A DNA stretch of 64,000 nt, taken from Candidatus Omnitrophota bacterium (lineage in GTDB: Bacteria; Omnitrophota; Gorgyraeia; Zapsychrales; Fredricksoniimonadaceae). Position numbers and translations under genes: made by a program. The stretch spans positions 526 through 64,525 of the forward strand of contig JADFXH010000011.1 of assembly GCA_015233675.1 (NCBI GenBank), written 5' to 3'. Positions 1 to 64,000 of this stretch are shown one piece after another (within the stretch, counting starts at the first letter, position 1; the number at the start of each line of letters is the position of its first letter). The notes under the pieces are model-generated. The model was not told where the DNA came from. It did no database searches and saw only the letters and a program-made list of their open reading frames with translations.

Positions 1-444
1 TATAATTACGTTTATACCAATATCTTGGCAGGCACCTATACATTTTATGCTGTGGCCACGGATGTTAATGGTGTTTCAACAACCTCCAGTTCAATAACAG
101 TTACAGTGCCATCAGCAGCCCCAAGTATTACAACTCAGCCTGTTGGGGCAACGGTCACTGCGCCGGCAACAGCAAGGTTTAGTGTGGCCGCAAGCGGGAC
201 ACCAGCTCCAACGTATCAATGGCAGCAAGAAGCTTCCGGAGCCAGTACATATACGGCTATCAGCGGAGCAACAAGTGCTTCTTATATAACGCCAGCAACA
301 ACAACATCTAATAGTGGAACTAAATATGAGTGTTTTGTTACCAATACTGCAGGGAGTGTGACCAGTAATGCGGCAATCTTAACAGTCAACCCTACCGGAC
401 ATCAGCCAGCGGAACAACTATTCCCTCGTCATTGCAGATCGTAG
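1..444 (+). CDS. Ig-like (I-set/bacterial Ig) repeat surface protein, 3' part; the gene starts upstream of the window
   Basis: The frame is open from nt 1. Repeat signature TITTQPVGATVTAPATARFSVAASGTPAPTYQWQQ...YECFVTNTAGSVTSNAAILTVN is typical of bacterial Ig-like repeats. Confidence 0.65.
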   Translation, partial: YNYVYTNILAGTYTFYAVATDVNGVSTTSSSITVTVPSAAPSITTQPVGATVTAPATARFSVAASGTPAPTYQWQQEASGASTYTAISGATSASYITPATTTSNSGTKYECFVTNTAGSVTSNAAILTVNPTGHQPAEQLFPRHCRS

Positions 445-647
445 ATAGTAAAGGCACCGTCTGGACAATGGTGAACGGTTATACCTACCAGAACGGCGTT
501 GCTGATGGCGGAGGAAACCCGGGAGGCAACATCACATTGCTGCTTTATTACAACGGTTGTATTTACGTCAATACGACGACCGATGGATGGTGGAAATGGA
601 CGACGGGCTGGGTACGGGCCTCTGGGGATCCAAGAGTTACGTCTTAG
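369..647 (+). other. Probable C-terminal continuation of the Ig-repeat protein in the -1 frame (frameshift, pseudogene or sequencing error)
   Basis: The -1 frame is open from 369 and reads ...TSASGTTIPSSLQIVDSKGTVWTMVNGYTYQNG... The listed ORF start at 432 is TTG with no Shine-Dalgarno. Confidence 0.35.
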
Positions 648-710
648 CACCAGTTGTACTTGGGTTTAATTGTGGAAGCGTTTGATTCTTGGTATAATGC
701 ATACAGTAAG

Positions 711-749
711 AATGAAGATCCCTGCTATTTGTAAGCAGGGATCTTCATT
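711..749 (+). terminator. Perfect 15-bp-stem hairpin downstream of the surface-protein gene
   Basis: AATGAAGATCCCTGC (711-725) pairs with GCAGGGATCTTCATT (735-749). There is no clean T-run after it. Confidence 0.45.
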
Positions 750-774
750 GGGGAAGGCTGGTATGGAGGTTAAT

Positions 775-1449
775 ATGCGTATCCTTATAGTCGAAGATGA
801 AAGGCGTATTGCAAGCCTTGTCGCACGAGGGCTTAAAGAAGAGCATTACGCCGTTGATATAGCTAATGACGGAGAACAAGGTTTATACCTGGCTGAAATC
901 AATCCGTATGATCTGATAATTCTTGATATCATGCTTCCTGATTACAAAGGAGTAGACATATGCCGTACGCTCAGGTCTAAAGGAATTAATACGCCTATAC
1001 TGATGCTGACTGCACGGTCCTCTATCAAAGACAAAGTTACAGGGCTTAATGCCGGCGCGGATGATTATTTGACTAAGCCTTTTTCTTTCGAAGAATTGCT
1101 TGCCCGGGTCAAAGTTTTATTAAGGCGTCCGACTTCTCATAAGACCCCTATTTTAAAGGTAGCTGATCTGGAATTAAACCAGCTTAGTCATGAAGTGAAA
1201 AGAATGGACAAGGCAATAGTCTTGAGATCCAAAGAATTTGCATTGCTTGAGTATTTTATGATTCACGCCGGACAGATGATCAGCAGGTCCATGATTTCCG
1301 AACATGTATGGAATGAAGAATTTGACAGCATGTCAAATGTTATTGATGTTCAGGTCCGCAATCTGCGAAGTAAAATTGACGATGGATTTAAGAAGAAATT
1401 GATTCATACCTTGCGCGGCTCGGGGTATATTCTGAAAAATCATTCATGA
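775..1449 (+). CDS. OmpR/PhoB-family response regulator (REC + winged-helix); no adjacent kinase
   Basis: MRILIVEDE...DLIILDIMLP...LMLTAR...DDYLTKPF, and a C-terminal LRSKID...IHTLRGSGY. GGAGG at 764-768 precedes ATG 775. The 670 start in the ORF track is rejected. Confidence 0.9.
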   Translation: MRILIVEDERRIASLVARGLKEEHYAVDIANDGEQGLYLAEINPYDLIILDIMLPDYKGVDICRTLRSKGINTPILMLTARSSIKDKVTGLNAGADDYLTKPFSFEELLARVKVLLRRPTSHKTPILKVADLELNQLSHEVKRMDKAIVLRSKEFALLEYFMIHAGQMISRSMISEHVWNEEFDSMSNVIDVQVRNLRSKIDDGFKKKLIHTLRGSGYILKNHS

Positions 1450-1520
1450 AATTGAATACGCCTAGGCTGTAAATTAGTTTTCAACATGATGTAATCCTTA
1501 AGCGGATTCAAGAAAATTAA

Positions 1521-1554
1521 TTCCCTCCCCCTTGCGGGGATGGCTAGGGATATG
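1521..1554. repeat. CCCTCCCCC...GGGGAnGG G/C-rich hairpin repeat, copy A
   Basis: ttccctcccccttgcggggatggctaggga. Same core as the copies at 14612, 37132, 42862 and 44188. Confidence 0.7.
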
Positions 1555-1592
1555 GTTACAAATAGCTTGACAAAAGCTTTCCTATAAGGATA

Positions 1593-2012
1593 ATGGCATA
1601 CGAATATCCTATTATGATTTCAAAAACGAGTGTACAAACAATCAGGGCATTATTGGAATTGGCGCATCTGCCGGCAGGTAAAACGCAAGGTGTCGGCAGT
1701 ATCGCGAAGAAAATTCGTGTCCAGCAAAATTATTTAGGTAAGGTGCTACAGCGTTTGGTTAAAGAAGGCATTCTAATTTCTCAAAAAGGATTAAATGGTG
1801 GTTTTCGTTTGGCCAAAACACCTGCTCATATCAGTCTTTATGATATCGTGAGTTCTCTCGAAAATGTAAAGCGTTGGGAAGGTTGTTTTATGGGTGAGCC
1901 TGTCTGTTTGGACTCGTCTGCCTGTTGCATGCATCGGCGTTGGGATTTGGTCCGACGAACGTATGTAGACTTTCTTAAAAGCACAACGATTGCTGACTTA
2001 AAGAATAAATAA
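1593..2012 (+). CDS. Rrf2-family transcriptional regulator (NsrR/IscR-like, likely Fe-S)
   Basis: HTH region SIAKKIRVQQNYLGKVLQRLVKEGILISQKGLNGGFRLAK. Cys triad C-x6-C-x5-C (CFMGEPVCLDSSAC). The alternative start at 1614 cannot be excluded. Confidence 0.85.
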   Translation: MAYEYPIMISKTSVQTIRALLELAHLPAGKTQGVGSIAKKIRVQQNYLGKVLQRLVKEGILISQKGLNGGFRLAKTPAHISLYDIVSSLENVKRWEGCFMGEPVCLDSSACCMHRRWDLVRRTYVDFLKSTTIADLKNK

Positions 2013-2071
2013 TCTATTATTTTTTATCTTAAAATCAGACAAACAAATGTGATTATAGGATCAAGGAGAAG

Positions 2072-2389
2072 ATGATGGACAACCAAGTTTTTTCTCTCAA
2101 TCTGCTTAAAGAAATGGTCTTCCATAAAGAGGGCATCTTTAGCAAGGTCATCGCTAAATCCTCAAATTATAATTTCACCTTAATGTGTTTAGGTAAAAAC
2201 ACAGGAATTGATACTCATACGTCAACTAAGAACGGTTGCGTTTATGTTTTAAGAGGTAAAGGAACATTCAGGATTTTTGATAAGGATATACCTATGCAAG
2301 AGGGGGTGTGTATTTTCATGCCGGCCAACGCGCCGCATTCGTTAAAGGCAGATGAAGACTTAGGGCTTTTATTATCTTTAAGTGTTTAA
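2072..2389 (+). CDS. Small cupin-domain protein
   Basis: GCVYVLRGKGTFRIFDKDIPMQEGVCIFMPANAPHSL is a cupin_2-like core. AAGGAGAA lies upstream of the ATG. Confidence 0.7.
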   Translation: MMDNQVFSLNLLKEMVFHKEGIFSKVIAKSSNYNFTLMCLGKNTGIDTHTSTKNGCVYVLRGKGTFRIFDKDIPMQEGVCIFMPANAPHSLKADEDLGLLLSLSV

Positions 2390-2405
2390 ATCTAAAGGAG
2401 GATAT

Positions 2406-4064
2406 ATGGGCATGTTTTGCAGGCAGTGTGAACAAACATTTCGTTTGAAAGGTTGTGAAGATCAAGGAGTTTGCGGGAAGAGTCCGGATGTGGCCAATCT
2501 TCAAGATGCGCTTATTCATGTGCTTAAAGCAGTGGCATTCTTAGAGTGGGAGTTACGTTTAAAGAATCAGGGAAATCCAAACTATGATTTTAAAATGATG
2601 GAGGGCGTTTTTGCAACGCTCACTAATGTCAACTTTGATTGCGAAGCCATTGAAGATATGATCCGCAATGCGGCCAGAGCACGGGACCAGTTAAAATTAA
2701 AATGGATGAAGACCTACTCAGGTCAAGAGAGCCGATTGCCCAAAGAAGTCAACTGGCAGCCGGCTTCCAAACTTACTGATTTAACCACTCAAGGGATCGT
2801 TGTTGGTCTTCACGGGGCAGCGGTTCTCAGTGAAGATCAAAAATCTTTGCGTGAAATTCTCCTGTACGGCATAAAGGGCATGGCCGCGTATGCGCATCAT
2901 GCGTACCGCGTTGGACAAAACGATCCCGAAGTAACAGGGTTTCTTTATAAGGCAATGGCTTCATTAGCGGACATTGATCTGACTGTTGAAGAATTATTAC
3001 CGCTGGTCTTAGAATGCGGTAAGGCAAACTTGAGATGTTTGGAAATTTTAGATCGAGGACACACCGCTCGTTTTGGGCATCCAGAACCGACAGCCGTCAA
3101 GATAGGTCACCGCAAGGGCACCGCCATTATCGTTTCGGGACACGAACTTTTTGATCTTGAAACTTTGTTAGAGCAGACCAAGGGCAAAGGGATCAACATT
3201 TACACACATGGCGAGATGCTTCCTGCCTTGGCATACCCGCAATTAAAAAAATATGATCACCTGGTGGGGCACTTTGGGACGGCTTGGCAAAATCAGCAAG
3301 CGGAATTTGAGGGGCTGCCGGTTGCTATCCTTATGACAACAAACTGTATACAGGAGCCAAAGCCATCCTATGCAGACCGAATATTTACAACCGGCGCTGT
3401 TGGCTGGCCGGATGTTGGACATATTGAAGAGATCAACGGCAAAAAGGATTTTACACCGGTAATTCAAAAAGCATTAGCGCTGGGAGGATTTCAGGATGAA
3501 AAGATTGAGAAAGAAATCACCATCGGTTTCGCCCACAAGACTCTGATGAGTCATGCTGGCGAGATTGTTGAAGCAGTCAAGAAAGGGACCATCAAACGTT
3601 TCTTTTTGATCGGCGGCTGCGATGGGGCCCGTCCCGGACGTAATTACTTTACCAATTTTGCTGAATCTGTACCGGACGATTGTCTGATCCTCACCTTAGC
3701 TTGCGGGAAAAACCGGATCAACCGGTTGGATTACCCAACTGTTGCGGGATTTCCCAAGCTCTTGGATTGCGGACAATGCAACGATGCCTATTCTGCCATT
3801 GTTGTGGCCAAAGCTTTAAGTGAAGCTTTCCAATGCGGGATCAATGATCTTCCTTTGTCGATGATCATTTCATGGTATGAGCAAAAGGCCGTGGCTGTTT
3901 TATTGACCTTATTATATCTGGGGGTAAAGAATATTCGTTTAGGCCCATCGCTGCCAGCATTTATATCTCCCAATGTTCTTAATTTATTGGTTAAAAATTA
4001 CGACATTAAGCCGGTTAAGACGGCCAAGGAAGATTTGGAAGAAATCTTAAAAACGGGCAAATAA
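2406..4064 (+). CDS. hcp: Hybrid cluster protein (hydroxylamine/NO reductase Hcp)
   Basis: N-terminal CRQCEQT-x-C-x5-C cluster motif, full-length Hcp-like sequence, AGGAGG at 2395-2400. Start moved to 2406. Confidence 0.92.
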   Translation: MGMFCRQCEQTFRLKGCEDQGVCGKSPDVANLQDALIHVLKAVAFLEWELRLKNQGNPNYDFKMMEGVFATLTNVNFDCEAIEDMIRNAARARDQLKLKWMKTYSGQESRLPKEVNWQPASKLTDLTTQGIVVGLHGAAVLSEDQKSLREILLYGIKGMAAYAHHAYRVGQNDPEVTGFLYKAMASLADIDLTVEELLPLVLECGKANLRCLEILDRGHTARFGHPEPTAVKIGHRKGTAIIVSGHELFDLETLLEQTKGKGINIYTHGEMLPALAYPQLKKYDHLVGHFGTAWQNQQAEFEGLPVAILMTTNCIQEPKPSYADRIFTTGAVGWPDVGHIEEINGKKDFTPVIQKALALGGFQDEKIEKEITIGFAHKTLMSHAGEIVEAVKKGTIKRFFLIGGCDGARPGRNYFTNFAESVPDDCLILTLACGKNRINRLDYPTVAGFPKLLDCGQCNDAYSAIVVAKALSEAFQCGINDLPLSMIISWYEQKAVAVLLTLLYLGVKNIRLGPSLPAFISPNVLNLLVKNYDIKPVKTAKEDLEEILKTGK

Positions 4065-4122
4065 GCCCGAAGCCGGTAAAAACAGGCCGCTTATTTAATA
4101 ATGATTAGTGAAGGAGTCGTTT

Positions 4123-4602
4123 ATGGCAATTGAGCGTATTACAGAATTTTACGCTAAAGATCATGATGAGCTTGATTGGTTTCTCAAACAGTTTCAAGCG
4201 TTCAAACGTCAGGATTTTGATAAAGCAAAACCATTTTTCCGTTCCTTCAAGTTTGGTCTTCAACGTCATATTCTTTGGGAAGAGGAGATCCTTTTCCCTG
4301 TGTTTGAGAGTAAAACAGGGATGAAGGATTCCAGCCCAACAGCGGTGATGCGTCATGAGCATATCCTGATTAAAGAAGCTCTTGAAGATTTGCATGGGAA
4401 GGTCCGGGAACATGATCCGGATTCCGATATAGAAGAAAAGACGCTCATTGATATATTAAGCCAGCACAATCTCAAAGAAGAATCAATGTTGTATCCCGCC
4501 ATTGACAAGATTACAAGTGATCAAGAAAAAAAGGAGCTCTTTGATCAGATGCGCGCTCTTCCGGAAGCCCGCTATGGGCGCTGTGAATGCCACGGCCATT
4601 AA
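4123..4602 (+). CDS. Hemerythrin-like (HHE cation-binding) domain protein
   Basis: H/E motifs DHDELD, RHILWEEE, MRHEHILIKEA, QHNLKEE. GAAGGAG lies before ATG 4123. Confidence 0.75.
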   Translation: MAIERITEFYAKDHDELDWFLKQFQAFKRQDFDKAKPFFRSFKFGLQRHILWEEEILFPVFESKTGMKDSSPTAVMRHEHILIKEALEDLHGKVREHDPDSDIEEKTLIDILSQHNLKEESMLYPAIDKITSDQEKKELFDQMRALPEARYGRCECHGH

Positions 4603-4648
4603 GGCTGTTTTGTGATTCATAGAAATGAGTCCTGTCATCTATGCCAGA

Positions 4649-4665
4649 TATTGATTATATCAATA
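4649..4665. promoter_or_regulatory. 17-bp perfect palindrome TATTGAT-TAT-ATCAATA upstream of nrfH (CRP/FNR-half-site-like)
   Basis: TTGAT/ATCAA half-sites, but with a 3-nt rather than the canonical 4-nt spacer; ~170 bp upstream of nrfH. Confidence 0.25.
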
Positions 4666-4835
4666 CGGCCAAGAGTTAAAATTAAGTGGAGCTTATTTTT
4701 ATATATACCGGAATCATGGCATTTTGGTGAGGATAAGCCTTGTCCAATTTAGCTAAACCGATTATTATAGAAAATAAGCTTTCCAGAATCTGTAATAGGG
4801 GCTAGTTATATTCTTTTAATAGTTACGGGAATTTA

Positions 4836-5312
4836 ATGTCTTCTCAAAAATTTTTATTAGGCCACTGGTTTCCCATCTTAGTTTCTTTCAGTGCCGGTGT
4901 AGTTCTTGGTTTGGGCGGGTTTATTTTTATATACGCCAAAGGGTATTCTTATATCAGCAATGATCCAAGGGCTTGTGCAAACTGCCATGTTATGCAAGAG
5001 TATTATGATTCCTGGGTAAAATCTCCGCATCATCAGGCCTCAACTTGTAATGACTGCCATGTTCCCCATAGTTTTCTTTTAAAATATTGGGCAAAGGCCA
5101 GGAATGGATTTAACCACTCCAAGGCGTTTACTTTACAAAATTTCCCTCAACCAATAAGGATAAAAAAAGCAAACCTAGATTCCTTGCAGCATAATTGCAT
5201 TGATTGTCATTCGACGATGGTAGGAGATATCTCCTCACATAAAGACGTAGAAAAAGGCCAGGCAAGATGTACCCAGTGCCACCGGGGCGTTGGGCATATG
5301 AATTTAGATTGA
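4836..5312 (+). CDS. nrfH: NrfH, membrane-anchored tetraheme cytochrome c (NapC/NirT family)
   Basis: N-terminal TM helix and four CxxCH motifs (CANCH, CNDCH, CIDCH, CTQCH). Confidence 0.9.
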   Translation: MSSQKFLLGHWFPILVSFSAGVVLGLGGFIFIYAKGYSYISNDPRACANCHVMQEYYDSWVKSPHHQASTCNDCHVPHSFLLKYWAKARNGFNHSKAFTLQNFPQPIRIKKANLDSLQHNCIDCHSTMVGDISSHKDVEKGQARCTQCHRGVGHMNLD

Positions 5313-5351
5313 TAATAGCCGAAGAAAGCTTTAAAAATCGAGGGAGGGGTC

Positions 5352-6701
5352 ATGGACAAAATATCATCTTATGTTGCAGTCATTGTGTTGACGGCGCTTT
5401 TGACAGGGGCCCTGGTTGCTTTTCTTTTGAACATTCGTGAGCGCAAAGAAGAATCAAAATACCGCAACGTTAATGTTGCGCAGTTAAATGAGGAAATAAC
5501 GGACCCTGCTGTTTGGGGTCATAATTTCCCCAGAGAATACGATGGCTACAAAAAAACATCGATAAGTACCCATACTAATTACGGTGGCAGTGAGGGTATT
5601 TCAAAGCTCGATACCGACCCGCGCCTTAAAACAATTTTTGCCGGTTATGCTTTTAGTGTGGCCTACAATCCTCGCCGGGGACATTATTATTCCCTGATTG
5701 ATCAAAAAGAAACGTTGAGGACAAAAAAGTTCAAACAGGTAGGGTCTTGCCTTCAATGCCATGCCGGCGGGTTAAGAAATATTTATGAAAAAGCGGGCCA
5801 CGGGGACATGATGGCCGGTTTCGAAAAAGTCTGTGCGATGCCGCTTAAAGACGCCTGGCAGTATGCTCAACATCCTGTGGCTTGTGTGGATTGCCATGAT
5901 CCCAAGACCATGGATTTAAGGGTGACCCGGCCTGCGTTTTTAATCGGGATTAAGAAGCTAAAAGAAAAGGAAGGGCTCAAGGATTATGATCCAAACACCA
6001 TGGCTTCCCGTCAGGAAATGCGCACTTTTGTCTGCGCGCAGTGTCATGTTACATATTATTGCGGATCTAAGGAGAAACTATTTTATCCTTGGGGCAATGG
6101 GATAAAGGTTGAACAGATAGAAGATTTTTATGATAATTTTAAATTTAAAGATGACCATAGGTTTTATGATTGGAAGCATGAAATTACCGGTGCGGAAGTG
6201 ATAAAAGCCAAACATCCTGAATTTGAAATGTGGAGCCAGGGTGTCCACTCCAAAAGCGGGGTCGCTTGCGCGGATTGCCATATGCCTTACATGCGGGAGG
6301 GGGCAACCAAAATCACCGATCATTATATCCGCAGTCCCCTGTTGAATGTATCTAGGGCCTGTTTACAGTGCCATCATTTCACTGAGGAAGAAATGCTGGG
6401 GCGTGTTAAAACGATTCAGGACATCAACCGTAAGCTTCTTGACCGCGCGGAAGATGCCTTGGTTGCTTTGATTAATAAGTTAGCTGAGGCTAAAAAAGGA
6501 AAAATTCCGGAAGAGGAGTTAATCCCGATTTATGAGTTTCAACGCAAGGCCCAATGGAGAATAGATTTTGTCAACGCAGAGAATTCCATGGGGTTCCACG
6601 CTCCCCAGGAAGCTGCCAGAATATTGGGTGAAGCTATTGATTATGCCAGGCAGGGTGAAGTACAAGCCGAAGGTCTTTTAGCCAAACATCCGGTTAATTA
6701 A
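5352..6701 (+). CDS. nrfA: NrfA, pentaheme ammonia-forming nitrite reductase, all-CxxCH variant
   Basis: Five CxxCH motifs (CLQCH, CVDCH, CAQCH, CADCH, CLQCH), NrfA-like length and order, directly downstream of nrfH. Confidence 0.88.
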   Translation: MDKISSYVAVIVLTALLTGALVAFLLNIRERKEESKYRNVNVAQLNEEITDPAVWGHNFPREYDGYKKTSISTHTNYGGSEGISKLDTDPRLKTIFAGYAFSVAYNPRRGHYYSLIDQKETLRTKKFKQVGSCLQCHAGGLRNIYEKAGHGDMMAGFEKVCAMPLKDAWQYAQHPVACVDCHDPKTMDLRVTRPAFLIGIKKLKEKEGLKDYDPNTMASRQEMRTFVCAQCHVTYYCGSKEKLFYPWGNGIKVEQIEDFYDNFKFKDDHRFYDWKHEITGAEVIKAKHPEFEMWSQGVHSKSGVACADCHMPYMREGATKITDHYIRSPLLNVSRACLQCHHFTEEEMLGRVKTIQDINRKLLDRAEDALVALINKLAEAKKGKIPEEELIPIYEFQRKAQWRIDFVNAENSMGFHAPQEAARILGEAIDYARQGEVQAEGLLAKHPVN

Positions 6702-6778
6702 GGATCTTCTGCTATGAAGAGTGATCAAAAGAATTAACCAGGAGGTTTGCAGGGCCTTTAAGCCATAAGTTTCCTCAT

Positions 6779-7525
6779 ATGATCACAACTAGGAATATTA
6801 CAAAATATTTTGGTCACGTACAAGCGCTTAAGAACGTTTCCTTTGAAATTAACAAAGGGGAAATTGTGGGGTTTTTGGGGCAGAATGGCGCGGGCAAGAC
6901 AACATTGATGCGCATTTTGACATCCTACCTTCCGGCTTCATCAGGGCTGGTCATGATTGACGGCAAAGACATAACTAAAAATTCTTTATCCATCCGTCAA
7001 AAAATTGGGTATTTGCCTGAGACCCCGCCGCTGTACACGAATATGACGGTTAAGGATTATTTGAAATTCGCAGCCAGAATCAAGGATGTCTCTGCCCATC
7101 GTTTAAAACGGCAATTAGATAAGGTTTTGGAGGAATGCCAGCTTGCAAGCGTTAAGGACAAGACGATCGGGACTTTATCTAAAGGGTATAAACAACGCGT
7201 CGGTATTGCCCAGGCCATTATCCATGAGCCTAGGTTGCTTATTCTTGACGAGCCAACCAACGGTCTTGACCCTATCCAGAACCTTCAAGTGCGTAAACTC
7301 ATCAAGAGTCTTAAAGATGAACGGACCGTTATTTTAAGCACGCATATATTGTCCGAAATCGAGCAAATAGCCCAACGTGTGCTTATTATTAAGTCTGGTG
7401 AGATTATTGTCGATGATCTCCTGGATGTCATCCTTGGGAAACATCAAAGTGACCCCTCAAAACGTTTAAGTTTGGAAGATTTTTTTGTGAAATGTCATAG
7501 TCAAGCAGGTGATGTTTGTGAATAA
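6779..7525 (+). CDS. ABC transporter ATP-binding protein (GldA/ABC-2 type)
   Basis: Walker A GQNGAGKTT, signature LSKGYKQR, Walker B LLILDEPT. Confidence 0.9.
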   Translation: MITTRNITKYFGHVQALKNVSFEINKGEIVGFLGQNGAGKTTLMRILTSYLPASSGLVMIDGKDITKNSLSIRQKIGYLPETPPLYTNMTVKDYLKFAARIKDVSAHRLKRQLDKVLEECQLASVKDKTIGTLSKGYKQRVGIAQAIIHEPRLLILDEPTNGLDPIQNLQVRKLIKSLKDERTVILSTHILSEIEQIAQRVLIIKSGEIIVDDLLDVILGKHQSDPSKRLSLEDFFVKCHSQAGDVCE

Positions 7526-9611
7526 AATAATTGCCATTGCTAAAAAAGAATTATCGGTTTACTTCAAATCACCAATCGCGTATATCATCCTTATCCTGAC
7601 GATTGCCATTTTCAATATTTTCTTTTATATGATCATTGATCAGAACAAGGAAGTTGCCTTGAAAGATGTTTTTCAGGTGATGGAGTTTATGTTTATTTTT
7701 TTAGTCCCTTTATTGACCATGGGCGCATTCGCTCAGGAAAAAGCAAGCGGCACCATGGAGTTTCTGATGACCGCACCCGTGACGAATACCGCTATTGTTA
7801 TTGGAAAATATCTAGGGGCTTTAGTATTTTTCTCAAGTCTGATTGGGATGACTTTTATGTATTATGGGATTGTCGAATATTTCGGCACGCCTGATCGGAT
7901 GACGATTTTAACCGGCTATTTGGGCGTTTGGCTGGAGGGCGCGTTCTTTTTGGGCGTAGGCATGCTTACGTCGTGTTGGACGGGCAATCAAGTTATCGCA
8001 GCCATTAGCTCGTATGCGATCTTATTTCTTATGTACTTCTCGTCCAATTTTCTTCAGTATTTCACCGGTGCCGTTAAAGTGATGATACAGGCCCTTGGCA
8101 CAGGCGGTCATTTGGAAAATTTGGCGGTGGGTATTATTACAGTTTCGGATGTCGTCTACTATATCAGCGGAATTTTGATCTGTTTGTTCTTGACCCGTTT
8201 GAGCATTGAAAATAGATTATGGCAATTTAAAAAAGCTGCCGTTGTCTTTCTTTGTGTTCTTGTGTCCTGCTGCCTTTGGTTTGGAATTAACTATTTTACA
8301 TATTTGCTTCCCTGGCAATGGGACGTTACACGCGCTAAACAACATACGTTAAGCGCCGGCACCATTGATGTTGTCAAAAATTTGAATCGGGACGTCAAAG
8401 TCACAGCATTCTATGCAGGGATCCCGCCTAAATATTTGGAAGACTTATTTAAGGAATATACTAAAGTTTCGCATGGAAAAATCTCGACAGAAATCATTGA
8501 TCCGATCAAAGAGATCGGTTATGCGGCCCAATTTGGAAATGTGATTAATGTCAAAGAGCATAAGGTGTTTGTTTCCTCTGGCGGTCAGCAAAAAGAAATT
8601 TATTTTACAGATTCCCCGCTTTCCCAAGAGCAGTTGACCAACGCCATTGTGCGGGTAAACCAGAGTAAGCGCCGTGTGTACTTCCTGACGGGACATGGAG
8701 AATTAAATATTGAAAGCAAGGACGACCAGGGCTTAAACATCCTTGCCCGGCTACTGGATTCAAATAATTTTGAATCCAGAAGTTTGATGTTAGCTGTTGC
8801 CAGGGAAATCCCGAAAGATTGTTCGGTTCTTATTATCGCCGGCCCCAAGAATGATTTAACAAAGCAGGAAGATGAAATTATTGAAAATTATTTAGAAAAA
8901 GGCGGACGGGCTTTGTTTCTTGTTGAGAATGTTATTGTGACTACCCCTGATAAGACTCTGACTCCTGAGGAGTTGGGCAAAAATCCTTCTTTAAATGAGA
9001 TCCTTAATCAATGGGGGCTTAATGTCGAGTCAGATGTGGTGGTGGATTTAGCCAGTCATGCCGGCGAAGATGTCGGTAGTCCTGCCACCAAGAATTATGG
9101 ACAAAATCAAGTCATTACAGAGGGACTAGACTATACTTTTTATGTCCGTCCTCGCTCCATTACAGTCCTTAAAGATTATCGTTCAACCATCAAACTGGCG
9201 CCCCTTGTTTTGACAGCGTCCAAGAAAGAAAGCTGGGGAGAGTCTGACCGGACATTGCGGGTCCATTTCGATGAAAATAAAGACATTCCGGGCCCGGTGG
9301 CTATTGCTTATCTGGCTTTTAAAGCAAAAGAAAAGGGTGATAGGGCCGATACCCGTTTGGTCGTATTTACTGATGCGGATTTCTTATCAAATGTCTATAT
9401 TCATTATTATAGCAACGCTCAAATGGGGCTTAAAGTAATTAATTGGCTTGCGGAAACAGATTACAAGGTTTTTGTTGATCAGGAGAAAATTAAAGTCGAA
9501 CGGTTAGATTTAACAAGTAAACAAAAATATATAATTGCTATTGTTTTATTTCTTATGCCTGTGTTCATTGCTTTGGCCGGAATTATTGTTTGGCTAAAGA
9601 GCAAAATATGA
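7509..9611 (+). CDS. Fused ABC-2 permease (GldF-like) + GldG-like auxiliary domain
   Basis: The N-terminal ~240 aa are polytopic ABC-2-like. The C-terminal ~450 aa resemble GldG-type ABC auxiliary proteins and end in a TM helix. The start overlaps the ATPase stop. Confidence 0.75.
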   Translation: MMFVNKIIAIAKKELSVYFKSPIAYIILILTIAIFNIFFYMIIDQNKEVALKDVFQVMEFMFIFLVPLLTMGAFAQEKASGTMEFLMTAPVTNTAIVIGKYLGALVFFSSLIGMTFMYYGIVEYFGTPDRMTILTGYLGVWLEGAFFLGVGMLTSCWTGNQVIAAISSYAILFLMYFSSNFLQYFTGAVKVMIQALGTGGHLENLAVGIITVSDVVYYISGILICLFLTRLSIENRLWQFKKAAVVFLCVLVSCCLWFGINYFTYLLPWQWDVTRAKQHTLSAGTIDVVKNLNRDVKVTAFYAGIPPKYLEDLFKEYTKVSHGKISTEIIDPIKEIGYAAQFGNVINVKEHKVFVSSGGQQKEIYFTDSPLSQEQLTNAIVRVNQSKRRVYFLTGHGELNIESKDDQGLNILARLLDSNNFESRSLMLAVAREIPKDCSVLIIAGPKNDLTKQEDEIIENYLEKGGRALFLVENVIVTTPDKTLTPEELGKNPSLNEILNQWGLNVESDVVVDLASHAGEDVGSPATKNYGQNQVITEGLDYTFYVRPRSITVLKDYRSTIKLAPLVLTASKKESWGESDRTLRVHFDENKDIPGPVAIAYLAFKAKEKGDRADTRLVVFTDADFLSNVYIHYYSNAQMGLKVINWLAETDYKVFVDQEKIKVERLDLTSKQKYIIAIVLFLMPVFIALAGIIVWLKSKI

Positions 9612-9685
9612 CCCAGTCGGCGAATTAACACAACTCCCAATCATTACCTATTTTGATAAATTTTTACCCCTTACCATAAATTTGG

Positions 9686-9779
9686 CTCTTTGGAATTATG
9701 AGTGGGTAAACAATACCATGTCATTCCCGCGCAAGCGGGAATCCATCCATTGGACTTACCCATTCAAAACTCCAAAGAG
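9686..9779. mobile_element. MITE-like palindromic element flanked by 12-bp direct repeats
   Basis: CCATAAATTTGG occurs at 9674-9685 and 9780-9791. The arms are 23/26 complementary. The apex is GTCATTCCCGCGCAAGCGGGAATCCA (9720-9745). Confidence 0.55.
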
Positions 9780-9910
9780 CCATAAATTTGGCATAGATAT
9801 TGAGGAGAGGGGATTAGGATTAGCCAAGTGAATTAAGTTGCGAATGGTGATATTTATGTTAATCTTGTGAGTTTATTGTAAACTCCGAGTAGTGGAAAGA
9901 GAATTAAAAA

Positions 9911-11506
9911 ATGCTTGATCCTGCAATTGCCTCAGAAACAGCGCGTCGACGCACATTTGCTATTATTTCGCACCCTGACGCAGGGAAAACTACACTTACC
10001 GAAAAGCTATTGCTTTATGGGGGCGCCATTGGTTTGGCCGGTTCTGTCACAGCAAGTAAGCGGCAAAGAGACACTTCTTCGGACTGGATGGAACTTGAGA
10101 AAAAGCGGGGGATTTCTATTTCTTCAACGGTCTTGCAATTTGATTATGACGGGTTTCGTCTTAATCTCCTTGATACTCCCGGGCATAAAGATTTTTCTGA
10201 AGACACCTATCGCGTGCTCATGGCTGTTGACGCAGTCGTGATGGTGATCGACGCCGGAAAAGGCATAGAAACCCAGACCCGCAAGCTATTTGAGATCTGC
10301 CGAAAAAGAGGCATTCCGATTTTTACCTACATGAATAAACTTGACCGTCCTTCCCGGGGGCTTTTGGGGCTTATGGATGAATTAGAGAAAGTCTTAAATT
10401 TAAAGGCATATCCAATCAATTGGCCTTTGGGAAATGGTCCGGATTTTAAAGGCGTGTATGACAGAAGGTTAAAACAAGTCCATATTTTCGAACGTTTAGG
10501 GAAAGGCGCTTTTCGTGCGCCTGTCTCCGTACATGATCTTGGGGATCCTTTTGTCAAGAGCCATTTACATGAAAGTGTTTATAGGGAAGTGGTCGAAGAG
10601 CTTGATATTTTAGATGCAACCCAGGGACAGTTTAATTTACAGCAGGTTTTAACAGGCAAACAGACCCCGGTGTTTTTTGGAAGCGCCACTAATAATTTCG
10701 GTGTTGAGCTTCTTTTAAGGGGTTTCTTGGAATTTTCAACGGGCCCGGCTCCTAGAAAATCTCTAAACGGCTTGGTTAATGTCTCTCATCCGGCTTTCTC
10801 CGCCTTTGTTTTTAAAGTTCAGACCAATATGAATCCTCTGCACCGGGACAAGGTTGTATTTGTACGTATCTGTTCGGGGAAATTTACCCGTAACATGGTT
10901 GTAAAACACGCCCGCACGAAAGAAGACATTAAGCTTTCAGATTCTCACAATATTTTTGGGCGCGACCGTGAAATTGTTAATGAGGCATACCCTGGAGATA
11001 TTGTGGGATTTGTGACCAAGAATGACCTGAGGATCGGGGATACAATTACAGAAGATCCGGGTATTGTCTATGGGGATATGCCCAGTTTTGCTCCTGAAAC
11101 ATTTGCATTCCTCGAAAATGCAGTTCCCTCGGGGTATAAAGCTTTCCGTAAGGGAATGGCCCATCTGCTTGCTGAAAACATTGTGCAATCCTTCCAATTG
11201 AAAGTGCCGGGCAACACAATGCCTTTGCTTGGCGCTGTGGGGCCGTTACAGTATGAGGTGTTGCAATACCGTCTCAAAGACGAGTATGGCACAGATTCAA
11301 ATTTAAATCTTATGCCTTGGAAGGTTTTAAGATGGGTGGAAAGTCACTCACAAGTTCAGCTGATTCCGATTCTTCCAAGCGGCGCAGGGCTTGCCCTCGA
11401 TAATCAAGATCGCCTGGTGATGCTATTTCCTACAGAGTGGTCTTTAAAATATTTTAAAGAAACCCACCCTGCCGTTGTGCTCTCGGAGTCACCGGGGTTA
11501 AACTAA
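9911..11506 (+). CDS. prfC: Peptide chain release factor 3
   Basis: RRRTFAIISHPDAGKTTLTEKLLLYGGAI, DTPGHKDF, NKLD; full length. Confidence 0.95.
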   Translation: MLDPAIASETARRRTFAIISHPDAGKTTLTEKLLLYGGAIGLAGSVTASKRQRDTSSDWMELEKKRGISISSTVLQFDYDGFRLNLLDTPGHKDFSEDTYRVLMAVDAVVMVIDAGKGIETQTRKLFEICRKRGIPIFTYMNKLDRPSRGLLGLMDELEKVLNLKAYPINWPLGNGPDFKGVYDRRLKQVHIFERLGKGAFRAPVSVHDLGDPFVKSHLHESVYREVVEELDILDATQGQFNLQQVLTGKQTPVFFGSATNNFGVELLLRGFLEFSTGPAPRKSLNGLVNVSHPAFSAFVFKVQTNMNPLHRDKVVFVRICSGKFTRNMVVKHARTKEDIKLSDSHNIFGRDREIVNEAYPGDIVGFVTKNDLRIGDTITEDPGIVYGDMPSFAPETFAFLENAVPSGYKAFRKGMAHLLAENIVQSFQLKVPGNTMPLLGAVGPLQYEVLQYRLKDEYGTDSNLNLMPWKVLRWVESHSQVQLIPILPSGAGLALDNQDRLVMLFPTEWSLKYFKETHPAVVLSESPGLN

Positions 11507-11507
11507 G

Positions 11508-12755
11508 ATGCCAGCCATGACCTTTTCAAGTTTGGGACTATCTAAAGATCTATTACAGGCTGTCGGCTATGCCGGATATCAACAACCGACTGCGATCCAG
11601 GCACAATCTATTCCGCTTATTTTAGAAGGCAAAGATGTCATTGCCGAAGCTAAAACAGGGACGGGCAAGACGGCCAGTTATGCGTTGCCTATTTTACAGT
11701 TATTGCAAAAGAGCCCAAATACAGCCACAAAGACGATCAATGCGCTTATCTTGACGCCGACGCGTGAATTGGCCATGCAGGTCAATGGTGTTATTAAGGC
11801 TTATGGAAGGAATTTGACCAGTCCGTTGCGTAGTGTGCTAATTGTCGGCGGTTTGAACATCGATGTCCAATTAAGAAGTTTGATCCACGGCAGCGATATT
11901 GTCATTGCCACCCCGGGCCGTTTATTAGATGTGGCACTGCGGCAAAGAGTCGATTTTCATTATCTTAAATATTTGGTCATTGATGAAGCCGATAAGATGT
12001 TTGATTTAGGGTTCGCCAAAGAATTGGGATCTGTTTTAAATTTGTTGCCCTCTAAGAGGCAGAATTTATTATTTTCAGCAACCATAGGAGATAAGATCAG
12101 GACTTTAGCTGAGAAGTTCATGCCTGATGCCGTGCCAATTAGGATAGAGGATGAGGTCCCAACGGTTGAGAGCATCCATCAGAGGGCCATTGAAGTTAAT
12201 CGCGTCAACCGCGGGCCATTGCTGCGGCATTTGATTCAATCTGAAAACTGGCAGGATGTTTTGATCTTCACAGCCAGCGTGAGGGCGGCGGATATTTTGG
12301 CAGTGAAACTTAATAATGCGAATATTCAGGCCCAAGCTTTTCATGGCGGCTTGACCCAGGCGCAGAGGACTGCAGTCTTGAATGATTTTAAGCAAAAAAA
12401 AGTCAATGTATTGGTGGCGACGGATCTAGCGGCCCGGGGCATTGATATAGATAAATTGGCCTATGTGGTCAACTATGACCTGCCGCGTTCACCGGGTGAT
12501 TATATCCACCGCATCGGGCGTACCGCGAGGGTGCAAGAAACAGGAACGGCGATAAGTTTTATCGGACATGAAGATAAAACGCATTTTGCCCTCATCGAAA
12601 AACGGGTACAGATGCGTTTACAAAGAGAATCCGTTAAGGGATTTGAATTGGCTGGGGAGGCCTGCCCGCAAGTAAAGGGTAAAGCTCCTGTCAAGGGCCT
12701 GCGTATGAGTAAGAAAGATAAAGCCCGCGCCGCAGCTGCCCGGAAAGAAATATAA
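11508..12755 (+). CDS. DEAD-box ATP-dependent RNA helicase (RhlE-like)
   Basis: AKTGTGKT, PTRELA, DEAD, SAT, HRIGRTAR, and a basic C-terminal tail. Confidence 0.9.
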   Translation: MPAMTFSSLGLSKDLLQAVGYAGYQQPTAIQAQSIPLILEGKDVIAEAKTGTGKTASYALPILQLLQKSPNTATKTINALILTPTRELAMQVNGVIKAYGRNLTSPLRSVLIVGGLNIDVQLRSLIHGSDIVIATPGRLLDVALRQRVDFHYLKYLVIDEADKMFDLGFAKELGSVLNLLPSKRQNLLFSATIGDKIRTLAEKFMPDAVPIRIEDEVPTVESIHQRAIEVNRVNRGPLLRHLIQSENWQDVLIFTASVRAADILAVKLNNANIQAQAFHGGLTQAQRTAVLNDFKQKKVNVLVATDLAARGIDIDKLAYVVNYDLPRSPGDYIHRIGRTARVQETGTAISFIGHEDKTHFALIEKRVQMRLQRESVKGFELAGEACPQVKGKAPVKGLRMSKKDKARAAAARKEI

Positions 12756-12756
12756 A

Positions 12757-14142
12757 ATGGCAGAAATATCAAAAGATTTTAAAAATGCAGGTTTAAGCCA
12801 ATCCATGCTCGATAATTTAAAGTCTTTGGGCTACTTGCAAATGACGCCAATTCAGGAAAAAGGTTTGCCGTTAATTTTAAGCGGCAGGGATTTTATCGGG
12901 CAGGCCAATACAGGCAGCGGCAAAACAGCCGCATTTGCTTTGGGTATCCTGGCAAAATTAGATATGACAAACCACATGCCCCAAGCCTTAGTGCTTGTTC
13001 CGACCCGTGAATTGTCCGAGCAAGTGGCCAACGAGATCCGCCGCTTGGCACGTTTTACCAGCAACATCAAAGTACTTGCTATTTCAGGAGGCTCTGAAGA
13101 GCGCCATAAAGTTAAGTCTCTAAAGCAAGGGGCCCATATTATCGTTGGCACTCCGGGCCGCATCACAAAATTGCTTCAAACCGGAGTACTGATCACTTCT
13201 GATATTAAGGTTTTGGTATTAGATGAAGCTGACCGTTTGCTTGAAATGGGGACCATTGAGGAAATAAATCGTATCGCTTCATTTATACCGGTGGACCGTC
13301 AAACCATGCTGTTTTCGGCAACGTTTCCTCATGGCATTAAGACATTAAGTGCGAGCCTGCAGGAAGATGCCGCTCAAATAACTATTGATTCACAACACCA
13401 GACGGGTACCACTAAACAAATTTTCTTTAAAGTTGAAGGCGATAAAAACGATGCTTTATTGCGCCTGCTTGGGAACTACTGTCCCGAGTCGTGCATTATT
13501 TTTTGTAATAGCAGGGAGACTTGTAATAAAGTGGCGGGACTGCTGCGCACAAAGAAAATAGACTCTCTGCAGATTCATTCGGATTTAGAACAACAGGACA
13601 GGACGTTAATCCTTATCAAATTTGATAATAAAAGCTGCCGTATCCTGGTGGCGACCGATTTGGCTGCGCGCGGGCTGGATGTAAAGGATGTGAGTATGGT
13701 CATCAATTATGATCTGCCGTCGGACCATGAACTTTATGTTCACCGCATTGGACGTACAGGACGAGCCGGACAGGAAGGGTTAGCTCTTAGTTTATACACC
13801 CATTTAGAACGCGCCGTTCTCAGGAATATAAGCGCTTATTTAAAAACCGACTGTCTTATCAGCGAAATAAGTAATTTGGGGAAATTAAAACTCTTTGTTT
13901 TACGTCCGTTTATGTCTACTATATACATCAGCGGTGGGAGAAAAGACAATATACGGCCCGGAGATATTTTAGGCGCCCTGACCAAGCAAGCGGGACTAAA
14001 AGCCCAAGAGGTGGGGAAGATCCATATTTTAGAGGTCAATAGCTATGTGGCCATTACCCATGATCAAGTAGATCATGTGATAGAATGTTTAAATGCAGGG
14101 AAGATTAAGGGCAAGAAATTTAAAATCGGGAAAGCTTCTTGA
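12757..14142 (+). CDS. dbpA: DEAD-box RNA helicase with DbpA-type C-terminal RNA-binding domain
   Basis: NTGSGKT, DEAD, SAT, HRIGRTGRAG. C-terminal ISGGRKDNIRPGDILGALT is DbpA-RBD-like. Confidence 0.85.
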   Translation: MAEISKDFKNAGLSQSMLDNLKSLGYLQMTPIQEKGLPLILSGRDFIGQANTGSGKTAAFALGILAKLDMTNHMPQALVLVPTRELSEQVANEIRRLARFTSNIKVLAISGGSEERHKVKSLKQGAHIIVGTPGRITKLLQTGVLITSDIKVLVLDEADRLLEMGTIEEINRIASFIPVDRQTMLFSATFPHGIKTLSASLQEDAAQITIDSQHQTGTTKQIFFKVEGDKNDALLRLLGNYCPESCIIFCNSRETCNKVAGLLRTKKIDSLQIHSDLEQQDRTLILIKFDNKSCRILVATDLAARGLDVKDVSMVINYDLPSDHELYVHRIGRTGRAGQEGLALSLYTHLERAVLRNISAYLKTDCLISEISNLGKLKLFVLRPFMSTIYISGGRKDNIRPGDILGALTKQAGLKAQEVGKIHILEVNSYVAITHDQVDHVIECLNAGKIKGKKFKIGKAS

Positions 14143-14152
14143 AACCAAATGA

Positions 14153-14395
14153 ATGGAGAGCTATATGTTGGAAGATGGATCTTTAGTTAGACATAATAAA
14201 ACAGGTTATGAAGGTTTAATTGATGGTCAAACAAGTTTAAGATTGTGGTTTACCGGCAATAAGGAGTGCGAATTCCAATACCGTGTTAAGTTCCCAAATC
14301 AGGATAAACGTTTAATTGCGCCGGAGGAAGATTTAACGTTACTTAAAGCTCCTGTTATCAAGCCTAAGAGAAAATACTCAAGCCCTCCTTCATGA
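14153..14395 (+). CDS. Small hypothetical protein
   Basis: 80-codon ORF following dbpA. GGAGAG lies before the internal ATG at 14165, which may be the real start. Confidence 0.4.
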   Translation: MESYMLEDGSLVRHNKTGYEGLIDGQTSLRLWFTGNKECEFQYRVKFPNQDKRLIAPEEDLTLLKAPVIKPKRKYSSPPS

Positions 14396-14498
14396 TAGCG
14401 ATCACCCTAAAACGATAGAGTCGTTTTGACTCTTGACGCGGCCGGACATAATAAAACGCATAGAGAGAATTTATTCCCTCCCTTTTGGTTTAGCCTTG

Positions 14499-14597
14499 CA
14501 GACTGTGCCACATGAAGGATCATTTTATAAAAGTGGATTCCCGCTTGCGCGGGAATGACAAAATCTATCATGTCATCCCCGCGAAAGCGGGGATCCA
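14499..14597. repeat. Composite dispersed repeat, copy 1: conserved leader plus two opposed palindromic units
   Basis: cagactgtgccacatgaagg...tggattcccgcttgcgcgggaatgaca...tgtcatccccgcgaaagcggggatcca. Nearly identical to 50829-50945. Confidence 0.8.
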
Positions 14598-14611
14598 GCG
14601 CCAAAAAAGTA

Positions 14612-14647
14612 TTCCCTCCCCCTTGTGGGGATGGTTAGGGAGGGGGG
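14612..14647. repeat. CCCTCCCCC...GGGGAnGG hairpin repeat, copy B
   Basis: ttccctcccccttgtggggatggttagggagggggg. Confidence 0.7.
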
Positions 14648-14939
14648 ATTAAAAGTTGAGGCATTGAATTTCCCTGCCGATTTGTTCCCGAATGACCGGT
14701 TACGATAAATGACATTCGGCATTATCACCCATCCATCCAAGTTATTATCCCTGCAATCTTCGGGTCATGTAGAACGAAAACATAGCCGAAAAGGTCGCGG
14801 TTAATTTTTTTTGGATATTTGTGGGCAACTAAAAAAGTGGGAGGTATAATAATACGTCTGCTAAATAGCGGGAATCCAAGATAGGCAAGCCAATGGGGCA
14901 AGTGAGGAGCATTAAAGATCGAATTGTTTTAAATGGATT

Positions 14940-15191
14940 ATGATAGAAACCGAACAATGCCTTGAAAAATTTCATTGGGAAACGAGCCAAGACGAAAGTT
15001 ACCAATATTATGTTTGTGAGCCCAATGACCAGTTTGAATTTATAAATTTGGTAATTTACATCAAAAACCATGGTTATGTCATCACAATTCTGGGGAAATC
15101 ATACGTTTGTGTTGATATAGGCGAGTATTTGTACTGGACAGCGTGGGATTCAATAGAAAAAATTAATCTCATCAATCGAATGCCTATATAA
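14940..15191 (+). CDS. Hypothetical protein (weak call)
   Basis: 83-codon ORF in a very AT-rich region. No convincing Shine-Dalgarno and no recognised motifs. Confidence 0.3.
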   Translation: MIETEQCLEKFHWETSQDESYQYYVCEPNDQFEFINLVIYIKNHGYVITILGKSYVCVDIGEYLYWTAWDSIEKINLINRMPI

Positions 15192-15432
15192 TAGGATAGC
15201 CCTGAAATAAATAGCGGGCAGGAAATAATAATTCAGATATTTTAATTGAATCAAACCTCTTCTTAGCATCTCCGACGGGTTTTCTGTTGTAATCACTCCT
15301 TAAAAATCGTCCTCACTGCCTTGTTTTCTTTCTAAAATGTGTTACCTTTAAAGAAGGAGTTAGAGGGGCCCCGCCCCTAAGGGGTAAAAAATTTCCCTCG
15401 CCGTTCCGAAATGGGGCGGGACGGCATCCACT

Positions 15433-15465
15433 GGGCGGTGACAATAGTTGCCGCCCTACCTTTTT
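15433..15465 (+). terminator. Hairpin + T-run at the end of a GC-rich intergenic island
   Basis: GGGCGG (15433-38) pairs with CCGCCC (15451-56), then taccTTTTT. Confidence 0.3.
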
Positions 15466-15613
15466 GCTTTCTCATAACAGTTAGTGCAATTAAAAGAGAC
15501 ATTAATAGGACATTTTAGTTTTGAATTGACAACATTAATAGAGACATGTGCATTTATGATAAATACATGTTATACTATCAATGTAAACACAAAATAGCGA
15601 TGAGGAATAATTT

Positions 15614-15937
15614 ATGACAATCTCCTTTAATAATCGAATGGAAACTCGTAATAATTGTTCTGTTCCAGTTGAAAGTAAAAACGATTCATCTTTTGGGCAG
15701 ACACGGACTGTTGACATTAGCCGTCACGGGATTGGTTTTATTTCCCCTTATCCGCATAAGGTCAATGAGAAAGTTGCCATCGGGATTCAACTGAAACCAA
15801 ATAAGGATCCTGTTTTAGTCATCGGTATTGTTAAATGGGTTAACAGCCTTTCTGATTCAAGCGGATACAGGATAGGCATGAGGTATGATGAGAGTTTTTT
15901 AGATTCCCAAAGACGCTTAGAACATTATTTTGAATAG
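15614..15937 (+). CDS. Stand-alone PilZ-domain protein (c-di-GMP receptor)
   Basis: RxxxR (RMETR) followed by DxSxxG (DISRHG), in a ~100-aa protein. Confidence 0.7.
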   Translation: MTISFNNRMETRNNCSVPVESKNDSSFGQTRTVDISRHGIGFISPYPHKVNEKVAIGIQLKPNKDPVLVIGIVKWVNSLSDSSGYRIGMRYDESFLDSQRRLEHYFE

Positions 15938-16199
15938 TTAGTATCCGTTCGGCCAATCCATTCCTTTGTCAGGGGCCAAAGAAGAAAAACCCGCTTTTAA
16001 ACATTTGGTTAGGATCTTAGAAGCTGCGCCATAACTTAACTGCTTGTTTCTGTTGGGATCCCCTCCCTGAAAAATGGACAAGTTTTCATTTTTTCCTGCC
16101 TGTTTTGAATCATGTTAATATATAATCAGTTCGCCCAAGCTCATAACTGGTAAGCGCATTGATTTAAATTTAGTAGAAGCTCGAGAATACAGTGAATTT

Positions 16200-17327
16200 A
16201 TGAAAACATTGATTGTCGGCATGCTGGTATTTTCTTTTTTCTTTTCTATCGGGATATTGCTCGCCCGGCATAAGCCGTTATGGACCGACGAGCTTCACGG
16301 GCAACAAGTAGATATACAACGCACATCCTGGCCTGATATCATTTCAGGCCATACCCAAGATGCCAATAAATTCCCTTTGCATATTATGCTGCAGAAAGCT
16401 TTTCTGCGGCTTTTTAATTATAAACTTGCGTTTGTATGGGACGGCTCAGGGTTAGTTGTTAATTCTCAGGCACAATTAGTTTTACGGATCCTGCCGGACA
16501 TTTTGATGTCGGTAGCCTTGACAGCCATTGTGTTGTTTTTTGGTTATCGTTCAGGTTTTGCCGGTGGAGCAGTGGCTGTCCTCATATCTTTGAGTATGCC
16601 GATGGTTTGGCTGTTTTGGGCTGAAGCAAGGCCCTATTCACTTTGGTTTATGCTGACAGTATTCCAATCCTTGCTGTTTCTTGATACAGTTTCTAAAAGA
16701 GAGATAAATATGCCGGCGCTTCCTTTTGCGGTTGTTCATTGGGGGTTGTGCCTTACCGCGCCTTTGGGCCTTATACAAACTATTGTTTGTCAGGGATTAT
16801 TGTGGTGCGCTCAAAACAAAAGGATAAAATTTCATCTTATAACCGGTTTGGTGCCGTTATTTCTGGGGACATACTATATGATAGCCCAAGAAAAAATGAG
16901 CATGTGCCTTTTTGTATCGTGGCAGGGGATTTTTTTGAGAAATTATCCGTTTGAAGGGCTGGTTTTTTTAGGCATGTATATAATACTTCTGTTTTTGTCA
17001 TTGCATGAAAAAGAGTGCCGTAAATATTTTTTGTTCGGACGTATTTTTCTTCCTTTTTGTTTGGTTTTTATTGCCATCGCACTTGCAGGGCTCTTTTATA
17101 CGTTTTGGAAAGCTGTGCCTCAATCCACACCGGTTGCAGAACGGCATTTTATTTTTCTTACACCTATAGCTATTATTATGACGGCAGCTGTTTTTTCGGA
17201 TTTGTGGCTGGCTTGTGAGAGACTATTTTGGCGGCGCTTAGGTTTGATTATTATTTTTGCGGCCGGCCTGTTGGGGCAATTGTTGACTACTTTTGTGGTC
17301 GCATATCATTCGCCTTTTTATTTTTAA
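16200..17327 (+). CDS. Polytopic membrane protein, possibly a GT-C-type glycosyltransferase
   Basis: About 10 hydrophobic segments. WTDELHG in the first loop resembles the GT-C DE motif. Confidence 0.5.
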   Translation: MKTLIVGMLVFSFFFSIGILLARHKPLWTDELHGQQVDIQRTSWPDIISGHTQDANKFPLHIMLQKAFLRLFNYKLAFVWDGSGLVVNSQAQLVLRILPDILMSVALTAIVLFFGYRSGFAGGAVAVLISLSMPMVWLFWAEARPYSLWFMLTVFQSLLFLDTVSKREINMPALPFAVVHWGLCLTAPLGLIQTIVCQGLLWCAQNKRIKFHLITGLVPLFLGTYYMIAQEKMSMCLFVSWQGIFLRNYPFEGLVFLGMYIILLFLSLHEKECRKYFLFGRIFLPFCLVFIAIALAGLFYTFWKAVPQSTPVAERHFIFLTPIAIIMTAAVFSDLWLACERLFWRRLGLIIIFAAGLLGQLLTTFVVAYHSPFYF

Positions 17328-17333
17328 GAAACC

Positions 17334-18059
17334 ATGGTTATGGCTAAACTATTTGTTAAAGGTATTATTGGAATTTTACTGCTGGGCGTTTTGGGGGTGT
17401 TTATCCTTCGCATTTATCAGCAAAGTGAAGTTTTGTCGGAAATATATCATTGGGTTTTTTCGGGGAAATATATTTTTGAAGGATTAGACGATGGACGAAT
17501 GCGGCAAAAATTAAAAATTCAAGAGTTGAACAATGCCACACCGCCTTTAGATAAAATTTTTAACGCCAGTCTTTCTTCAGGGGATGTTGGACTGAAGGGC
17601 GCTGACATTGAAAAATGTCAGCATTATTATCAACTAATATTGCAAGATATGCCTCAAATGCAAGAGTCGCATGTGTTTTTAGGTTTTTGTGAAAGTAAGG
17701 CGGAGAATATCCCGCAGGCTATTCTTGAATTTAAGCAGGGGTTAAAATCCGGTGCGGGCGCTTTCTGGGCCAGCTATGATCTAGGTGTTTTGGCAACGAT
17801 GGATGGTAATAAGGATGCCGCAGAAGCCTTTTTTATTCAGACCATAAAATTTCCTCTTCAGGATGTGATAAAAAATATTTTTGCGTCAAAGCTTTTTCAA
17901 CAATATATGCAAGTAAATGACATAACTCCCCGGAAACTTTGGGACGGGCTAAATGGTGCGCGTGATGACGCTATTCAAAACTTGAAATCAATCGAGTACA
18001 GCAAGACTTCAACCTCGGCTATTTCCCCAACACATGAAATGCGTTTAAGGATATTTTAA
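17334..18059 (+). CDS. Membrane-anchored hypothetical protein
   Basis: N-terminal TM helix (GIIGILLLGVLGVFIL). Helical repeat-like body. Confidence 0.5.
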   Translation: MVMAKLFVKGIIGILLLGVLGVFILRIYQQSEVLSEIYHWVFSGKYIFEGLDDGRMRQKLKIQELNNATPPLDKIFNASLSSGDVGLKGADIEKCQHYYQLILQDMPQMQESHVFLGFCESKAENIPQAILEFKQGLKSGAGAFWASYDLGVLATMDGNKDAAEAFFIQTIKFPLQDVIKNIFASKLFQQYMQVNDITPRKLWDGLNGARDDAIQNLKSIEYSKTSTSAISPTHEMRLRIF

Positions 18060-18223
18060 CTTGTTAATTCTTTGTAGCTTCCTACAGGGTTACCATATGC
18101 TTCATTTCTCATAACTCTTTTTAAGTAAACGCTTTCCGAAAAATATTTTAAAAAATCCCTAATATTCCTAACTTTATGGAAAGGCGCCAGTTAAAGAGGT
18201 TTCCCGTCTGTTTTTTATTCTTT

Positions 18224-18252
18224 TTGACGCAAGCTCGACTGGCGAGTTAAAA
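18224..18252 (+). promoter_or_regulatory. Putative sigma-70 promoter of the riboswitch leader
   Basis: TTGACG (18224-29), 17-nt spacer, TTAAAA (18247-52). Confidence 0.4.
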
Positions 18253-18297
18253 AATAATGTGGTATGGTTTGAATAAGTTACAATTTTGAATTTGGAA

Positions 18298-18378
18298 TTG
18301 CAAACTTGAGGAAACTTAAGGGCGCAAAGGATCGAGCCTAAACCCGGCCGTAGGCGGGGCATGGTAGTCGAGCTGCAT
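18298..18378 (+). ncRNA. Candidate c-di-GMP-I (GEMM-I) riboswitch aptamer
   Basis: GCAAAC / UUGAG-GAAA-CUUAA (GNRA hairpin) / GGGCGCAAAGG / GAGCCUAAACC...GUAGGCGGGGC matches the remembered conserved core of the Vc2 aptamer. Confidence 0.6.
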
Positions 18379-18395
18379 AAAGGTTGGATTTTCAG

Positions 18396-18440
18396 CCCAA
18401 ATGTATGCTCGCTAATTTTCGAGTTGCATTTGGGTTTTTT
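18396..18440 (+). terminator. Intrinsic terminator (expression platform) after the aptamer
   Basis: CCCAAATG (18396-403) pairs with CATTTGGG (18427-34), with inner CTCG/CGAG, followed by TTTTTT (18435-40). Confidence 0.75.
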
Positions 18441-18617
18441 AATTTTATGGATCCGGAGGAAATTAAATGATCAAAGTAGCCTGCACGCAACCTAAAGAAA
18501 CACGTAACAAATATTCTACAGCACTAGTGCTGTCAATGTGCAGGCAGGGAAGCGATCATTTTATGATATTTCAATAAATATTTTATTAATTACGAATTTA
18601 ACAAGGAGTATGTCGCT

Positions 18618-20927
18618 ATGAACAAACATAAAGTGCTTTTGAAAATTGCAGTTGGTTTGTTTGTTGTATTGTGCTGTACAGTTTTTCCTTATCAGGCTCA
18701 GGCGCAAACATTATCTAATGCAGTTGTTGTTGCAGAAAATTCGATCAACAATTATTTTGCGGCGTTATTAGCAGGAACTAGTGTGCCGAGTGCGCAAAGT
18801 TTTATGACCACCATAATGCAGTCAGTGACTTCAACAGCAGACCAGCAGACAGTGCAGGCATATTATGAACAGAATGCAGTTAGTACAGCTAAAACACAGA
18901 TAGACAATTACTTCAAAGTGATAATAGCAGGCAATCCTGTGCCGAATGCTCAAAGCTTCATGAGCGCGGTAATGTCGTCAGTCTTGGCAACAGCGGACCA
19001 GCAGACGGTAAATACGTATTATGAACAATCAGCAGTTACGACAGCTGAAATTCAGATAAACAATTACTTCAGTGCGATAATAGCAGGTAATACTGTGCCG
19101 AATGCTCAAACTTTCACGAGCGCAGTCATGGCAGCGGTGCTGGCCCAAGCAGATCAGCAGGCAGTATATACGTATTATGAAAAAACTGCAGTTAGCACAG
19201 CTGAAGGCCAGATAAGCAATTACTTCAGTGTAATATTAAAAGGTACGACTGTTCCGAATGCTCAAAGCTTCATGAGCGCGGTAATGTCATCAGTCTTGGC
19301 AACAGCAGACCAGCAGACAGTGCAGGCATATTATGAACAGAATGCAGTTAGTACAGCTAAAACACAGATAGACAATTACTTCAAAGTGATAATAGCAGGC
19401 AATCCTGTGCCGAATGCTCAAAGCTTCATGAGCGCGGTAATGTCGTCAGTCTTGGCAACAGCGGACCAGCAGACAGTACAAAATTATTTCAATCAGCAAC
19501 AGGTTATCTCCTTATATCAATATGCATTGAAAGTCATCAGCTTCTATAGCGCTACGCCAAACAGTGCTACCCTGACGACGGCTGTTGGGGCAGTAATGCA
19601 GCTTCAGCCATATAATAATGTTGCGGCTTTATCAGGTTTAGGGCTTTATGATGACGCTCTCAACCAGTTAATGCAGGCAGTCAGCAAGAATTTGTCTAAT
19701 ACAAACAACGTTTCTTCGATTATTCCTCCTGCCAACATAGACGGCAGTTTTGGCACATCCGTTGCTGTAGATGGGGTAGGGAATATATTCGTATCTGCGC
19801 CTTCCAATGCTGTTAATGGCAGGGGCATCATTTACGAATTTGGTAAAAACAGTAATAATGTATGGACGGTAATTAACCAAATTTATCCGATGATTCCTGT
19901 GCCCGGAGACCATTTTGGCCGTGTATTTAGCATCAATGGCAATACATTAGCGGCCAGCTCGGAGCCTGCTAATGGCCTGGCCAAGGTGTATATTTTCGGT
20001 CTTCAAAGTAATAAATGGATACAGCAAACCTCTCTGGATTTAACTACTGTGTCTAACTTCAAAGTGGTCCAGAAAATCTCTTTGGCTTCGACTGTTAACA
20101 CAATAGTGGTTGGTTTGCCGCAATTCGGATATTATTTGGTATTTAACCACGTTTTTGATTATTCTACGACTACTAATATGTTAGTCAGTGATCAATGGCG
20201 TTTAATGCTTTCAGGAAGCTTCACCGTTGGTTCTGTTATTAATTCTGTTGCCGCAGATGGCTTGTATATTGTAATAGGGAGCCAAGTTCCCGGCAGTAAT
20301 GGCACCGTCACAGGTTCTGTTCGCATTCTTTCAGGAGCCATAAATGTGGTGCGGATTAATTCGAAAAATGAATATACTATGAACTGGACTATTGATACGA
20401 GTGTATCCGGCCCGAAAGGGTTTGGCCAGTCTGTTGCAATTTATCAAGATCCTGTGCTGGCATTGCCAATAGGAAATCCTGTTGTAAGCATGGTTCCGAT
20501 ACCGGCGGTCAATAAAATTACCCTTGCCATTGGTTCTCCTGTTGAACATAACGGTGCAGGGGCTGTTTATACCATGGTAAAAAGTATTGCTACAGGCACA
20601 AATAGGCTCGTTTGGGCTGGTCTTAATCCTGTCCAGTTAGTTATGCCGTCATTGGCAACAGCCGCTGGACATGGGCTTGCATTAAAAAGGGCTACTCTAT
20701 TGGTATCAGCCAATAGTACAGTTATTGCTCCTTCGATTGTTATGGCATATCAATTTAATGCCGCTACCAATCAATGGTCTTGGGCTTATACAATGAGCAA
20801 TGTTAACTCATTGTTTGGAAGCAGCCTGGCTACTAACGGACAAACGGCAGTCGTTGGCAGTCCTAAGGCTGTTAATGATACGAATACAGCTGATATTAAT
20901 CAGGTACAGGTTATCGGCCTTAAATAG
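18618..20927 (+). CDS. Secreted protein: signal peptide, five 52-aa tandem repeats, C-terminal FG-GAP-like beta-propeller
   Basis: Signal peptide ...PYQAQAQ. Repeats NYFxxIIAGNxVPNAQSFMSAVMSSVLATADQQTV. FG-GAP-like FGTSVAVDG..., FGQSVAI..., FGSSLATNGQTAVVGSP. AAGGAG before the ATG. Confidence 0.85.
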   Translation: MNKHKVLLKIAVGLFVVLCCTVFPYQAQAQTLSNAVVVAENSINNYFAALLAGTSVPSAQSFMTTIMQSVTSTADQQTVQAYYEQNAVSTAKTQIDNYFKVIIAGNPVPNAQSFMSAVMSSVLATADQQTVNTYYEQSAVTTAEIQINNYFSAIIAGNTVPNAQTFTSAVMAAVLAQADQQAVYTYYEKTAVSTAEGQISNYFSVILKGTTVPNAQSFMSAVMSSVLATADQQTVQAYYEQNAVSTAKTQIDNYFKVIIAGNPVPNAQSFMSAVMSSVLATADQQTVQNYFNQQQVISLYQYALKVISFYSATPNSATLTTAVGAVMQLQPYNNVAALSGLGLYDDALNQLMQAVSKNLSNTNNVSSIIPPANIDGSFGTSVAVDGVGNIFVSAPSNAVNGRGIIYEFGKNSNNVWTVINQIYPMIPVPGDHFGRVFSINGNTLAASSEPANGLAKVYIFGLQSNKWIQQTSLDLTTVSNFKVVQKISLASTVNTIVVGLPQFGYYLVFNHVFDYSTTTNMLVSDQWRLMLSGSFTVGSVINSVAADGLYIVIGSQVPGSNGTVTGSVRILSGAINVVRINSKNEYTMNWTIDTSVSGPKGFGQSVAIYQDPVLALPIGNPVVSMVPIPAVNKITLAIGSPVEHNGAGAVYTMVKSIATGTNRLVWAGLNPVQLVMPSLATAAGHGLALKRATLLVSANSTVIAPSIVMAYQFNAATNQWSWAYTMSNVNSLFGSSLATNGQTAVVGSPKAVNDTNTADINQVQVIGLK
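18720..19500 (+). repeat. In-frame 156-bp tandem repeats (about 5 units) inside the CDS
   Basis: Period is 156 bp. 18833-19006 is identical base for base to 19301-19474 (174 bp, offset 468 = 3 units). Confidence 0.9.
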
Positions 20928-20951
20928 CAGGTAATAAGAAGTTTTATTTAA

Positions 20952-20988
20952 CCCCGTATGTTTATTCATAAACATACGGGGTTTTTTT
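20952..20988 (+). terminator. Strong intrinsic terminator
   Basis: CCCCGTATGTTTAT pairs with ATAAACATACGGGG, followed by TTTTTTT. Confidence 0.9.
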
Positions 20989-21077
20989 GTGATTTAATCA
21001 AAGCTTTTGTATTGTTTGACGTGCCGATTGCAGGGTGTTAATATTCTATAAAATAATATGTTTAAAAAGGACAGCGA

Positions 21078-23587
21078 ATGAAGTCCGACAATAAAAGGAT
21101 GGGGCTGTTTTCTTTTTCCTTTCAAGACTATTTTAAAGTTTTTGTTATCGCGTCGGCCTATTTTTTTGCCCACGAAATTGCATTCTTCTTCCCTGATTCA
21201 CAAAAAGTCATTATGCTCGTTTGGCCGGCCGGCGGGGTTAGTTTGGCCGCGTTTTTGTTGAACCCTCGGCGGCTATGGCCTCTGTTGACATTGGTTTTTT
21301 ATATTTCCGGTATTACGGCAGATCTTGCTATGTCCGGCCGTCCATTGATGATGAGTCTGGGCTTCATGACCGGAAATATGGTTGAATCAATTTGTTGTGC
21401 TTGGCTTATCATTTATTGGTCAAGGGGTTTTCAGAATTTCAATAAGGCCAGGGAAGTGCTGGCACTTATTGTCAGTGCGGTTTTTGTGAATGCGTTCAGT
21501 TCCTGCATCGGCGCTTTAACCTCCATGCTTACCAGCGGAGATTCATTGTTGGGTTCATGGCAAACGTGGTTTATTGCAGACGGTCTTGGTATTCTGCTGG
21601 TTGGGCCGTTTATTGTTGCTTGGAGCAGGGTTAAGGAATTAAAAGAAATTTTATGTTTTAAAAAGATAATAGAAGGGTCAGCTTTTCTAGCAGTCTGGAT
21701 AATTTTTGTCTGGCTTATTTTTCATTCCAACCAATTCGAATTTCACCTTCGTCCTTACATGTTAGTTGCCTTGCTAGCTTGGCCGGCTATACGATTTGGC
21801 CAGCGTGGCGTCACGTTTGCGAATATGCTTGTGTTTGTTATTGCCATCTTTAGTCCAATGATTATTAGTGGGCCCGCTCCTTGGGTGTGGCATGGGCAAA
21901 GTTCAGATTTAGCCGGCCGTTTAATGGATTTACAAATATTCCTGGGGTTTATGTCGGTCGTAGGTTATCTGCTGGCAGCCATTTATGCTGATTTTATATT
22001 GGCGTCGTCTCAAAGGGAAGAGGCACTCGATGATCTCAAAAAAAGCCGGCAGCTTTTAGAAAGTGTGGTTGAAGGAACGCAGGATGCGGTTTTTGTGAAA
22101 GATTTTAAAGGACGGTATCTTCTTATTAATAGTGCGGCTTGTCAGGCTACTGGCAAGAATGCCAGCGAAATTTTGGGGCAGGATGACACTTTTATTTTTC
22201 CTGCCGATCATGCCCGGCTTTTGATGGAGCGCGACCGTCAGGTGCTGGACAATAAAAAGATTATTACTTTTGAATATGACTTAGTCAATTTGAATGGGAA
22301 CAAGCGGTCAGTCCATTCCCTTAAAGGCCCATTGTTTGATAAAGACGGTCAGGTGATGGGGCTGTTTGGCATTAGCCGTGACATTACCGAGCGCAAGCAG
22401 GTCCACCAACAGTTGGTAGATACGATCAATTATATGCAAACCTTTATTTCTACTTCGCCGATCGCCATCATTACATACAAGGCATCAGGACAGGCTGTCT
22501 CGGCAAATACAGCAGCCGCGAAGCTGGTGGGGACTTCAATTGAGAATTTAATGAAACAGAATTTTCGTAACTTGGATTCCTGGAAAAGAGATGGATTTCT
22601 CGATAAGGCCCAAAAAGCTTTGGATACCGGGCAGGAACAATTGCTGGAATGCTATACCGTGAGCAGTTTTGGGGCCGCATTTTGGATTTCTTGCCGGTTT
22701 GTCCCGTTTAACTATACAGCCCAGCCGCATTTGTTGTTTTTGGCAACGGATATCAGCGATAAGAAACAGGCGGAAAAATACGCACTTGAAATAACTGCCG
22801 AAAAAGCAGCTGCCAAAACAGCACAGAAGAAGGCGGTTGAAATTGCAGCGGCGTATCAGGAATTACAAAAAGCCCGGGATTTATTAACCCAGTCTGAGAA
22901 ACTATCCGCTATAGGAGTCCTGGTCGCCGGAATAGCGCATGAGTTAAACAGTCCCCTTTCAGGGATCTTGGGGATTGTCAGGTTTTATTTGGAACATAAA
23001 AATCCTGACGACAGGGAGTATCGGGATCTCGAACAAGTATTGAAAGCCGCAGAACGCATGTCAAAAATCGTTCAAGGCCTTCGGGATTTCTCAAGGCCTT
23101 CGGTAAAAGAGGAAGAAGAATTGAATTTTAACTCAATGATCGAATCAGTGCTTAGTTTCGGTCAAAAAATAATGATCGGGCCCAATATAGATTTACATAA
23201 GAATTTCGAGAAAGATCTTCCTATGATCAAAGGGGATAAAAATCAGGTTCAGCAGATCATTATTAATTTAATGTCTAATGCCACAGATGCCATGCAAAAA
23301 AAGGTACGCTAAAAATATTTACCCGGACTGTTGTAGTCAATGAAAACCGTTTTGTTGAAATGGAGTTTGTGGATAGCGGGTGTGGTATAAAAAAAGAAGA
23401 TTTATCCAAAATTTTTGATCCTTTCTTTTCGACCAAAAGGCAGGGAGAAGGTACAGGGCTTGGTCTTTCCGTGGTTTATTCAATAATAAAAGAGCATAAC
23501 GGGGAAATTCTGGTTGAAAGTCCGCCGATGGGCCAAGAAAAAGGGGCATCATTCAAGGTCAGGATGCCGGCTATATCAGGAGGGTAA
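21078..23587 (+). CDS. Sensor histidine kinase (MASE1-PAS-PAS-HisKA-HATPase_c) that needs a -1 frame change at 23297-23303
   Basis: ORF 21078-23312 ends inside the N-box (NLMSNATDAMQKKVR*). The -1 frame continues GTLKIFTRTVVVNENRFVEMEFVDSGCGI...GTGLGLSVV to 23587. Confidence 0.8.
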
Positions 23588-23588
23588 T

Positions 23589-23975
23589 ATGTCAGCAGAG
23601 AATATATTGGTCGTTGACGATGAGGAAATAATCGGTATTGCTTTGAGCAGAGAGCTAAGTGACAAGGGGTATAATGTTGATTATGTATTAAACGGTGCAG
23701 AAGCGCTGAAAGTTGCAAAACATAAAAAATACGATATTGTTTTTATCGACAAGAGCATGCCGGGAATGGATGGCATTGAAACCTGCAGGGCAATAAAGCA
23801 GATCAATCCGTGTTCAATGGCGATATTTATGACAGGTTCTTTTGATCATGATAATATACTTAAAGAGAAGGAATTTGTGCAAGCGGGAGGCGGGTCGTTT
23901 TTTTTATATAAACCGTTTGCTCGAGGTGAGGTGCAGGAAGTTGTCCAAAAGGTGTTGGGTAAAACAAATAGTTAA
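23589..23975 (+). CDS. Single-domain response regulator (CheY-like)
   Basis: ILVVDDEE...DIVFIDKSMPGMDG...MTG...YKPF. AGGAGGG lies before ATG 23589. The 23514 start is rejected. Confidence 0.88.
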   Translation: MSAENILVVDDEEIIGIALSRELSDKGYNVDYVLNGAEALKVAKHKKYDIVFIDKSMPGMDGIETCRAIKQINPCSMAIFMTGSFDHDNILKEKEFVQAGGGSFFLYKPFARGEVQEVVQKVLGKTNS

Positions 23976-23995
23976 TCAGACTTTACCACAAATTT

Positions 23996-24026
23996 ATTAT
24001 GTCATCCCCGCGAAAGCGGGGATCCA
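23996..24026. repeat. TGTCATCCCCGCGAAAGCGGGGATCCA palindromic unit, solo copy
   Basis: Same unit as at 14571-14597 and 50919-50945. Confidence 0.8.
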
Positions 24027-24103
24027 AATTGCAAAAACTTGTGAGTATGTGACCCAATCTGAATATTCGTTTAAACTTGGAGTAAATCTACGGGGAGTTT
24101 AAC

Positions 24104-24481
24104 ATGGTCAACACATCGTTAGCAGGTAAAAAGATTTTGTATGTCGAAGATGATGAGGCTAGCCGGTATTTAATGGGTTACATGGCAGAAGAAATCGGAT
24201 GCGGGCTTGTGACTTGTTCTAATGGTGAACAAGCGATCGATAAAATTCGTACGGAGAAATTTGATATCATCTTTATGGATGTGCGCATGTCTAGAATGAA
24301 TGGCTATGAGACCTCCCGAATGATTCGGCAGATGGACAAAGAAATACCGATTATTGCCCTGACGGCACATGTCATGGAATGGGTCCCTCTAAAATGCAGG
24401 GAAGCTGGCATGAATGGATTTGTTCCTAAGCCTTGTTCTGTGGCGAGCATTGAGAAAGAACTCTGCCGGTGTTTATTATAA
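24104..24481 (+). CDS. Single-domain response regulator; paralogue of 37201-37599
   Basis: ILYVEDDE...DIIFMDVRMSRMNGYE...IIALTAHV...GMNGFVPKP. Confidence 0.88.
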   Translation: MVNTSLAGKKILYVEDDEASRYLMGYMAEEIGCGLVTCSNGEQAIDKIRTEKFDIIFMDVRMSRMNGYETSRMIRQMDKEIPIIALTAHVMEWVPLKCREAGMNGFVPKPCSVASIEKELCRCLL

Positions 24482-24529
24482 GTTTTTTAAAACAGGACAA
24501 ATGAGCCGCAACTGCAATAGGAGGGGGCA

Positions 24530-24889
24530 ATGAATATTGTTTTATACATCATTCTGGGATTATTGGCAGGCGTTTTTTCCGGAATTTTTGGTATCGGCGG
24601 CGGGCTGGTGATCGTGCCGGCTTTGGTGCTTCTGGCCGGCTTCACGCAGCATCAGGCACAAGGGACAACGTTGGCGCTTTTAGTGCCTCCGATAGGGTTA
24701 TTAGCGGCGATACGCTATTATCAGGCGGGCAATGTTAATCTTTTTGTTGCCGCATTGATCTGTGTTGGCTTTATTGCCGGGAGCTATTTCGGAGCTGACT
24801 GGGTTCAAAAATTATCTGACCCCGTGTTAAAGAAAGCATTTGGCGTCTTTTTGTTCCTGATTTCTATGAATATGATTTTTATGAAATAA
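24530..24889 (+). CDS. Half-size TauE/SafE (TSUP) family membrane protein
   Basis: GIGGGLVIVPALVLL...QGTTLALLVPPIGLLAA. Four TM segments, 119 aa. Confidence 0.7.
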   Translation: MNIVLYIILGLLAGVFSGIFGIGGGLVIVPALVLLAGFTQHQAQGTTLALLVPPIGLLAAIRYYQAGNVNLFVAALICVGFIAGSYFGADWVQKLSDPVLKKAFGVFLFLISMNMIFMK

Positions 24890-25035
24890 GTATTCCGGGT
24901 GTAAAACATTATCGATTTAATTATATGGATATAGACAAATAAAGTATTCCATTATATATTAATAAACTAATAGGCATTATTGCATAATTCTTGTCACAGA
25001 TTAATGATGGCAAGAGGTGTAAGAGGGGAGCCAAG

Positions 25036-25611
25036 ATGTCCGCAAAAGGTCTGGATTCAAAAGTGCTCATGACAGCCACAATGGGCGTTGTTGAGAAAAT
25101 TTTGGCTAACAGCAGTAATCTTCTTCCTACCGCAAGTTCTGAAAATAAAGAGGTAGACATTGTTGAGTACTATGGCCACATGAGGGCCATGGATATGAAT
25201 GATTTTAATTCCTCGGTATACATCGCAGTGGTCAATTATTATTTGACGCAGGCAGATATGCAGCGCAATAAAACAAAAGGGGCACTGATACTGTATGTGG
25301 ATATGGAAAATGCGAGTAAATTATATAAGGCTTTGGGATTTTCCATTCCTGATGATGAAGATGATGGTTCTATGCTGGATGGTTGCGGGCAGCTTTGTAA
25401 TTTAATAGGAGAAGCCTTAAAGAATGAATTGACTAATTTAGGCTACGTCAATCTGGAAATGTCCGGTCCTCAACAATATAAAAATTCTGTTACTGGCGGA
25501 GTGAATTTTAGTCTGGATCAAAAGAAGAAATGCCAGTTTAGTTTCTTTTACTGGAAATGTAAAGCTCTTGTCGTTGAAGTAACGCTTGCTGATATCCCTC
25601 AAAAAAGATAA
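25036..25611 (+). CDS. Hypothetical protein, possibly CheX/CheC-like
   Basis: GAGGGGAG lies before ATG 25036. The segment DGCGQLCNLIGEALKNEL weakly resembles the CheX core. Confidence 0.4.
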   Translation: MSAKGLDSKVLMTATMGVVEKILANSSNLLPTASSENKEVDIVEYYGHMRAMDMNDFNSSVYIAVVNYYLTQADMQRNKTKGALILYVDMENASKLYKALGFSIPDDEDDGSMLDGCGQLCNLIGEALKNELTNLGYVNLEMSGPQQYKNSVTGGVNFSLDQKKKCQFSFFYWKCKALVVEVTLADIPQKR

Positions 25612-25726
25612 GTTTAATGGCGAGAAAGAACTTGCTGAAATTAAAAAAACCACCGAATGTCTGCAAAAAAAACCATTACGGAAATGGAGAACTGTTAATT
25701 TTTACAGGAATTAATAAGAGGCAACT

Positions 25727-27064
25727 ATGAAGATAAGGACAAAGTTTTTATTGATGATTCTCGTCATTTTATCGATAGGAGCCGCCATTTCCATGGTCTG
25801 GATCTCATATTCTTCTAACAGGAATACCATGCTCCAGACGATCACGAGCAATGATTATTTTTCAGGCTCCATTTACGAAACTGTTTATCTGTTAATGAAA
25901 ACGGGCCAGCAGGACAGCCTTAATGCCTATTTGGACCAAATGCGTAAGTTTAAATATATCGCTGAGGTCAAGGTGATAGGAGCAGACACAAAAACCGTTT
26001 CCGGTCTTGCCAAAGATGACCTTGCCCGTCAGGTGCTGAGTTCCGGTAGAAAAGTTGTTAAAGAAGTGGCTGTCAATCACTTAAAGGCGATCCGTGCCAT
26101 TGTGCCTATTATAGCGGATAGGTCTTGCCTGGCCTGCCATACGGATTTTAAAGATGGTCAAACAGCAGCGGCGTTGAGTGCTGTATTTGTTTACCAGTCA
26201 ACTCTTGACCAGATGTTCAGGGATTTGGTCAAGAATGCCTATATTCAATTCTTTATTTTTATGTTAGTAGCCGGACTTATTTTGCTTTTTTTCAATGTTC
26301 TTATTATCAGCCCTCTTGACCGGATGCGGGCCTTTGCGTCTAAATTGGGAAAAGGAGATTGGACAGCAGTTGCTGATCTTAAAAAGATAGGCGGACAAGA
26401 ATTCCAAAAAGGCGGTGGTTTTCATTCTCTTGATGAGGTGCGTGATCTGGCTGTTTCTTTTTATGAAATGTCCCAGAATTTGCAGGTTTTAACGGTATCA
26501 CGCAACGAACTGTTTAATGAGGTCAACGAGCGTAAGCAGGTGGAAGAAAAGCTGCGTTTCTCGGAGGAATATTTGTCTAAGGTCATGGATTCCGTTATCG
26601 ACCCGATCTTTGTGAAAGACCGCCAACATCGCTGGGTGCTGTTTAATAAAGCATATTGCCTGTTTATGGGCCGAAGCAGAGATGAGATCATGCTCAAGTC
26701 TGATTATGATTTTTTCCCTAAAGAAGAAGCCGATGTTTTTTGGGCAAAGGATGAGGATGTTTTCCGAAGCGGTATTGATAATGAGAACGAGGAATTCTTT
26801 ACGGATGGCAAGGGCATTCGCAAAACCATCATTACCAAGAAAACTTTATATAAAAACGCGGAAGGTAAAGAATATATTGTCGCAAGCATCCAGGATATTA
26901 CCGAGATCAAGAAAACGCAGGATGATTTACGCCTGCAGGCACGTGAACTGAAAGTGTTTTATGATGCCAGCATCGGCAGGGAAGAACGCATTCTGGAGTT
27001 AAAAAAAGAAGTGGAGAGACTCAAGAGTGAAATGGAGATATTAAAGAAGGAGACGGGAAAATAG
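25727..27064 (+). CDS. Membrane sensor with no output domain: periplasmic single-CxxCH domain (DUF3365-like) - HAMP - PAS - coiled coil
   Basis: N-terminal TM, CLACH motif, second TM, HAMP-like LDEVRDLAVSFYEMSQNL, PAS (VIDPIFVKDRQHRWVLFNKAY). No HisKA, GGDEF or other output domain. Confidence 0.7.
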   Translation: MKIRTKFLLMILVILSIGAAISMVWISYSSNRNTMLQTITSNDYFSGSIYETVYLLMKTGQQDSLNAYLDQMRKFKYIAEVKVIGADTKTVSGLAKDDLARQVLSSGRKVVKEVAVNHLKAIRAIVPIIADRSCLACHTDFKDGQTAAALSAVFVYQSTLDQMFRDLVKNAYIQFFIFMLVAGLILLFFNVLIISPLDRMRAFASKLGKGDWTAVADLKKIGGQEFQKGGGFHSLDEVRDLAVSFYEMSQNLQVLTVSRNELFNEVNERKQVEEKLRFSEEYLSKVMDSVIDPIFVKDRQHRWVLFNKAYCLFMGRSRDEIMLKSDYDFFPKEEADVFWAKDEDVFRSGIDNENEEFFTDGKGIRKTIITKKTLYKNAEGKEYIVASIQDITEIKKTQDDLRLQARELKVFYDASIGREERILELKKEVERLKSEMEILKKETGK

Positions 27065-27090
27065 CTGGATAAAATCCAGAATAACATAAT

Positions 27091-30000
27091 ATGAAACTTG
27101 CCTATAAAATCAGCCTTTTCTTTTTGTTTGTTTCTTTTGTTTGCTTAAGCCTTGCCCTAGGATTTGTGTATCAGTCATTTCAAAGAACTTTGGTTCGTTC
27201 CATATCCTCATCCTTTCAAACTATCGTCCACTCCCGTACAAAGCATATTGAGACATACCTGGATATGGCAAAGGATTCTGTGATCCAGGCATCCCAAAGT
27301 GTGGTGCTTCCCCGGCTGCTTAAAATAAGCCCGGATGACCCTTCTTATAAAGAAGCACAATTAAACGGGGTCAAGCTTTTAAAAGCCAAGAAAGAATCTG
27401 ACGATTCTGTTTATGAATATATGCTTCTTGACGCGTCGGGCCGCATCGTGGTGGCGAGCGATGAGACAGATGTGGGCCAGGATAAATCTAAGGATGCTTA
27501 TTTTTGGGAAGCCCGCAGGGGTGTTTATGTTAAAGATGCCTATTTTTCGTTGACTAAAAAGTTGCCTTTAATGGCCATATCCGTTCCTTTGTTTGACGCT
27601 AAAGGCGGGACTTTTTTGGGTGTGCTGGTGGAAATGCTTAAACTGGATGACCTCAACGCTATTATGACTGACAGGTCGGGTTTAGGCGAGACGGGAGAGG
27701 TTTTTATTATTAACAAGCGTGGGTATATGATAACGCCTTCCCGTTTCCTGAAAAATACGTTCTTGAAACAAAAGGTAGATACGCCCAATGCAAGGCTCGC
27801 CTTGGAGCACAGGGACGAGCGGACTCTTTTAGGTATAAACGAGAACGTTTTCGATGATTACCGCGGGGTTAAGAGTTTGGGGGATCATGATTATATACCT
27901 GAAATGCAATGGCTCGTTTTAGCGAGGATAGATGCATCAGAAGTTTTTCTGCCTTTAAAGAGGATACAGTACAGTTTTATTTGGATTTTTTTATTAACGG
28001 GCGCCCTCTCTTGGGTGATGGGTCAGCTGATTGGCCGGATGATCAGCTCTCCTCTTAAGAAATTATATGAGGGAGCCCAGATATTAGGCCGCGGCGATTT
28101 GGACCATAAGGTTGGCCTTTCCAATAAGGATGAGGTCGGGGATCTCTCACGGGCCTTCGATAGCATGGCCTCTAACCTGAAGAAAACGACATCTTCTATC
28201 GCTGTCCTTGATAAGGAGATATCCCGTCGTCAAGAAGCAGAAGATGTCCTGCAGGAAAGTGAGAAGAGATTTTTCACCGTTTTTTATTCATCCCATGACG
28301 CGATGCTTTTGATTAACGCAAACAGGTTTGTGGATGCTAATGAGGCCGCCGCCCGTATGCTAGGATATGCCACTCGGGAGGAGTTTCTCAAGACTCACCC
28401 CTCCGAGTTGTCTGCGCCCATACAACCTGACGGGAGAAATTCGTTCGATAAGGCTGAGGAAATGATGCGCCTTGCTTACGAAAAGGGGTATCACCAATTT
28501 GAATGGCTGCACCGCAAAGCCAGCGGTGAAGACTTTCCGGTTCAGGTGTCACTGACGCCTATTATGCTCAAAGGAGAGAGCCTTCTTCATTGCGTCTGGA
28601 CTGACCTGACCCGGCAAAAGCAGGATGAACAGCGCCTTTATGTTGTTCAGCAAAATCTTAAAGAGCAGGCCAGCCAACTGGAAGCTGCTCTGAAAGAATC
28701 TCAAAAGTCCCGTGAGGTCCTTGCCAGTATGCTCGAGGACAATAATCTTATGCGTCAGCGGGTAGAGCGGGCGGCTATGAGGGTTGAATTGATATTGTCT
28801 TCCACCAGTGATTGTATCCTCGGATTAGACAAGGAGGGCAAGGCGACCTTTGTTAACTTGCAAGCGTTGAAACTACTGGGCCATGAACTTAGTGATTTGA
28901 TTGGCAAGGACATGCACTCTATTTTACATCACTCTCATCCTGACGGAAGTCCTTTTGCCCTCAATGAATGTATGACCTATCAAACGTTGCAGGACGGTCA
29001 ATCCCGTTTCGGGGAAGAATTTTATTGGAGAAAAAATGGCAGTATTTTTCCTGCTGAATTCAGCGCTGTTGCGCTTAAGGAAGAGGGGAAGACCATAGGG
29101 GTCGTATTTACTTTCCATGACATCACCGAGCGCAAGAGAAACGAACAAATAATGCATTCCCGCATGAAGCTTATTGACTATTCAGCGGACCGTTCGATTC
29201 AGGATTTCCTGCAATTGGCGTTGGATGAAGTGGAGTCCATTAGCGAAAGCCAAATGGGTTTTTATCATTTTGTTAATGAAGATGAAAAGATAATATCTTT
29301 ACAAAGCTGGTCCACGCGTACAAAGAAAGAATTTTGCAAGGCTAAGGGTGAAAGTGAGCATTGTAGTTTGGATAAGGCCGGTGTTTGGGCTGATTGCGTG
29401 CATGAGCGCAAGCCCGTTATCCATAACAATTATAATTCACTGCCGCATAGACGGGGGATGCCTGAGGGGCATGCAGTAGTTGTCCGTGAAATGGTTGTGC
29501 CTATTATTCGTGAGGAAAAGGTTGTGGCGATTATGGGTGTGGGCAACAAGAAGGATGATTATACCCAGGAGGATGTTGAGCTTGTCAGTTACCTCGCTGA
29601 TATTGCATGGGAGCAGGTTAAGAAAAAGTTAATTGATAAAGAGATTAAAGAAAGGGACCAGCGGATCAGGGGCATCACAGATTCCGCGCAGGATGCGATC
29701 ATAATGATGGATCCTTTGGGGCAGATCAATTTCTGGAACCCTTCGGCTGAGCGCATCTTAGGCTACTCTCCTGCAGAAGCGCTGGGAAAGAATTTTTATG
29801 AGCTGTTGTCTCTTTCTCGTTTTGAGAACACACCTTTAGTGGCATATCCGCAATTTTTAAAGAACGCTCAGGGCGCTGAAGTCGGGAAAACAATAGAGCT
29901 TGAGGTTTATCGACGTGATGGGGTTGTTATTCCGGTTGCATTGTCGCTCTCGGCGATCAAACGTGATGACGGCTGGCATGCTATTGGAATTATGAGGGAT

Positions 30001-31611
30001 ATTACCGAACGCAAAGAGACGGAGAAGGGGTTGATTGATGCCAAAAATGCGGCTGATGCGGCCAACAAGGCCAAAAGTGAATTTTTGGCCAATATGTCCC
30101 ATGAGATACGCACGCCTTTGAATGGAATTTTGGGCTTTAGTTATTTACTGCGTTCGACTAATTTGGATGAAAAGCAAAAGACATATCTCAACACGGTCAC
30201 CTCCAGCGGGGATTTGCTGTTAAGTGTCATTAATGAAATTCTGGATTTTTCAAAATTGGAAGCGGGGAAAGTTCAGCTGGAAAATATTGATTTTGATTTA
30301 GGGAATTTAGTTTATGACATTTTTAGATTAGCTTTAGTAAAGTCTGAAGATTTCAAAATTAACTCTTATGTCGACTGGGAGGATCAACTGCCTCACTGGG
30401 TCAAGGGAGATCCGACCCGTATACGGCAGATCTTATTAAATCTTCTTAATAATGCCGTCAAGTTTACAGATCAGGGAGAAATAGGCCTTATTATTTCTGT
30501 ACAGCAGAAATCCGAAGAGCGCACGGTTGTTAAATTTTGTGTTAAGGATTCGGGAATAGGCATTGCACAGGACAAAAAGGATTCATTGTTTCAAGCGTTT
30601 ACTCAAGTTGATTCCTCAACTACGCGCAAATATGGAGGGACTGGTTTAGGGCTTGCCATTTGCAAGAAATTAGTTACTGCGATGGGAGGGGAAATCTGGA
30701 TTGAATCACAGGAGGGCAAGGGAAGCCAGTTTTTCTTTACGATTCCTTTTGTCCCGGGAACCTCATTGCTCCAGCAGCCTATTGAACCGCTGTCAAAAGA
30801 CAAATTAATTGGAAAAAGTATTTTATGCGTCGATGATCACCTGTCTTCTCTGGAGATTTTGTCCCGGTATTGTCATGAGGCCGGATTAAGGGTCATGGGC
30901 TCTTCCAGCGGCAAGCAAGCATTGCAAAAATTAGATGATTGCCTTACCTCGGGACATTTGCCTGATCTAATATTAAGCGACATTATGATGCCCTTGATGG
31001 ATGGGCATCTTTTGGCGGAGAAAATCCGTAGTAACCCGAAATTTGATAAGATAAAAATTGTAGCTGTTACATCAGATGCCCGCGTAGGTACCTGCAGCAT
31101 GGCCCAGGGGAAAGGATTCAACGCTTATTTATCCAAACCTGTTTCAAAAGATGATTTGCTTAAGGTCATTTGTACACTGTTGGGGGATCAGCGAGGGGCT
31201 TCCTCTACGATCATTACACGGCACGTGGCCGATGAGGTAAGCCTTAAAGGCCTTCGAATTCTGGTAGTTGATGATAATACCTCTAACCGGAACCTGATGG
31301 AAGCTTTTTTAACTATGTGGGGATGTGTCTGTGATTCTGCTGTTGATGGCCGGGAGGCCGTTGATAAGATCAAGGCGAATTATTATAATATATGCCTGAT
31401 GGACCTGCAAATGCCGGTGTTGGATGGTATTGAAGCAACCAGGATCATCCGTTCCCAGATCACCAAAGAATTGCCTATCATTGCTTTAACTGCTGCCGTA
31501 ATGAAGAAAGATATTGAGAATGCCTATGGGGTGGGGATGAATGATTTTCTTCCAAAACCTATCAATGTCAATCAGGTAAAAGCAATGCTTATAAAGTACG
31601 GCCGTTCCTAG
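27091..31611 (+). CDS. Hybrid sensor histidine kinase (Cache-HAMP-PAS-PAS-GAF-PAS-HisKA-HATPase-REC-REC)
   Basis: H-box SHEIRTPLNGILGF, G-box GGTGLGLAICKKLV, and two receivers (DLILSDIMMP, ICLMDLQMPVLDG). Confidence 0.92.
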   Translation: MKLAYKISLFFLFVSFVCLSLALGFVYQSFQRTLVRSISSSFQTIVHSRTKHIETYLDMAKDSVIQASQSVVLPRLLKISPDDPSYKEAQLNGVKLLKAKKESDDSVYEYMLLDASGRIVVASDETDVGQDKSKDAYFWEARRGVYVKDAYFSLTKKLPLMAISVPLFDAKGGTFLGVLVEMLKLDDLNAIMTDRSGLGETGEVFIINKRGYMITPSRFLKNTFLKQKVDTPNARLALEHRDERTLLGINENVFDDYRGVKSLGDHDYIPEMQWLVLARIDASEVFLPLKRIQYSFIWIFLLTGALSWVMGQLIGRMISSPLKKLYEGAQILGRGDLDHKVGLSNKDEVGDLSRAFDSMASNLKKTTSSIAVLDKEISRRQEAEDVLQESEKRFFTVFYSSHDAMLLINANRFVDANEAAARMLGYATREEFLKTHPSELSAPIQPDGRNSFDKAEEMMRLAYEKGYHQFEWLHRKASGEDFPVQVSLTPIMLKGESLLHCVWTDLTRQKQDEQRLYVVQQNLKEQASQLEAALKESQKSREVLASMLEDNNLMRQRVERAAMRVELILSSTSDCILGLDKEGKATFVNLQALKLLGHELSDLIGKDMHSILHHSHPDGSPFALNECMTYQTLQDGQSRFGEEFYWRKNGSIFPAEFSAVALKEEGKTIGVVFTFHDITERKRNEQIMHSRMKLIDYSADRSIQDFLQLALDEVESISESQMGFYHFVNEDEKIISLQSWSTRTKKEFCKAKGESEHCSLDKAGVWADCVHERKPVIHNNYNSLPHRRGMPEGHAVVVREMVVPIIREEKVVAIMGVGNKKDDYTQEDVELVSYLADIAWEQVKKKLIDKEIKERDQRIRGITDSAQDAIIMMDPLGQINFWNPSAERILGYSPAEALGKNFYELLSLSRFENTPLVAYPQFLKNAQGAEVGKTIELEVYRRDGVVIPVALSLSAIKRDDGWHAIGIMRDITERKETEKGLIDAKNAADAANKAKSEFLANMSHEIRTPLNGILGFSYLLRSTNLDEKQKTYLNTVTSSGDLLLSVINEILDFSKLEAGKVQLENIDFDLGNLVYDIFRLALVKSEDFKINSYVDWEDQLPHWVKGDPTRIRQILLNLLNNAVKFTDQGEIGLIISVQQKSEERTVVKFCVKDSGIGIAQDKKDSLFQAFTQVDSSTTRKYGGTGLGLAICKKLVTAMGGEIWIESQEGKGSQFFFTIPFVPGTSLLQQPIEPLSKDKLIGKSILCVDDHLSSLEILSRYCHEAGLRVMGSSSGKQALQKLDDCLTSGHLPDLILSDIMMPLMDGHLLAEKIRSNPKFDKIKIVAVTSDARVGTCSMAQGKGFNAYLSKPVSKDDLLKVICTLLGDQRGASSTIITRHVADEVSLKGLRILVVDDNTSNRNLMEAFLTMWGCVCDSAVDGREAVDKIKANYYNICLMDLQMPVLDGIEATRIIRSQITKELPIIALTAAVMKKDIENAYGVGMNDFLPKPINVNQVKAMLIKYGRS

Positions 31612-31643
31612 AAGATGTTTTCTAAGGGGGGAAGGGGTGCCTT

Positions 31644-34600
31644 ATGGCAAAAAAGAGAACAATGCCCCGGGCAAAAGACGGAGAATTTCCGATCGTCGCG
31701 ATCGGAGCATCAGCCGGCGGACTGGAAGCCTTCAGTGAACTTTTAAAGAATTTGCCTCCTGATACGGGCATGGCCTTTGTGCTTGTCTGTCATCTGGCCC
31801 CGATGCATAAAAGCATGCTGACAGAAATTATCACCCGCATTACCAGGATGCCGACACAAGAAGTTAAAAACCGCATGCCGGTTTACCCCGATCATGTTTA
31901 TATCATCCCGCCAAATAAAAAAATGACCATTTCCAACGGGAAATTTCGTCTTGGTTTGCGCACTGAAACGTTGGGGCTTTATCTGCCGATTGATTGTTTT
32001 TTCACTTCATTAGCTAAAGACAGAGGCAGTCAGGCCATAGGTGTCATTCTTTCCGGAGCCGCTAGCGACGGTATCAACGGGCAGAAAGCCATCAAGTCAA
32101 TGGGAGGCATCACCTTCAGCCAGGACCCTGCTACGGCCAAACAAGACAGTATGCCCAAAGGTGCTATTGCATCTGGGTTTGTTGACTATGTCCTTAATCC
32201 CAAGGCCATTGCCGGCCAGTTGGTCAGCTTAAGTCAACATCTGCCGCTCATCAAAACGAAAACAAAAGGGCTTGAGAAATTATTGCTGTCTGCCCAGGAT
32301 GATTTGACCAAAATTCTTGTTTTATTGAAATATTTTAACGGGGTAGATTTTACGCATTATAAAAAGGCCACTATTGAGCGCCGCATTAAACGCAGGTTGT
32401 TGTTGACGCAGAAGAGCACCTTAAAGGAATATTTAAAATATTTGCGCCGCAACCCAAAAGAGGTGGAACTTCTTTTTCAGGATATGCTTATCAACGTCAC
32501 TAATTTTTTTCGTGACCCGAAATTGTTTAAAGCCTTAGAGAAAAAGGTTTTTCCAAACATATTCAAACAAAAGCCTCCTGATCAAGCCGTAAGGATATGG
32601 GTGCCGGCGTGTTCTACGGGCGAGGAGGCGTATTCTCTGGCGATCTGTTTGCTTGAAATTTTAAAGTCGAAAAAGAGGTCTTGGCCCATTCAGGTTTTTG
32701 CCACTGATGTTAACGAGGCGGTGATCAGAAAAGCGCGGAGAGGATTGTATCCCGAAAGCATAAAAGAGGACGTCCCCCCGCAGATCCTTCATCGTTATTT
32801 TGTCAAGGAACCGGGCGGCTGGCGGGTCGTTAAATCGGTGCGTGATATATGTGTTTTCGCGGCCCAGGACCTGACACGTGATCCGCCGTTTTCCAAGCTG
32901 GATCTTATTAGTTGCCGTAACATGCTCATCTATATGGACCGGAAACTGCAAAAAAAGATAATTTCTTTATTTCACTATGGTTTAAATCCATCCGGTTCTT
33001 TAGTTTTGGGTTCAGCTGAATCTATCTTTGGTTTTACCGATCTTTTTAGTGCCGTGGACAAAAGACTCAAAATTTATAGGAAAAAGGAATCTTGGGCGCG
33101 GCCTGCAGTGTATTTTGAACCGGGCCAGTATCCAGTTGGCCAAATCACGACAGGTAATGAACGCACAGCCGCGTATAAAAAACAGCCTATAGCCTTTGAA
33201 ATGCAGGCCGAAGACGTACAGGCCAAAGATGAGGAATTGCGTTCTGCTTTGGAGGAGATCCAAAGCGCCAATGAAGAACTGCAGAGTTCCAACGAGGAGC
33301 TGGAGACATCCAAGGAAGAGCTGCAGGCGTCCAATGAAGAGATGGTCACCCTTAATGACGAACTCTCTGTTAGAAACGCTGAACTGGGCAAACTCAACAG
33401 CGATATAAGGAACCTTTTTAACAGCACGCACATCCCGGTCATCATGGTCGGCAGGGATTTTTGTATCTATCGTTTTACGCCAATGGCGCAAAAAGTATGG
33501 AACCTCATCCCTTCAGATGTCGGGCGAAAGCTTAAAGATATTAACCCCAATATCCATGTGCCTCATTTAGAGGTGATGCTGGTCGATGCGATCGATCACT
33601 TGAAAATGACTGAGAAGGAAGTGCAGGATAATGAGGGGCACTGGTATTGTGTAACCGTTAGGCCGTATAAAACAGTGGACAATAAAATTGACGGGGCAGT
33701 TATCGTTTTATCGGACATTCATACCATCAAGCTGGCAGGCCGGCAGATCGAGGCTTTAGGCGAGTATTTTGAGAATATTGTTAAAGCAGTCCCTGATCCT
33801 TTGATCGTGCTGGACAAAAATTTGTGTGTCAGGACGGCCAACCAGTCTTTCTATGATCAATTCAAAGTTTCACCGAAACAAACAGAAGGCCATCTTTTAT
33901 ATGATTTAGGAAATCATCAGTGGGACCTTCCGGCTCTTCGTAAATTGTTAAAAGAAGTCTATGCTAATAATGTGCCGGTCAACGATTTTGAAATGAGCCA
34001 CAAGTTTCCGCGCATCGGCCAAAAAGTAATGCTGCTTAACGCCAGAATTGTCGTCGAAAATATAGCCGGCGAACGGTTGATCTTGCTTTCCATTAAGGAC
34101 ATTACTGAAAGGAAGGAGACAGAGAAAAATATTGTCAGGTTGTCATCGTTTCCTGAGATCAATCCCAATCCTATTTATGAAGTGGATTTTAAAGGAAAGA
34201 TTACCTATGCAAATCTTGCGGCCAAGGAATTAAAAGCTGACGGACTGGCGCCTCTAATCGAGAACGGCTTAAAAGAATTGGTTGATATTTTTCGTCGTAA
34301 CAGGAAAAAAGAAATCCTTCGCGAATTTCAGGCCGCGGACCGCTGGTACCTGCAATCCTTATATAAAGTTCCCGATATAGATGCTTTAAGAATATATAAT
34401 ATTGATATCACTGAGCGCAAGCGGGCGCAAGATGCCCTGCAGGTGAGCAGGGAACGCCTTGAGTTGGCTTTACTTTCATCAAGAATGGCCACCTTTGACT
34501 GGGACATCATCAGGAATAAGCGAACTTGGAGCGAGGGTGTTCATAAGTTGTTAGGGACTAAATCAGAGACCTTCACCGGATCAGCCGAAGAGTTTTTCCG

Positions 34601-37073
34601 GATAATACATCCGGAGGACCGCAGTTTTGTACAGGCGGCCATTTCCAAAGCCATCGAAACAGGAATTTATGAGACTGAATATCGTGCCCTTTGGCCGGAT
34701 GGCAGTTGTCACAACATTGCCGCCAGAGGGAATGTCCATCATGACAACGCGGGCAGGGCTGTTTCGATGACAGGAGTTTGCTGGGACATCACCGAGAACA
34801 AGCAGGTTGAAAATGCCCTGCAAGAAAGTGAAGAGCTCTATCATTCCTTATTTGAGAATATGCTTAATGGTTTTGCTTATTGTCAAATGTACTTCGACGA
34901 TAAAGGAAGCCCCGTTGATTTCACGTACCTGTCTGTAAACACGGCTTTTGAAAGATTGACAGGTTTGAAGGATGTCATCGGCAAAAAAGTGACCCAAGTC
35001 ATTCCGGGCTTACGAGAATCTGATCCGGGAGTGTTTGAAATTTATGGCCGAGTCTCAAAGACAGGCAAGCCGGAAAGTATTGAAATATTTGTTAATGCCC
35101 TGCAAATGTGGTTTGAAATATCTGTGTACAGCCCTAAAAGAGGATATTTTGTGGCCGTCTTCGATGTTGTTACCGCCCGTAAAGAGGCGGAAAAGCAGAT
35201 GAAGGACACTATTAATTATGTCCAGACGATTTTGTCCGCCTCCCCCATAGCCATTCTCACCTTTAAGGCCACGGGAGAGAATGTTTCAGCAAACCAAGCG
35301 GCCGCGAAGTTGATCGGCACTTCTGTTGAGAGTTTGAATAAACAGAATTTTTACCAGCTTGATTCCTGGAAAAATTCTGGACTTCTTGAACGGGCCACAA
35401 GAGTTTTAAAAACAAGGCAGGAGGAAGTCTTTGAAGCGCACTTTACAAGCAGTTTCGGGTCTCCAATCTGGATCGCTGGCCGTTTAGCTTCATTTCAGAT
35501 TGGAGGCCAGCCTCATTTGTTGTTGATGGCGGTGGACATCAGTGAGCGCAAACGGGTTGAAGATATTTTGCGCAAGAGCGAGGAACAATATCGTGAATTG
35601 GTCCAGAACGCCAATAGTGCCATTATCCGCTGGAAAGTTGACGGGACCATTGCCTTTTTTAACGAATATGCTCAAGACTTATTTGGCTGGCGAGCTGACG
35701 AAGTGATCGGTAAACACGTTAATATCATTGTCCCTTCTCAAGACAGTACAGGGGCTGATTTGAAGAATCTAGTATTGGATATCGCCCGGCATCCGGAAAA
35801 TTATGTTCATAGTGTTAATGAGAATATTTGCAGGGATGGACGAAGGGTCTGGATGGCCTGGACCAATAAGCCTATGTTTGATGAGAATGGGATGGTAACG
35901 GAGATTCTTGCTGTTGGTTTTGACAATTCCGCGCTTAAAGAGTCGGAAATAAAACTTCGAGAGAGAGAGGAACAGTTGAAGTTGTTTGTTGACTATGCCC
36001 CCGCTTCCATTGCCATGTTCGACACGCAAATGCGCTACATAACGGCCAGTCAGCGATGGCTGGCGGACTATGGTTTGTCAGGGCAGGACTTGCGAGGTCG
36101 CAGTCATTACGAGGTGTTTCCCGAGATCCCGGAAAGATGGAAAGAAATCCATCGTCGCTGTATGGCTGGCATAGTTGAGCGGGCTGAAGAAGATCAGTTT
36201 GACAGGCTTGACGGTCACAAGCAGTGGGTCCGCTGGGAGATCAGGCCATGGTATACGGCTCTTGGATCGGTGGGAGGGATTATCATTTTTCTTGAGGACA
36301 CCACCGAGCGCAAATTGGCGCAGGATATGCTCAAGCAGGCGAAGCTGAAAGCCGAAGATGCCAACAGGTCCAAGAGCGAGTTTTTAGCCCATGTTGCGCA
36401 TGACCTGCGTACGCCTTTGAATGCAATTGTCGGATTTTGTTCTTTACTCACCTCCGAGAGTGCGGCTGATAAACGGCCTAGAATGATCGAGGTCATCCGG
36501 ATTCAGTCCCAAAATATCTTGACTCTCATCAATGAGATCCTTGATGCCGCGAGACTGGAGTCTCACAAGATCACGTTGCGCAATGAGGGATTTGACTTGA
36601 AAGCAACCGTGGACATGGCCGTGGAATTATTACGCCTCGAGGCAGGTTCAAAGGATGTTAAAATATCTTATTCCTATGATCAAAATATCCCGCGGATCAA
36701 AGGGGATGCGATCAGGGTTGCCCAGATCCTGAATAATCTGCTGAGTAACGCGTTAAAATATACAGAACAAGGCGAGATCACTTTCATCGTAGACCTCGTT
36801 TCAGCAGGCACAGATAAGAAAAAGTGCCATATCAAGTTTTTTATAAAAGACACCGGTTGGGGGATCCCACAGGAAAAGCTTTCGGCTATTTTTGATCCAT
36901 TTGTCAGGGCGCATGAGTTTGTCGGTGATAAAGATATGGCAGGTGTCGGTCTGGGGCTGTATATCTGCAAACTCCTTGTTCATCTGATGGGAGGCCAAAT
37001 TAGTGTTGAGTCTCAGGAGGGCAAAGGTACAACATTTGTTTTTGACTTGAATTTTGAGACAGCAGCACAGTAA
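31644..37073 (+). CDS. CheB-methylesterase / CheR-methyltransferase fusion with coiled coil, multiple PAS domains, HisKA and HATPase_c
   Basis: IVAIGASAGGLEAF (CheB-like), CSTGEEAYSLAI (CheR SAM site), EELQSSNEELETSKEELQASNEEM coiled coil, H-box AHDLRTPLNAIVGF, G-box GVGLGLYICKLLV. Confidence 0.9.
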   Translation: MAKKRTMPRAKDGEFPIVAIGASAGGLEAFSELLKNLPPDTGMAFVLVCHLAPMHKSMLTEIITRITRMPTQEVKNRMPVYPDHVYIIPPNKKMTISNGKFRLGLRTETLGLYLPIDCFFTSLAKDRGSQAIGVILSGAASDGINGQKAIKSMGGITFSQDPATAKQDSMPKGAIASGFVDYVLNPKAIAGQLVSLSQHLPLIKTKTKGLEKLLLSAQDDLTKILVLLKYFNGVDFTHYKKATIERRIKRRLLLTQKSTLKEYLKYLRRNPKEVELLFQDMLINVTNFFRDPKLFKALEKKVFPNIFKQKPPDQAVRIWVPACSTGEEAYSLAICLLEILKSKKRSWPIQVFATDVNEAVIRKARRGLYPESIKEDVPPQILHRYFVKEPGGWRVVKSVRDICVFAAQDLTRDPPFSKLDLISCRNMLIYMDRKLQKKIISLFHYGLNPSGSLVLGSAESIFGFTDLFSAVDKRLKIYRKKESWARPAVYFEPGQYPVGQITTGNERTAAYKKQPIAFEMQAEDVQAKDEELRSALEEIQSANEELQSSNEELETSKEELQASNEEMVTLNDELSVRNAELGKLNSDIRNLFNSTHIPVIMVGRDFCIYRFTPMAQKVWNLIPSDVGRKLKDINPNIHVPHLEVMLVDAIDHLKMTEKEVQDNEGHWYCVTVRPYKTVDNKIDGAVIVLSDIHTIKLAGRQIEALGEYFENIVKAVPDPLIVLDKNLCVRTANQSFYDQFKVSPKQTEGHLLYDLGNHQWDLPALRKLLKEVYANNVPVNDFEMSHKFPRIGQKVMLLNARIVVENIAGERLILLSIKDITERKETEKNIVRLSSFPEINPNPIYEVDFKGKITYANLAAKELKADGLAPLIENGLKELVDIFRRNRKKEILREFQAADRWYLQSLYKVPDIDALRIYNIDITERKRAQDALQVSRERLELALLSSRMATFDWDIIRNKRTWSEGVHKLLGTKSETFTGSAEEFFRIIHPEDRSFVQAAISKAIETGIYETEYRALWPDGSCHNIAARGNVHHDNAGRAVSMTGVCWDITENKQVENALQESEELYHSLFENMLNGFAYCQMYFDDKGSPVDFTYLSVNTAFERLTGLKDVIGKKVTQVIPGLRESDPGVFEIYGRVSKTGKPESIEIFVNALQMWFEISVYSPKRGYFVAVFDVVTARKEAEKQMKDTINYVQTILSASPIAILTFKATGENVSANQAAAKLIGTSVESLNKQNFYQLDSWKNSGLLERATRVLKTRQEEVFEAHFTSSFGSPIWIAGRLASFQIGGQPHLLLMAVDISERKRVEDILRKSEEQYRELVQNANSAIIRWKVDGTIAFFNEYAQDLFGWRADEVIGKHVNIIVPSQDSTGADLKNLVLDIARHPENYVHSVNENICRDGRRVWMAWTNKPMFDENGMVTEILAVGFDNSALKESEIKLREREEQLKLFVDYAPASIAMFDTQMRYITASQRWLADYGLSGQDLRGRSHYEVFPEIPERWKEIHRRCMAGIVERAEEDQFDRLDGHKQWVRWEIRPWYTALGSVGGIIIFLEDTTERKLAQDMLKQAKLKAEDANRSKSEFLAHVAHDLRTPLNAIVGFCSLLTSESAADKRPRMIEVIRIQSQNILTLINEILDAARLESHKITLRNEGFDLKATVDMAVELLRLEAGSKDVKISYSYDQNIPRIKGDAIRVAQILNNLLSNALKYTEQGEITFIVDLVSAGTDKKKCHIKFFIKDTGWGIPQEKLSAIFDPFVRAHEFVGDKDMAGVGLGLYICKLLVHLMGGQISVESQEGKGTTFVFDLNFETAAQ

Positions 37074-37131
37074 AAACAATTTCCTTCCTCTGCTGATTCC
37101 CTTCCTTTGTGGCGAGGAGGATAAAAGTATT

Positions 37132-37170
37132 TTCCCTCCCCCTTGCGGGGAGGGCAAGGGAGGGGGCAAG
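37132..37170. repeat. CCCTCCCCC...GGGGAGGG hairpin repeat, copy C
   Basis: ttccctcccccttgcggggagggcaagggagggggcaag. The CCCTCCCC/GGGGAGGG 8-bp stem is perfect. Confidence 0.75.
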
Positions 37171-37200
37171 AGGATTGGGGGGCATTGAAAGGAAGTCACT

Positions 37201-37599
37201 ATGGGCGCACCGTTAGAAAAGAAGACTAAAAGGATTCTTGTTGTGGATGATGATGGGTTAAGTCAGGAGCTGATGGCTATTGTTCTTGATGCCCTGGGAT
37301 ATAGCTATGAGTCCGCAAAAAACGGTAAGGAAGCTGTGGAAAAAGCGTTAAAGCAAGATTTTGATCTGGTCCTCATGGATCTGCGTATGCCGGTGATGAA
37401 TGGTTATGACGCGGCTAGAAAGATCCATGAAGTTAAAGAAAACCTGCCCATTTATGCGCTCACAGCCCATGTCCTCGATTATGTCCCGTCTAAATGTCGT
37501 GATGCAGGCATGACGGGGATCTTCCCTAAGCCCATCGATGTGCCTAAGTTTAATGAATGGTTGAAAACTCGGATGGGAATGGAATTTGGCGCTCCGTAA
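37201..37599 (+). CDS. Single-domain response regulator; paralogue of 24104-24481
   Basis: ILVVDDDG...DLVLMDLRMPVMNGYD...IYALTAHV...GMTGIFPKP. Confidence 0.88.
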   Translation: MGAPLEKKTKRILVVDDDGLSQELMAIVLDALGYSYESAKNGKEAVEKALKQDFDLVLMDLRMPVMNGYDAARKIHEVKENLPIYALTAHVLDYVPSKCRDAGMTGIFPKPIDVPKFNEWLKTRMGMEFGAP

Positions 37600-38149
37600 T
37601 AAAAAACGATGCGGTTGGTGTACCGGTGATCCTGTTTATATCGAATACCATGATAAGCAATGGGGCAGGCCTGTTCATGATGACCGGTTATTGTTTGAAT
37701 TTTTGGTACTGGAGGGTGCTCAGGCCGGCCTAAGCTGGCTGACGGTGTTAAAAAAAAGAGAGAACTATCGTAAAGCTTTTGATAATTTTGAAGCGGCGAA
37801 AATATCCTGTTATGATGATAGAAAAATCAATCAACTGTTAAACACGCAAGGCATTATCCGCAACCGTTTAAAAATCGTGTCAGTTCTCGTCAATGCCAGG
37901 GCCTTTTTGGCGGCGCAAAAAGAATTCGGCACTTTTGACAAGTATATATGGCAATTCGTCGGTGGCAAGACCGTTAAAAATCATTTCTCCGATTATAAAG
38001 CTTTACCTGCCAAAACGCCTGCGTCACAAGCGATGAGCCGGGATCTTAAAAAAAGGGGATTTAATTTCGTAGGACCAACCATTTGTTATGCTTTTATGCA
38101 AGCCGTGGGTATGGTCAATGACCACACGACCGATTGTTTTTGCTACTGA
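37586..38149 (+). CDS. tag: DNA-3-methyladenine glycosylase I
   Basis: RCGWCTGDPVYIEYHDKQWGRPVHDDRLLFEFLVLEGAQAGLSW. TTG start overlaps the upstream stop. Confidence 0.88.
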   Translation: MALRNKKRCGWCTGDPVYIEYHDKQWGRPVHDDRLLFEFLVLEGAQAGLSWLTVLKKRENYRKAFDNFEAAKISCYDDRKINQLLNTQGIIRNRLKIVSVLVNARAFLAAQKEFGTFDKYIWQFVGGKTVKNHFSDYKALPAKTPASQAMSRDLKKRGFNFVGPTICYAFMQAVGMVNDHTTDCFCY

Positions 38150-38155
38150 TTACTT

Positions 38156-39091
38156 ATGCCCCAAAGCACATTACCTTCAGATTTCGAAATCAGGCTAAAG
38201 GAAATATTTCCTCAAAGGCAGGCATCTCTTTTTGGGCCCAGGCGTTATCAGTCTTTTCGTATTAATACGCTTAAAATTACTGTTGAAGATGCACACGCCA
38301 TGCTTTCTGTTCGAAAAGTAGACTTCAAAACAGCAGGCTTTTGTCCGTATGCCGTGATTGTGGAAAAATTGGCGGCTCAGGAACTTTTAAAGTCAGAACT
38401 TGTTCAAGAAGGGCTTTTATATGCTCAAGGTTTAGAGAGTCTGTTGCCGGTGATTGTTTTAGATCCGCGTCCCAATCAGCGGGTGCTTGATATGTGCGCA
38501 GCCCCGGGAAGTAAAACTTCTCAAATAGCCATGCATATGCATAATGAAGGGATCTTGAAAGCCAATGAGCCTGTACGCCAGAGGCTCTATAGGTTAAAGT
38601 CAGTCTTGCAGCTGACCGGGACCAAAGCCCAAATATCTTCGGTAGACGGACGGCGTTTCAAAGAGTACAATGGCCCTTTCGATCGTATTTTGGTTGACGC
38701 TCCCTGCAGTACTGAGGGGCGTTTTATTATTAATGATCCTAAAAGTTTTGCATACTGGAGCGTGCGTAAGATTAAAGAAATGTCCCATAAGCAAAAGGGA
38801 CTTTTACTCAATGCCAGCAGGCTTTTAAGCCCCGGCGGGATTTTAGTTTATGCCACCTGTACTTTTGCTCCGGAAGAAAATGAAGAGGTGGTGGATTGGT
38901 TTTTGCGTAAGACCGATGGCCGTTTTGAACTTGACCCCATCCATATAGAGGGGGTTGCGACTTATCCTTGTTTGACCCATTGGCAGAAGAGAACGTACGA
39001 TTTGCGTATCAGGGATGCGGCCCGAATCTTGCCCGATGAGAGAATGGAAGGTTTTTTTATTGCCAAATTCACGAATTCTCACTATAAATGA
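38156..39091 (+). CDS. RsmB/RsmF/NOP2-family rRNA (cytosine-C5) methyltransferase
   Basis: DMCAAPGSKT, DAPCSTEG, ATCTFAPEENE. Confidence 0.85.
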   Translation: MPQSTLPSDFEIRLKEIFPQRQASLFGPRRYQSFRINTLKITVEDAHAMLSVRKVDFKTAGFCPYAVIVEKLAAQELLKSELVQEGLLYAQGLESLLPVIVLDPRPNQRVLDMCAAPGSKTSQIAMHMHNEGILKANEPVRQRLYRLKSVLQLTGTKAQISSVDGRRFKEYNGPFDRILVDAPCSTEGRFIINDPKSFAYWSVRKIKEMSHKQKGLLLNASRLLSPGGILVYATCTFAPEENEEVVDWFLRKTDGRFELDPIHIEGVATYPCLTHWQKRTYDLRIRDAARILPDERMEGFFIAKFTNSHYK

Positions 39092-39095
39092 TTAT

Positions 39096-39824
39096 ATGAA
39101 TTTAAGACTAATCCTTATATTATTTATGCTTTTTACCTGGAGCCCTGCGGCTCAAGCTCAAAATAAGTTGCAGGATGAGATTACGCTTGAAGCGAATGTC
39201 GTTCAAATTATTCTTAATGACGAGCATCGCGGCGGTGTCGACTGGGCGGCTATTGTCTCGGATTTTCATACGGTCCCTTTGAAAAAAGAAAACGACCCTG
39301 CCTGGAATGACAAAAAATACCGCTTGAGCTTCGGCGCGGTTTCCCAGGACGATTATCAGGTCCTGCTTGATGCGTTGGATACGGTCGGGCAGATGAGCCA
39401 GTTTCCCCAATCGCCTATTAAGGCTTCTTTAAGCACGCCTGCCAGTATTAATTTTGATAAACAGAATATCCATGTTGATTTTTTGCTTTCACGTTTTAAA
39501 TCAGGAGACCTTTCTTTACGAATTGATCCTCACATTGCCGTTGCTGCGATGGAAATCTGGAACGGCCAGAAGGTCTCGGCATCGGTGCTTTTAAATGCCC
39601 AGACAAATATGTTGATTGCCAATAATACGACCATCGTTATCGGCGGGCTTATGAAGGAAGAAGAAATCACCCGGACGCACAAGTTTCCCCTGCTTGGGGA
39701 CATCCCGATTGTTGGACTGGTTTTCCGTAATCAAGGACGCCTGATGCAAAAGACTGAAACAGTTATTTTTTTGACGGTTCGGGCTAACGCAGTTGATTCA
39801 TCCGGGGATGAGAGCACATCATGA
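39096..39824 (+). CDS. Minimal secretin-domain outer-membrane protein (no N0-N3 domains)
   Basis: Signal peptide ...SPAAQAQ. ITLEANVVQIILNDEHRGGVDW...TTIVIGGLMKEE...FPLLGDIPIVGLVFRN...TVIFLTVRA. The 39015 start is rejected. Confidence 0.7.
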   Translation: MNLRLILILFMLFTWSPAAQAQNKLQDEITLEANVVQIILNDEHRGGVDWAAIVSDFHTVPLKKENDPAWNDKKYRLSFGAVSQDDYQVLLDALDTVGQMSQFPQSPIKASLSTPASINFDKQNIHVDFLLSRFKSGDLSLRIDPHIAVAAMEIWNGQKVSASVLLNAQTNMLIANNTTIVIGGLMKEEEITRTHKFPLLGDIPIVGLVFRNQGRLMQKTETVIFLTVRANAVDSSGDESTS

Positions 39825-40855
39825 TATTTAGGATATTGATTTGCTTTTTAATGCTTTTAACCCTGCACGGATGCGGGGGCAGGCCTGTTGTTGTGTCCAA
39901 CTTGCCGATGGGAATTCCTCTTGCTGATGTTTGTGACCGTTATCATGTCACCTGGCAGTGGGATGGCGTCACCCAGGTCGTATTGATGGAGTATAAAGGC
40001 AATACATCCAAGGCACTGGTCGGAAGCTCGACAGTCCTTATCGGCAAGCAGCAAATAATTCTCAGCGCTCCTCTGCGCCGCGAGAAAAGCACAATTTATG
40101 TTCCTCAAGATTTTGAGGCCAAGGTGTTGGCTCCTTTTGGGGTTCCTATAGGAGGGGGATTGTCCTCTATTGTGAGTTCCTCACGCGTGCATACCATTGT
40201 CATTGATGCAGGACACGGCGGCAAAGACCGCGGGACCATAGCTCCTTTTGGAATAGATGAAAAAGAAATTGTTTTAGATATAGCCAAACGTCTCAGACAG
40301 CTTTTAGAGAGCGCGGGGATTAAGGTTATCATGACCAGAGATTCGGATAATTTTATACCTTTGCCGGAACGTACTATCATTGCCTCTCACAGCGGCGCGG
40401 ATTTGTTTGTCAGCATACATGTTAACTCTAATCATGATCATTCCGTAGAGGGGTTATTGGTTTATTACCTTGATTCAATTTCCAGGAAAGATTTAATTGA
40501 AGAGCAGAGAAAAGAAAATGCGCATATTTATCTTAAATCCCTTAGCGCCAATGATTCCACAATTCTTCAAGCTATTGTTGCAGACATGATGGATACGCTC
40601 AAAGCCCCGCAATCACTAAAGCTGGCGAAGTTGATCGTCAGAGAGGCCCGTGACAGGTCAGGGATCAAGGTGCGCGGTGACGGCATTCGTTTTTGCCGGT
40701 TTTTTGTGGTGCGTAATACGTTAATGCCGGCTGTGTTGGTCGAAACCGGATTTTTATCTAACCGTCAGGAACACAATAAATTAATTTCTTCGCTTTACCG
40801 TCAGAAATTGGCGGAGGTCATTGCCCGAGGCGTTCTGGATTATGCAAATGAATGA
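39821..40855 (+). CDS. N-acetylmuramoyl-L-alanine amidase (AmiC-like) with an N-terminal accessory domain
   Basis: VIDAGHGGKDRG, LFVSIHVNS, PAVLVETGFLSN. Lipoprotein-like LTLHGCGG at the N-terminus. Confidence 0.88.
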   Translation: MIFRILICFLMLLTLHGCGGRPVVVSNLPMGIPLADVCDRYHVTWQWDGVTQVVLMEYKGNTSKALVGSSTVLIGKQQIILSAPLRREKSTIYVPQDFEAKVLAPFGVPIGGGLSSIVSSSRVHTIVIDAGHGGKDRGTIAPFGIDEKEIVLDIAKRLRQLLESAGIKVIMTRDSDNFIPLPERTIIASHSGADLFVSIHVNSNHDHSVEGLLVYYLDSISRKDLIEEQRKENAHIYLKSLSANDSTILQAIVADMMDTLKAPQSLKLAKLIVREARDRSGIKVRGDGIRFCRFFVVRNTLMPAVLVETGFLSNRQEHNKLISSLYRQKLAEVIARGVLDYANE

Positions 40856-41657
40856 TTGTTCTGAAGATCCGATTGGCGTTTTTGATTCCGGCTTGGGAGG
40901 ATTGACTGTAGTTAAGGAACTCAACCATCACCTTCCCAACGAAAGGATCGTATATTTCGGTGACACGGCGCGAGTGCCTTATGGCACTAAATCAGGGGAG
41001 ACGATCATCCGTTATTCGCGTGAAATTGTAAGGGTTTTACTCAAACATAAAGTAAAAATGGTGGTGGTGGCCTGTAATACGGCTTCATCTTTGGCGCTGG
41101 ATGTTCTGAAAAAAGAATTTGATTTGCCGATTCTTGGCGTGATCGAACCGGGCGCCAGAAAAGCAGCAGCGGTCACCCGTAATAACAAGATCGGCATTAT
41201 CGCCACGTCATCGACGGTAAAAAGCGGTAAATATGCCAGAAAGATCGTGCAATTAAACAAAAATATCGTTGTTTTTAGTCAGCCTTGCCCTTTGTTTGTG
41301 CCTTTAGTGGAGGAGGGGTGGTTTGATCACGCAATAACCTATCAGGTTGCGGGTCATTATTTGAGGGATATAAAAAAGAAGAAAATAGATACCTTGATTT
41401 TAGGATGTACGCATTATCCGTTACTCAAAGGCGTTTTGCATAATGTCATGGGGACCCAAGTGCAGCTGGTAGATTCAGCTCAGGAGGTTGCTTTACAAGT
41501 AAAGGAAGTGTTGACCAAGAGGCGGCTTTTGCGTACCCGATTGGGCCCTTGCCAGCATTTGTATATCGTTAGTGATGAGCCCCAACAATTTAAGCGCCTG
41601 GCTATGCGGTTTTTAGGCGGCGGCGTTAAACATGTCAGGAGACATATTTATGTTTGA
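40842..41657 (+). CDS. murI: Glutamate racemase
   Basis: VFDSGLGGLTV, VVACNTAS, LGCTHYPLL. Confidence 0.92.
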   Translation: MQMNDCSEDPIGVFDSGLGGLTVVKELNHHLPNERIVYFGDTARVPYGTKSGETIIRYSREIVRVLLKHKVKMVVVACNTASSLALDVLKKEFDLPILGVIEPGARKAAAVTRNNKIGIIATSSTVKSGKYARKIVQLNKNIVVFSQPCPLFVPLVEEGWFDHAITYQVAGHYLRDIKKKKIDTLILGCTHYPLLKGVLHNVMGTQVQLVDSAQEVALQVKEVLTKRRLLRTRLGPCQHLYIVSDEPQQFKRLAMRFLGGGVKHVRRHIYV

Positions 41658-42012
41658 AGTGACAGTGAGTGATTCCATTTCCTCAGCCCATCAACTGCAC
41701 GGCTACGATGGGCCTTGTAAATACATGCACGGGCATACGTGGAAGGTTGAAATGCTTGTTTGCGGAAACAATTTAGACGCTGTGGGGCTATTGACAGATT
41801 TCAAAGTCCTTAAAGCCAAGCTCAAAGCAGTTTTAATGCCCCTGGACCATGTGGTTCTCAATGATTTGCCTGCTTTTAAGGACATGAATCCATCAACGGA
41901 GAATTTAGCCCGGTATATTTACCGTTCTCTGGGAACCAATTGCGCCCCTTTAAGTTTAAAACATGTGCAAGTCTGGGAATCTGATACCGCAAGTGTCGTT
42001 TATTATGAATAG
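41650..42012 (+). CDS. queD: 6-carboxy-5,6,7,8-tetrahydropterin synthase
   Basis: SSAHQLHGYDGPCKYMHGHTWKVE. AGGAGA lies before ATG 41650. Confidence 0.88.
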   Translation: MFEVTVSDSISSAHQLHGYDGPCKYMHGHTWKVEMLVCGNNLDAVGLLTDFKVLKAKLKAVLMPLDHVVLNDLPAFKDMNPSTENLARYIYRSLGTNCAPLSLKHVQVWESDTASVVYYE

Positions 42013-42039
42013 AAAACTTGTGTCATTGCGAGGAGCAAA

Positions 42040-42717
42040 GTGACGAAGCAATCTATTAAAAAAGCCGTCGTTCTTCTCTCCGGAGGTTTAGACTCTTCCA
42101 CTACCCTTTATTACGCTGTCTCTAAAGGTTATGACTGCCATTGCCTGATTTTTGATTATGGACAGAAGCACAAGAAGGAGATCATTCAGGCAAGTTTTGT
42201 CGCACGCAGGGCTGGTTGTAAGGGTGTTGTCGTTAAAATCAGCCTGCCCTGGAAAGGCTCAGCGCTTTTAGATAATAAGATCAGTGTCCCCAAAAACCGG
42301 GCAATGGAGACAAAGGGCATCCCGGTCACCTATGTGCCTGCGAGGAACATTATTTTTTTGAGTTTTGCGGCCTCTTATGCAGAGGCTATAAGAGCCAAGA
42401 CCATTTTTATCGGCGCGAATGCCGTGGATTATTCCGGTTATCCTGACTGCCGTCCGGAATTTATCCGTGCTTATCAGGCCATGCTGGCTCAAGGCCTTAA
42501 GACATCGGTCGAGGGAAAAAGCATTAAAGTCATGACTCCCTTGATCCATTTAAGCAAAGCGCGGATCGTGAAATTGGCTGTTAATTTAAAGGTGCCTTTG
42601 CATTTGACCTGGTCATGTTACAACGGCAAATCCAAGCCTTGCGGGGTCTGCGACAGCTGCCGCCTTCGCGCCCAAGGCTTCGCGCAGGCAAAAATTCAAG
42701 ATAAGGCGCTAGTTTAG
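42040..42717 (+). CDS. queC: 7-cyano-7-deazaguanine synthase
   Basis: VVLLSGGLDSST. C-terminal Zn Cys cluster CGVCDSCRLR. GTG start after GAGGAG. Confidence 0.92.
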   Translation: MTKQSIKKAVVLLSGGLDSSTTLYYAVSKGYDCHCLIFDYGQKHKKEIIQASFVARRAGCKGVVVKISLPWKGSALLDNKISVPKNRAMETKGIPVTYVPARNIIFLSFAASYAEAIRAKTIFIGANAVDYSGYPDCRPEFIRAYQAMLAQGLKTSVEGKSIKVMTPLIHLSKARIVKLAVNLKVPLHLTWSCYNGKSKPCGVCDSCRLRAQGFAQAKIQDKALV

Positions 42718-42861
42718 TAGTTTGTAATTCTGGCGAAAGACAGGATCATTGTTATTTCAGCGAAGGCCGAAATCTTATAATTAAAGATTTTTCTTTTGAG
42801 GGAATGACAAAAAGTAATTGTTTAGCGGCCAGGGGCCTGATGAGACTTGTTTTGCTATTGG

Positions 42862-42897
42862 TTCCTCCCCCTTGATGGGGGAGGTTAGGTGGGGGTG
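42862..42897. repeat. CCTCCCCC...GGGGGAGG hairpin repeat, copy D
   Basis: ttcctcccccttgatgggggaggttaggtgggggtg. Confidence 0.7.
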
Positions 42898-42969
42898 TAA
42901 GTAAAGATAAATTTCGTTGATAAATTCTTACTATGCGATAAACAAAAAACGATCTTATTCAAGGATACA

Positions 42970-43461
42970 TTGAGTAACGATATCTGGTCAAAACCACGAT
43001 CCTCTCTTTTTATAGGGATACCTTCCATAGTGTTTTGTGTGGGTGTGTTTATTTTTTGTTTTGTCCCAGGGTTCTGTAGTTCCTTCTGGCCTAGCGTTAA
43101 CGGAGAAGTGATTTCTTCTTCAGTCGCAAATGGCGCAGGGAGATCGGGGCCGCAGAAAATACTTGAAGTGACATACAAATATTCGGTTAATCATCGGTTG
43201 TATGTAGGTAAGAAAGTGACCTTTTCCTTGGCACAAAGGAGTGATTTCTTTTCTAGACAAGGCGGCAGGGTGCTTCCGGGCTTGGGATACCGTCCCGGCA
43301 GTCCCATTGCGGTGTATTATGAATCGGCCCATCCTGACAACTCAGTGCTGGTTCCGGGACTGCGTTGGTATGATTATCTTGCTGCGGGCTTCCTGGTTTT
43401 TTTAGGATACTCAATGGTGTACTTATGGATAATTTGCAAGAAATATAAATTGACGGTTTAG
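42970..43461 (+). CDS. DUF3592-like membrane protein inserted between queC and queE
   Basis: TM helices at both ends. Central YKYSVNHRLYVGKKV...PGSPIAVYYESAHPDNSVL. AAGGA + TTG start. Confidence 0.6.
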   Translation: MSNDIWSKPRSSLFIGIPSIVFCVGVFIFCFVPGFCSSFWPSVNGEVISSSVANGAGRSGPQKILEVTYKYSVNHRLYVGKKVTFSLAQRSDFFSRQGGRVLPGLGYRPGSPIAVYYESAHPDNSVLVPGLRWYDYLAAGFLVFLGYSMVYLWIICKKYKLTV

Positions 43462-43494
43462 ATCTTTTTTGCAGATAACAGATGTTCATAAAAC

Positions 43495-44184
43495 ATGAAT
43501 GCTAAAATTCTAGAAATCTTCCGGTCTATACAAGGTGAGGGTAAGTACGCCGGTGTCTCACAGGTCTTTGTGCGGTTTTTTGGGTGCAACATACATTGTG
43601 ACTGGTGCGATACGCCGGCTTCCATCGGTGACGGTAAGCGTGAGTATCAAGAATTGAGCCTTAAGGACGCCTTGGCCCAGGTCAATGTTTTGTATGAAAA
43701 TTCCCACTCCGTCAGTATCACCGGCGGTGAGCCGTTACTGCAGAAGGATTTCCTAAAAAGCTTTTGTCATGCCTTGCATCGGGAAGGCAAGAAGATATAT
43801 TTAGATGCCAACGGCACCCTGCCCGGTCCTTTACGGGAATTAATCAGGGACATTGATATTATCGCGATGGATATTAAATTGCCTTCATCTACTAGACAAA
43901 AAGCGTTTTGGGCAGAGCATAAGGAATTCTTAAAAGTTGCTTCAAAGCAAGAGGTCTTTGTAAAAGTTGTTGTTTCTATGGATACTCAAAAAAAAGAGAT
44001 TTTAAAGGCCGCAAAATTGGTGGCTTCCTTTGACCCTGAAATTTTATTTATCCTGCAGCCAAATTATACGGATATGAAAAAAGGGATCATTGAAGAATGT
44101 TTGGGTTATCAAAAATTATGTGCAAAAATCCTTAAAGACGTTAGAATATTGCCTCAAGTGCATAAGTTTATGAAGTTGCGTTAA
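43495..44184 (+). CDS. queE: 7-carboxy-7-deazaguanine synthase (radical SAM)
   Basis: IFRSIQGEGKYAGVSQVFVRFFGCNIHCDWCDT. Confidence 0.9.
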   Translation: MNAKILEIFRSIQGEGKYAGVSQVFVRFFGCNIHCDWCDTPASIGDGKREYQELSLKDALAQVNVLYENSHSVSITGGEPLLQKDFLKSFCHALHREGKKIYLDANGTLPGPLRELIRDIDIIAMDIKLPSSTRQKAFWAEHKEFLKVASKQEVFVKVVVSMDTQKKEILKAAKLVASFDPEILFILQPNYTDMKKGIIEECLGYQKLCAKILKDVRILPQVHKFMKLR

Positions 44185-44187
44185 AGG

Positions 44188-44235
44188 ACTCCCCTTAACC
44201 CCCTCTTTATGTTAAAGATGGGGGAAGGGGGAGTT
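44188..44235. repeat. G/C-rich hairpin repeat, copy E
   Basis: actccccttaaccccc...tgggggaagggggagt imperfect inverted repeat. Confidence 0.6.
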
Positions 44236-44253
44236 AAATTTTAGAAAGGGAAA

Positions 44254-44658
44254 ATGAAGAAAGTCAGCTCATACGAAGGCCGTCAAAAAGATATCCGTAC
44301 GCTTAAGATGCCGGATATAGAAGTGTGGGAGAATCAATATTCAGACAGGGACTACGTTGTGGATTTGACCATCCCTGAATTCACTTGTATTTGTCCAAAA
44401 ACAGCTTTGCCGGATTTTGCCGTTATTAAGGTCAGCTATAAACCGGCCAAGGTTTGCCTGGAACTGAAATCATTAAAGTTATATTTGGTAGAATACCGCA
44501 ATGTGGGAATTTTCCATGAGCATTTAGTCAATAAACTTTTGGATGATCTGGTAAAAGCCTGTCAACCCCGCTGGATGCGTGTTGAAGTGATCATGAACCC
44601 GCGCGGCGGGATCGGGACAATGGTATCAGCTGAGTATCCAAAGAACAAGAAACGTTAA
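44254..44658 (+). CDS. queF: NADPH-dependent 7-cyano-7-deazaguanine reductase (unimodular type)
   Basis: EFTCICPKTALPDFA...ELKSLKLYLVEYRNVGIFHE. Confidence 0.9.
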   Translation: MKKVSSYEGRQKDIRTLKMPDIEVWENQYSDRDYVVDLTIPEFTCICPKTALPDFAVIKVSYKPAKVCLELKSLKLYLVEYRNVGIFHEHLVNKLLDDLVKACQPRWMRVEVIMNPRGGIGTMVSAEYPKNKKR

Positions 44659-44702
44659 TTTTGGTGTCATTGCGCGTAATGACACATAATTAGGAAATTT
44701 CT

Positions 44703-45425
44703 ATGAAAAGACCCGACGGACGTAAATCCAATCAACTGCGTAAGGTCAAGGTCACAAAGAATTACATGAAAAATGCAGAAGGATCCTGCCTTATAGAATT
44801 TGGCGAGACCAAGGTCATTTGTACTGCTTCTGTTGAAGAGGGAGTGCCGCCATTCCTTAAAGGTTCAGGCAAAGGATGGGTGACCGCGGAATACGGCATG
44901 CTGCCGCGTTCTTGTACCAGCCGCATCCGGCGCGAGAAAACGTCCGGCCGTACCGAGGAAATACAGAGGCTGGTAGGCCGCAGCTTGCGCTCAGTCGTTG
45001 ACATGGAAAAGTTAGGTGAACGCACCATCCGTATTGATTGCGATGTCCTGCAGGGCGACGGGGGGACACGCACAGCTTCCATCACCGGAGGTTTCATCGC
45101 TTTAGCCGATGCGATAGGGTGGATGTGCCAGCAGAAGATGATTGATACAATGCCTATAAAAGGTTTTGTTGCGGCGGTCAGTGTCGGAGTTTATCAGGGC
45201 GTTAATGTTTTGGATTTAAATTATATCGAAGATTCCAAAGCAGACGTGGATATGAATGTGGTGATGACCGGGCGCGGTGAATTTGTCGAGGTTCAGGGTA
45301 CCGGTGAGGGCGGCACTTTTTCAGAAGGGCAGATGCTCTCCCTGCTGGGGCTGGCGCGCCGCGGCATCAAAGAACTTTTAAGTTTGCAAAAGAATAATTT
45401 ACCTGATTTAAAGGTTAAGCCGTGA
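44703..45425 (+). CDS. rph: Ribonuclease PH
   Basis: [11 protein letters not shown]...[10 protein letters not shown]...[17 protein letters not shown]. Confidence 0.95.
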
Positions 45426-46030
45426 AAGAACTGATAGTCGCATCCCGCAATAAAGGCAAGGTCGCGGAAATTAAAGAATTATTAGCAGGCCTTCCTTTCA
45501 AGGTTACCTCGCTTTTGGATTATCCCGATATTCCGGACATCGTTGAGGATGGCAGGACATACCGTGCCAACGCTTTAAAGAAAGCCCGTGAAACTGCGCT
45601 TGCGACGGGGAAAATGGCTATGTCGGATGACTCAGGGATTGAAGTCAGGGCCCTTAGCAATGCTCCGGGTATCTATTCTTCCCGTTTTGCCGGTAAAGGG
45701 GCTAGTGAAAAGGCCAGGAATAAGAAATTATTTGCGATGCTAAAAGGCGTGCCTATGCATAAGCGTCAGGCGCGTTACCGTTGTGTGATAGCTTTGGTCA
45801 ATGCCAAGGGGCAGGAGTTAGGCGTTGTTCAGGGCACTTGTAGCGGCTATGTTACAACCAGGGACATGGGTGAAAATGGTTTTGGTTTTGACCCTCTTTT
45901 TCTTCTTAAGCGCTACAATAAGACCTTTGGCCAGCTTCCCGCCGCACTTAAGGCAAGAATTTCCCACCGAGCCAGGGCACTTAAAAAATTCCGCGTCCTG
46001 TTGGGTGAGGTTACTGCAACAGATTTTTAA
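45422..46030 (+). CDS. rdgB: dITP/XTP pyrophosphatase (RdgB/HAM1)
   Basis: [15 protein letters not shown]...DDSGIEV...GFGFDPLF...ISHRARA. Confidence 0.92.
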
Positions 46031-49000
46031 GAAGGGTATTGATAACTTGGGGTACGGATATTTTCTTTTTGAATTTGGGGTTGGCGATATTATCGTAAAT
46101 TCGAATGTTAAGGCTTTTGAGCATATCATGGGCAATGTCCGGGACAGCTCCCGAGCTTAAATCTACCGTCACATTCAAATCACAGGCTTGATCAAAATTA
46201 ACCCAGCCTTTGCCTAAAAGCACGATGGTGGGGCCTTTAAGCCTTAAGTTATCAGTATTGATTTTTTGGGCCTCGATGGTGAAATTGCCATCGACATCAG
46301 TGATCATCACCTGTCCCAAGCGCATGGCTTCGTTTAGAATGCCCAGCAACCCTTTAAATAAATTGAATTCTCCCAAGTATCCATCCCGTATCCCTAAAGA
46401 ACCGGTGGCATGGATATTATTTTTAAAATCAGCTATTGTGCCATGGGCCAGGGTTGTTAAATAAACCTTACCGTCGATTTCATTCATTTTTAGGGGAGAG
46501 TCCATTTTTAATTTGTGTAGGTCGGTGTTATCAATGTTTAAAGCGAAATCATAAGGCATTCCCCTGCCCAATAAGTCCACAGAGCTTACCGCATGCACTG
46601 TCCCGTCGTATAATTTTCCGTCGAAGGTTAAATTTTTGATTTTGCCTTCATCCTGCTCGAAGTTGATTTTTAAATCATTTAGTTTGTACCCCATGAGGCT
46701 AAGCGTCGGGCTCGTGATAGTGGCATTGAGGGTGTAATTTTTAAAATCAAAAGATGTCCCTTGTAGGTTTGAGCTCATGCTGATTATTCCTGTTGGGTGT
46801 AAAGACTGAATATTTTTCTTTTGTGGGTAGGGCAGCTCTTTAATGATGTTTTCTAAAAGCAAAGACGCATTGGTATTGATATTAAATACAGGCCCCTTGT
46901 TCTCGCGCAGGGTGATGGTTCCCGTGCTGTTAAAGGCCGCGTTCATATATTTTCCTGCTAAAGCATTGATGGTGATGACGTTGTTGTTCTTGGCAATATC
47001 CGCTTTCAGTTGTAAATCAGGGCCGTTTAGCGTAGCGAGGATGGCAGGTTTTTTTAAATTCTCGAGACTGCCGGCTATGGTGTAATGTTTGCCGAGATAA
47101 ACGGCAGTAAAGTCGCGCCATTTAAATGAGTCGGGTGAGGCTTCAACAATGCCGGTGATATTCTTGATCTGTTGGTGAAATATGCTGCTGGTAATATCAG
47201 CGTTCTTAACAGAAGCCACTGCCAGGATTTTTGCAGCCAGCGGGTCAGCCATCAGCCCTTCAAATTGGACTTTGACAAAGCTGGTGCCATTGAAGGTCAA
47301 GCCGTATTGGCGGGCCATTGGGGGGAGGATGTCTTTAATTTTAGCTAAATTTAATTCTTCCGCATCTGCGGTGATATTTAAAAAAGGGTTCTTAAAATTT
47401 TTGACACTGCCGGTTATTCGGACATTAGTATCAAGAATATTAACTGTGAGGGCGTTAATGGTGGCTTCATCGTTCTGGAAGTCAGCATCTAATTCGACAT
47501 TGTCAAGGGATTGGATTGGCGCAAACCCTTTAAAATGGCCGTCGGAAAGAGTGACAGCTCCTTTATAGGTCAGCTGTTGGAAATCGTTGAGGGGCATCCT
47601 TACGGTTAACTCCAGCCTTGGGTCAGCTTCGATGGTTTTGTGATGGTCTAAAACAAGCTTTCCATGTGAGGCATTCAGGATGGCAGATGCTTTTATGATG
47701 CTGTCTTCTAAATTGAAATATAATTTTTCTGTTTGCAGGGAACCTGAAGCCAAAAGCCCGTTCCCAAGGGACATTGTCATATCATCGGCTGATAATTTTG
47801 TTTCCAGGTCGATATTCTTTTGGTTCATGACGCTTAACCGGACATTTTCAAGAAGGATGTGCCGGCCGATTAAATTTTTATCATCGATGCTGGTAGAAAA
47901 ATTATCAGCCCGGAGTTCTCCTTCTAGGCGAATGTCATTCTCATCTTTCATGCGCATGGTCACGGCTTTAAGGGCAATGTCTCCTTGAAGTTTTTGTTTA
48001 GGCCACTGGATAGAAAGACCGCGTGTTTCAATGCTTCCGACGGATTGAATGCCGTCCATATCTTTTCTTATCCTGACATTGTCCAGGATTACGCCTTGGA
48101 CCTGTACTTGACGGTCTTTTAAATTTACCGTAATGTTTTGTGCGTGAAGGGATCCAATGAAGGAAGAGCCCTCTTTAGTCAATTCGAAATCATTCACTTT
48201 TGTTTGTACGCTGCCGCCGGCGGAAAACTCGGGTGACCTGGTTTGTATGTTGTTTAAGACCATTTGTCCCCGTGCCTTTATATTGCCGTTTTGATATTGC
48301 GCATCCAAATTGCGGATTTCGATATCGCCTTTGAAATTCTGTTCTTGGCTGCTTATATCTAGATTTTGCATGTTCACATCGCCCTGTGCGGATGTTTTGT
48401 CCTGAGTGTAGCTGATATTCAAATTAATTTCTTTGATTATCCCGCTTTCTAAATGCATGTCGGGGATATTAATGAGCGATAAATATGAAGCGGTATTGAT
48501 ATTTTTCAGATGAATTTGAGCCTGTGTGTTTTTGGTAATAGGCTGATAATAAACAGTTGCTCCCACAAAGCCTTTTTTATCGGGGATATCTGTAGTCAAG
48601 CTATAATTAATCCCTTTATAAGAAAGAGAAAGTTTTAAATTAATATTATCGAAAAATTCACTCCAGTTGTTAGGAGAAGACACATCATCAAGCAGGGCTT
48701 TCCCATCGTTGATAGTAATTCCGCCCCAGGCTATCTCAAATGCAGGCGATTTTTCTTCCGTCACCGGTGTTGCTGTCGGAGGGGATGGGGTATACATATC
48801 GCTAAAGTTCCAGATGGCGTCAGAGGTGCGTATTAAATGGACTGAAGGGGCACTCACATTGATATAGGGAATGGTGATCCTGTAGCGCTTGAGTCCGGGG
48901 AAGAAAATAATTCCAAAGGAGACTTGGTCTGCCTGGGCGAATACGGCGCCGGTTGGGGCCTTTTCATAAATTTTTATTTTATCAATAACAAACCCCCTGA

Positions 49001-49193
49001 CCCAGCTAAAGCGGATACTGCCAATTTCTACTTTTCTATTGATGGCGATTTCAATGCGTTCAATGGCAACTTTCTTGATTAACCGGGGGAATATAACACG
49101 GTTAGCGTAAGAAGTAAGTGCAGCCAGGAAAAATAATACAGCACATATAATGATAAGGACTTTTTTAAGACTCATAAGGCTTTTATTATACAC
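46011..49193 (-). CDS. AsmA/TamB-like large envelope protein
   Basis: 1060 aa, N-terminal TM anchor, long beta-rich repetitive body, AsmA-like C-terminus. Confidence 0.65.
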   Translation of the reverse strand: MYNKSLMSLKKVLIIICAVLFFLAALTSYANRVIFPRLIKKVAIERIEIAINRKVEIGSIRFSWVRGFVIDKIKIYEKAPTGAVFAQADQVSFGIIFFPGLKRYRITIPYINVSAPSVHLIRTSDAIWNFSDMYTPSPPTATPVTEEKSPAFEIAWGGITINDGKALLDDVSSPNNWSEFFDNINLKLSLSYKGINYSLTTDIPDKKGFVGATVYYQPITKNTQAQIHLKNINTASYLSLINIPDMHLESGIIKEINLNISYTQDKTSAQGDVNMQNLDISSQEQNFKGDIEIRNLDAQYQNGNIKARGQMVLNNIQTRSPEFSAGGSVQTKVNDFELTKEGSSFIGSLHAQNITVNLKDRQVQVQGVILDNVRIRKDMDGIQSVGSIETRGLSIQWPKQKLQGDIALKAVTMRMKDENDIRLEGELRADNFSTSIDDKNLIGRHILLENVRLSVMNQKNIDLETKLSADDMTMSLGNGLLASGSLQTEKLYFNLEDSIIKASAILNASHGKLVLDHHKTIEADPRLELTVRMPLNDFQQLTYKGAVTLSDGHFKGFAPIQSLDNVELDADFQNDEATINALTVNILDTNVRITGSVKNFKNPFLNITADAEELNLAKIKDILPPMARQYGLTFNGTSFVKVQFEGLMADPLAAKILAVASVKNADITSSIFHQQIKNITGIVEASPDSFKWRDFTAVYLGKHYTIAGSLENLKKPAILATLNGPDLQLKADIAKNNNVITINALAGKYMNAAFNSTGTITLRENKGPVFNINTNASLLLENIIKELPYPQKKNIQSLHPTGIISMSSNLQGTSFDFKNYTLNATITSPTLSLMGYKLNDLKINFEQDEGKIKNLTFDGKLYDGTVHAVSSVDLLGRGMPYDFALNIDNTDLHKLKMDSPLKMNEIDGKVYLTTLAHGTIADFKNNIHATGSLGIRDGYLGEFNLFKGLLGILNEAMRLGQVMITDVDGNFTIEAQKINTDNLRLKGPTIVLLGKGWVNFDQACDLNVTVDLSSGAVPDIAHDMLKSLNIRIYDNIANPKFKKKISVPQVINTLLKNLLQ

Positions 49194-49241
49194 CGCTTAT
49201 TTTTGATTTCAATGCGCAGGAGTTTTGAAAGAACCTAAGAA

Positions 49242-50813
49242 CTATCTGTACAGTTTATAGCCCCAGCCGTTACCGGGCAAGGCCTCCTTGCTGACTTGCA
49301 AGGCGTAGCGGGAAATTAAGTCCGCATTTTGGGCAGTGCGTCTTAAGAAAATAATCGCATAATTATCCACAAAAACAGGGACCCAGGAAGGATCGTCTAA
49401 GCGCGCAATGATAAATTTATACCAACCCCAATCCTTTTGATCATGACGGTCAAAGAAAATGACATTAAAATGAAACAGCGCCAAAGTTTTCTCCCAGTTG
49501 GCATCATTTAACTGCATGGGAATAAAAATTCCCTTGAAAAAAAAGTCCGGGTAGGCCTCTTTGCGGTCATCGACAAATAATTTGTTATCAGGGCTCAAAT
49601 GAAAAATTAAATATCCGCCGATATCATAATTATTAAAAATGGGGCCTTTGAGGCCGGCTTGCTTAAAAAATTGAGCTGAGGCATTGACACCGGACTCAAG
49701 GCCAAGGGCAGGGCCTTGTTTCCGGTTGAAATTGAAAAAAGGCGACGCCAAAATGCCGGCTATTATAAACATTGTCACCAGAATTCTTTTAAGAACAGGA
49801 CGATCTTCCTTCAGGTGTTCGCCCCAAGCGTAAGAGGCCAAGGGGATAAAGAAATATCCATAAGGGGATATAAAACGAATACATTTTATCGATGCTATGG
49901 TAAACAATGCGATTAATATCAACATGGAAATGTGCGGCTTGATCCCTTGTTTTTTGATCACAGATATCCATGGTAGTATCAAGAGCGGTATCGTTGCCAA
50001 AAAATAATAAATAAGCTTATCATGCGGAGCGTTTTTAAGAGCAAAAAAAACAGATTGCTCTTCATTGACATTCACTCCGAAATGCTTGAAAGCCTCAAGA
50101 GGCAGTAAAGCTCCTGCTATCCCGGAAGGGTTTGCCAGGCACATCCCAAGCGAAAGCCAAAAGGAGGCCTTAAGGGCATTCGCATGATCTTTGTTTCCGT
50201 CGATATTAGCCTGCAGCCAAAACAAGCCGATTAACAAAGGCCCCAGGATAAAGAAAACGTGAGTATTGACCCAGATCAGTTGTAAAAGGGCGAAGCATAT
50301 ACATAAAAAACTAGGTTTAAGACGGCCTTGTTGATGAAAAATACAAAGCCACCAATACAGTATGCAAAAAAGAAGGGTAATCCCTTCGGGGCGGATTTCT
50401 ACCCGGCAAGTCAATAACGGAAAACTCAATAAGCTAAAAGCGCAGGCTAAGGCAAAAGAAGAAAGGCGCTGGGCTTGACGAAAAAAAAGCCAAAAGGTGG
50501 CAAGAATAAGAACAGCATAGACCAAGGAGAGGCCGGAAAAATCGAAGAGACGCCAGACAATATAACAAAAAATTCCAAAGAGCCAGTGGTGGTTGACAAA
50601 AGGATATTGACCGCAGGTGTATGAGTAATAATTTTTATATAGGACATCCTTGACGCCGGAGAGGAGAAGTTCGCCGTTTTTTATATGACGTCCGATGTCC
50701 GCTCCTGCTAATTTAATAGGCTGGGCTACATGGCAAAACAGCCAAAACATAAGCAGAACTAATACTATTCGCTGTTTGATAGCATTTTTAATAAAAATCC
50801 CCTCTTTTTTCAT
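49242..50813 (-). CDS. Polytopic membrane protein (possible GT-C-like glycosyltransferase) with a soluble C-terminal domain
   Basis: More than 10 hydrophobic segments, followed by a ~150-aa hydrophilic tail. Confidence 0.5.
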   Translation of the reverse strand: MKKEGIFIKNAIKQRIVLVLLMFWLFCHVAQPIKLAGADIGRHIKNGELLLSGVKDVLYKNYYSYTCGQYPFVNHHWLFGIFCYIVWRLFDFSGLSLVYAVLILATFWLFFRQAQRLSSFALACAFSLLSFPLLTCRVEIRPEGITLLFCILYWWLCIFHQQGRLKPSFLCICFALLQLIWVNTHVFFILGPLLIGLFWLQANIDGNKDHANALKASFWLSLGMCLANPSGIAGALLPLEAFKHFGVNVNEEQSVFFALKNAPHDKLIYYFLATIPLLILPWISVIKKQGIKPHISMLILIALFTIASIKCIRFISPYGYFFIPLASYAWGEHLKEDRPVLKRILVTMFIIAGILASPFFNFNRKQGPALGLESGVNASAQFFKQAGLKGPIFNNYDIGGYLIFHLSPDNKLFVDDRKEAYPDFFFKGIFIPMQLNDANWEKTLALFHFNVIFFDRHDQKDWGWYKFIIARLDDPSWVPVFVDNYAIIFLRRTAQNADLISRYALQVSKEALPGNGWGYKLYR

Positions 50814-50828
50814 TTTTTACCTTCCCTT

Positions 50829-50945
50829 CAGACTGTGCCACATGAAGGGTCAGTTTGTAATAGTGGATTCCCGCTTGCGCGGGAATGACAAACTTCTAAT
50901 AAATGACAAAATCTATTATGTCATCCCCGCGAAAGCGGGGATCCA
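50829..50945. repeat. Composite dispersed repeat, copy 2
   Basis: Same leader and both palindromic units as 14499-14597, with an 18-bp internal insertion (aacttctaataaatgaca). Confidence 0.8.
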
Positions 50946-51110
50946 TTACCAAAGTTGAGCGCTTTTTGTAAAAAACATATTTCGTCGATTCTCTCTGTCC
51001 GCTAAATTCTAAAATTAGGATAACATTTTGAATAATGCTTATCAATAAAAGTCCGTTTTAATGATTAGGAGTGTTATGCTAAACGTCTTTTAGGAGTGTT
51101 TTTCGGGGAG

Positions 51111-51791
51111 TTAAAAATTATTAGTTGCCCAAGAATTTGAACCGTTGTAAGTGCCTGTCGGACAGGATGATGTGTCAGAGGCCACACTGTTCCAAGGTAC
51201 TGACAATTGACAGTACCCTCCTCCGGAACAATATGGCTGCCACGAGCAACATCTTCGGCCGGTTTTGTGCTGAACACAATCATTAAAACATGCTGCGGCA
51301 TTGGGCTCAGTTTGAGACCACTTGGTATTGCCGGTGCAATAAGATCCATATGAATAGTTTCCGGAAGGTTGGGAATTCTTTCCAGTTGTTGCGGCTCCGG
51401 CCGCTGCGCCTCCACACTGTGAAGATCCCTCCCATGAACTCGTTATCGGCGTTGCCGCACAGCAAAATCCATCATTGGCAAAGTTAAGATCATTACTGGC
51501 GGTTGGGATGCTGCAGGCATAAGTATAGTAGTCGTCGCGGATATTTACAGACAAAGAATTATTAATGCTGGTAAGATTACTACAGGAGGTACTGCCGATA
51601 CAATAGCTGCCATGATTGAGATAGTAATTATTTTGCGCGTTCATAATAACCGCAACATTGTTCTTGGCAGCATTGTAAGCCTGGTCTGCTATAATAGCGC
51701 TAAAACCGGAGACAACGATAGCCGCTAAAACCCCTATAATTACCATGACGATGATGATTTCTATTAACGTAAACCCTTTTTTCCCAGCCAT
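51111..51791 (-). CDS. Type IV pilin/pseudopilin-like protein with a Cys-rich C-terminal domain
   Basis: Prepilin N-terminus MAGKKGFTLIEIIIVMVIIGVLAAI. 14 Cys in the globular part. Confidence 0.85.
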   Translation of the reverse strand: MAGKKGFTLIEIIIVMVIIGVLAAIVVSGFSAIIADQAYNAAKNNVAVIMNAQNNYYLNHGSYCIGSTSCSNLTSINNSLSVNIRDDYYTYACSIPTASNDLNFANDGFCCAATPITSSWEGSSQCGGAAAGAATTGKNSQPSGNYSYGSYCTGNTKWSQTEPNAAACFNDCVQHKTGRRCCSWQPYCSGGGYCQLSVPWNSVASDTSSCPTGTYNGSNSWATNNF

Positions 51792-51931
51792 ATAAGTCCT
51801 CTAATTAATGTATATCATTATATTTATTAAAAATCAAATATTGTTAAATATATGTTAAATCTGCTTAAATCTGCTTATACTTGTTTTTTGAGTTGATATA
51901 TGGGATACTTTTAATATAGGGGGGGTATTTT

Positions 51932-53335
51932 ATGTGCGCTTATTTTGCAGGTGATCCGGAGCTTAATTTACTCAATCCGGAATCGCAGAAAATATTCCGG
52001 GATCTTATTGAGAATATAAAAGTGGGCGTTTTTATGGCTGATTCCCACAGTAACCTTTTTTATGTCAACCATGCTTTTAATGAAACATTTAATTTTCCGA
52101 ATCATAACCATGCCACTGGTAAGAATTGGATAGCCCTTCTTTTTCCCGACCCTAAAATTTGTGCTGATTTTCAGGCTAAATTCCAATTAAATGGCTTTGT
52201 GATAGATTTTGAAACTACATGTGTGAACTCTTCAGGTCAAAAGTATTCGCTGATGGTCACCGTCAATCATATCTATAATGATAAGGGGAGCATCATTGGA
52301 GTCCGCGGTGTTACCGTAGACATATCTGAACACCATAAATTAGAAGAACAATTGAGCATCAGACAGCAAAAGCTTGAAAAAATCCTCGATTTTTATAATA
52401 GATTGAGCGACATAATGGTATTGCATGAGCTAAACGACTCCATTGTTCAGCAAGTTGCCCAAATTTTAGGAGCCGGGCGTTGTTCGATCATGTATATCAA
52501 CTCTTCAGGAGACGAGCTTTCTATAAAGGCTTCCTATGGGATTAGTGAAGAATTTGTGCGTGATTCCAGCGTTAAAATCGGAACTCCTGTTGCCGGGCTC
52601 ATTGCTCTTAAAAGCCAGTCCATCATTGTTGATAATATTGAATATCATGAACAATTCAAACGACAAAATAGAAAAAGTTATTCCTCACGTTCTTTTATGA
52701 GCGCTCCTCTTATGTATAATCAAAAGCTAATCGGCATAATTAACGTTTCCGAAAGACAGGGGCCTTTCACACCAACGGATTTAAAAGTATTAGAAACCAT
52801 TGCCAAACAGGCAGCTATTAATATTTGTAAGCTTCAACTTTTGAACAATTTTGAATACTTATCCCAGACAGATTCCATGACAGGGCTTTACAATTATCGT
52901 GCTTTTATCCAAAAATTGGAAGAAGAGATATCGCGGTTTTCCCGCTACGGACATGAATTCAGTTTAATGATGGTAGACGTGGATAATTTTAAAACATTTA
53001 ATGACCAGTACGGACATATGAGCGGAGATAAGCTCCTAAAGAGATTAGCTGATATGTTTAAGAATAATTTACGTTCATTTGAGCATGTCTGTCGTTATGG
53101 AGGGGACGAGTTTGCTATTATTTTACCTAATACGGACAGTTCCAAGTCTGCCATTGTGGGAGAAAAGCTTTGTGATAAAGTCAGGAAGGAATTCGCGCAG
53201 GATAAAATTTCTTTAAGTATCGGCGTGGCAGAATTTCAGGCCAACTCCAATAAAGAAACTCTAATACAACAAGCTGATCAAGCGTTATATCAAGCCAAAG
53301 AATCCGGAAGAAACACAGTCCGCATTTTTAAATGA
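51932..53335 (+). CDS. PAS-GAF-GGDEF diguanylate cyclase
   Basis: RYGGDEFAIILP active-site motif, preceded by GAF (GRCSIMYI...) and PAS. Confidence 0.9.
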   Translation: MCAYFAGDPELNLLNPESQKIFRDLIENIKVGVFMADSHSNLFYVNHAFNETFNFPNHNHATGKNWIALLFPDPKICADFQAKFQLNGFVIDFETTCVNSSGQKYSLMVTVNHIYNDKGSIIGVRGVTVDISEHHKLEEQLSIRQQKLEKILDFYNRLSDIMVLHELNDSIVQQVAQILGAGRCSIMYINSSGDELSIKASYGISEEFVRDSSVKIGTPVAGLIALKSQSIIVDNIEYHEQFKRQNRKSYSSRSFMSAPLMYNQKLIGIINVSERQGPFTPTDLKVLETIAKQAAINICKLQLLNNFEYLSQTDSMTGLYNYRAFIQKLEEEISRFSRYGHEFSLMMVDVDNFKTFNDQYGHMSGDKLLKRLADMFKNNLRSFEHVCRYGGDEFAIILPNTDSSKSAIVGEKLCDKVRKEFAQDKISLSIGVAEFQANSNKETLIQQADQALYQAKESGRNTVRIFK

Positions 53336-53478
53336 ATCTTGAAAAAAATAATTCCTTCAGCCGTTTTTTACCCATAAGGGTATCATTTAAACAGACATTT
53401 TTATTTATATATCAAGCGCTCGTCGAAGGTAGCGTTTTTCCAAAGTAACCTCCTGTCCTTGTTTTACATCTATATCCA

Positions 53479-56400
53479 TTGCATACTTTATATATGAAAA
53501 GCATGCCCCCATTAATCCGAATTATGACTGTGTTGGCGTTCCTGGTTAATGTGTTTGGGCCTCTACCAACTGCCCATGCGGATGAATTTCGTCTGCCTGC
53601 TCCTGGGGCCATGGTTCATTTAAGCCTGCCCCTTGAACCTCCTATATTGAAGGGAATAAAAGTTCATACCGATAATCCACTCCGTTTTGATTTTATTATA
53701 GACAAAGGAGATTCTTTTTCGAAAGAAAATTATCCTTCCCTAGCGGGAGGGGGGAATCTTAAAGAAGAAGCCACAAAATTAATTAAATACTTTTTAGCCA
53801 GTTTAACTATCCCTGAAAAAGACCTCTGGGTTAATCTCTCTCCTTACGAAAAAGACCGGATTATTCCTAATAGCTTTGGGTTTACCGAGATGGGCCGAGA
53901 CCTGTTAGCTGAAGACTACATGCTCAAACAGATAACGGCATCGTTGATTTACCCTGAGGATAAAACAGGAAAGAAGTTCTGGAAGCGTATATACGAACAG
54001 GCCGCTAAGCGTTTCAAGACAACGGATATTCCGGTTAATACATTTAATAAAGTGTGGATCATTCCAGAAAAGGCCGTTGTTTATGAGAATGCCAAGGCAG
54101 GGACTGCGTATGTGGTTGAATCGAAGTTAAAGGTAATGCTGGAGCAGGATTATTTATCTATTCAAAAACATGACGTAGAGACGCCATTTATGGCGTCGCA
54201 TAAAGACCCCCGGGGAAACCCCTTAAGGCCAAGCAAAGATATCAACGCATTAGGATCCCAAATTGTCCGTGAGGTAGTCATCCCTGAATTGACCAAAGAG
54301 GTTAATGAAAATAAAAGTTTTTTCAGGCTCCGCCAAATTTATAATTCCCTGATTTTAGCGACATGGTATAAGAAGAAAATCAAAGAGAGTATTTTAGCGC
54401 AAGTTTATACGGATAAAAGTAAAGTTGCCGGCGTTAATATCGATGATCCTAAAGAAGTGGGAAGAATTTATCAGAAATATTTAAGGGCATTTAAGAAAGG
54501 TGTTTTTAACTACATTAAAGAAGAACAGGATCCGTTAACACAAGAGGTAATTCCAAGGAAATATTTTTCCGGCGGAGTCAATTACATAAATTTAAGAACA
54601 AAAATCCAGTCAATTGAGGAAATTCCTGCAGTAGCAACTGAGAACAATAATTTAGCAATGATTACTGCCGAGGCCGCTTCTGTTCCCAATAGCGCTTTTG
54701 CTTTTTTTTCTGAAGAATTATTACCGGAAAATTGGCCGATAAGACGTGATGTTAATTTGCGTTCCATTTATGAAGCAAATGATATCAAGGATTTACTGGA
54801 CCGCCGTAATAGCGGAGAATATTTTACTTTGGCGGCCATAAGACGGATCTTAAAATCCAGGCTGAAAGGAGTTTCTGGCATAAATAGTCTAGTCGATAAG
54901 AATATTGGGAAATTTTTCGTATCTGATCACATGCTGCAAATCTGGCGTCTTGTTGCGGGATATACTTCTTATATTGAGGACAAGGAAAGTAAAGGCTTTC
55001 ATCCGGTTTATATTGCGCGGGACGGGGGGACCATTTTTACTATTCGCGATGCGGTGGAACGGCTGAGATCCGATGGACAAAAGGGGGCAAATGGCACTGT
55101 TTTTCACATGAGCGTTAACAGTTTACCGGCCGCCCTTGATGGCATTTTCAAGATTCTTGCTGAGGGACAATTAGATTGGGAAGCCGAATTTGTTCGTGAG
55201 TATAAAAATAATCCATCCAATAAGCCGGACAGGTCCACTTATCTCGATCAACGAGGCAAAGAAAAACAGGCCCAAATCAAGAAAGACCTCCTAAGAAGGG
55301 CAGTTGATTTCATTAAATCCATGAGAGACAATGGCCAATTTATGGAGGCTATAAATAAAATATACGGGGAACTTGATAATCTTGGGATTTTAAAAAACGA
55401 AAAAATTCTCTGGATCGATACAGGATTTAAAGGCTCTATTCCATTCTTGCTGGAAGCTATTGTAAGTTTTAAGGATCCATCTAGGCAGCAGGACTCGTAT
55501 TTGATCCATGCGGAAAACAACGTTCACTCCACATTTGATCTAAAAGCCTCATATATGGACAGTGATACAAAAGAAAGGGACATTTTAAAAACTATAATTT
55601 CGGGATTCTCTGGAAAGTATTATTGGTATAAGGGGGATCCAAGAGACCAGACTTCCTGGATTGAAGATATCCCGCATGTAATTAAATTTGAAGAACTCCA
55701 AGGGGCGTTAGAAGCGGTCAGTCAGGATGATCAGATACAAAGCATGATTTTTACATATTACTTTTTATATAATTCCGCTCTTGCTAAAGTTCGGAAAGAA
55801 TATTATATGGGTTTTTCTCAAAGAGCAGGCAATAAGACAGATTTGGCGCAGATATCAGCTGACGAAACCGGATTGGCTGATAAACAAGACCAAGGTTCGC
55901 ATCAGAGTAGAGCTTTACCTAAATTGTTGCCTATTCCAAGAATGAAGCTAAATGATAAGGTGAGCCATATACTGGAAGCTTTAGCAGGGCCGGAGAGGCT
56001 AAATCTTGCATTGTCGAATAAGGGTTATATTTCGAAAAGTTTTTATCGGGAAAGTTTCCTTTTGAAGTTAATATTAATCGCAGAGGGGGCAGGTCCCAGT
56101 GATTTAGACCTGACAATTCCTCAAGCTGTCGTTTCCCTGTTTTTTATGTCGGTCGGAGGCGTCAGCTTGTATTCATCGGCTACCAACGGCAGTACAGAAT
56201 TGTATAAATTCTTTCTGCCCGGGGGCATGTTCCTTGCGGGCCTTATGGTGTCAATGTATGCATTAAAAATAGCGAAGTCCCCCAAATATATACTCCAGGA
56301 GTTAGTCACTAGATTACGGTTTGGACATTCTTTTTCAAGTGATGGGTATGTAACGATCGGGACGTTCCGCGAAGCTTTGGCTGAACTCAATGTCATTTCT

Positions 56401-57918
56401 CACGAATTAGTGCACATCATTTCCCGTTTGACAAGAAAATATTCTTTCCCAAGCTTTTATGCATCAGCGGTTGGGATTTTCGCCGTTGTTGATGAGGTTT
56501 TGCTTGAAAGCAGCATCAATGACGATGAAAAAGGGATGCGCAGAGCCATGACGCTACAGCCACGACTGCCCGATTTTAGAAACTGGATAACAGAAGAATT
56601 TTTTAGTACCGCCGGGAGATTAGTTAAAGATTTCGATGATGGCATTCCCGCAAATGAACGTGAAGCAATCATTAATGATGAGCATAAGACATTCTCGGGG
56701 AAACCTTTGCCAGCGTATATGGAAGAAGCATTGGAAGACTATGGTAAAGGGGCTAAAATTGCCGGGTTGGCTTATGGATGGTACAAGGTCGCGCTAGAGC
56801 AGGGTTTTTCTAAAGAAGACGCCTTGAAATTATCATGGTCTTATTTGAGAGGTACGGCGAAAAATGAATCGGAGGAAAAATTACAGGAAGAGATGGAAAG
56901 CATACTGTATAGAGGTAAAGATCATGCGATGTTAAATCCGAAAGATCGAAAAGATGCAGATGTTATGAGTCGAGAGATGTTCGAAGAGGTTAAGAAAGAC
57001 CCAAAAGATTTTTCTGCGATAGAGAAGAAATATAATCTTAAATATTTAGGGAGCGGCGGTAATGGTTATGCTTTTATATGGTCGATAGACGGCCGTGAGA
57101 TTGTTATAAAATTCTTAGTAAGCGAAAGCCAGGCAGGGCGGGAAGCAGAAGGCCTGAAAAGGGGTATCGGAAAGCCGCTTTTTCAGCAGTATATAGCCCA
57201 TAGGGATGGTCAGGATAAACAATTAGGCTGGATCGTCAGTGATTATGTAAAAGGAAATCATTTTGAAGGTCCTACATATTCAGAGTGGCAAAAATTGTCT
57301 GTTGATGAACAAAAAAAGCATTTGTCTGATGTGACAAAGAGAATAAATGAAATTCCGGATAAGCATTGGGATCAACTCATTCAAATATTTACAATTGCTC
57401 ATGATAAAGATGTAGGGATAATCATTGATCCTAAGCCGGGGAATTTTCTTTATGATAGGGATAACGGATTTAGAGTCATTGATTATCATGCGGGGAGTCC
57501 CCGATATAGTTTATATGATGAATTAGTTACCTATAATTATTTGGCGGTTATAGTCGGTGGTACAAATGCTTATCAAAGGGGCAAGGAAAATGATGAACGT
57601 GTTAGGGAAATAGTTGAAAATCGGCTATTGGCAACAGGTATTGCTGAAAACCCTAATTCAATAAATTCGCAAGGGGACAAGGCAATGAAGATTGATTTGA
57701 AAAAAGGGGGTATCGATTTAACCCCTGCGAATATGAGTCTACAGACTAAAAACAACGGGGGCGAAATTAAATTCCACCTTGACCCTGCGATGCTCCAACA
57801 GCTTCAGAACGCCCTTGGTTTTATGCCGGTGATTATCAATATCCGGCCAATGGATAATTTGCGAGAGTTCTTAGGCGCGCCTATCCAACCATCCTTACTG
57901 CAGAGGGAAGAGATTTAA
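53479..57918 (+). CDS. 1479-aa multi-domain hypothetical protein (signal peptide, conserved N-terminal domain, TM block, HExxH, protein-kinase-like domain, conserved C-terminal motif)
   Basis: A single uninterrupted ORF. HELVH at 56401-56415, GSGGNGYAF...VIKF at ~57047, DPKPGNF at ~57424, and C-terminal GGIDLTPANM...PVIINIRP. Confidence 0.8.
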   Translation: MHTLYMKSMPPLIRIMTVLAFLVNVFGPLPTAHADEFRLPAPGAMVHLSLPLEPPILKGIKVHTDNPLRFDFIIDKGDSFSKENYPSLAGGGNLKEEATKLIKYFLASLTIPEKDLWVNLSPYEKDRIIPNSFGFTEMGRDLLAEDYMLKQITASLIYPEDKTGKKFWKRIYEQAAKRFKTTDIPVNTFNKVWIIPEKAVVYENAKAGTAYVVESKLKVMLEQDYLSIQKHDVETPFMASHKDPRGNPLRPSKDINALGSQIVREVVIPELTKEVNENKSFFRLRQIYNSLILATWYKKKIKESILAQVYTDKSKVAGVNIDDPKEVGRIYQKYLRAFKKGVFNYIKEEQDPLTQEVIPRKYFSGGVNYINLRTKIQSIEEIPAVATENNNLAMITAEAASVPNSAFAFFSEELLPENWPIRRDVNLRSIYEANDIKDLLDRRNSGEYFTLAAIRRILKSRLKGVSGINSLVDKNIGKFFVSDHMLQIWRLVAGYTSYIEDKESKGFHPVYIARDGGTIFTIRDAVERLRSDGQKGANGTVFHMSVNSLPAALDGIFKILAEGQLDWEAEFVREYKNNPSNKPDRSTYLDQRGKEKQAQIKKDLLRRAVDFIKSMRDNGQFMEAINKIYGELDNLGILKNEKILWIDTGFKGSIPFLLEAIVSFKDPSRQQDSYLIHAENNVHSTFDLKASYMDSDTKERDILKTIISGFSGKYYWYKGDPRDQTSWIEDIPHVIKFEELQGALEAVSQDDQIQSMIFTYYFLYNSALAKVRKEYYMGFSQRAGNKTDLAQISADETGLADKQDQGSHQSRALPKLLPIPRMKLNDKVSHILEALAGPERLNLALSNKGYISKSFYRESFLLKLILIAEGAGPSDLDLTIPQAVVSLFFMSVGGVSLYSSATNGSTELYKFFLPGGMFLAGLMVSMYALKIAKSPKYILQELVTRLRFGHSFSSDGYVTIGTFREALAELNVISHELVHIISRLTRKYSFPSFYASAVGIFAVVDEVLLESSINDDEKGMRRAMTLQPRLPDFRNWITEEFFSTAGRLVKDFDDGIPANEREAIINDEHKTFSGKPLPAYMEEALEDYGKGAKIAGLAYGWYKVALEQGFSKEDALKLSWSYLRGTAKNESEEKLQEEMESILYRGKDHAMLNPKDRKDADVMSREMFEEVKKDPKDFSAIEKKYNLKYLGSGGNGYAFIWSIDGREIVIKFLVSESQAGREAEGLKRGIGKPLFQQYIAHRDGQDKQLGWIVSDYVKGNHFEGPTYSEWQKLSVDEQKKHLSDVTKRINEIPDKHWDQLIQIFTIAHDKDVGIIIDPKPGNFLYDRDNGFRVIDYHAGSPRYSLYDELVTYNYLAVIVGGTNAYQRGKENDERVREIVENRLLATGIAENPNSINSQGDKAMKIDLKKGGIDLTPANMSLQTKNNGGEIKFHLDPAMLQQLQNALGFMPVIINIRPMDNLREFLGAPIQPSLLQREEI

Positions 57919-57938
57919 CTTTTATAAGTTTATGATTG

Positions 57939-57967
57939 TTGACCTAGAAGCCTCCTGTTGTTAAAAT
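57939..57967 (+). promoter_or_regulatory. Putative sigma-70 promoter
   Basis: TTGACC, 17-nt spacer, TAAAAT. Confidence 0.5.
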
Positions 57968-57994
57968 ACCGCCCTTATTGATGAAACAATTTTA

Positions 57995-58014
57995 CGGGGA
58001 GCAGCACTGTTGGC
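57995..58014 (+). other. tRNA-Pro 5' remnant
   Basis: CGGGGAGCAGCACTGTTGGC versus tRNA-Pro positions 1-20 CGGGGAGTAGCGCAGTTGGC: 17/20 identical. Confidence 0.55.
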
Positions 58015-60016
58015 ACCAACCAATAATAACCCTTCTCAAAATAAACCTGACATCACATTAACCCACCCAAAATATCGAACAGATTTAGATGGTTTGCGTG
58101 GCATTGCTGTTTTATCAGTTGTGATTTTTCACGCATTCCCGCTTTGGGTAAAAGGCGGGTATATCGGCGTTGATATTTTTTTTGTAATTTCCGGCTATTT
58201 GATCTCAACTATTATTTTCAGTAATTTAGACAGCAAAACTTTCAGTTTTAAGGGTTTTTATTCACGGCGCATTAGACGAATATTTCCGGCCTTACTACTT
58301 GTTCTAACGGCTTGTTATGTTTTGGGATGGTTCGTTTTGATGGCAGACGAATTTAAACTATTGGGCAAGCACATTGTTGGGGGGGCAGAATTTATATCTA
58401 ACTTCTTGTTGCAGCGTGAGGAGGGCTATTTTGACAAAGCGACTGATATAAAACCATTGCTTCATTTGTGGAGTTTAGGGATTGAAGAACAGTTTTATAT
58501 AGTCTTTCCGATACTGATCTGGTTTGCTTACAAGATCCGCTTTAATTTAGTCACGCTGATGGCAACGGTTGCATTTGTGTCCTTCAGTTTGAATGTTGCG
58601 CAAATTCACTTAAAACCCATTGCGACTTTTTATTCTCCCATTCCACGGTTTTGGGAATTAATAGCGGGCGGGTTGCTTGCCCATTTCGATTATAAAAAGA
58701 AAATGGTATCTGCAATAGCTAAATGGAGCTTATTGCCTGATGCGAAATCTGTGCTGGGGTTCTTATGTATCGCTTTAGCTTTGGGAATGCTCACTACAGA
58801 GAGCTCATTTCCTGGTTGGTGGGCTTTGTTGCCGGTATTAGGTTCAGTCTTGATTATTTCCGCCGGCTCACAAGCGTTTTTAAACCGGACGGTATTGTCC
58901 AATAAATTATTAGTTTGGTTTGGTTTAATCAGTTATCCTCTTTATTTATGGCATCATCCTTTGTTGTCTTTTTCACATATTGTTGAAGGCAGGCTTTCAG
59001 TTGACACAAGAATTGCCTTAGTGATTATTAGTATACTGTTAGCATGGGTTACCTACCTGTTAATTGAAAAGCCAATACGTTTTGGCGCTTATAACAGGAT
59101 TAAAGTCACGTTGCTTTGCGTCCTTATGGTTATGGCAGGGTTTATGGGATTTATCACCTCTAAGTGCGATGGGTTTCCATCCAGGGGAATATCTTTCGAT
59201 CTATTAAACCAGCATCAGTTAACCTGGTATAAACCATCGCAAGAATGTATTTCTTTAATTGGGTTAGAACATGAAATCAATGAGAAATCCGAGATTTTTT
59301 GTTCATTTAGCGGTGAAAAAGAACATCTAAAAGTTGCGATACTTGGCGATAGTACAGCTAATGCATTAATGCCGGGTTTTCAAAAGATCTATAAAGATAA
59401 AAATATAGGTGTCATTAATATAGGGAATGCGACCTGCGCCCCTTTTAGGGGCCTAAAGGGGAGTTTGGGATATAACAAAGATTGTGAAGAGGTCAACCGT
59501 AAAGCTTATGATTATGTCTTAAAAAATCCTTCCATAAAGACAATCATTCTTGGATTTATTCCCTATGATATTAAGCTTATGGGTATGGGGACATTAAAAG
59601 CGGATGCCGCTTTAGGGGATAAAATGCCTGTTTATTCTTCATTGGTGCAAAAAAATATCTCTGCTTTGAAAAAGGCAGGTAAAAACGTGGTCGTTATTTT
59701 CGACGGCCCGTTATTGAATATTGATCCAACGAATTGTTTGGCTCGTCCCTTCAAAATGAATAATACCGGTTGTAACAGGGTGGAATCAGAATCATACGTG
59801 AATCCATTTATGCGTTATGGGGAAGATTTATTTAAAAAGAATAAAGATGTCTGTATTTTTTACCAGTCGCAAGGGCTTAAATCAGGCGATTATTTTAATG
59901 TCCTGGACAGCCGCGGAATTTTATTGTTTAGAGATGATCGCCACTTGAGTTATAACGGTTCAGATAAGGTGGCGCATGATTTTATGAACTCAGAATGTTT
60001 TAAGTATATTGATTAA
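58010..60016 (+). CDS. Acyltransferase-3 (OafA/YrhL-like) membrane protein with C-terminal SGNH domain
   Basis: YRTDLDGLRGIAVLSVVIFHAF, about 10 TM segments, C-terminal VAILGDSTANAL (SGNH block I-like). The TTG start lies inside the tRNA remnant. Confidence 0.85.
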   Translation: MAPTNNNPSQNKPDITLTHPKYRTDLDGLRGIAVLSVVIFHAFPLWVKGGYIGVDIFFVISGYLISTIIFSNLDSKTFSFKGFYSRRIRRIFPALLLVLTACYVLGWFVLMADEFKLLGKHIVGGAEFISNFLLQREEGYFDKATDIKPLLHLWSLGIEEQFYIVFPILIWFAYKIRFNLVTLMATVAFVSFSLNVAQIHLKPIATFYSPIPRFWELIAGGLLAHFDYKKKMVSAIAKWSLLPDAKSVLGFLCIALALGMLTTESSFPGWWALLPVLGSVLIISAGSQAFLNRTVLSNKLLVWFGLISYPLYLWHHPLLSFSHIVEGRLSVDTRIALVIISILLAWVTYLLIEKPIRFGAYNRIKVTLLCVLMVMAGFMGFITSKCDGFPSRGISFDLLNQHQLTWYKPSQECISLIGLEHEINEKSEIFCSFSGEKEHLKVAILGDSTANALMPGFQKIYKDKNIGVINIGNATCAPFRGLKGSLGYNKDCEEVNRKAYDYVLKNPSIKTIILGFIPYDIKLMGMGTLKADAALGDKMPVYSSLVQKNISALKKAGKNVVVIFDGPLLNIDPTNCLARPFKMNNTGCNRVESESYVNPFMRYGEDLFKKNKDVCIFYQSQGLKSGDYFNVLDSRGILLFRDDRHLSYNGSDKVAHDFMNSECFKYID

Positions 60017-60124
60017 TTTTATTCTACCAATTGAACTTCAAATGGACAAAGCAGGTTTGCAAATCATTCTCGACAGCTTTAAAGAAGTCTGGTATAACTA
60101 ATTTTCGCTTGTACCAATATTTCA

Positions 60125-60198
60125 CGGGGAGTAGCGCAGTTGGCTAGCGCGCTTGCTTTGGGAGCAAGAGGTCCCGGGTTCGAGCCCCGGCTTCCCGA
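60125..60198 (+). tRNA. tRNA-Pro (anticodon TGG)
   Basis: The cloverleaf folds by hand: acceptor CGGGGAG/CTTCCCG, anticodon loop TTTGGGA, T-loop TTCGAGC. No encoded CCA. Confidence 0.92.
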
Positions 60199-60227
60199 TT
60201 TTTCTTTACTCAACTCTTATCATTCCA

Positions 60228-62489
60228 ATGTATACCAAACGCGATCACACCAAACTTATTTGCGATGTGGGTGAAATTACCGCCCTTTTTCATGACACCC
60301 TGAGCATGGAAGAGTTTTTGCAAAAAATTACCGTTATGATCACCCGTCATATGGAATGTGAGGTCTGTTCTATTTACCTTTACTATGCCGATGAGCATGA
60401 ACTTGTGCTTAAAGCCACTAAGGGACTTAATCCGGATTCTGTTAATAAGGTCAGGATGAAAATCGGAGAAGGGCTCACAGGTTTGGCGTTGAAAGAAAAA
60501 CGGCCTATCTGCGAAGGTCAGGCAAAGAACAGTCCTAATTTCCGTTTTTTTCAAGGCATTGGCGAAGAAAAATTTGAATCATTTCTGGCGGTCCCGATTT
60601 TACGAGGCAGCGTCGAGATAGGAGTCATGGTCATTCAGAGCATGAAAAAAGATTATTTTTCCGCCGAAGACATCCAGGTTTTTCGCGCCATCACCGTCCA
60701 ATTAGCGGCGACCATTGAGACCGCGCGGCTTTTAATAACCCTGAATGATAAAAAAGAAAAACCTCCGAAGCCTCTTTTACAGGATTTAAAATTTATTAAA
60801 GGCCGTTGCGGTTCAGAAGGGGTGGCCTTAGCAACGACCATGGTAGTCAACGAATCCCTGACAGACATGCAGCAGTATAAGGTTGACGGCGGCAAGCAAT
60901 ACAGTGAAGCTGATCTTCACCGGGCTTTTGAAGAAACAGAGCGGCAGTTAGCAGGACTGCAAGTTAAGCTGGAAGCGGCATTGCCTGATATGACAGCTCT
61001 TATTTTTACCGCGCAGATTCTGATGCTTAAGGACAAAGGTTTTACAGATTCAATTTTTTCTTTGATAAGAGGGGGGGCCAATTCTCCTCAAGCCATCGTA
61101 GAGGTGGTGCATGACTATGTGTTGAAATTCAGCAGGATAGAAGATTCGTATTTGCGTGAGAAGATTTACGATGTCAAGGATGTAGGCAGGCGTCTTTTGG
61201 AGAATTTGATAGGACACTCGAAAGCACAGCATGACTATCATGACAAGATCGTGATAGCTAAAGAGCTTTTCCCTTCCGATGCCTTAAAACTTTTTTCCCA
61301 GAAGATTAAAGGAATCATTCTTTTAAGCGGCGGAGCGACGTCTCATGTTGCGATTTTGGCGCGTTCATTAAATATTCCTTTGGTTGTTTGCGATGAGTTG
61401 TCACTTTTGTCTTTGGATCCGGCTACAGAAGTTCTTTTAGACGCATCAATGGGATTTGTGTACATTTCTCCTGACCAGTTTGTTAAAACCCAGATTTTTC
61501 AGCGTGAAGATTTAAACCACAATATCAGCGGCCTAAAAAAAATGACTCAGGAGCATCCGAAGACCGGCGATGGTGTAGCGGTCAAATTCATGGCTAATAT
61601 CAATCTATTGGGAGATTTGAAAGCTGCGAATGAATTTAAGGCGGATGGGGTCGGTTTATACCGGACGGAATTTCCTTTTATGATTCGGAGCAATTTTCCA
61701 TCTGAAGAAGAGCAATATTTGATCTACCGTCGTTTAGTTGAAGGCATGCCCGGTAAAGAAATTACTTTGAGGACCTTGGACATTGGCGGAGACAAGATAC
61801 TTTCTTATTCTGATTACGGTAAGGAAGAAAATCCTTTTTTAGGCTTGCGTTCCATTCGTTTATCTTTTAAACATCTTGATGTGTTTGTGGCTCAGCTGAG
61901 GGCTATCCTTCGCTCGGGGGCAGGCAGGCGCATCCGTATTCTTTTCCCGATGATCTCTTCAATGGATGAATTCTTGCAGGCTAAAAGCGTTGTCCAGGAA
62001 TGTGCCCATCAATTAAAAGCTGAAGGCAAAGAGTTTATTAAAAATCCTAAGTTGGGTATAATGGTTGAACTCCCATCTATCGTGGAGATTATCGATGAGA
62101 TGGCTCGGGAAGCGGATTTTTTCTCCATAGGGACCAATGACTTCATTCAGTATATGCTGGCGGTTGACCGTACCAATGACAGGGTGGCTCAATTGTATCT
62201 GCCGTATCATCCTTCAGTCCTGCGGGCTTTAAAGAAGGTCGTGGATGCCTGTGGTAAACACGGCAAGGAAGTTTCTGTTTGCGGGGATATGGCCAATGAT
62301 CCGAAGTATTTAAGTTTGCTTTTAGGGCTGGGGTTGAGGTGTTTTAGTATGGATGCGCGTTACCTGCCTCGCATGCATGAACGCCTGGGGCAATTGTTTA
62401 TACCGGAATGTGAAAAACTAACACAGGAAGTTTTGGCCCAAAGCCAGATCAGTCGTGTCACTCAAATTCTTGAGCGTGTGCATTCTTAA
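60228..62489 (+). CDS. ptsP: GAF-domain PEP-protein phosphotransferase (Enzyme I-Ntr)
   Basis: N-terminal GAF, GGATSHVAILARSLNIPLVV (active-site His), YRTEFPFM, IGTNDFIQY. The 60153 start overlaps the tRNA and is rejected. Confidence 0.9.
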   Translation: MYTKRDHTKLICDVGEITALFHDTLSMEEFLQKITVMITRHMECEVCSIYLYYADEHELVLKATKGLNPDSVNKVRMKIGEGLTGLALKEKRPICEGQAKNSPNFRFFQGIGEEKFESFLAVPILRGSVEIGVMVIQSMKKDYFSAEDIQVFRAITVQLAATIETARLLITLNDKKEKPPKPLLQDLKFIKGRCGSEGVALATTMVVNESLTDMQQYKVDGGKQYSEADLHRAFEETERQLAGLQVKLEAALPDMTALIFTAQILMLKDKGFTDSIFSLIRGGANSPQAIVEVVHDYVLKFSRIEDSYLREKIYDVKDVGRRLLENLIGHSKAQHDYHDKIVIAKELFPSDALKLFSQKIKGIILLSGGATSHVAILARSLNIPLVVCDELSLLSLDPATEVLLDASMGFVYISPDQFVKTQIFQREDLNHNISGLKKMTQEHPKTGDGVAVKFMANINLLGDLKAANEFKADGVGLYRTEFPFMIRSNFPSEEEQYLIYRRLVEGMPGKEITLRTLDIGGDKILSYSDYGKEENPFLGLRSIRLSFKHLDVFVAQLRAILRSGAGRRIRILFPMISSMDEFLQAKSVVQECAHQLKAEGKEFIKNPKLGIMVELPSIVEIIDEMAREADFFSIGTNDFIQYMLAVDRTNDRVAQLYLPYHPSVLRALKKVVDACGKHGKEVSVCGDMANDPKYLSLLLGLGLRCFSMDARYLPRMHERLGQLFIPECEKLTQEVLAQSQISRVTQILERVHS

Positions 62490-62540
62490 GGGGAATCCTG
62501 TTGTTAAGGATTTTTTAACCCCCATCAAAACGGAGGCGTT

Positions 62541-63056
62541 ATGAATAAATTAAAATGGGTAATGATGATGGCAGGAATAGCTTTTGTTATTTCGGGCTGT
62601 GCTACAATAAAAGAAAAGTTTCCGCTAGATGTTGATCGGACTGCGCAATCTTTCTTTAATGATTTGCAGAAATCAGACAATCGGGGCGCCTATAGTCTTT
62701 TTGGGAAAGGATTGTCGCAAAGGGTTTCTTTTGATCAGTTTGATCAGTTTATGAAAACTATTCGGGAACAATGGGGAAGGATTGAAACTGATGACACGGC
62801 ATTGTTGCCATTTCATCAAAGGATGGGAGAGGCGGATTTTATTCCTTTAAATGTGGCCCCGCAACAGATCAAGCGTTACGTGTTTGATGTTAAATTTCAG
62901 AATGCCGAGATGAACTTTGATCTGACTCTTGCTCCTGAGGGGGATAGCTATAAAATTATCTGGTTTTCAGTCTGGGGGAGCAGTATTTATATGACACCCC
63001 AGGTTCGGGCAAAGATAGAGGAGCTGTTTTCAAAACCGGGTGATGCCGGTCAATGA
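62541..63056 (+). CDS. Putative lipoprotein
   Basis: Lipobox FVISGC after a signal sequence. GGAGG upstream. Confidence 0.6.
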   Translation: MNKLKWVMMMAGIAFVISGCATIKEKFPLDVDRTAQSFFNDLQKSDNRGAYSLFGKGLSQRVSFDQFDQFMKTIREQWGRIETDDTALLPFHQRMGEADFIPLNVAPQQIKRYVFDVKFQNAEMNFDLTLAPEGDSYKIIWFSVWGSSIYMTPQVRAKIEELFSKPGDAGQ

Positions 63057-63108
63057 TAGTTTTTTTATTGCGAAGCGGCAAATCAATCCTTAAACAAGGA
63101 GCTCAAAT

Positions 63109-63387
63109 ATGGCCACTTTAAAAATTACTATAGAAAAGCTTTCGGAAGAAAAATTGAAAAGTTTGAAAGTTTTTTCCTGGTCTATTTGGACCAAGGAAGC
63201 CTCAAGCTTTGATTGGAATTATGATGAGAAGGAAGTATGCTTTTTTTTGGAAGGAGAAGTTACGGTCAAGACCCCTTATGAAACCGTATCTTTTGGTAAA
63301 GGTGATTTAGTCACTTTCCCCCAAGGCCTAAGCTGTACGTGGCAAGTTAAAAAGAATGTGCGTAAGCATTATAAATTTGGAGAATAA
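63109..63387 (+). CDS. Small cupin (Cupin_3/DUF861-like)
   Basis: WSIWTKEASSFDWNYDEKEVCFFLEGEVTV...GDLVTFPQGLSCTWQV. Confidence 0.7.
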   Translation: MATLKITIEKLSEEKLKSLKVFSWSIWTKEASSFDWNYDEKEVCFFLEGEVTVKTPYETVSFGKGDLVTFPQGLSCTWQVKKNVRKHYKFGE

Positions 63388-63562
63388 GAATTATCTGCCT
63401 GTTAGAAATTTGGCATTTGTTTAGCGGGCAGAGAGGCTCGATAAGGACGTCCTGAGGGGCAGCTGAATGATTTAAAGATGTCTTTTTGTCCTGAATGATG
63501 TGTTAACTGGACATTTTCGACGAAATTTGATATAAATTAGAACTTATTGTTTGTTAATTTTT

Positions 63563-63637
63563 GTCCCTGTAGCTCAGTTGGATTAGAGCAACAGCCTTCT
63601 AAGCTGTGGGTCGCACGTTCGATTCGTGCCAGGGACG
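63563..63637 (+). tRNA. tRNA-Arg (anticodon TCT)
   Basis: Acceptor GTCCCTG/CAGGGAC, anticodon loop CTTCTAA, T-loop TTCGATT. Confidence 0.92.
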
Positions 63638-63679
63638 TTGATTTATTCAATAGTTTTTGTTAATGTAGTGCTTCATAGT

Positions 63680-63756
63680 GGTGGGTGTAGCTCAGTTGGC
63701 AGAGCGCAAGAATGTGGCTCTTGAGGTCGCGGGTTCAAATCCCGTCACTCACCCCA
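63680..63756 (+). tRNA. tRNA-His (anticodon GTG) with G-1 and encoded CCA
   Basis: G-1 + GTGGGTG/CACTCAC, anticodon loop ATGTGGC, T-loop TTCAAAT, discriminator C, CCA at 63754-56. Confidence 0.9.
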
Positions 63757-64000
63757 GACTTGACGCTCAGTCGAAACGGAGGCGTCCGGTGCCAAAACCT
63801 CATCCTGACCTTGTGTCGGGGTGGGGTTTTCGGCTTTTAGGGGCAGTTGAGCGAGCGTTGTTGGTAGACATTCCGGCTGAATGTACATGTCGATCGCAAC
63901 CCTGTCGTCATCCACAACAACCTTGTGGATTAGCATCCGCAGAAGGCTTTTCTGGAGTTCTGGTGGGACGGTATCTATATATTGCATGATCAATTTGATA
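63745..64000 (-). CDS. 3' end of a putative site-specific recombinase; the gene starts beyond the window
   Basis: The frame is open to nt 64000. The tail ...PPELQKSLLRMLIHKVVVDDDRVAIDMYI resembles recombinase C-termini. Its stop abuts or overlaps the tRNA-His 3' end. Confidence 0.45.
   Translation of the reverse strand, partial: IKLIMQYIDTVPPELQKSLLRMLIHKVVVDDDRVAIDMYIQPECLPTTLAQLPLKAENPTPTQGQDEVLAPDASVSTERQVWGE

Follow-up and report, generated by a model that had tools for sequence, protein, structure and literature searches.

The window, by which we mean the whole 64,000-nucleotide stretch of Candidatus Omnitrophota DNA that was analysed, carries on its forward strand a gene for a secreted protein and, upstream of it, a leader with the elements of a riboswitch. 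These features, with the evidence by which each was placed, are as follows:

18240 to 18268, + strand: likely promoter (arrangement common to related leaders)
18289 to 18380, + strand: GEMM-I (c-di-GMP-I family) aptamer (RF01051 match and RNAalifold fold)
18295 to 18299, + strand: candidate 5' strand of a closing helix, weakly suggested, which would pair with 18381-85
18299, + strand: non-canonical pocket base U18299, the equivalent of Vc2 G20 (model position 11, mapping onto Vc2)
18300 to 18325, + strand: first arm of the aptamer (RF01051 alignment, RNAalifold, mapping onto Vc2)
18326, + strand: A18326, the A47 equivalent (RF01051 alignment, mapping onto Vc2)
18329 to 18374, + strand: second arm, P3 (RF01051 alignment, RNAalifold, folding)
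18369 to 18411, + strand: antiterminator hairpin (folding, family duplex energies, compensatory changes)
18376, + strand: C18376, the C92 equivalent (RF01051 alignment, mapping onto Vc2)
18394 to 18440, + strand: intrinsic terminator (folding, conservation in relatives)
18465 to 18561, + strand: nested inverted repeat located between the terminator and the gene (folding)
18618 to 20927, + strand: regulated gene for a 769-aa secreted protein (Pfam, tandem repeat, AlphaFold, PDB matches)

The product of the regulated gene is predicted to comprise a signal-peptide-like N terminus, five helical repeats of 52 aa each and, at the C terminus, a beta-propeller of FG-GAP type, in agreement with the secreted tandem-repeat or FG-GAP-like protein that an earlier, sequence-only reading of this DNA had proposed. 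The Pfam family FG-GAP_2 was detected in the protein (E 3e-9), a DNA tandem repeat with a 156-bp unit in 4.6 copies spans positions 18769-19480, and the AlphaFold model (pLDDT 76.6) has residues 34-362 as helices and residues 365-769 entirely as beta structure, its best PDB matches being integrin alpha-4 propellers (E 1e-7). The protein matches NCBI HQL12_07910, encoded in a Candidatus Omnitrophica MAG, at 100% identity. Two homologues (59% and 34% identical) have the same leader; no riboswitch was found upstream of the homologues P0004 and P0005 (L003-L006), and the association with the gene family is therefore not universal. The genes located behind the related leaders encode, almost without exception, secreted proteins or prepilins.

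Transcription is predicted to start near 18275, from a likely promoter composed of a -35 element TGGCGA (18240-45) and an extended -10 element TGgTATGGT (18260-68) with a 17-nt spacer, the corresponding upstream arrangement of the related leaders being TTGNNN, approximately 17 nt and TGnTAnnnT. The promoter had previously been placed at TTGACG (18224-29) and, 17 nt further on, TTAAAA (18247-52); these letters are present, but the latter hexamer makes a poor -10 element, a promoter scan missed the pair and it is not conserved in relatives, so that this assignment was abandoned. The inverted repeat in the spacer (-26 kcal/mol, z = -2.5) occurs as a single copy in the window, and the spacer is missing from the leaders L001 and L002. 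A 36-codon ORF (18467-18577) preceded by GGAGG lies inside this repeat region; given the absence of a Pfam match, its position within the inverted repeat and its absence from L001 and L002, it is probably not a gene.

Positions 18289-18380 constitute a genuine GEMM-I family aptamer. In a cmscan comparison of the window with all 4227 families, this segment matched RF01051 (c-di-GMP-I) on the + strand at 52.3 bits (E 2.3e-7), against a gathering score of 35 bits, over the full length of the model (positions 1-87 of 87), and the same match was found again in a region scan of 18100-18700. In that region RF01051 outscored two same-clan matches, while RF01786 (c-di-GMP-II), which served as the control, produced no match even at E<=10; LOOT and snoRNA matches were weak, fell far under their own gathering scores and were set aside. 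For comparison, 34 leaders were assembled, namely that of the window and 33 related ones, mostly from Omnitrophota MAGs, and all 33 exceed the RF01051 gathering score (41.8-63.4 bits). RNAalifold independently recovered both aptamer arms from the 34 leaders, and 12 of the 23 pairs show compensatory changes, in support of the GEMM-I assignment of the sequence-only reading, which had named covariation in homologous leaders as a check. A chance likeness to the GEMM-I consensus devoid of RNA function, for which the AU-rich context and nothing else speaks, is hardly credible and was ruled out: the E-value holds for the whole window against the 4227 families, and the match is joined by 33 other passing leaders which share conservation and covariation.

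The first arm is closed by the pairs G18300-C18325 and C18301-G18324 and continues in a helix (18305-10/18315-20) capped by a GAAA tetraloop (18311-14); the helix covaries among the 34 leaders with CG, AU, GC and UA pair types. The second arm, P3, comprises a base helix (18329-38 with 18363-74) that includes an AG bulge with G18367 and, in its lower part, an A-G mismatch seen by RNAalifold; a tetraloop receptor (CCUAAA 18337-42 with CAUGG 18360-64) in the receptor columns of the model, for which docking is predicted; and a distal helix (18343-49 with 18353-59) with strong covariation. Folded alone, this arm reaches -16.8 kcal/mol. The sequence elements quoted in the sequence-only reading are all present at this locus (GCAAAC at 18300-05, UUGAG-GAAA-CUUAA at 18306-19, GGGCGCAAAGG at 18320-30, GAGCCUAAACCCGGCCGUAGGCGGGGC at 18334-60, GCATA at 18375-79 and TATGC at 18404-08), although their interpretation required correction in the 3' half. 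The block GUAGGCGGGGC, which had been assigned to the 3' part of the core, is the variable tip of P3, and the true counterpart of Vc2 GGUAGGUAGCGGGG is GCAUGGUAGUCGAGCU (18359-74); P3, described as unusually short, is of normal length. As a result of this mis-registration GCGGGG is not a conserved block, the conserved 3' block across relatives being GGYAGUCGAGCUGC, whereas GCAAA and CGCAAAG do recur in the homologous leaders, the latter unchanged in 34/34, a figure which the search pattern itself partly enforced. Similarly, the CCUAAA side of the proposed tetraloop-receptor pair was retained, but its partner is CAUGG and not GUAGG.

Mapping onto Vc2 by column correspondence identifies C18323 and G18367 as the equivalents of C44 and G83, predicted to form the interhelical Watson-Crick pair that has been called 'universally conserved' (PMC4744006). 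A18326 corresponds to A47, the adenine that intercalates between both ligand bases and that every class I member is reported to share (PMC9049102), and C18376 to C92, which forms a Watson-Crick pair with ligand G-beta (contacts per PMC5888326, PMC4744006 and PMC11705072) and is kept as C in 29 of 34 relatives. For canonical P1, inspection by eye and clade-level RNAalifold between the predicted start site and the terminator found no conserved leader pairing. Among seven registers, a candidate closing helix of 5 bp (positions 16-20 with 97-101 in Vc2 numbering; U18299-A18381, U18298-G18382, A18296-U18384 and G18295-U18385 in the window) scored best: 70.8% of its cells are paired, versus 66.1% in shuffles. 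At its innermost 20-97 pair, 7 sequences have U-A and 5 have C-G, all within two clades. This helix is weakly suggested at best and was left out of the main model. A long-range pairing of AUUUGG (18290-95) with CCAAAU (18397-402) was rejected because L002 and L041 do not preserve it.

One altered ligand-contact base of three distinguishes what is otherwise an ordinary GEMM-I member. U18299, which the sequence-only reading had missed, aligns with the upper-case conserved G at RF01051 model position 11, the equivalent of the Vc2 G20 that touches the ligand G-alpha base (PMC5888326, PMC4744006, PMC11705072). Of the 34 leaders, 16 have G at this position, 7 each have U and C, and 4 have A; the U/C form (the window and 13 others) falls into two stable clades. 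Since G20 is less conserved than A47 (PMC9049102), U18299 bears on ligand or affinity and not on membership of the motif family. A baseline for the rarity of a pyrimidine at position 20 was sought by scanning viral contigs with the pattern GCAAA-N(10-22)-GACGCAAAG, which upon inspection gave only chance matches; a purpose-built covariance model matched 0 of the 80 viral loci obtained.

Downstream of the aptamer lies the intrinsic terminator that the sequence-only reading had recognised within 18396-18440. Its stem (18394-18436) consists of 17 pairs with one bulge and runs into six U residues (18435-40), and the hairpin has a folding energy of -21.6 kcal/mol (z = -6.6 versus 200 shuffles); its 8-nt loop and bulge account for the failure of a simple terminator scan to find it. 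An equivalent hairpin and U-run occur in 32 of 34 relatives, with a compensatory change from CCCAAAUG/CAUUUGGG to CCCGAAUG/CAUUCGGG. The proposal that a helix competes with the terminator was upheld, though not in the register suggested: GCAUA/UAUGC is broken in L002, L026, L029 and L041, where the terminator strand reads UAAGC, and the actual pairing is twice as long. Its outer helix joins the 3' strand of the aptamer (18369-18378, including the C92 equivalent) to the 5' strand of the terminator (18401-18411, with U18406 bulged), and its inner helix pairs 18382-87 with 18392-97, the hairpin alone amounting to -17.5 kcal/mol. Across the family, duplexes between the aptamer 3' strand and the terminator 5' half average -11.0 kcal/mol against -6.2 kcal/mol when shuffled (p<=0.05 in 17/32), and compensatory changes were observed in L038 (UCGAACUGCAUC / GAUGCAGUUUGA) and L032. 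The antiterminator is part of the truncated minimum free energy (MFE) structure in 23 of 32 relatives, and the terminator part of the full one in 29 of 32.

In the window itself, the aptamer fold is the MFE for a transcript ending at 18376, and the antiterminator appears in the unconstrained MFE of transcripts ending at 18412 or 18420-28; when the aptamer is locked in folding, the antiterminator does not form and the terminator zips up unopposed. There is thus a mutually exclusive helix which uses one strand of the aptamer and one of the terminator, as in a terminator/antiterminator platform, with its function predicted. The full-length MFE also contains a further competing pairing, of 18328-39 with 18381-92, which lies outside the model proposed here and counts against it.

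On these grounds we think it reasonably probable, if well short of assured, that the GEMM-I aptamer in the 5' leader of the secreted propeller gene acts via transcription termination and that c-di-GMP, as the likeliest ligand, turns the gene down. Transcription of the leader would begin at the promoter at approximately 18240-68, and the finished aptamer would either capture its ligand, most likely c-di-GMP, or stay empty. In the bound state the second arm (18329-74) and C18376 would be locked, making strand 18369-78 unavailable, whereupon the terminator (18394-18436) would form and transcription would stop at the U-run. In the ligand-free state 18369-78 would pair with 18401-11 as the terminator 5' strand emerges, and the resulting antiterminator would compete with the terminator, allowing more polymerases to read into the gene, so that the net effect of the signal would be to lower gene expression. 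We infer this OFF logic from the architecture, i.e. from the conserved antiterminator making use of the aptamer 3' strand, and ligand binding should consequently cause termination. Two folding results count against the OFF model, as the full-length MFE always includes the terminator and only a low barrier, estimated at approximately 3.5 kcal/mol, has to be crossed to pass from the antiterminator to the terminator. The same riboswitch and ligand could instead promote read-through: c-di-GMP commonly induces adhesins, the GEMM-I riboswitch Bc2 ahead of a collagen-adhesion protein gene relieves repression (PMC4933901), and a strong terminator that forms without ligand in the full-length MFE would fit a default-off leader. 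An ON response expected for an adhesin-like surface gene, by analogy with Bc2/cap (PMC4933901), might weigh against the OFF model. Nevertheless, an ON switch appears decidedly unlikely, given that the terminator does not overlap the aptamer, whose folding cannot then block it directly, that its only conserved competitor is the aptamer 3' strand with C92, sequestered when ligand is bound, that the locked aptamer leaves it unopposed, and that clade-level RNAalifold found no conserved 5'-leader pairing able to cover it.

As regards the ligand of this putative OFF switch, c-di-GMP is the most likely one, and the U18299 switch probably senses it with lower affinity. According to bioRxiv 10.1101/617340, uracil at Vc2 G20 'significantly disrupts ligand binding', and PMC4744006 cites a 30,000-fold affinity cost for a Vc2 G20 mutation, so that binding of c-di-GMP by the window RNA stands as a prediction. 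The former source also describes a minimal on-rate effect of Vc2 G20 and C92 mutations; as the on-rate is what counts for a kinetically driven transcriptional switch, this speaks in favour of c-di-GMP. Leaders with G, A, C or U at position 20 all precede homologous genes, and since the known specificity variants regulate different gene types (PMC7266159), c-di-GMP stays the likeliest candidate. The genomic context is likewise favourable to this predicted ligand, as the window encodes a PilZ protein (Pfam) and, as its sole cyclase, a GGDEF protein bearing the canonical Asp (GHMSGD...GGDEF), and the regulon consists of secreted and pilin genes. A U at the G20 position, together with the apparent lack of a canonical P1, would be expected to weaken the binding of c-di-GMP and speed its release and not to bring in a new ligand.

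A change or broadening of the ligand on a retained GEMM-I scaffold, for instance towards 3',3'-cGAMP or another cyclic or linear dinucleotide with one G, is nonetheless conceivable for the U/C-20 subgroup, although we regard it as improbable. The contact position holds U in place of a G strongly conserved in the model and is U or C in two stable clades, the disruption caused by G20U in Vc2 points the same way, G20A alone is described in PMC6140456 and PMC7266159 as re-targeting the aptamer to cGAMP, and the pocket-variant families c-di-GMP-I-GGC and -UAU are already in Rfam (PMC12452182). The 20-97 pair, either U-A or C-G, and the conserved A-U-R-A tail would even permit a variant in which position 20 pairs with 97 and the purine of A-U-R-A (18377-80) replaces the role of G20. 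Extending this, we tentatively suggest, at a similarly low level of confidence, that the 14 U/C-20 leaders represent a distinct natural GEMM-I sub-class with a re-wired pocket, in which position 20 is off the ligand and may pair with nucleotide 97, C-A-U-R-A supplies the contact, and either ligand preference is altered (towards cGAMP, for instance, or a different dinucleotide containing G) or the c-di-GMP threshold markedly shifted; if so, Omnitrophota would use U/C-20 switches beside canonical G20 ones on pilin genes. Against a changed ligand stand the control of homologous genes by all four versions, unlike validated specificity variants, and the differing hydrogen-bonding faces of U and C, for which one new ligand contact is not obvious. 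The C92, A47 and C44-G83 equivalents are moreover all retained, the sole cyclase of the window is of the canonical Asp type, RF01051 prevailed over its same-clan competitors, and the closing helix is seen weakly and in two clades. Loss of the G20 contact, the apparent lack of a canonical P1 and a strong terminator forming by default could also be taken as signs of a decayed aptamer that binds no ligand and functions as a constitutive or protein/NTP-sensitive attenuator. This is very improbable: every other pocket and tertiary-contact nucleotide is retained, the U/C-20 leaders score 42-59 bits, well over the gathering score, and the fact that 14 leaders maintain this form, while both arms, the terminator and the antiterminator show compensatory changes, argues for purifying selection on the switch.

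The OFF switch with c-di-GMP as its likely ligand remains our preferred reading. The finding extends c-di-GMP-type RNA switches to Omnitrophota, a little-studied phylum whose members have been seen almost exclusively in metagenomes and for which a literature search on riboswitches found no paper. A regulon made up of nearly all secreted proteins and prepilins links second-messenger signalling to the cell surface. The family furthermore offers a naturally occurring test of the ligand pocket, with otherwise near-identical switches carrying G, A, C or U at the contact position ahead of homologous genes; its affinities and termination responses would reveal the weight of the G20 contact in a kinetically driven switch, and its pocket variants could reveal new specificity.

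Compared with Vc2 from the tfoY leader of Vibrio cholerae (PDB 3IRW), the window aptamer shares the two-arm fold, the GNRA tetraloop and receptor, the A47, C92 and C44-G83 equivalents and the RF01051 family. It differs in having U where Vc2 has G20, in the apparent lack of the P1a helix ending in the 14-93 pair, in a pyrimidine-rich 5' junction strand that may pair 5 nt downstream of C92, in the A-G mismatch of lower P3, and in a platform consisting of an intrinsic terminator and an antiterminator for which the 3' strand of P3 is used. The riboswitch Cd1 of the Clostridioides difficile flgB leader, as reportedly described by Sudarsan and colleagues in 2008, is a GEMM-I aptamer with a terminator in which ligand raises premature termination. 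The order of aptamer and intrinsic terminator and the OFF logic, inferred in the case of the window, are common to both, whereas Cd1 has the canonical G20 and flagellar genes and the window a secreted propeller protein.

The families c-di-GMP-I-UAU and c-di-GMP-I-GGC, reportedly described by Weinberg and colleagues in PNAS in 2017 and listed in PMC12452182, are natural GEMM-I relatives with altered pockets. The three letters in such names would denote positions 20/47/92, in which case 'UAU' would likewise have U at 20. The window pocket would read U-A-C and differ from this class in the retention of C92. The scaffold is also common to the GEMM-Ib 3',3'-cGAMP switches of Geobacter (Gs1761, PDB 4YAZ), in which, as given in PMC6140456, the position-20 equivalent (A14 in Gs1761) sets specificity and a C pairs with G-beta. 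GEMM-Ib has A at this position and exoelectrogenesis genes, while the window has U18299, its sister leaders have C, and its type of gene set is common to G20 relatives. Bc2 of Bacillus thuringiensis, which precedes the collagen adhesion protein gene cap (PMC4933901), resembles the window in being a GEMM-I riboswitch with a secreted or surface adhesion-type target and transcription termination, but relieves repression with c-di-GMP where the window architecture points to the opposite direction. Alongside these systems, the switch of the window is an additional member of the known GEMM-I family.

When all 64 kb of the window were searched with the full set of 4227 Rfam families, four matches reached the gathering score: three tRNAs and RF01051 (c-di-GMP-I). 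The RF01051 match, at 18289-18380 (+), has 52.3 bits (gathering score 35) and an E value of 2.3e-7, and it spans the model from position 1 to its last, 87. A second scan, with permissive settings and limited to 18100-18700, again placed RF01051 at this site, with two same-clan matches both scoring below it and no match to class II (RF01786) even at E<=10. The sequence-only reading, which had called a candidate GEMM-I riboswitch here and named RF01051 as the check and RF01786 as the control, is thereby borne out, and every sequence block that it quoted was found in its place. Based on model score, fold, tertiary-contact nucleotides and expression platform type, the element is a member of the GEMM-I/RF01051 family.

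The Rfam alignment and a 34-sequence alignment were mapped onto the window to locate the parts of the aptamer (position numbers follow the Vibrio cholerae aptamer Vc2; the roles of G20, A47, C92 and C44-G83 are as given in PMC5888326, PMC4744006 and PMC11705072):

Parts of the window aptamer (+ strand)
G18300-C18325 and C18301-G18324: closing pairs
18305-10 / 18315-20: first arm, GAAA loop 18311-14
C18323 and G18367: C44-G83 interhelical pair
A18326: A47 equivalent
18329-38 / 18363-74: second arm (P3), base helix, AG bulge 18366-67
CCUAAA 18337-42 / CAUGG 18360-64: tetraloop receptor
18343-49 / 18353-59: second arm, distal helix
C18376: C92 equivalent

The earlier equation of GUAGGCGGGG with Vc2 GGUAGGUAGCGGGG falls one helix too early, the real counterpart being GCAUGGUAGUCGAGCU, and the 'unusually short P3' deduced from it is an artefact of this mis-registration of the 3' half.

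The regulated gene product matches HQL12_07910, from a Candidatus Omnitrophica MAG, with 100% identity. Only four homologues of it could be detected, and two of these (59% and 34% identity; loci L001 and L002) have an RF01051 match at the equivalent upstream site. Further leaders were collected by pattern scans of genome and metagenome contigs in which position 20 was left free; most of these come from Omnitrophota or from MAGs carrying the label 'Planctomycetales', and the 31 kept after discarding chance hits and duplicates all exceed the gathering score (41.8-63.4 bits). RNAalifold recovered the GEMM-I fold unguided from the 34 aptamers, with compensatory changes in 12 of 23 pairs, which answers the earlier call for a covariation check; the invariance of CGCAAAGGAUCGNGCCUAAA is partly imposed by the search pattern, and the covariation evidence is that of the unconstrained helices. 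A sub-group of these leaders (L007, L008, L010, L012, L014 and L021) always has G at position 20, a UGA(C/A)GGU tail and an upstream promoter (TTGACA-17-TGnCATACT) just 6-14 nt from the aptamer. Since small prepilin-type genes (xGFTLxEV...) lie downstream of them, type IV pilin-like genes appear to be under c-di-GMP control in these genomes. The L007 contig also carries a group I intron (RF00028, 61.8 bits) at 5893-6089.

Hairpin 18394-18436 (-21.6 kcal/mol, z = -6.6), followed by six U at 18435-40, is indeed the strong intrinsic terminator noted previously; a simple pattern scan for terminators did not pick it up because of its 8-nt loop and bulge. A hairpin and U-run occur in 32 of the 34 leaders, beginning 19-42 nt past C92, and the stem shows compensatory change (e.g. 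CCCAAAUG/CAUUUGGG versus CCCGAAUG/CAUUCGGG). The aptamer 3' strand (UCGAGCUGCAU) is near-identical to the terminator 3' strand (UCGAGUUGCAU), and therefore either can pair with the terminator 5' strand (AUGUAUGCUCG). The resulting antiterminator of the window pairs 18369-78 with 18401-11 (U18406 bulged) and includes an inner helix, 18382-87 with 18392-97 (-17.5 kcal/mol). Across the family this duplex averages -11.0 kcal/mol versus -6.2 with shuffled partners (p<=0.05 in 17/32), with matched two-strand changes in L038 (UCGAACUGCAUC / GAUGCAGUUUGA, 13 bp) and L032; it is present in the truncated-transcript MFE of 23/32 leaders, and the terminator in the full-length MFE of 29/32.

When the window leader was folded stepwise by transcript end, the MFE was the aptamer at 18376, all 10 antiterminator pairs were present in the free RNA at 18420-28, and the terminator prevailed from 18432 on; with the aptamer locked, the antiterminator formed at no step. 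Both C92 and the 3' strand of the second arm would be consumed by the antiterminator; locking of the aptamer by ligand would therefore favour termination and, judged from structure, make the riboswitch an OFF switch. The full-length MFE and the U-20 clade consensus fold also pair the second-arm 5' strand with the linker (18328-18339 with 18381-18392), a terminator-compatible pairing outside the proposed mechanism. Given this alternative pairing and the low estimated barrier from antiterminator to terminator (~3.5 kcal/mol), the dynamic range is not predictable.

The promoter pattern common to the relatives is TTGNNN, ~17 nt, TGnTAnnnT, and its match in the window is as follows:

Predicted promoter
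TGGCGA 18240-45 and TGgTATGGT 18260-68: predicted start near 18275

The TTGACG/TTAAAA promoter proposed from sequence is present, but its -10 is poor, the promoter scan missed it and it is not conserved. A conserved 5'-leader pairing (P1) was sought among the related leaders and none was found; the G20 pilin-type leaders have hardly any space for a P1 5' strand between the conserved promoter and the aptamer. In leaders with U or C at position 20, the five bases 5' of GCAAAC can pair with bases 5-9 past C92, the best of seven registers (70.8% of cells paired versus 66.1% shuffled; two clades only), with an innermost pair that is U-A in seven and C-G in five sequences. Should this candidate closing helix exist, position 20 would belong to a helix and would not contact the ligand.

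The identity of position 20 bears directly on the ligand. RF01051 model position 11, an upper-case consensus G equivalent to Vc2 G20, is U18299 in the window, and the 34 leaders have G (16), U (7), C (7) or A (4). In Vc2, G20 contacts one ligand guanine (PMC5888326, PMC4744006, PMC11705072), its replacement by U 'significantly disrupts ligand binding' (bioRxiv 10.1101/617340), a 30,000-fold affinity loss is cited for mutation of G20 (PMC4744006) and G20A allows cGAMP to be accepted (PMC6140456); pocket variants, c-di-GMP-I-GGC and c-di-GMP-I-UAU, are already in Rfam (PMC12452182). A changed ligand for the window aptamer is nevertheless unlikely, as homologous genes lie behind different position-20 bases, unlike validated specificity variants, which control different types of genes (PMC7266159). 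Such pairs are the window (U) and L001 (C), 57% identity over 574 aa; L015 (A) and L024 (G), 66% over 333 aa; and L023 (G) and L043 (A), 37% over 569 aa, with weaker C-to-G links also detected. The best-scoring same-clan model on the window aptamer is the RF01051 parent.

On balance, the ligand is most likely c-di-GMP, sensed with lower affinity. Besides the homologues across position-20 bases, this is favoured because nearly all genes behind related leaders encode signal-peptide or prepilin-leader proteins, because two c-di-GMP-related genes lie in the window, and by an argument from kinetics, in that a transcriptional switch relies mostly on on-rate. Mutations of Vc2 G20 and C92 mainly raise the off-rate (10.1101/617340). 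The scanned window ORFs include no EAL or HD-GYP gene; the two genes are:

c-di-GMP-related genes in the window
15614-15937: stand-alone PilZ-domain protein, 2.3 kb upstream of the switch
51932-53335: PAS-GAF-GGDEF diguanylate cyclase, canonical Asp (GHMSGD), intact GGDEF motif, 33 kb downstream

Two relatives have an altered pocket and still exceed the RF01051 gathering score. L043:2246-2362 (-) has A at position 20 and U at position 92 (GCUAU; 45.7 bits), which reproduces in nature the Vc2 double mutant G20A/C92U, reported as preferring c-di-AMP (PMC9049102), while L037:3594-3684 (-) has C at position 20 and lacks C92 altogether (GCUAA; 47.8 bits).

The regulated ORF (18618-20927) encodes 769 aa with a signal-peptide-like N terminus, a Pfam FG-GAP_2 match and a 156-bp tandem repeat (4.6 copies). 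Its AlphaFold model (pLDDT 76.6) has a helical repeat stalk (34-362) and an all-beta domain (365-769), and the top PDB hits to it are integrin alpha-4 beta-propellers (E ~1e-7). The earlier description as a secreted repeat/propeller protein is fair given these features, and a putative adhesin role is plausible. At 186 nt, the terminator-to-start-codon spacer is unusual within the family: with a single exception, the other leaders have 3-96 nt. Part of it (18465-18561) is a nested inverted repeat (-26 kcal/mol, z = -2.5; single-copy in the window) with a 36-codon ORF (18467-18577) preceded by a GGAGG site, and the homologous leaders L001 and L002 have neither. Downstream, a MASE1-PAS-HisKA sensor kinase ORF (21078-23312) ends ahead of the ATPase domain, whose C-terminal motifs sit in a separate 75-codon ORF (23360-23587); this split may reflect a frameshift, pseudogene formation or misassembly. 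The window also contains six intergenic copies, versus none expected by chance, of a dispersed REP-like palindrome (GTCATCCCCGCGAAAGCGGGGATCCA and a variant), which gives rise to spurious ORFs with 'VIPAKAGIQ' and two copies of which flank, by happenstance, a 9.4-kb segment containing the riboswitch:

REP-like copies
9720-9745
14534-14559 (-)
14572-14597
24001-24026
50864-50889 (-)
50920-50945

No paper was found in the literature on riboswitches in Omnitrophota. Compared to Vc2, the window aptamer has U20 in place of G20 and is without a canonical P1, and the antiterminator strand of its leader is the second-arm 3' strand. Cd1 is a terminator-type OFF switch, and it is to switches of this type that the window element, as modelled, would be functionally closest.

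Follow-up and report, generated by a model that had tools for sequence, protein, structure and literature searches.

The gene for a sensor histidine kinase is interrupted by a frameshift within its ATP-binding domain in the stretch of Candidatus Omnitrophota DNA analysed here (64,000 nucleotides, hereafter the window). We consider it very probable that the interruption is a non-programmed, one-base contraction of a homopolymer in an otherwise ordinary sensor kinase gene, the first in an operon with two response regulators, and that the dnaX-type heptamer found at the break would be a by-product of that contraction. We infer an indel, at the level of either the DNA or the assembly. A homopolymer-linked gene break of this sort is already a known kind of thing.

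The break in the kinase gene separates the N-box from the G1 box

Coordinates of the break and of the surrounding genes are summarized in Table 1. The upstream (0-frame) open reading frame ends GCC ATG CAA AAA AAG GTA CGC TAA, and its 744-aa product is identical to a protein deposited at NCBI (MBF0571787.1, 'PAS domain S-box protein', from a Candidatus Omnitrophica/Omnitrophota MAG in which the window belongs to a contig of 65,273 bp). Our re-reading of this tail agreed with the first-pass annotation, which had reported the same codons, the A_AAA_AAG heptamer in phase and the TAA stop two codons on. The -1-frame product read from G23303 (GTLKIFTRTVVVNENRFVEMEFVDSGCGIKKEDLSKIFDPFFSTKRQGEGTGLGLSVV...) ends at TAA 23585-23587. 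Since the -1 frame is closed on the upstream side by TAA 23276-23278, the change of frame is confined to 31 nt, 23279-23309.

Joining the two frames yields a protein of 836 aa, to which Pfam assigns MASE1 (residues 21-303), PAS (326-441), HisKA (615-673) and HATPase_c (719-832; model positions 1-109 of 111, E 5e-23). HATPase_c was thus complete across the break in the fused protein, bearing out the earlier proposal that the -1 frame continues the ATP-binding domain through 23587. The H-box (AHELNSP) and the N-box (NLMSNATDAM) lie in the 0-frame part, and the G1 (DSGCGI), F (FDPFFSTK) and G2 (GTGLGL) boxes are kept in the -1-frame segment. Domain order and boxes are those of MASE1-PAS-HisKA-HATPase_c kinases in general, but in the window gene a loss of frame separates the N-box from the G1 box. 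The assembled ORF ends past the N-box, and HisKA and a full HATPase_c come together in one polypeptide only if the gene is repaired or the frame is shifted. The deposited annotation carries no frameshift flag; the N-terminal part was entered as a normal protein, and a gap in the accession numbers indicates that the C-terminal kinase fragment is probably a separate CDS in the deposit.

The ATG of the first response regulator lies 1 nt past the -1-frame stop of the kinase, and a GGAGGG motif at 23579-23584 falls within the last codons of the kinase. An operon with a pair of receiver-only response regulators is common to the window kinase and to its orthologue, described below.

Table 1. Features of the interrupted kinase gene and its operon (positions in the window)
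Feature	Position	Strand	Remark
0-frame ORF, 744 aa	21078..23312	+	MASE1-PAS-HisKA and N-box start of HATPase_c, then truncated
HATPase_c footprint across the break	23232..23572	+	fused residues 719-832
Nearest upstream -1-frame stop, TAA	23276..23278	+	5' limit of the 31-nt overlap
A7 homopolymer	23296..23302	+	inferred intact state A8 (CAA AAA AAA GGT), or missing G of the following GG
A_AAA_AAG heptamer	23297..23303	+	X_XXY_YYZ phase, codons AAA AAG in frame
-1-frame continuation	23303..23587	+	94 codons and TAA; rest of HATPase_c
0-frame stop, TAA	23310..23312	+	two codons past the heptamer
Response regulator 1	23589..23975	+	128 aa, receiver only; 71% identity to the first gene past the orthologous kinase
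Response regulator 2	24104..24481	+	125 aa, receiver only; 69% identity to the second gene past that kinase

Relatives carry a continuous gene

Besides the deposited truncated protein, the closest homologue was an 815-aa protein (P0002) with 54% identity over 98% of the query, which was found on an ENA contig (L001) and on a Logan contig (L002). Its domain order is the same as that of the window kinase, and the two response regulators that follow it (128 and 125 aa) are 71% and 69% identical to those of the window; on account of this shared domain order and of the same two response regulators downstream, we regard P0002 as the syntenic orthologue. At the break site its gene reads ATG CAG AAA AAA GGG GAG (MQKKGE) within a single continuous ORF. 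A scan of GTDB species representatives recovered five more Omnitrophota genes with 55-60% identity over the catalytic core, all of them continuous, in which the corresponding codons are CAG GGC AAG GGG, CAG AAT AAA GGC (at two loci), CGT AGA GAC GGG and GAT AAG AAA GGT. Adding one A to the window sequence (A8) produces a gap-free alignment of the window kinase to P0002 and to these five genes. Likewise, when tblastn was re-run over the 162 related loci taken from genome and metagenome collections, the site was spanned by a single HSP in each of them (162/162). The first-pass annotation had asked whether orthologues share the A7G sequence and the 0-frame stop or instead contain a single ORF, and the answer was a single ORF in all relatives examined; the break is therefore unique to the window sequence. 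The relatives conserve neither the heptamer nor the 0-frame stop, and the synonymous positions at the site vary freely.

Searches for the same species elsewhere led back to the deposit. A protein search returned the truncated protein at 100% identity and a next match at 54%, and exact-sequence look-ups for a conspecific contig gave nothing besides the NCBI record. The clusters containing the kinase and both response regulators had one member each. Genome and metagenome scans with a 263-aa query identified L001/L002 at 71% identity and everything else at 60% at best.

The proposed missing base, the age of the lesion and its origin

We propose that an ancestral ATG CAA AAA AAA GGT ACG (M Q K K G T, A8) would have become ATG CAA AAA AAG GTA CGC TAA. 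One A may have been dropped by polymerase slippage on the A8 run, either in replication or in sequencing and consensus building, and the resulting change of frame would place TAA in frame two codons later and cut off the G1, F and G2 boxes of the ATP-binding domain. Loss of a G from CAA AAA AAG GGT would yield the identical present sequence, and the missing base thus lies somewhere in A7GG; contraction of A8 to A7 is the simpler event.

The codons on either side of the break were compared with those of the orthologue. Identity is 72.3% over the 94 residues past the break (dN 0.171, dS 1.48) and 71.1% over the 152 residues that precede it, which run from DHp to the N-box (dN 0.174, dS 1.74), so that dN/dS is about 0.1 downstream of the break, the same as upstream. 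No decay and no stop codons were seen past the break relative to the orthologue, a result that, with dS near saturation, excludes only an old lesion. The same purifying selection on both sides of the break indicates that the break is very recent, artefactual or compensated.

As a survey of further breaks, we simulated a +/-1 change in each homopolymer of at least 5 nt, on either strand of the whole window. One other substantial fusion was obtained, at T7 39052-39058, joining ORF 38156-39091 to ORF 39015-39824. This candidate was rejected on two grounds: the product of the first ORF covers the full RsmB/F methyltransferase domain (Pfam positions 2-198 of 199) and has a normal C-terminus, and that of the second, a secretin, carries a signal peptide of its own. 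When about 45 other ORFs were scanned with Pfam, domain coverage was mostly complete and no further split gene emerged. Within the 64 kb, the kinase gene alone shows a break linked to a homopolymer. The occurrence of only one such break argues that the assembly is not generally prone to homopolymer errors, which counts somewhat against a pure artefact, and that the genome is not generally decaying, which counts somewhat against random pseudogenisation. One break per 64 kb is compatible with either a rare consensus error or an ordinary frequency of pseudogenes.

Homopolymer-frameshifted genes, whether recent pseudogenes or assembly indels, share with the window kinase a single-base change in a run that splits a conserved domain, repair by one base and a break found in one sequence only; such genes are routinely flagged in annotation, whereas the window kinase is unflagged. 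The first-pass annotation had listed four explanations, namely programmed production of two products, phase-variable switching, an inactivating mutation and a homopolymer sequencing error, choosing none of them and doubting the first. The last two were strengthened by the uniqueness of the break and by its one-base repair, and programmed production was weakened. We slightly favour a real and very recent mutation or population variant, for which we see nearly an even chance, over a consensus error in the MAG, which we hold to be almost as likely.

Possible phase variation of the A tract

The contraction might instead be one state of a switch. Under this explanation, which we regard as improbable, slipped-strand mispairing would switch the tract back and forth between A8, at which the full kinase is made (ON), and A7, which leaves the sensor truncated (OFF); the signalling pathway would thereby acquire a heterogeneity that is both heritable and reversible, and the MAG consensus would have caught the OFF state. 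The break falls exactly in a homopolymer within the coding sequence, a single step restores the gene, and intact downstream codons would be expected if the gene were often ON. A precedent is provided by flgS and flgR of C. jejuni, which are homopolymer-switched two-component genes (PMC3930126) and in which, as proposed here, a +/-1 change in a coding-sequence homopolymer of a signalling gene switches the protein off or on. However, switching of flgS and flgR is reversible, was measured at high frequency and occurs in a host-adapted pathogen, whereas the window tract is known from one consensus, is of ordinary length and is unconserved, being A6 in the closest orthologue and absent in the other relatives compared.

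The length of the tract also argues against a dedicated switch. The window holds 13 A/T runs of length 8, 31 of length 7 and none longer, mostly in intact housekeeping genes; those of 8 occur in the genes for a DEAD-box helicase, a QueE-like radical SAM protein and a methyladenine glycosylase, among others. Given how many A/T runs of 8 the window contains, an A8 tract in the kinase gene is unremarkable: at 7-8 nt it is no longer than the 13 other runs of 8, and every A8 run is mutable without selection for mutability. What stands of the earlier suggestion of phase variation is that A8 restores the ORF; it is undercut by the commonness of such runs in housekeeping genes and by the lack of conservation of the tract.

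The dnaX-type heptamer and the possibility of programmed frameshifting

The first-pass annotation laid stress on the heptamer being in the correct phase for a -1 slip, and this emphasis proved misleading. Deleting one A from CAA AAA AAA GGT necessarily gives CAA AAA AAG GTA, so that the phase constitutes no independent evidence of recoding. The A_AAA_AAG phasing is automatic because the upstream frame is fixed by the gene, and loss of an A from these Lys-Lys codons can give nothing else. If the kinase gene did undergo the contraction that we propose, then its dnaX-like phased heptamer would be an automatic footprint of the deletion and would carry no recoding signal. The motif itself is common: AAAAAAG is present in 51 copies in the window, compared to 42 +/- 7 expected from shuffles, and 6 of the 7 in-phase heptamers inside ORFs lie in unbroken genes with short -1 frames. 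The abundance of the heptamer is not beyond chance, and what is non-random is the coincidence of this copy with the break in a conserved domain.

Functional recoding, in which a ribosomal -1 shift or the addition of an A by RNA polymerase yields mostly the 744-aa sensor together with a minority of full kinase at a set ratio, is in our estimation very improbable. The phased heptamer, the 0-frame stop two codons on and the open, conserved -1 frame are all features that such a mechanism would have, and either lineage-specific recoding or an ON/OFF switch would likewise leave the downstream codons intact. Moreover, A_AAA_AAG is among the most shift-prone heptamers of E. coli when stimulators are present (PMC4066793), making some rescue possible, and there is precedent both for systems that use low-efficiency, stimulator-free frameshifting and for 'compensatory' frameshifting of indels (PMC5009743). 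Against this, the arrangement is absent from every relative examined, in which the site's synonymous positions are free to vary, and its phase is a necessary consequence of a deletion.

The site furthermore has neither an upstream nor a downstream stimulator of the kinds searched for, which at dnaX-type sites are an internal Shine-Dalgarno-like element some 10 nt 5' of the heptamer and a stable stem-loop or pseudoknot a few nt 3' of it. The 30 nt 5' of the heptamer contain no GGAG, GAGG, AGGA, AGGG or GGGG tetramer that could act as a Shine-Dalgarno-like element. Compared with dinucleotide shuffles, the predicted downstream folds showed no significant structure over 60 nt (MFE -7.0 kcal/mol, z 0.14) or 100 nt (MFE -18.1 kcal/mol, z -0.91), pseudoknots being outside the explicit search; the nearest downstream helix is of 5 bp and begins 22 nt past the heptamer. 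An Rfam scan of the window gave no match at the break site. The tetramer scan and the fold z-scores agree with the first-pass annotation, which had likewise seen neither a strong SD-like element nor a stem-loop beyond 4-bp stems. The frameshifting of E. coli heptamers that lack stimulators does not exceed about 10 times the 0.055% background (PMC4066793), which places the expected efficiency below about 0.5%, and the A or T runs for which transcriptional slippage in bacteria is on record are 9 long (PMC5009743), longer than the A7 found here. The absence of stimulators, the E. coli background and the run length of 9 reported for slippage together suggest that unprogrammed rescue would be at best a trace.

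E. coli dnaX (tau/gamma) carries the same A_AAA_AAG in the same phase, and a pair of 0-frame and -1-frame products is accordingly conceivable for the kinase. However, dnaX possesses an upstream SD-like element, a downstream stem-loop and conservation, none of which is found at the window site. The topology is also opposite: the shift in dnaX leads to the shorter product, whereas in the window kinase the shift is needed for the full-length and only catalytically competent product, which would then be the rare one. A dnaX-style pair of products, as first suggested, is thus disfavoured by the intact orthologues, which lack the heptamer-plus-stop arrangement, and by the absence of stimulators. It is likewise highly doubtful that A7 is genuine and maintained in the lineage, with cells making mainly a membrane-bound MASE1-PAS-DHp sensor and a small, tunable amount of full kinase through unstimulated -1 slippage or A-insertion by RNA polymerase ('leaky rescue').

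The signalling neighbourhood and other features of the window

The surroundings of the kinase operon are rich in signalling functions, including a c-di-GMP-I riboswitch, a PilZ protein, a CheX-like protein, a 1506-aa hybrid kinase, a 1809-aa CheB-CheR-PAS kinase and a GGDEF protein. The riboswitch aptamer (Rfam RF01051) occupies 18289-18380 (+) and scores 52.3 bits, where the gathering score is 35. Some 240 nt downstream of it begins ORF 18618-20927, which encodes a secreted-looking protein of 769 aa. This protein repeats a near-identical unit of about 55-65 aa (...NAQSFMSAVMSSVLATADQQTV...) several times and matches FG-GAP weakly. The 1809-aa protein is encoded by a single ORF, 31644-37073 (+), that combines a CheB methylesterase, a CheR methyltransferase, multiple PAS domains, HisKA and HATPase_c. 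Preceding it, 27091-31611 encodes the 1506-aa hybrid kinase, of the order dCache-HAMP-PAS-GAF-PAS and with two receiver domains.

Three intergenic copies of a palindromic element with the core CCCCGCGAAAGCGGGG were found, at 14577-14592, 24006-24021 and 50925-50940 (+), compared to 0.03 expected. Its conserved unit is about 37 nt (AAATCTATTATGTCATCCCCGCGAAAGCGGGGATCCA), and a second, upstream palindrome (TTCCCGCTTGCGCGGGAATGACA) accompanies two of the three copies. The copy at 24006 separates the two response regulator genes, which on the orthologue contig L001 have only a 41-nt spacer between them. These elements create spurious ORFs, with translations such as ...VIPAKAGIQ... and ...RLRGNDK.... 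The interval 14143-15613, between the gene for a DbpA-type helicase and a PilZ gene, comprises 1.47 kb without an ORF of 90 aa or more; within it lie one of the three palindromic elements and one run each of G6 and T8, and it gave no Rfam match.

Long A/T runs were also noted in individual genes. A T8 run at 23898-23905 (+) lies inside response regulator 1 (codons ...TCG TTT TTT TTA..., GSFFLY) and is unconserved in the orthologue (RTYYLY), representing a further long A/T run that is tolerated in an intact gene. ORF 49242-50813 (-), of 523 aa, contains three coding-strand T8 runs (+ strand A8 at 49537, 50043 and 50481) and is unbroken. Neither this ORF nor ORF 53479-57918 (+), of 1479 aa, had a Pfam match at E <= 1e-3.

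Two further ORFs merit comment. The 119-aa product of ORF 24530-24889 (+) aligns to the TauE/SafE sulfite exporter model over its second half alone (128-237 of 237); the space upstream does not suffice for a first half, which indicates either a half-size member of the family or a remnant. The only tRNA genes in the window are those for tRNA-Pro, tRNA-Arg and tRNA-His; none is for tRNA-Lys, whose repertoire bears on how slippery AAG is. The gene for tRNA-Pro(TGG), at 60125-60198 (+), overlaps the mechanical TTG start of ORF 60153-62489, which encodes a GAF-PtsP-like PEP-utilising enzyme. The true start of the ORF must lie downstream of this TTG, as the GAF domain begins at residue 50.

Implications

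The deposited annotation splits one kinase gene in two, and the locus merits either a label as frameshifted or a check against the reads. The biological weight of the break is small, and its significance is mainly cautionary: deleting a single base from Lys-Lys codons is enough to leave a dnaX heptamer in perfect phase where the gene breaks. With a real lesion, the gene would encode a kinase-dead sensor, with full-length protein arising through unprogrammed slippage in at most trace amounts, by analogy with E. coli well under 1%. In the unlikely event that A7 were maintained, a membrane sensor devoid of its ATP-binding domain could act as a phosphatase-only or dominant-negative partner. Finally, should a mixed A7/A8 population prove true, the tract would offer a first, if modest, indication that a homopolymer switches a sensor kinase in a phylum that is free-living and uncultivated.
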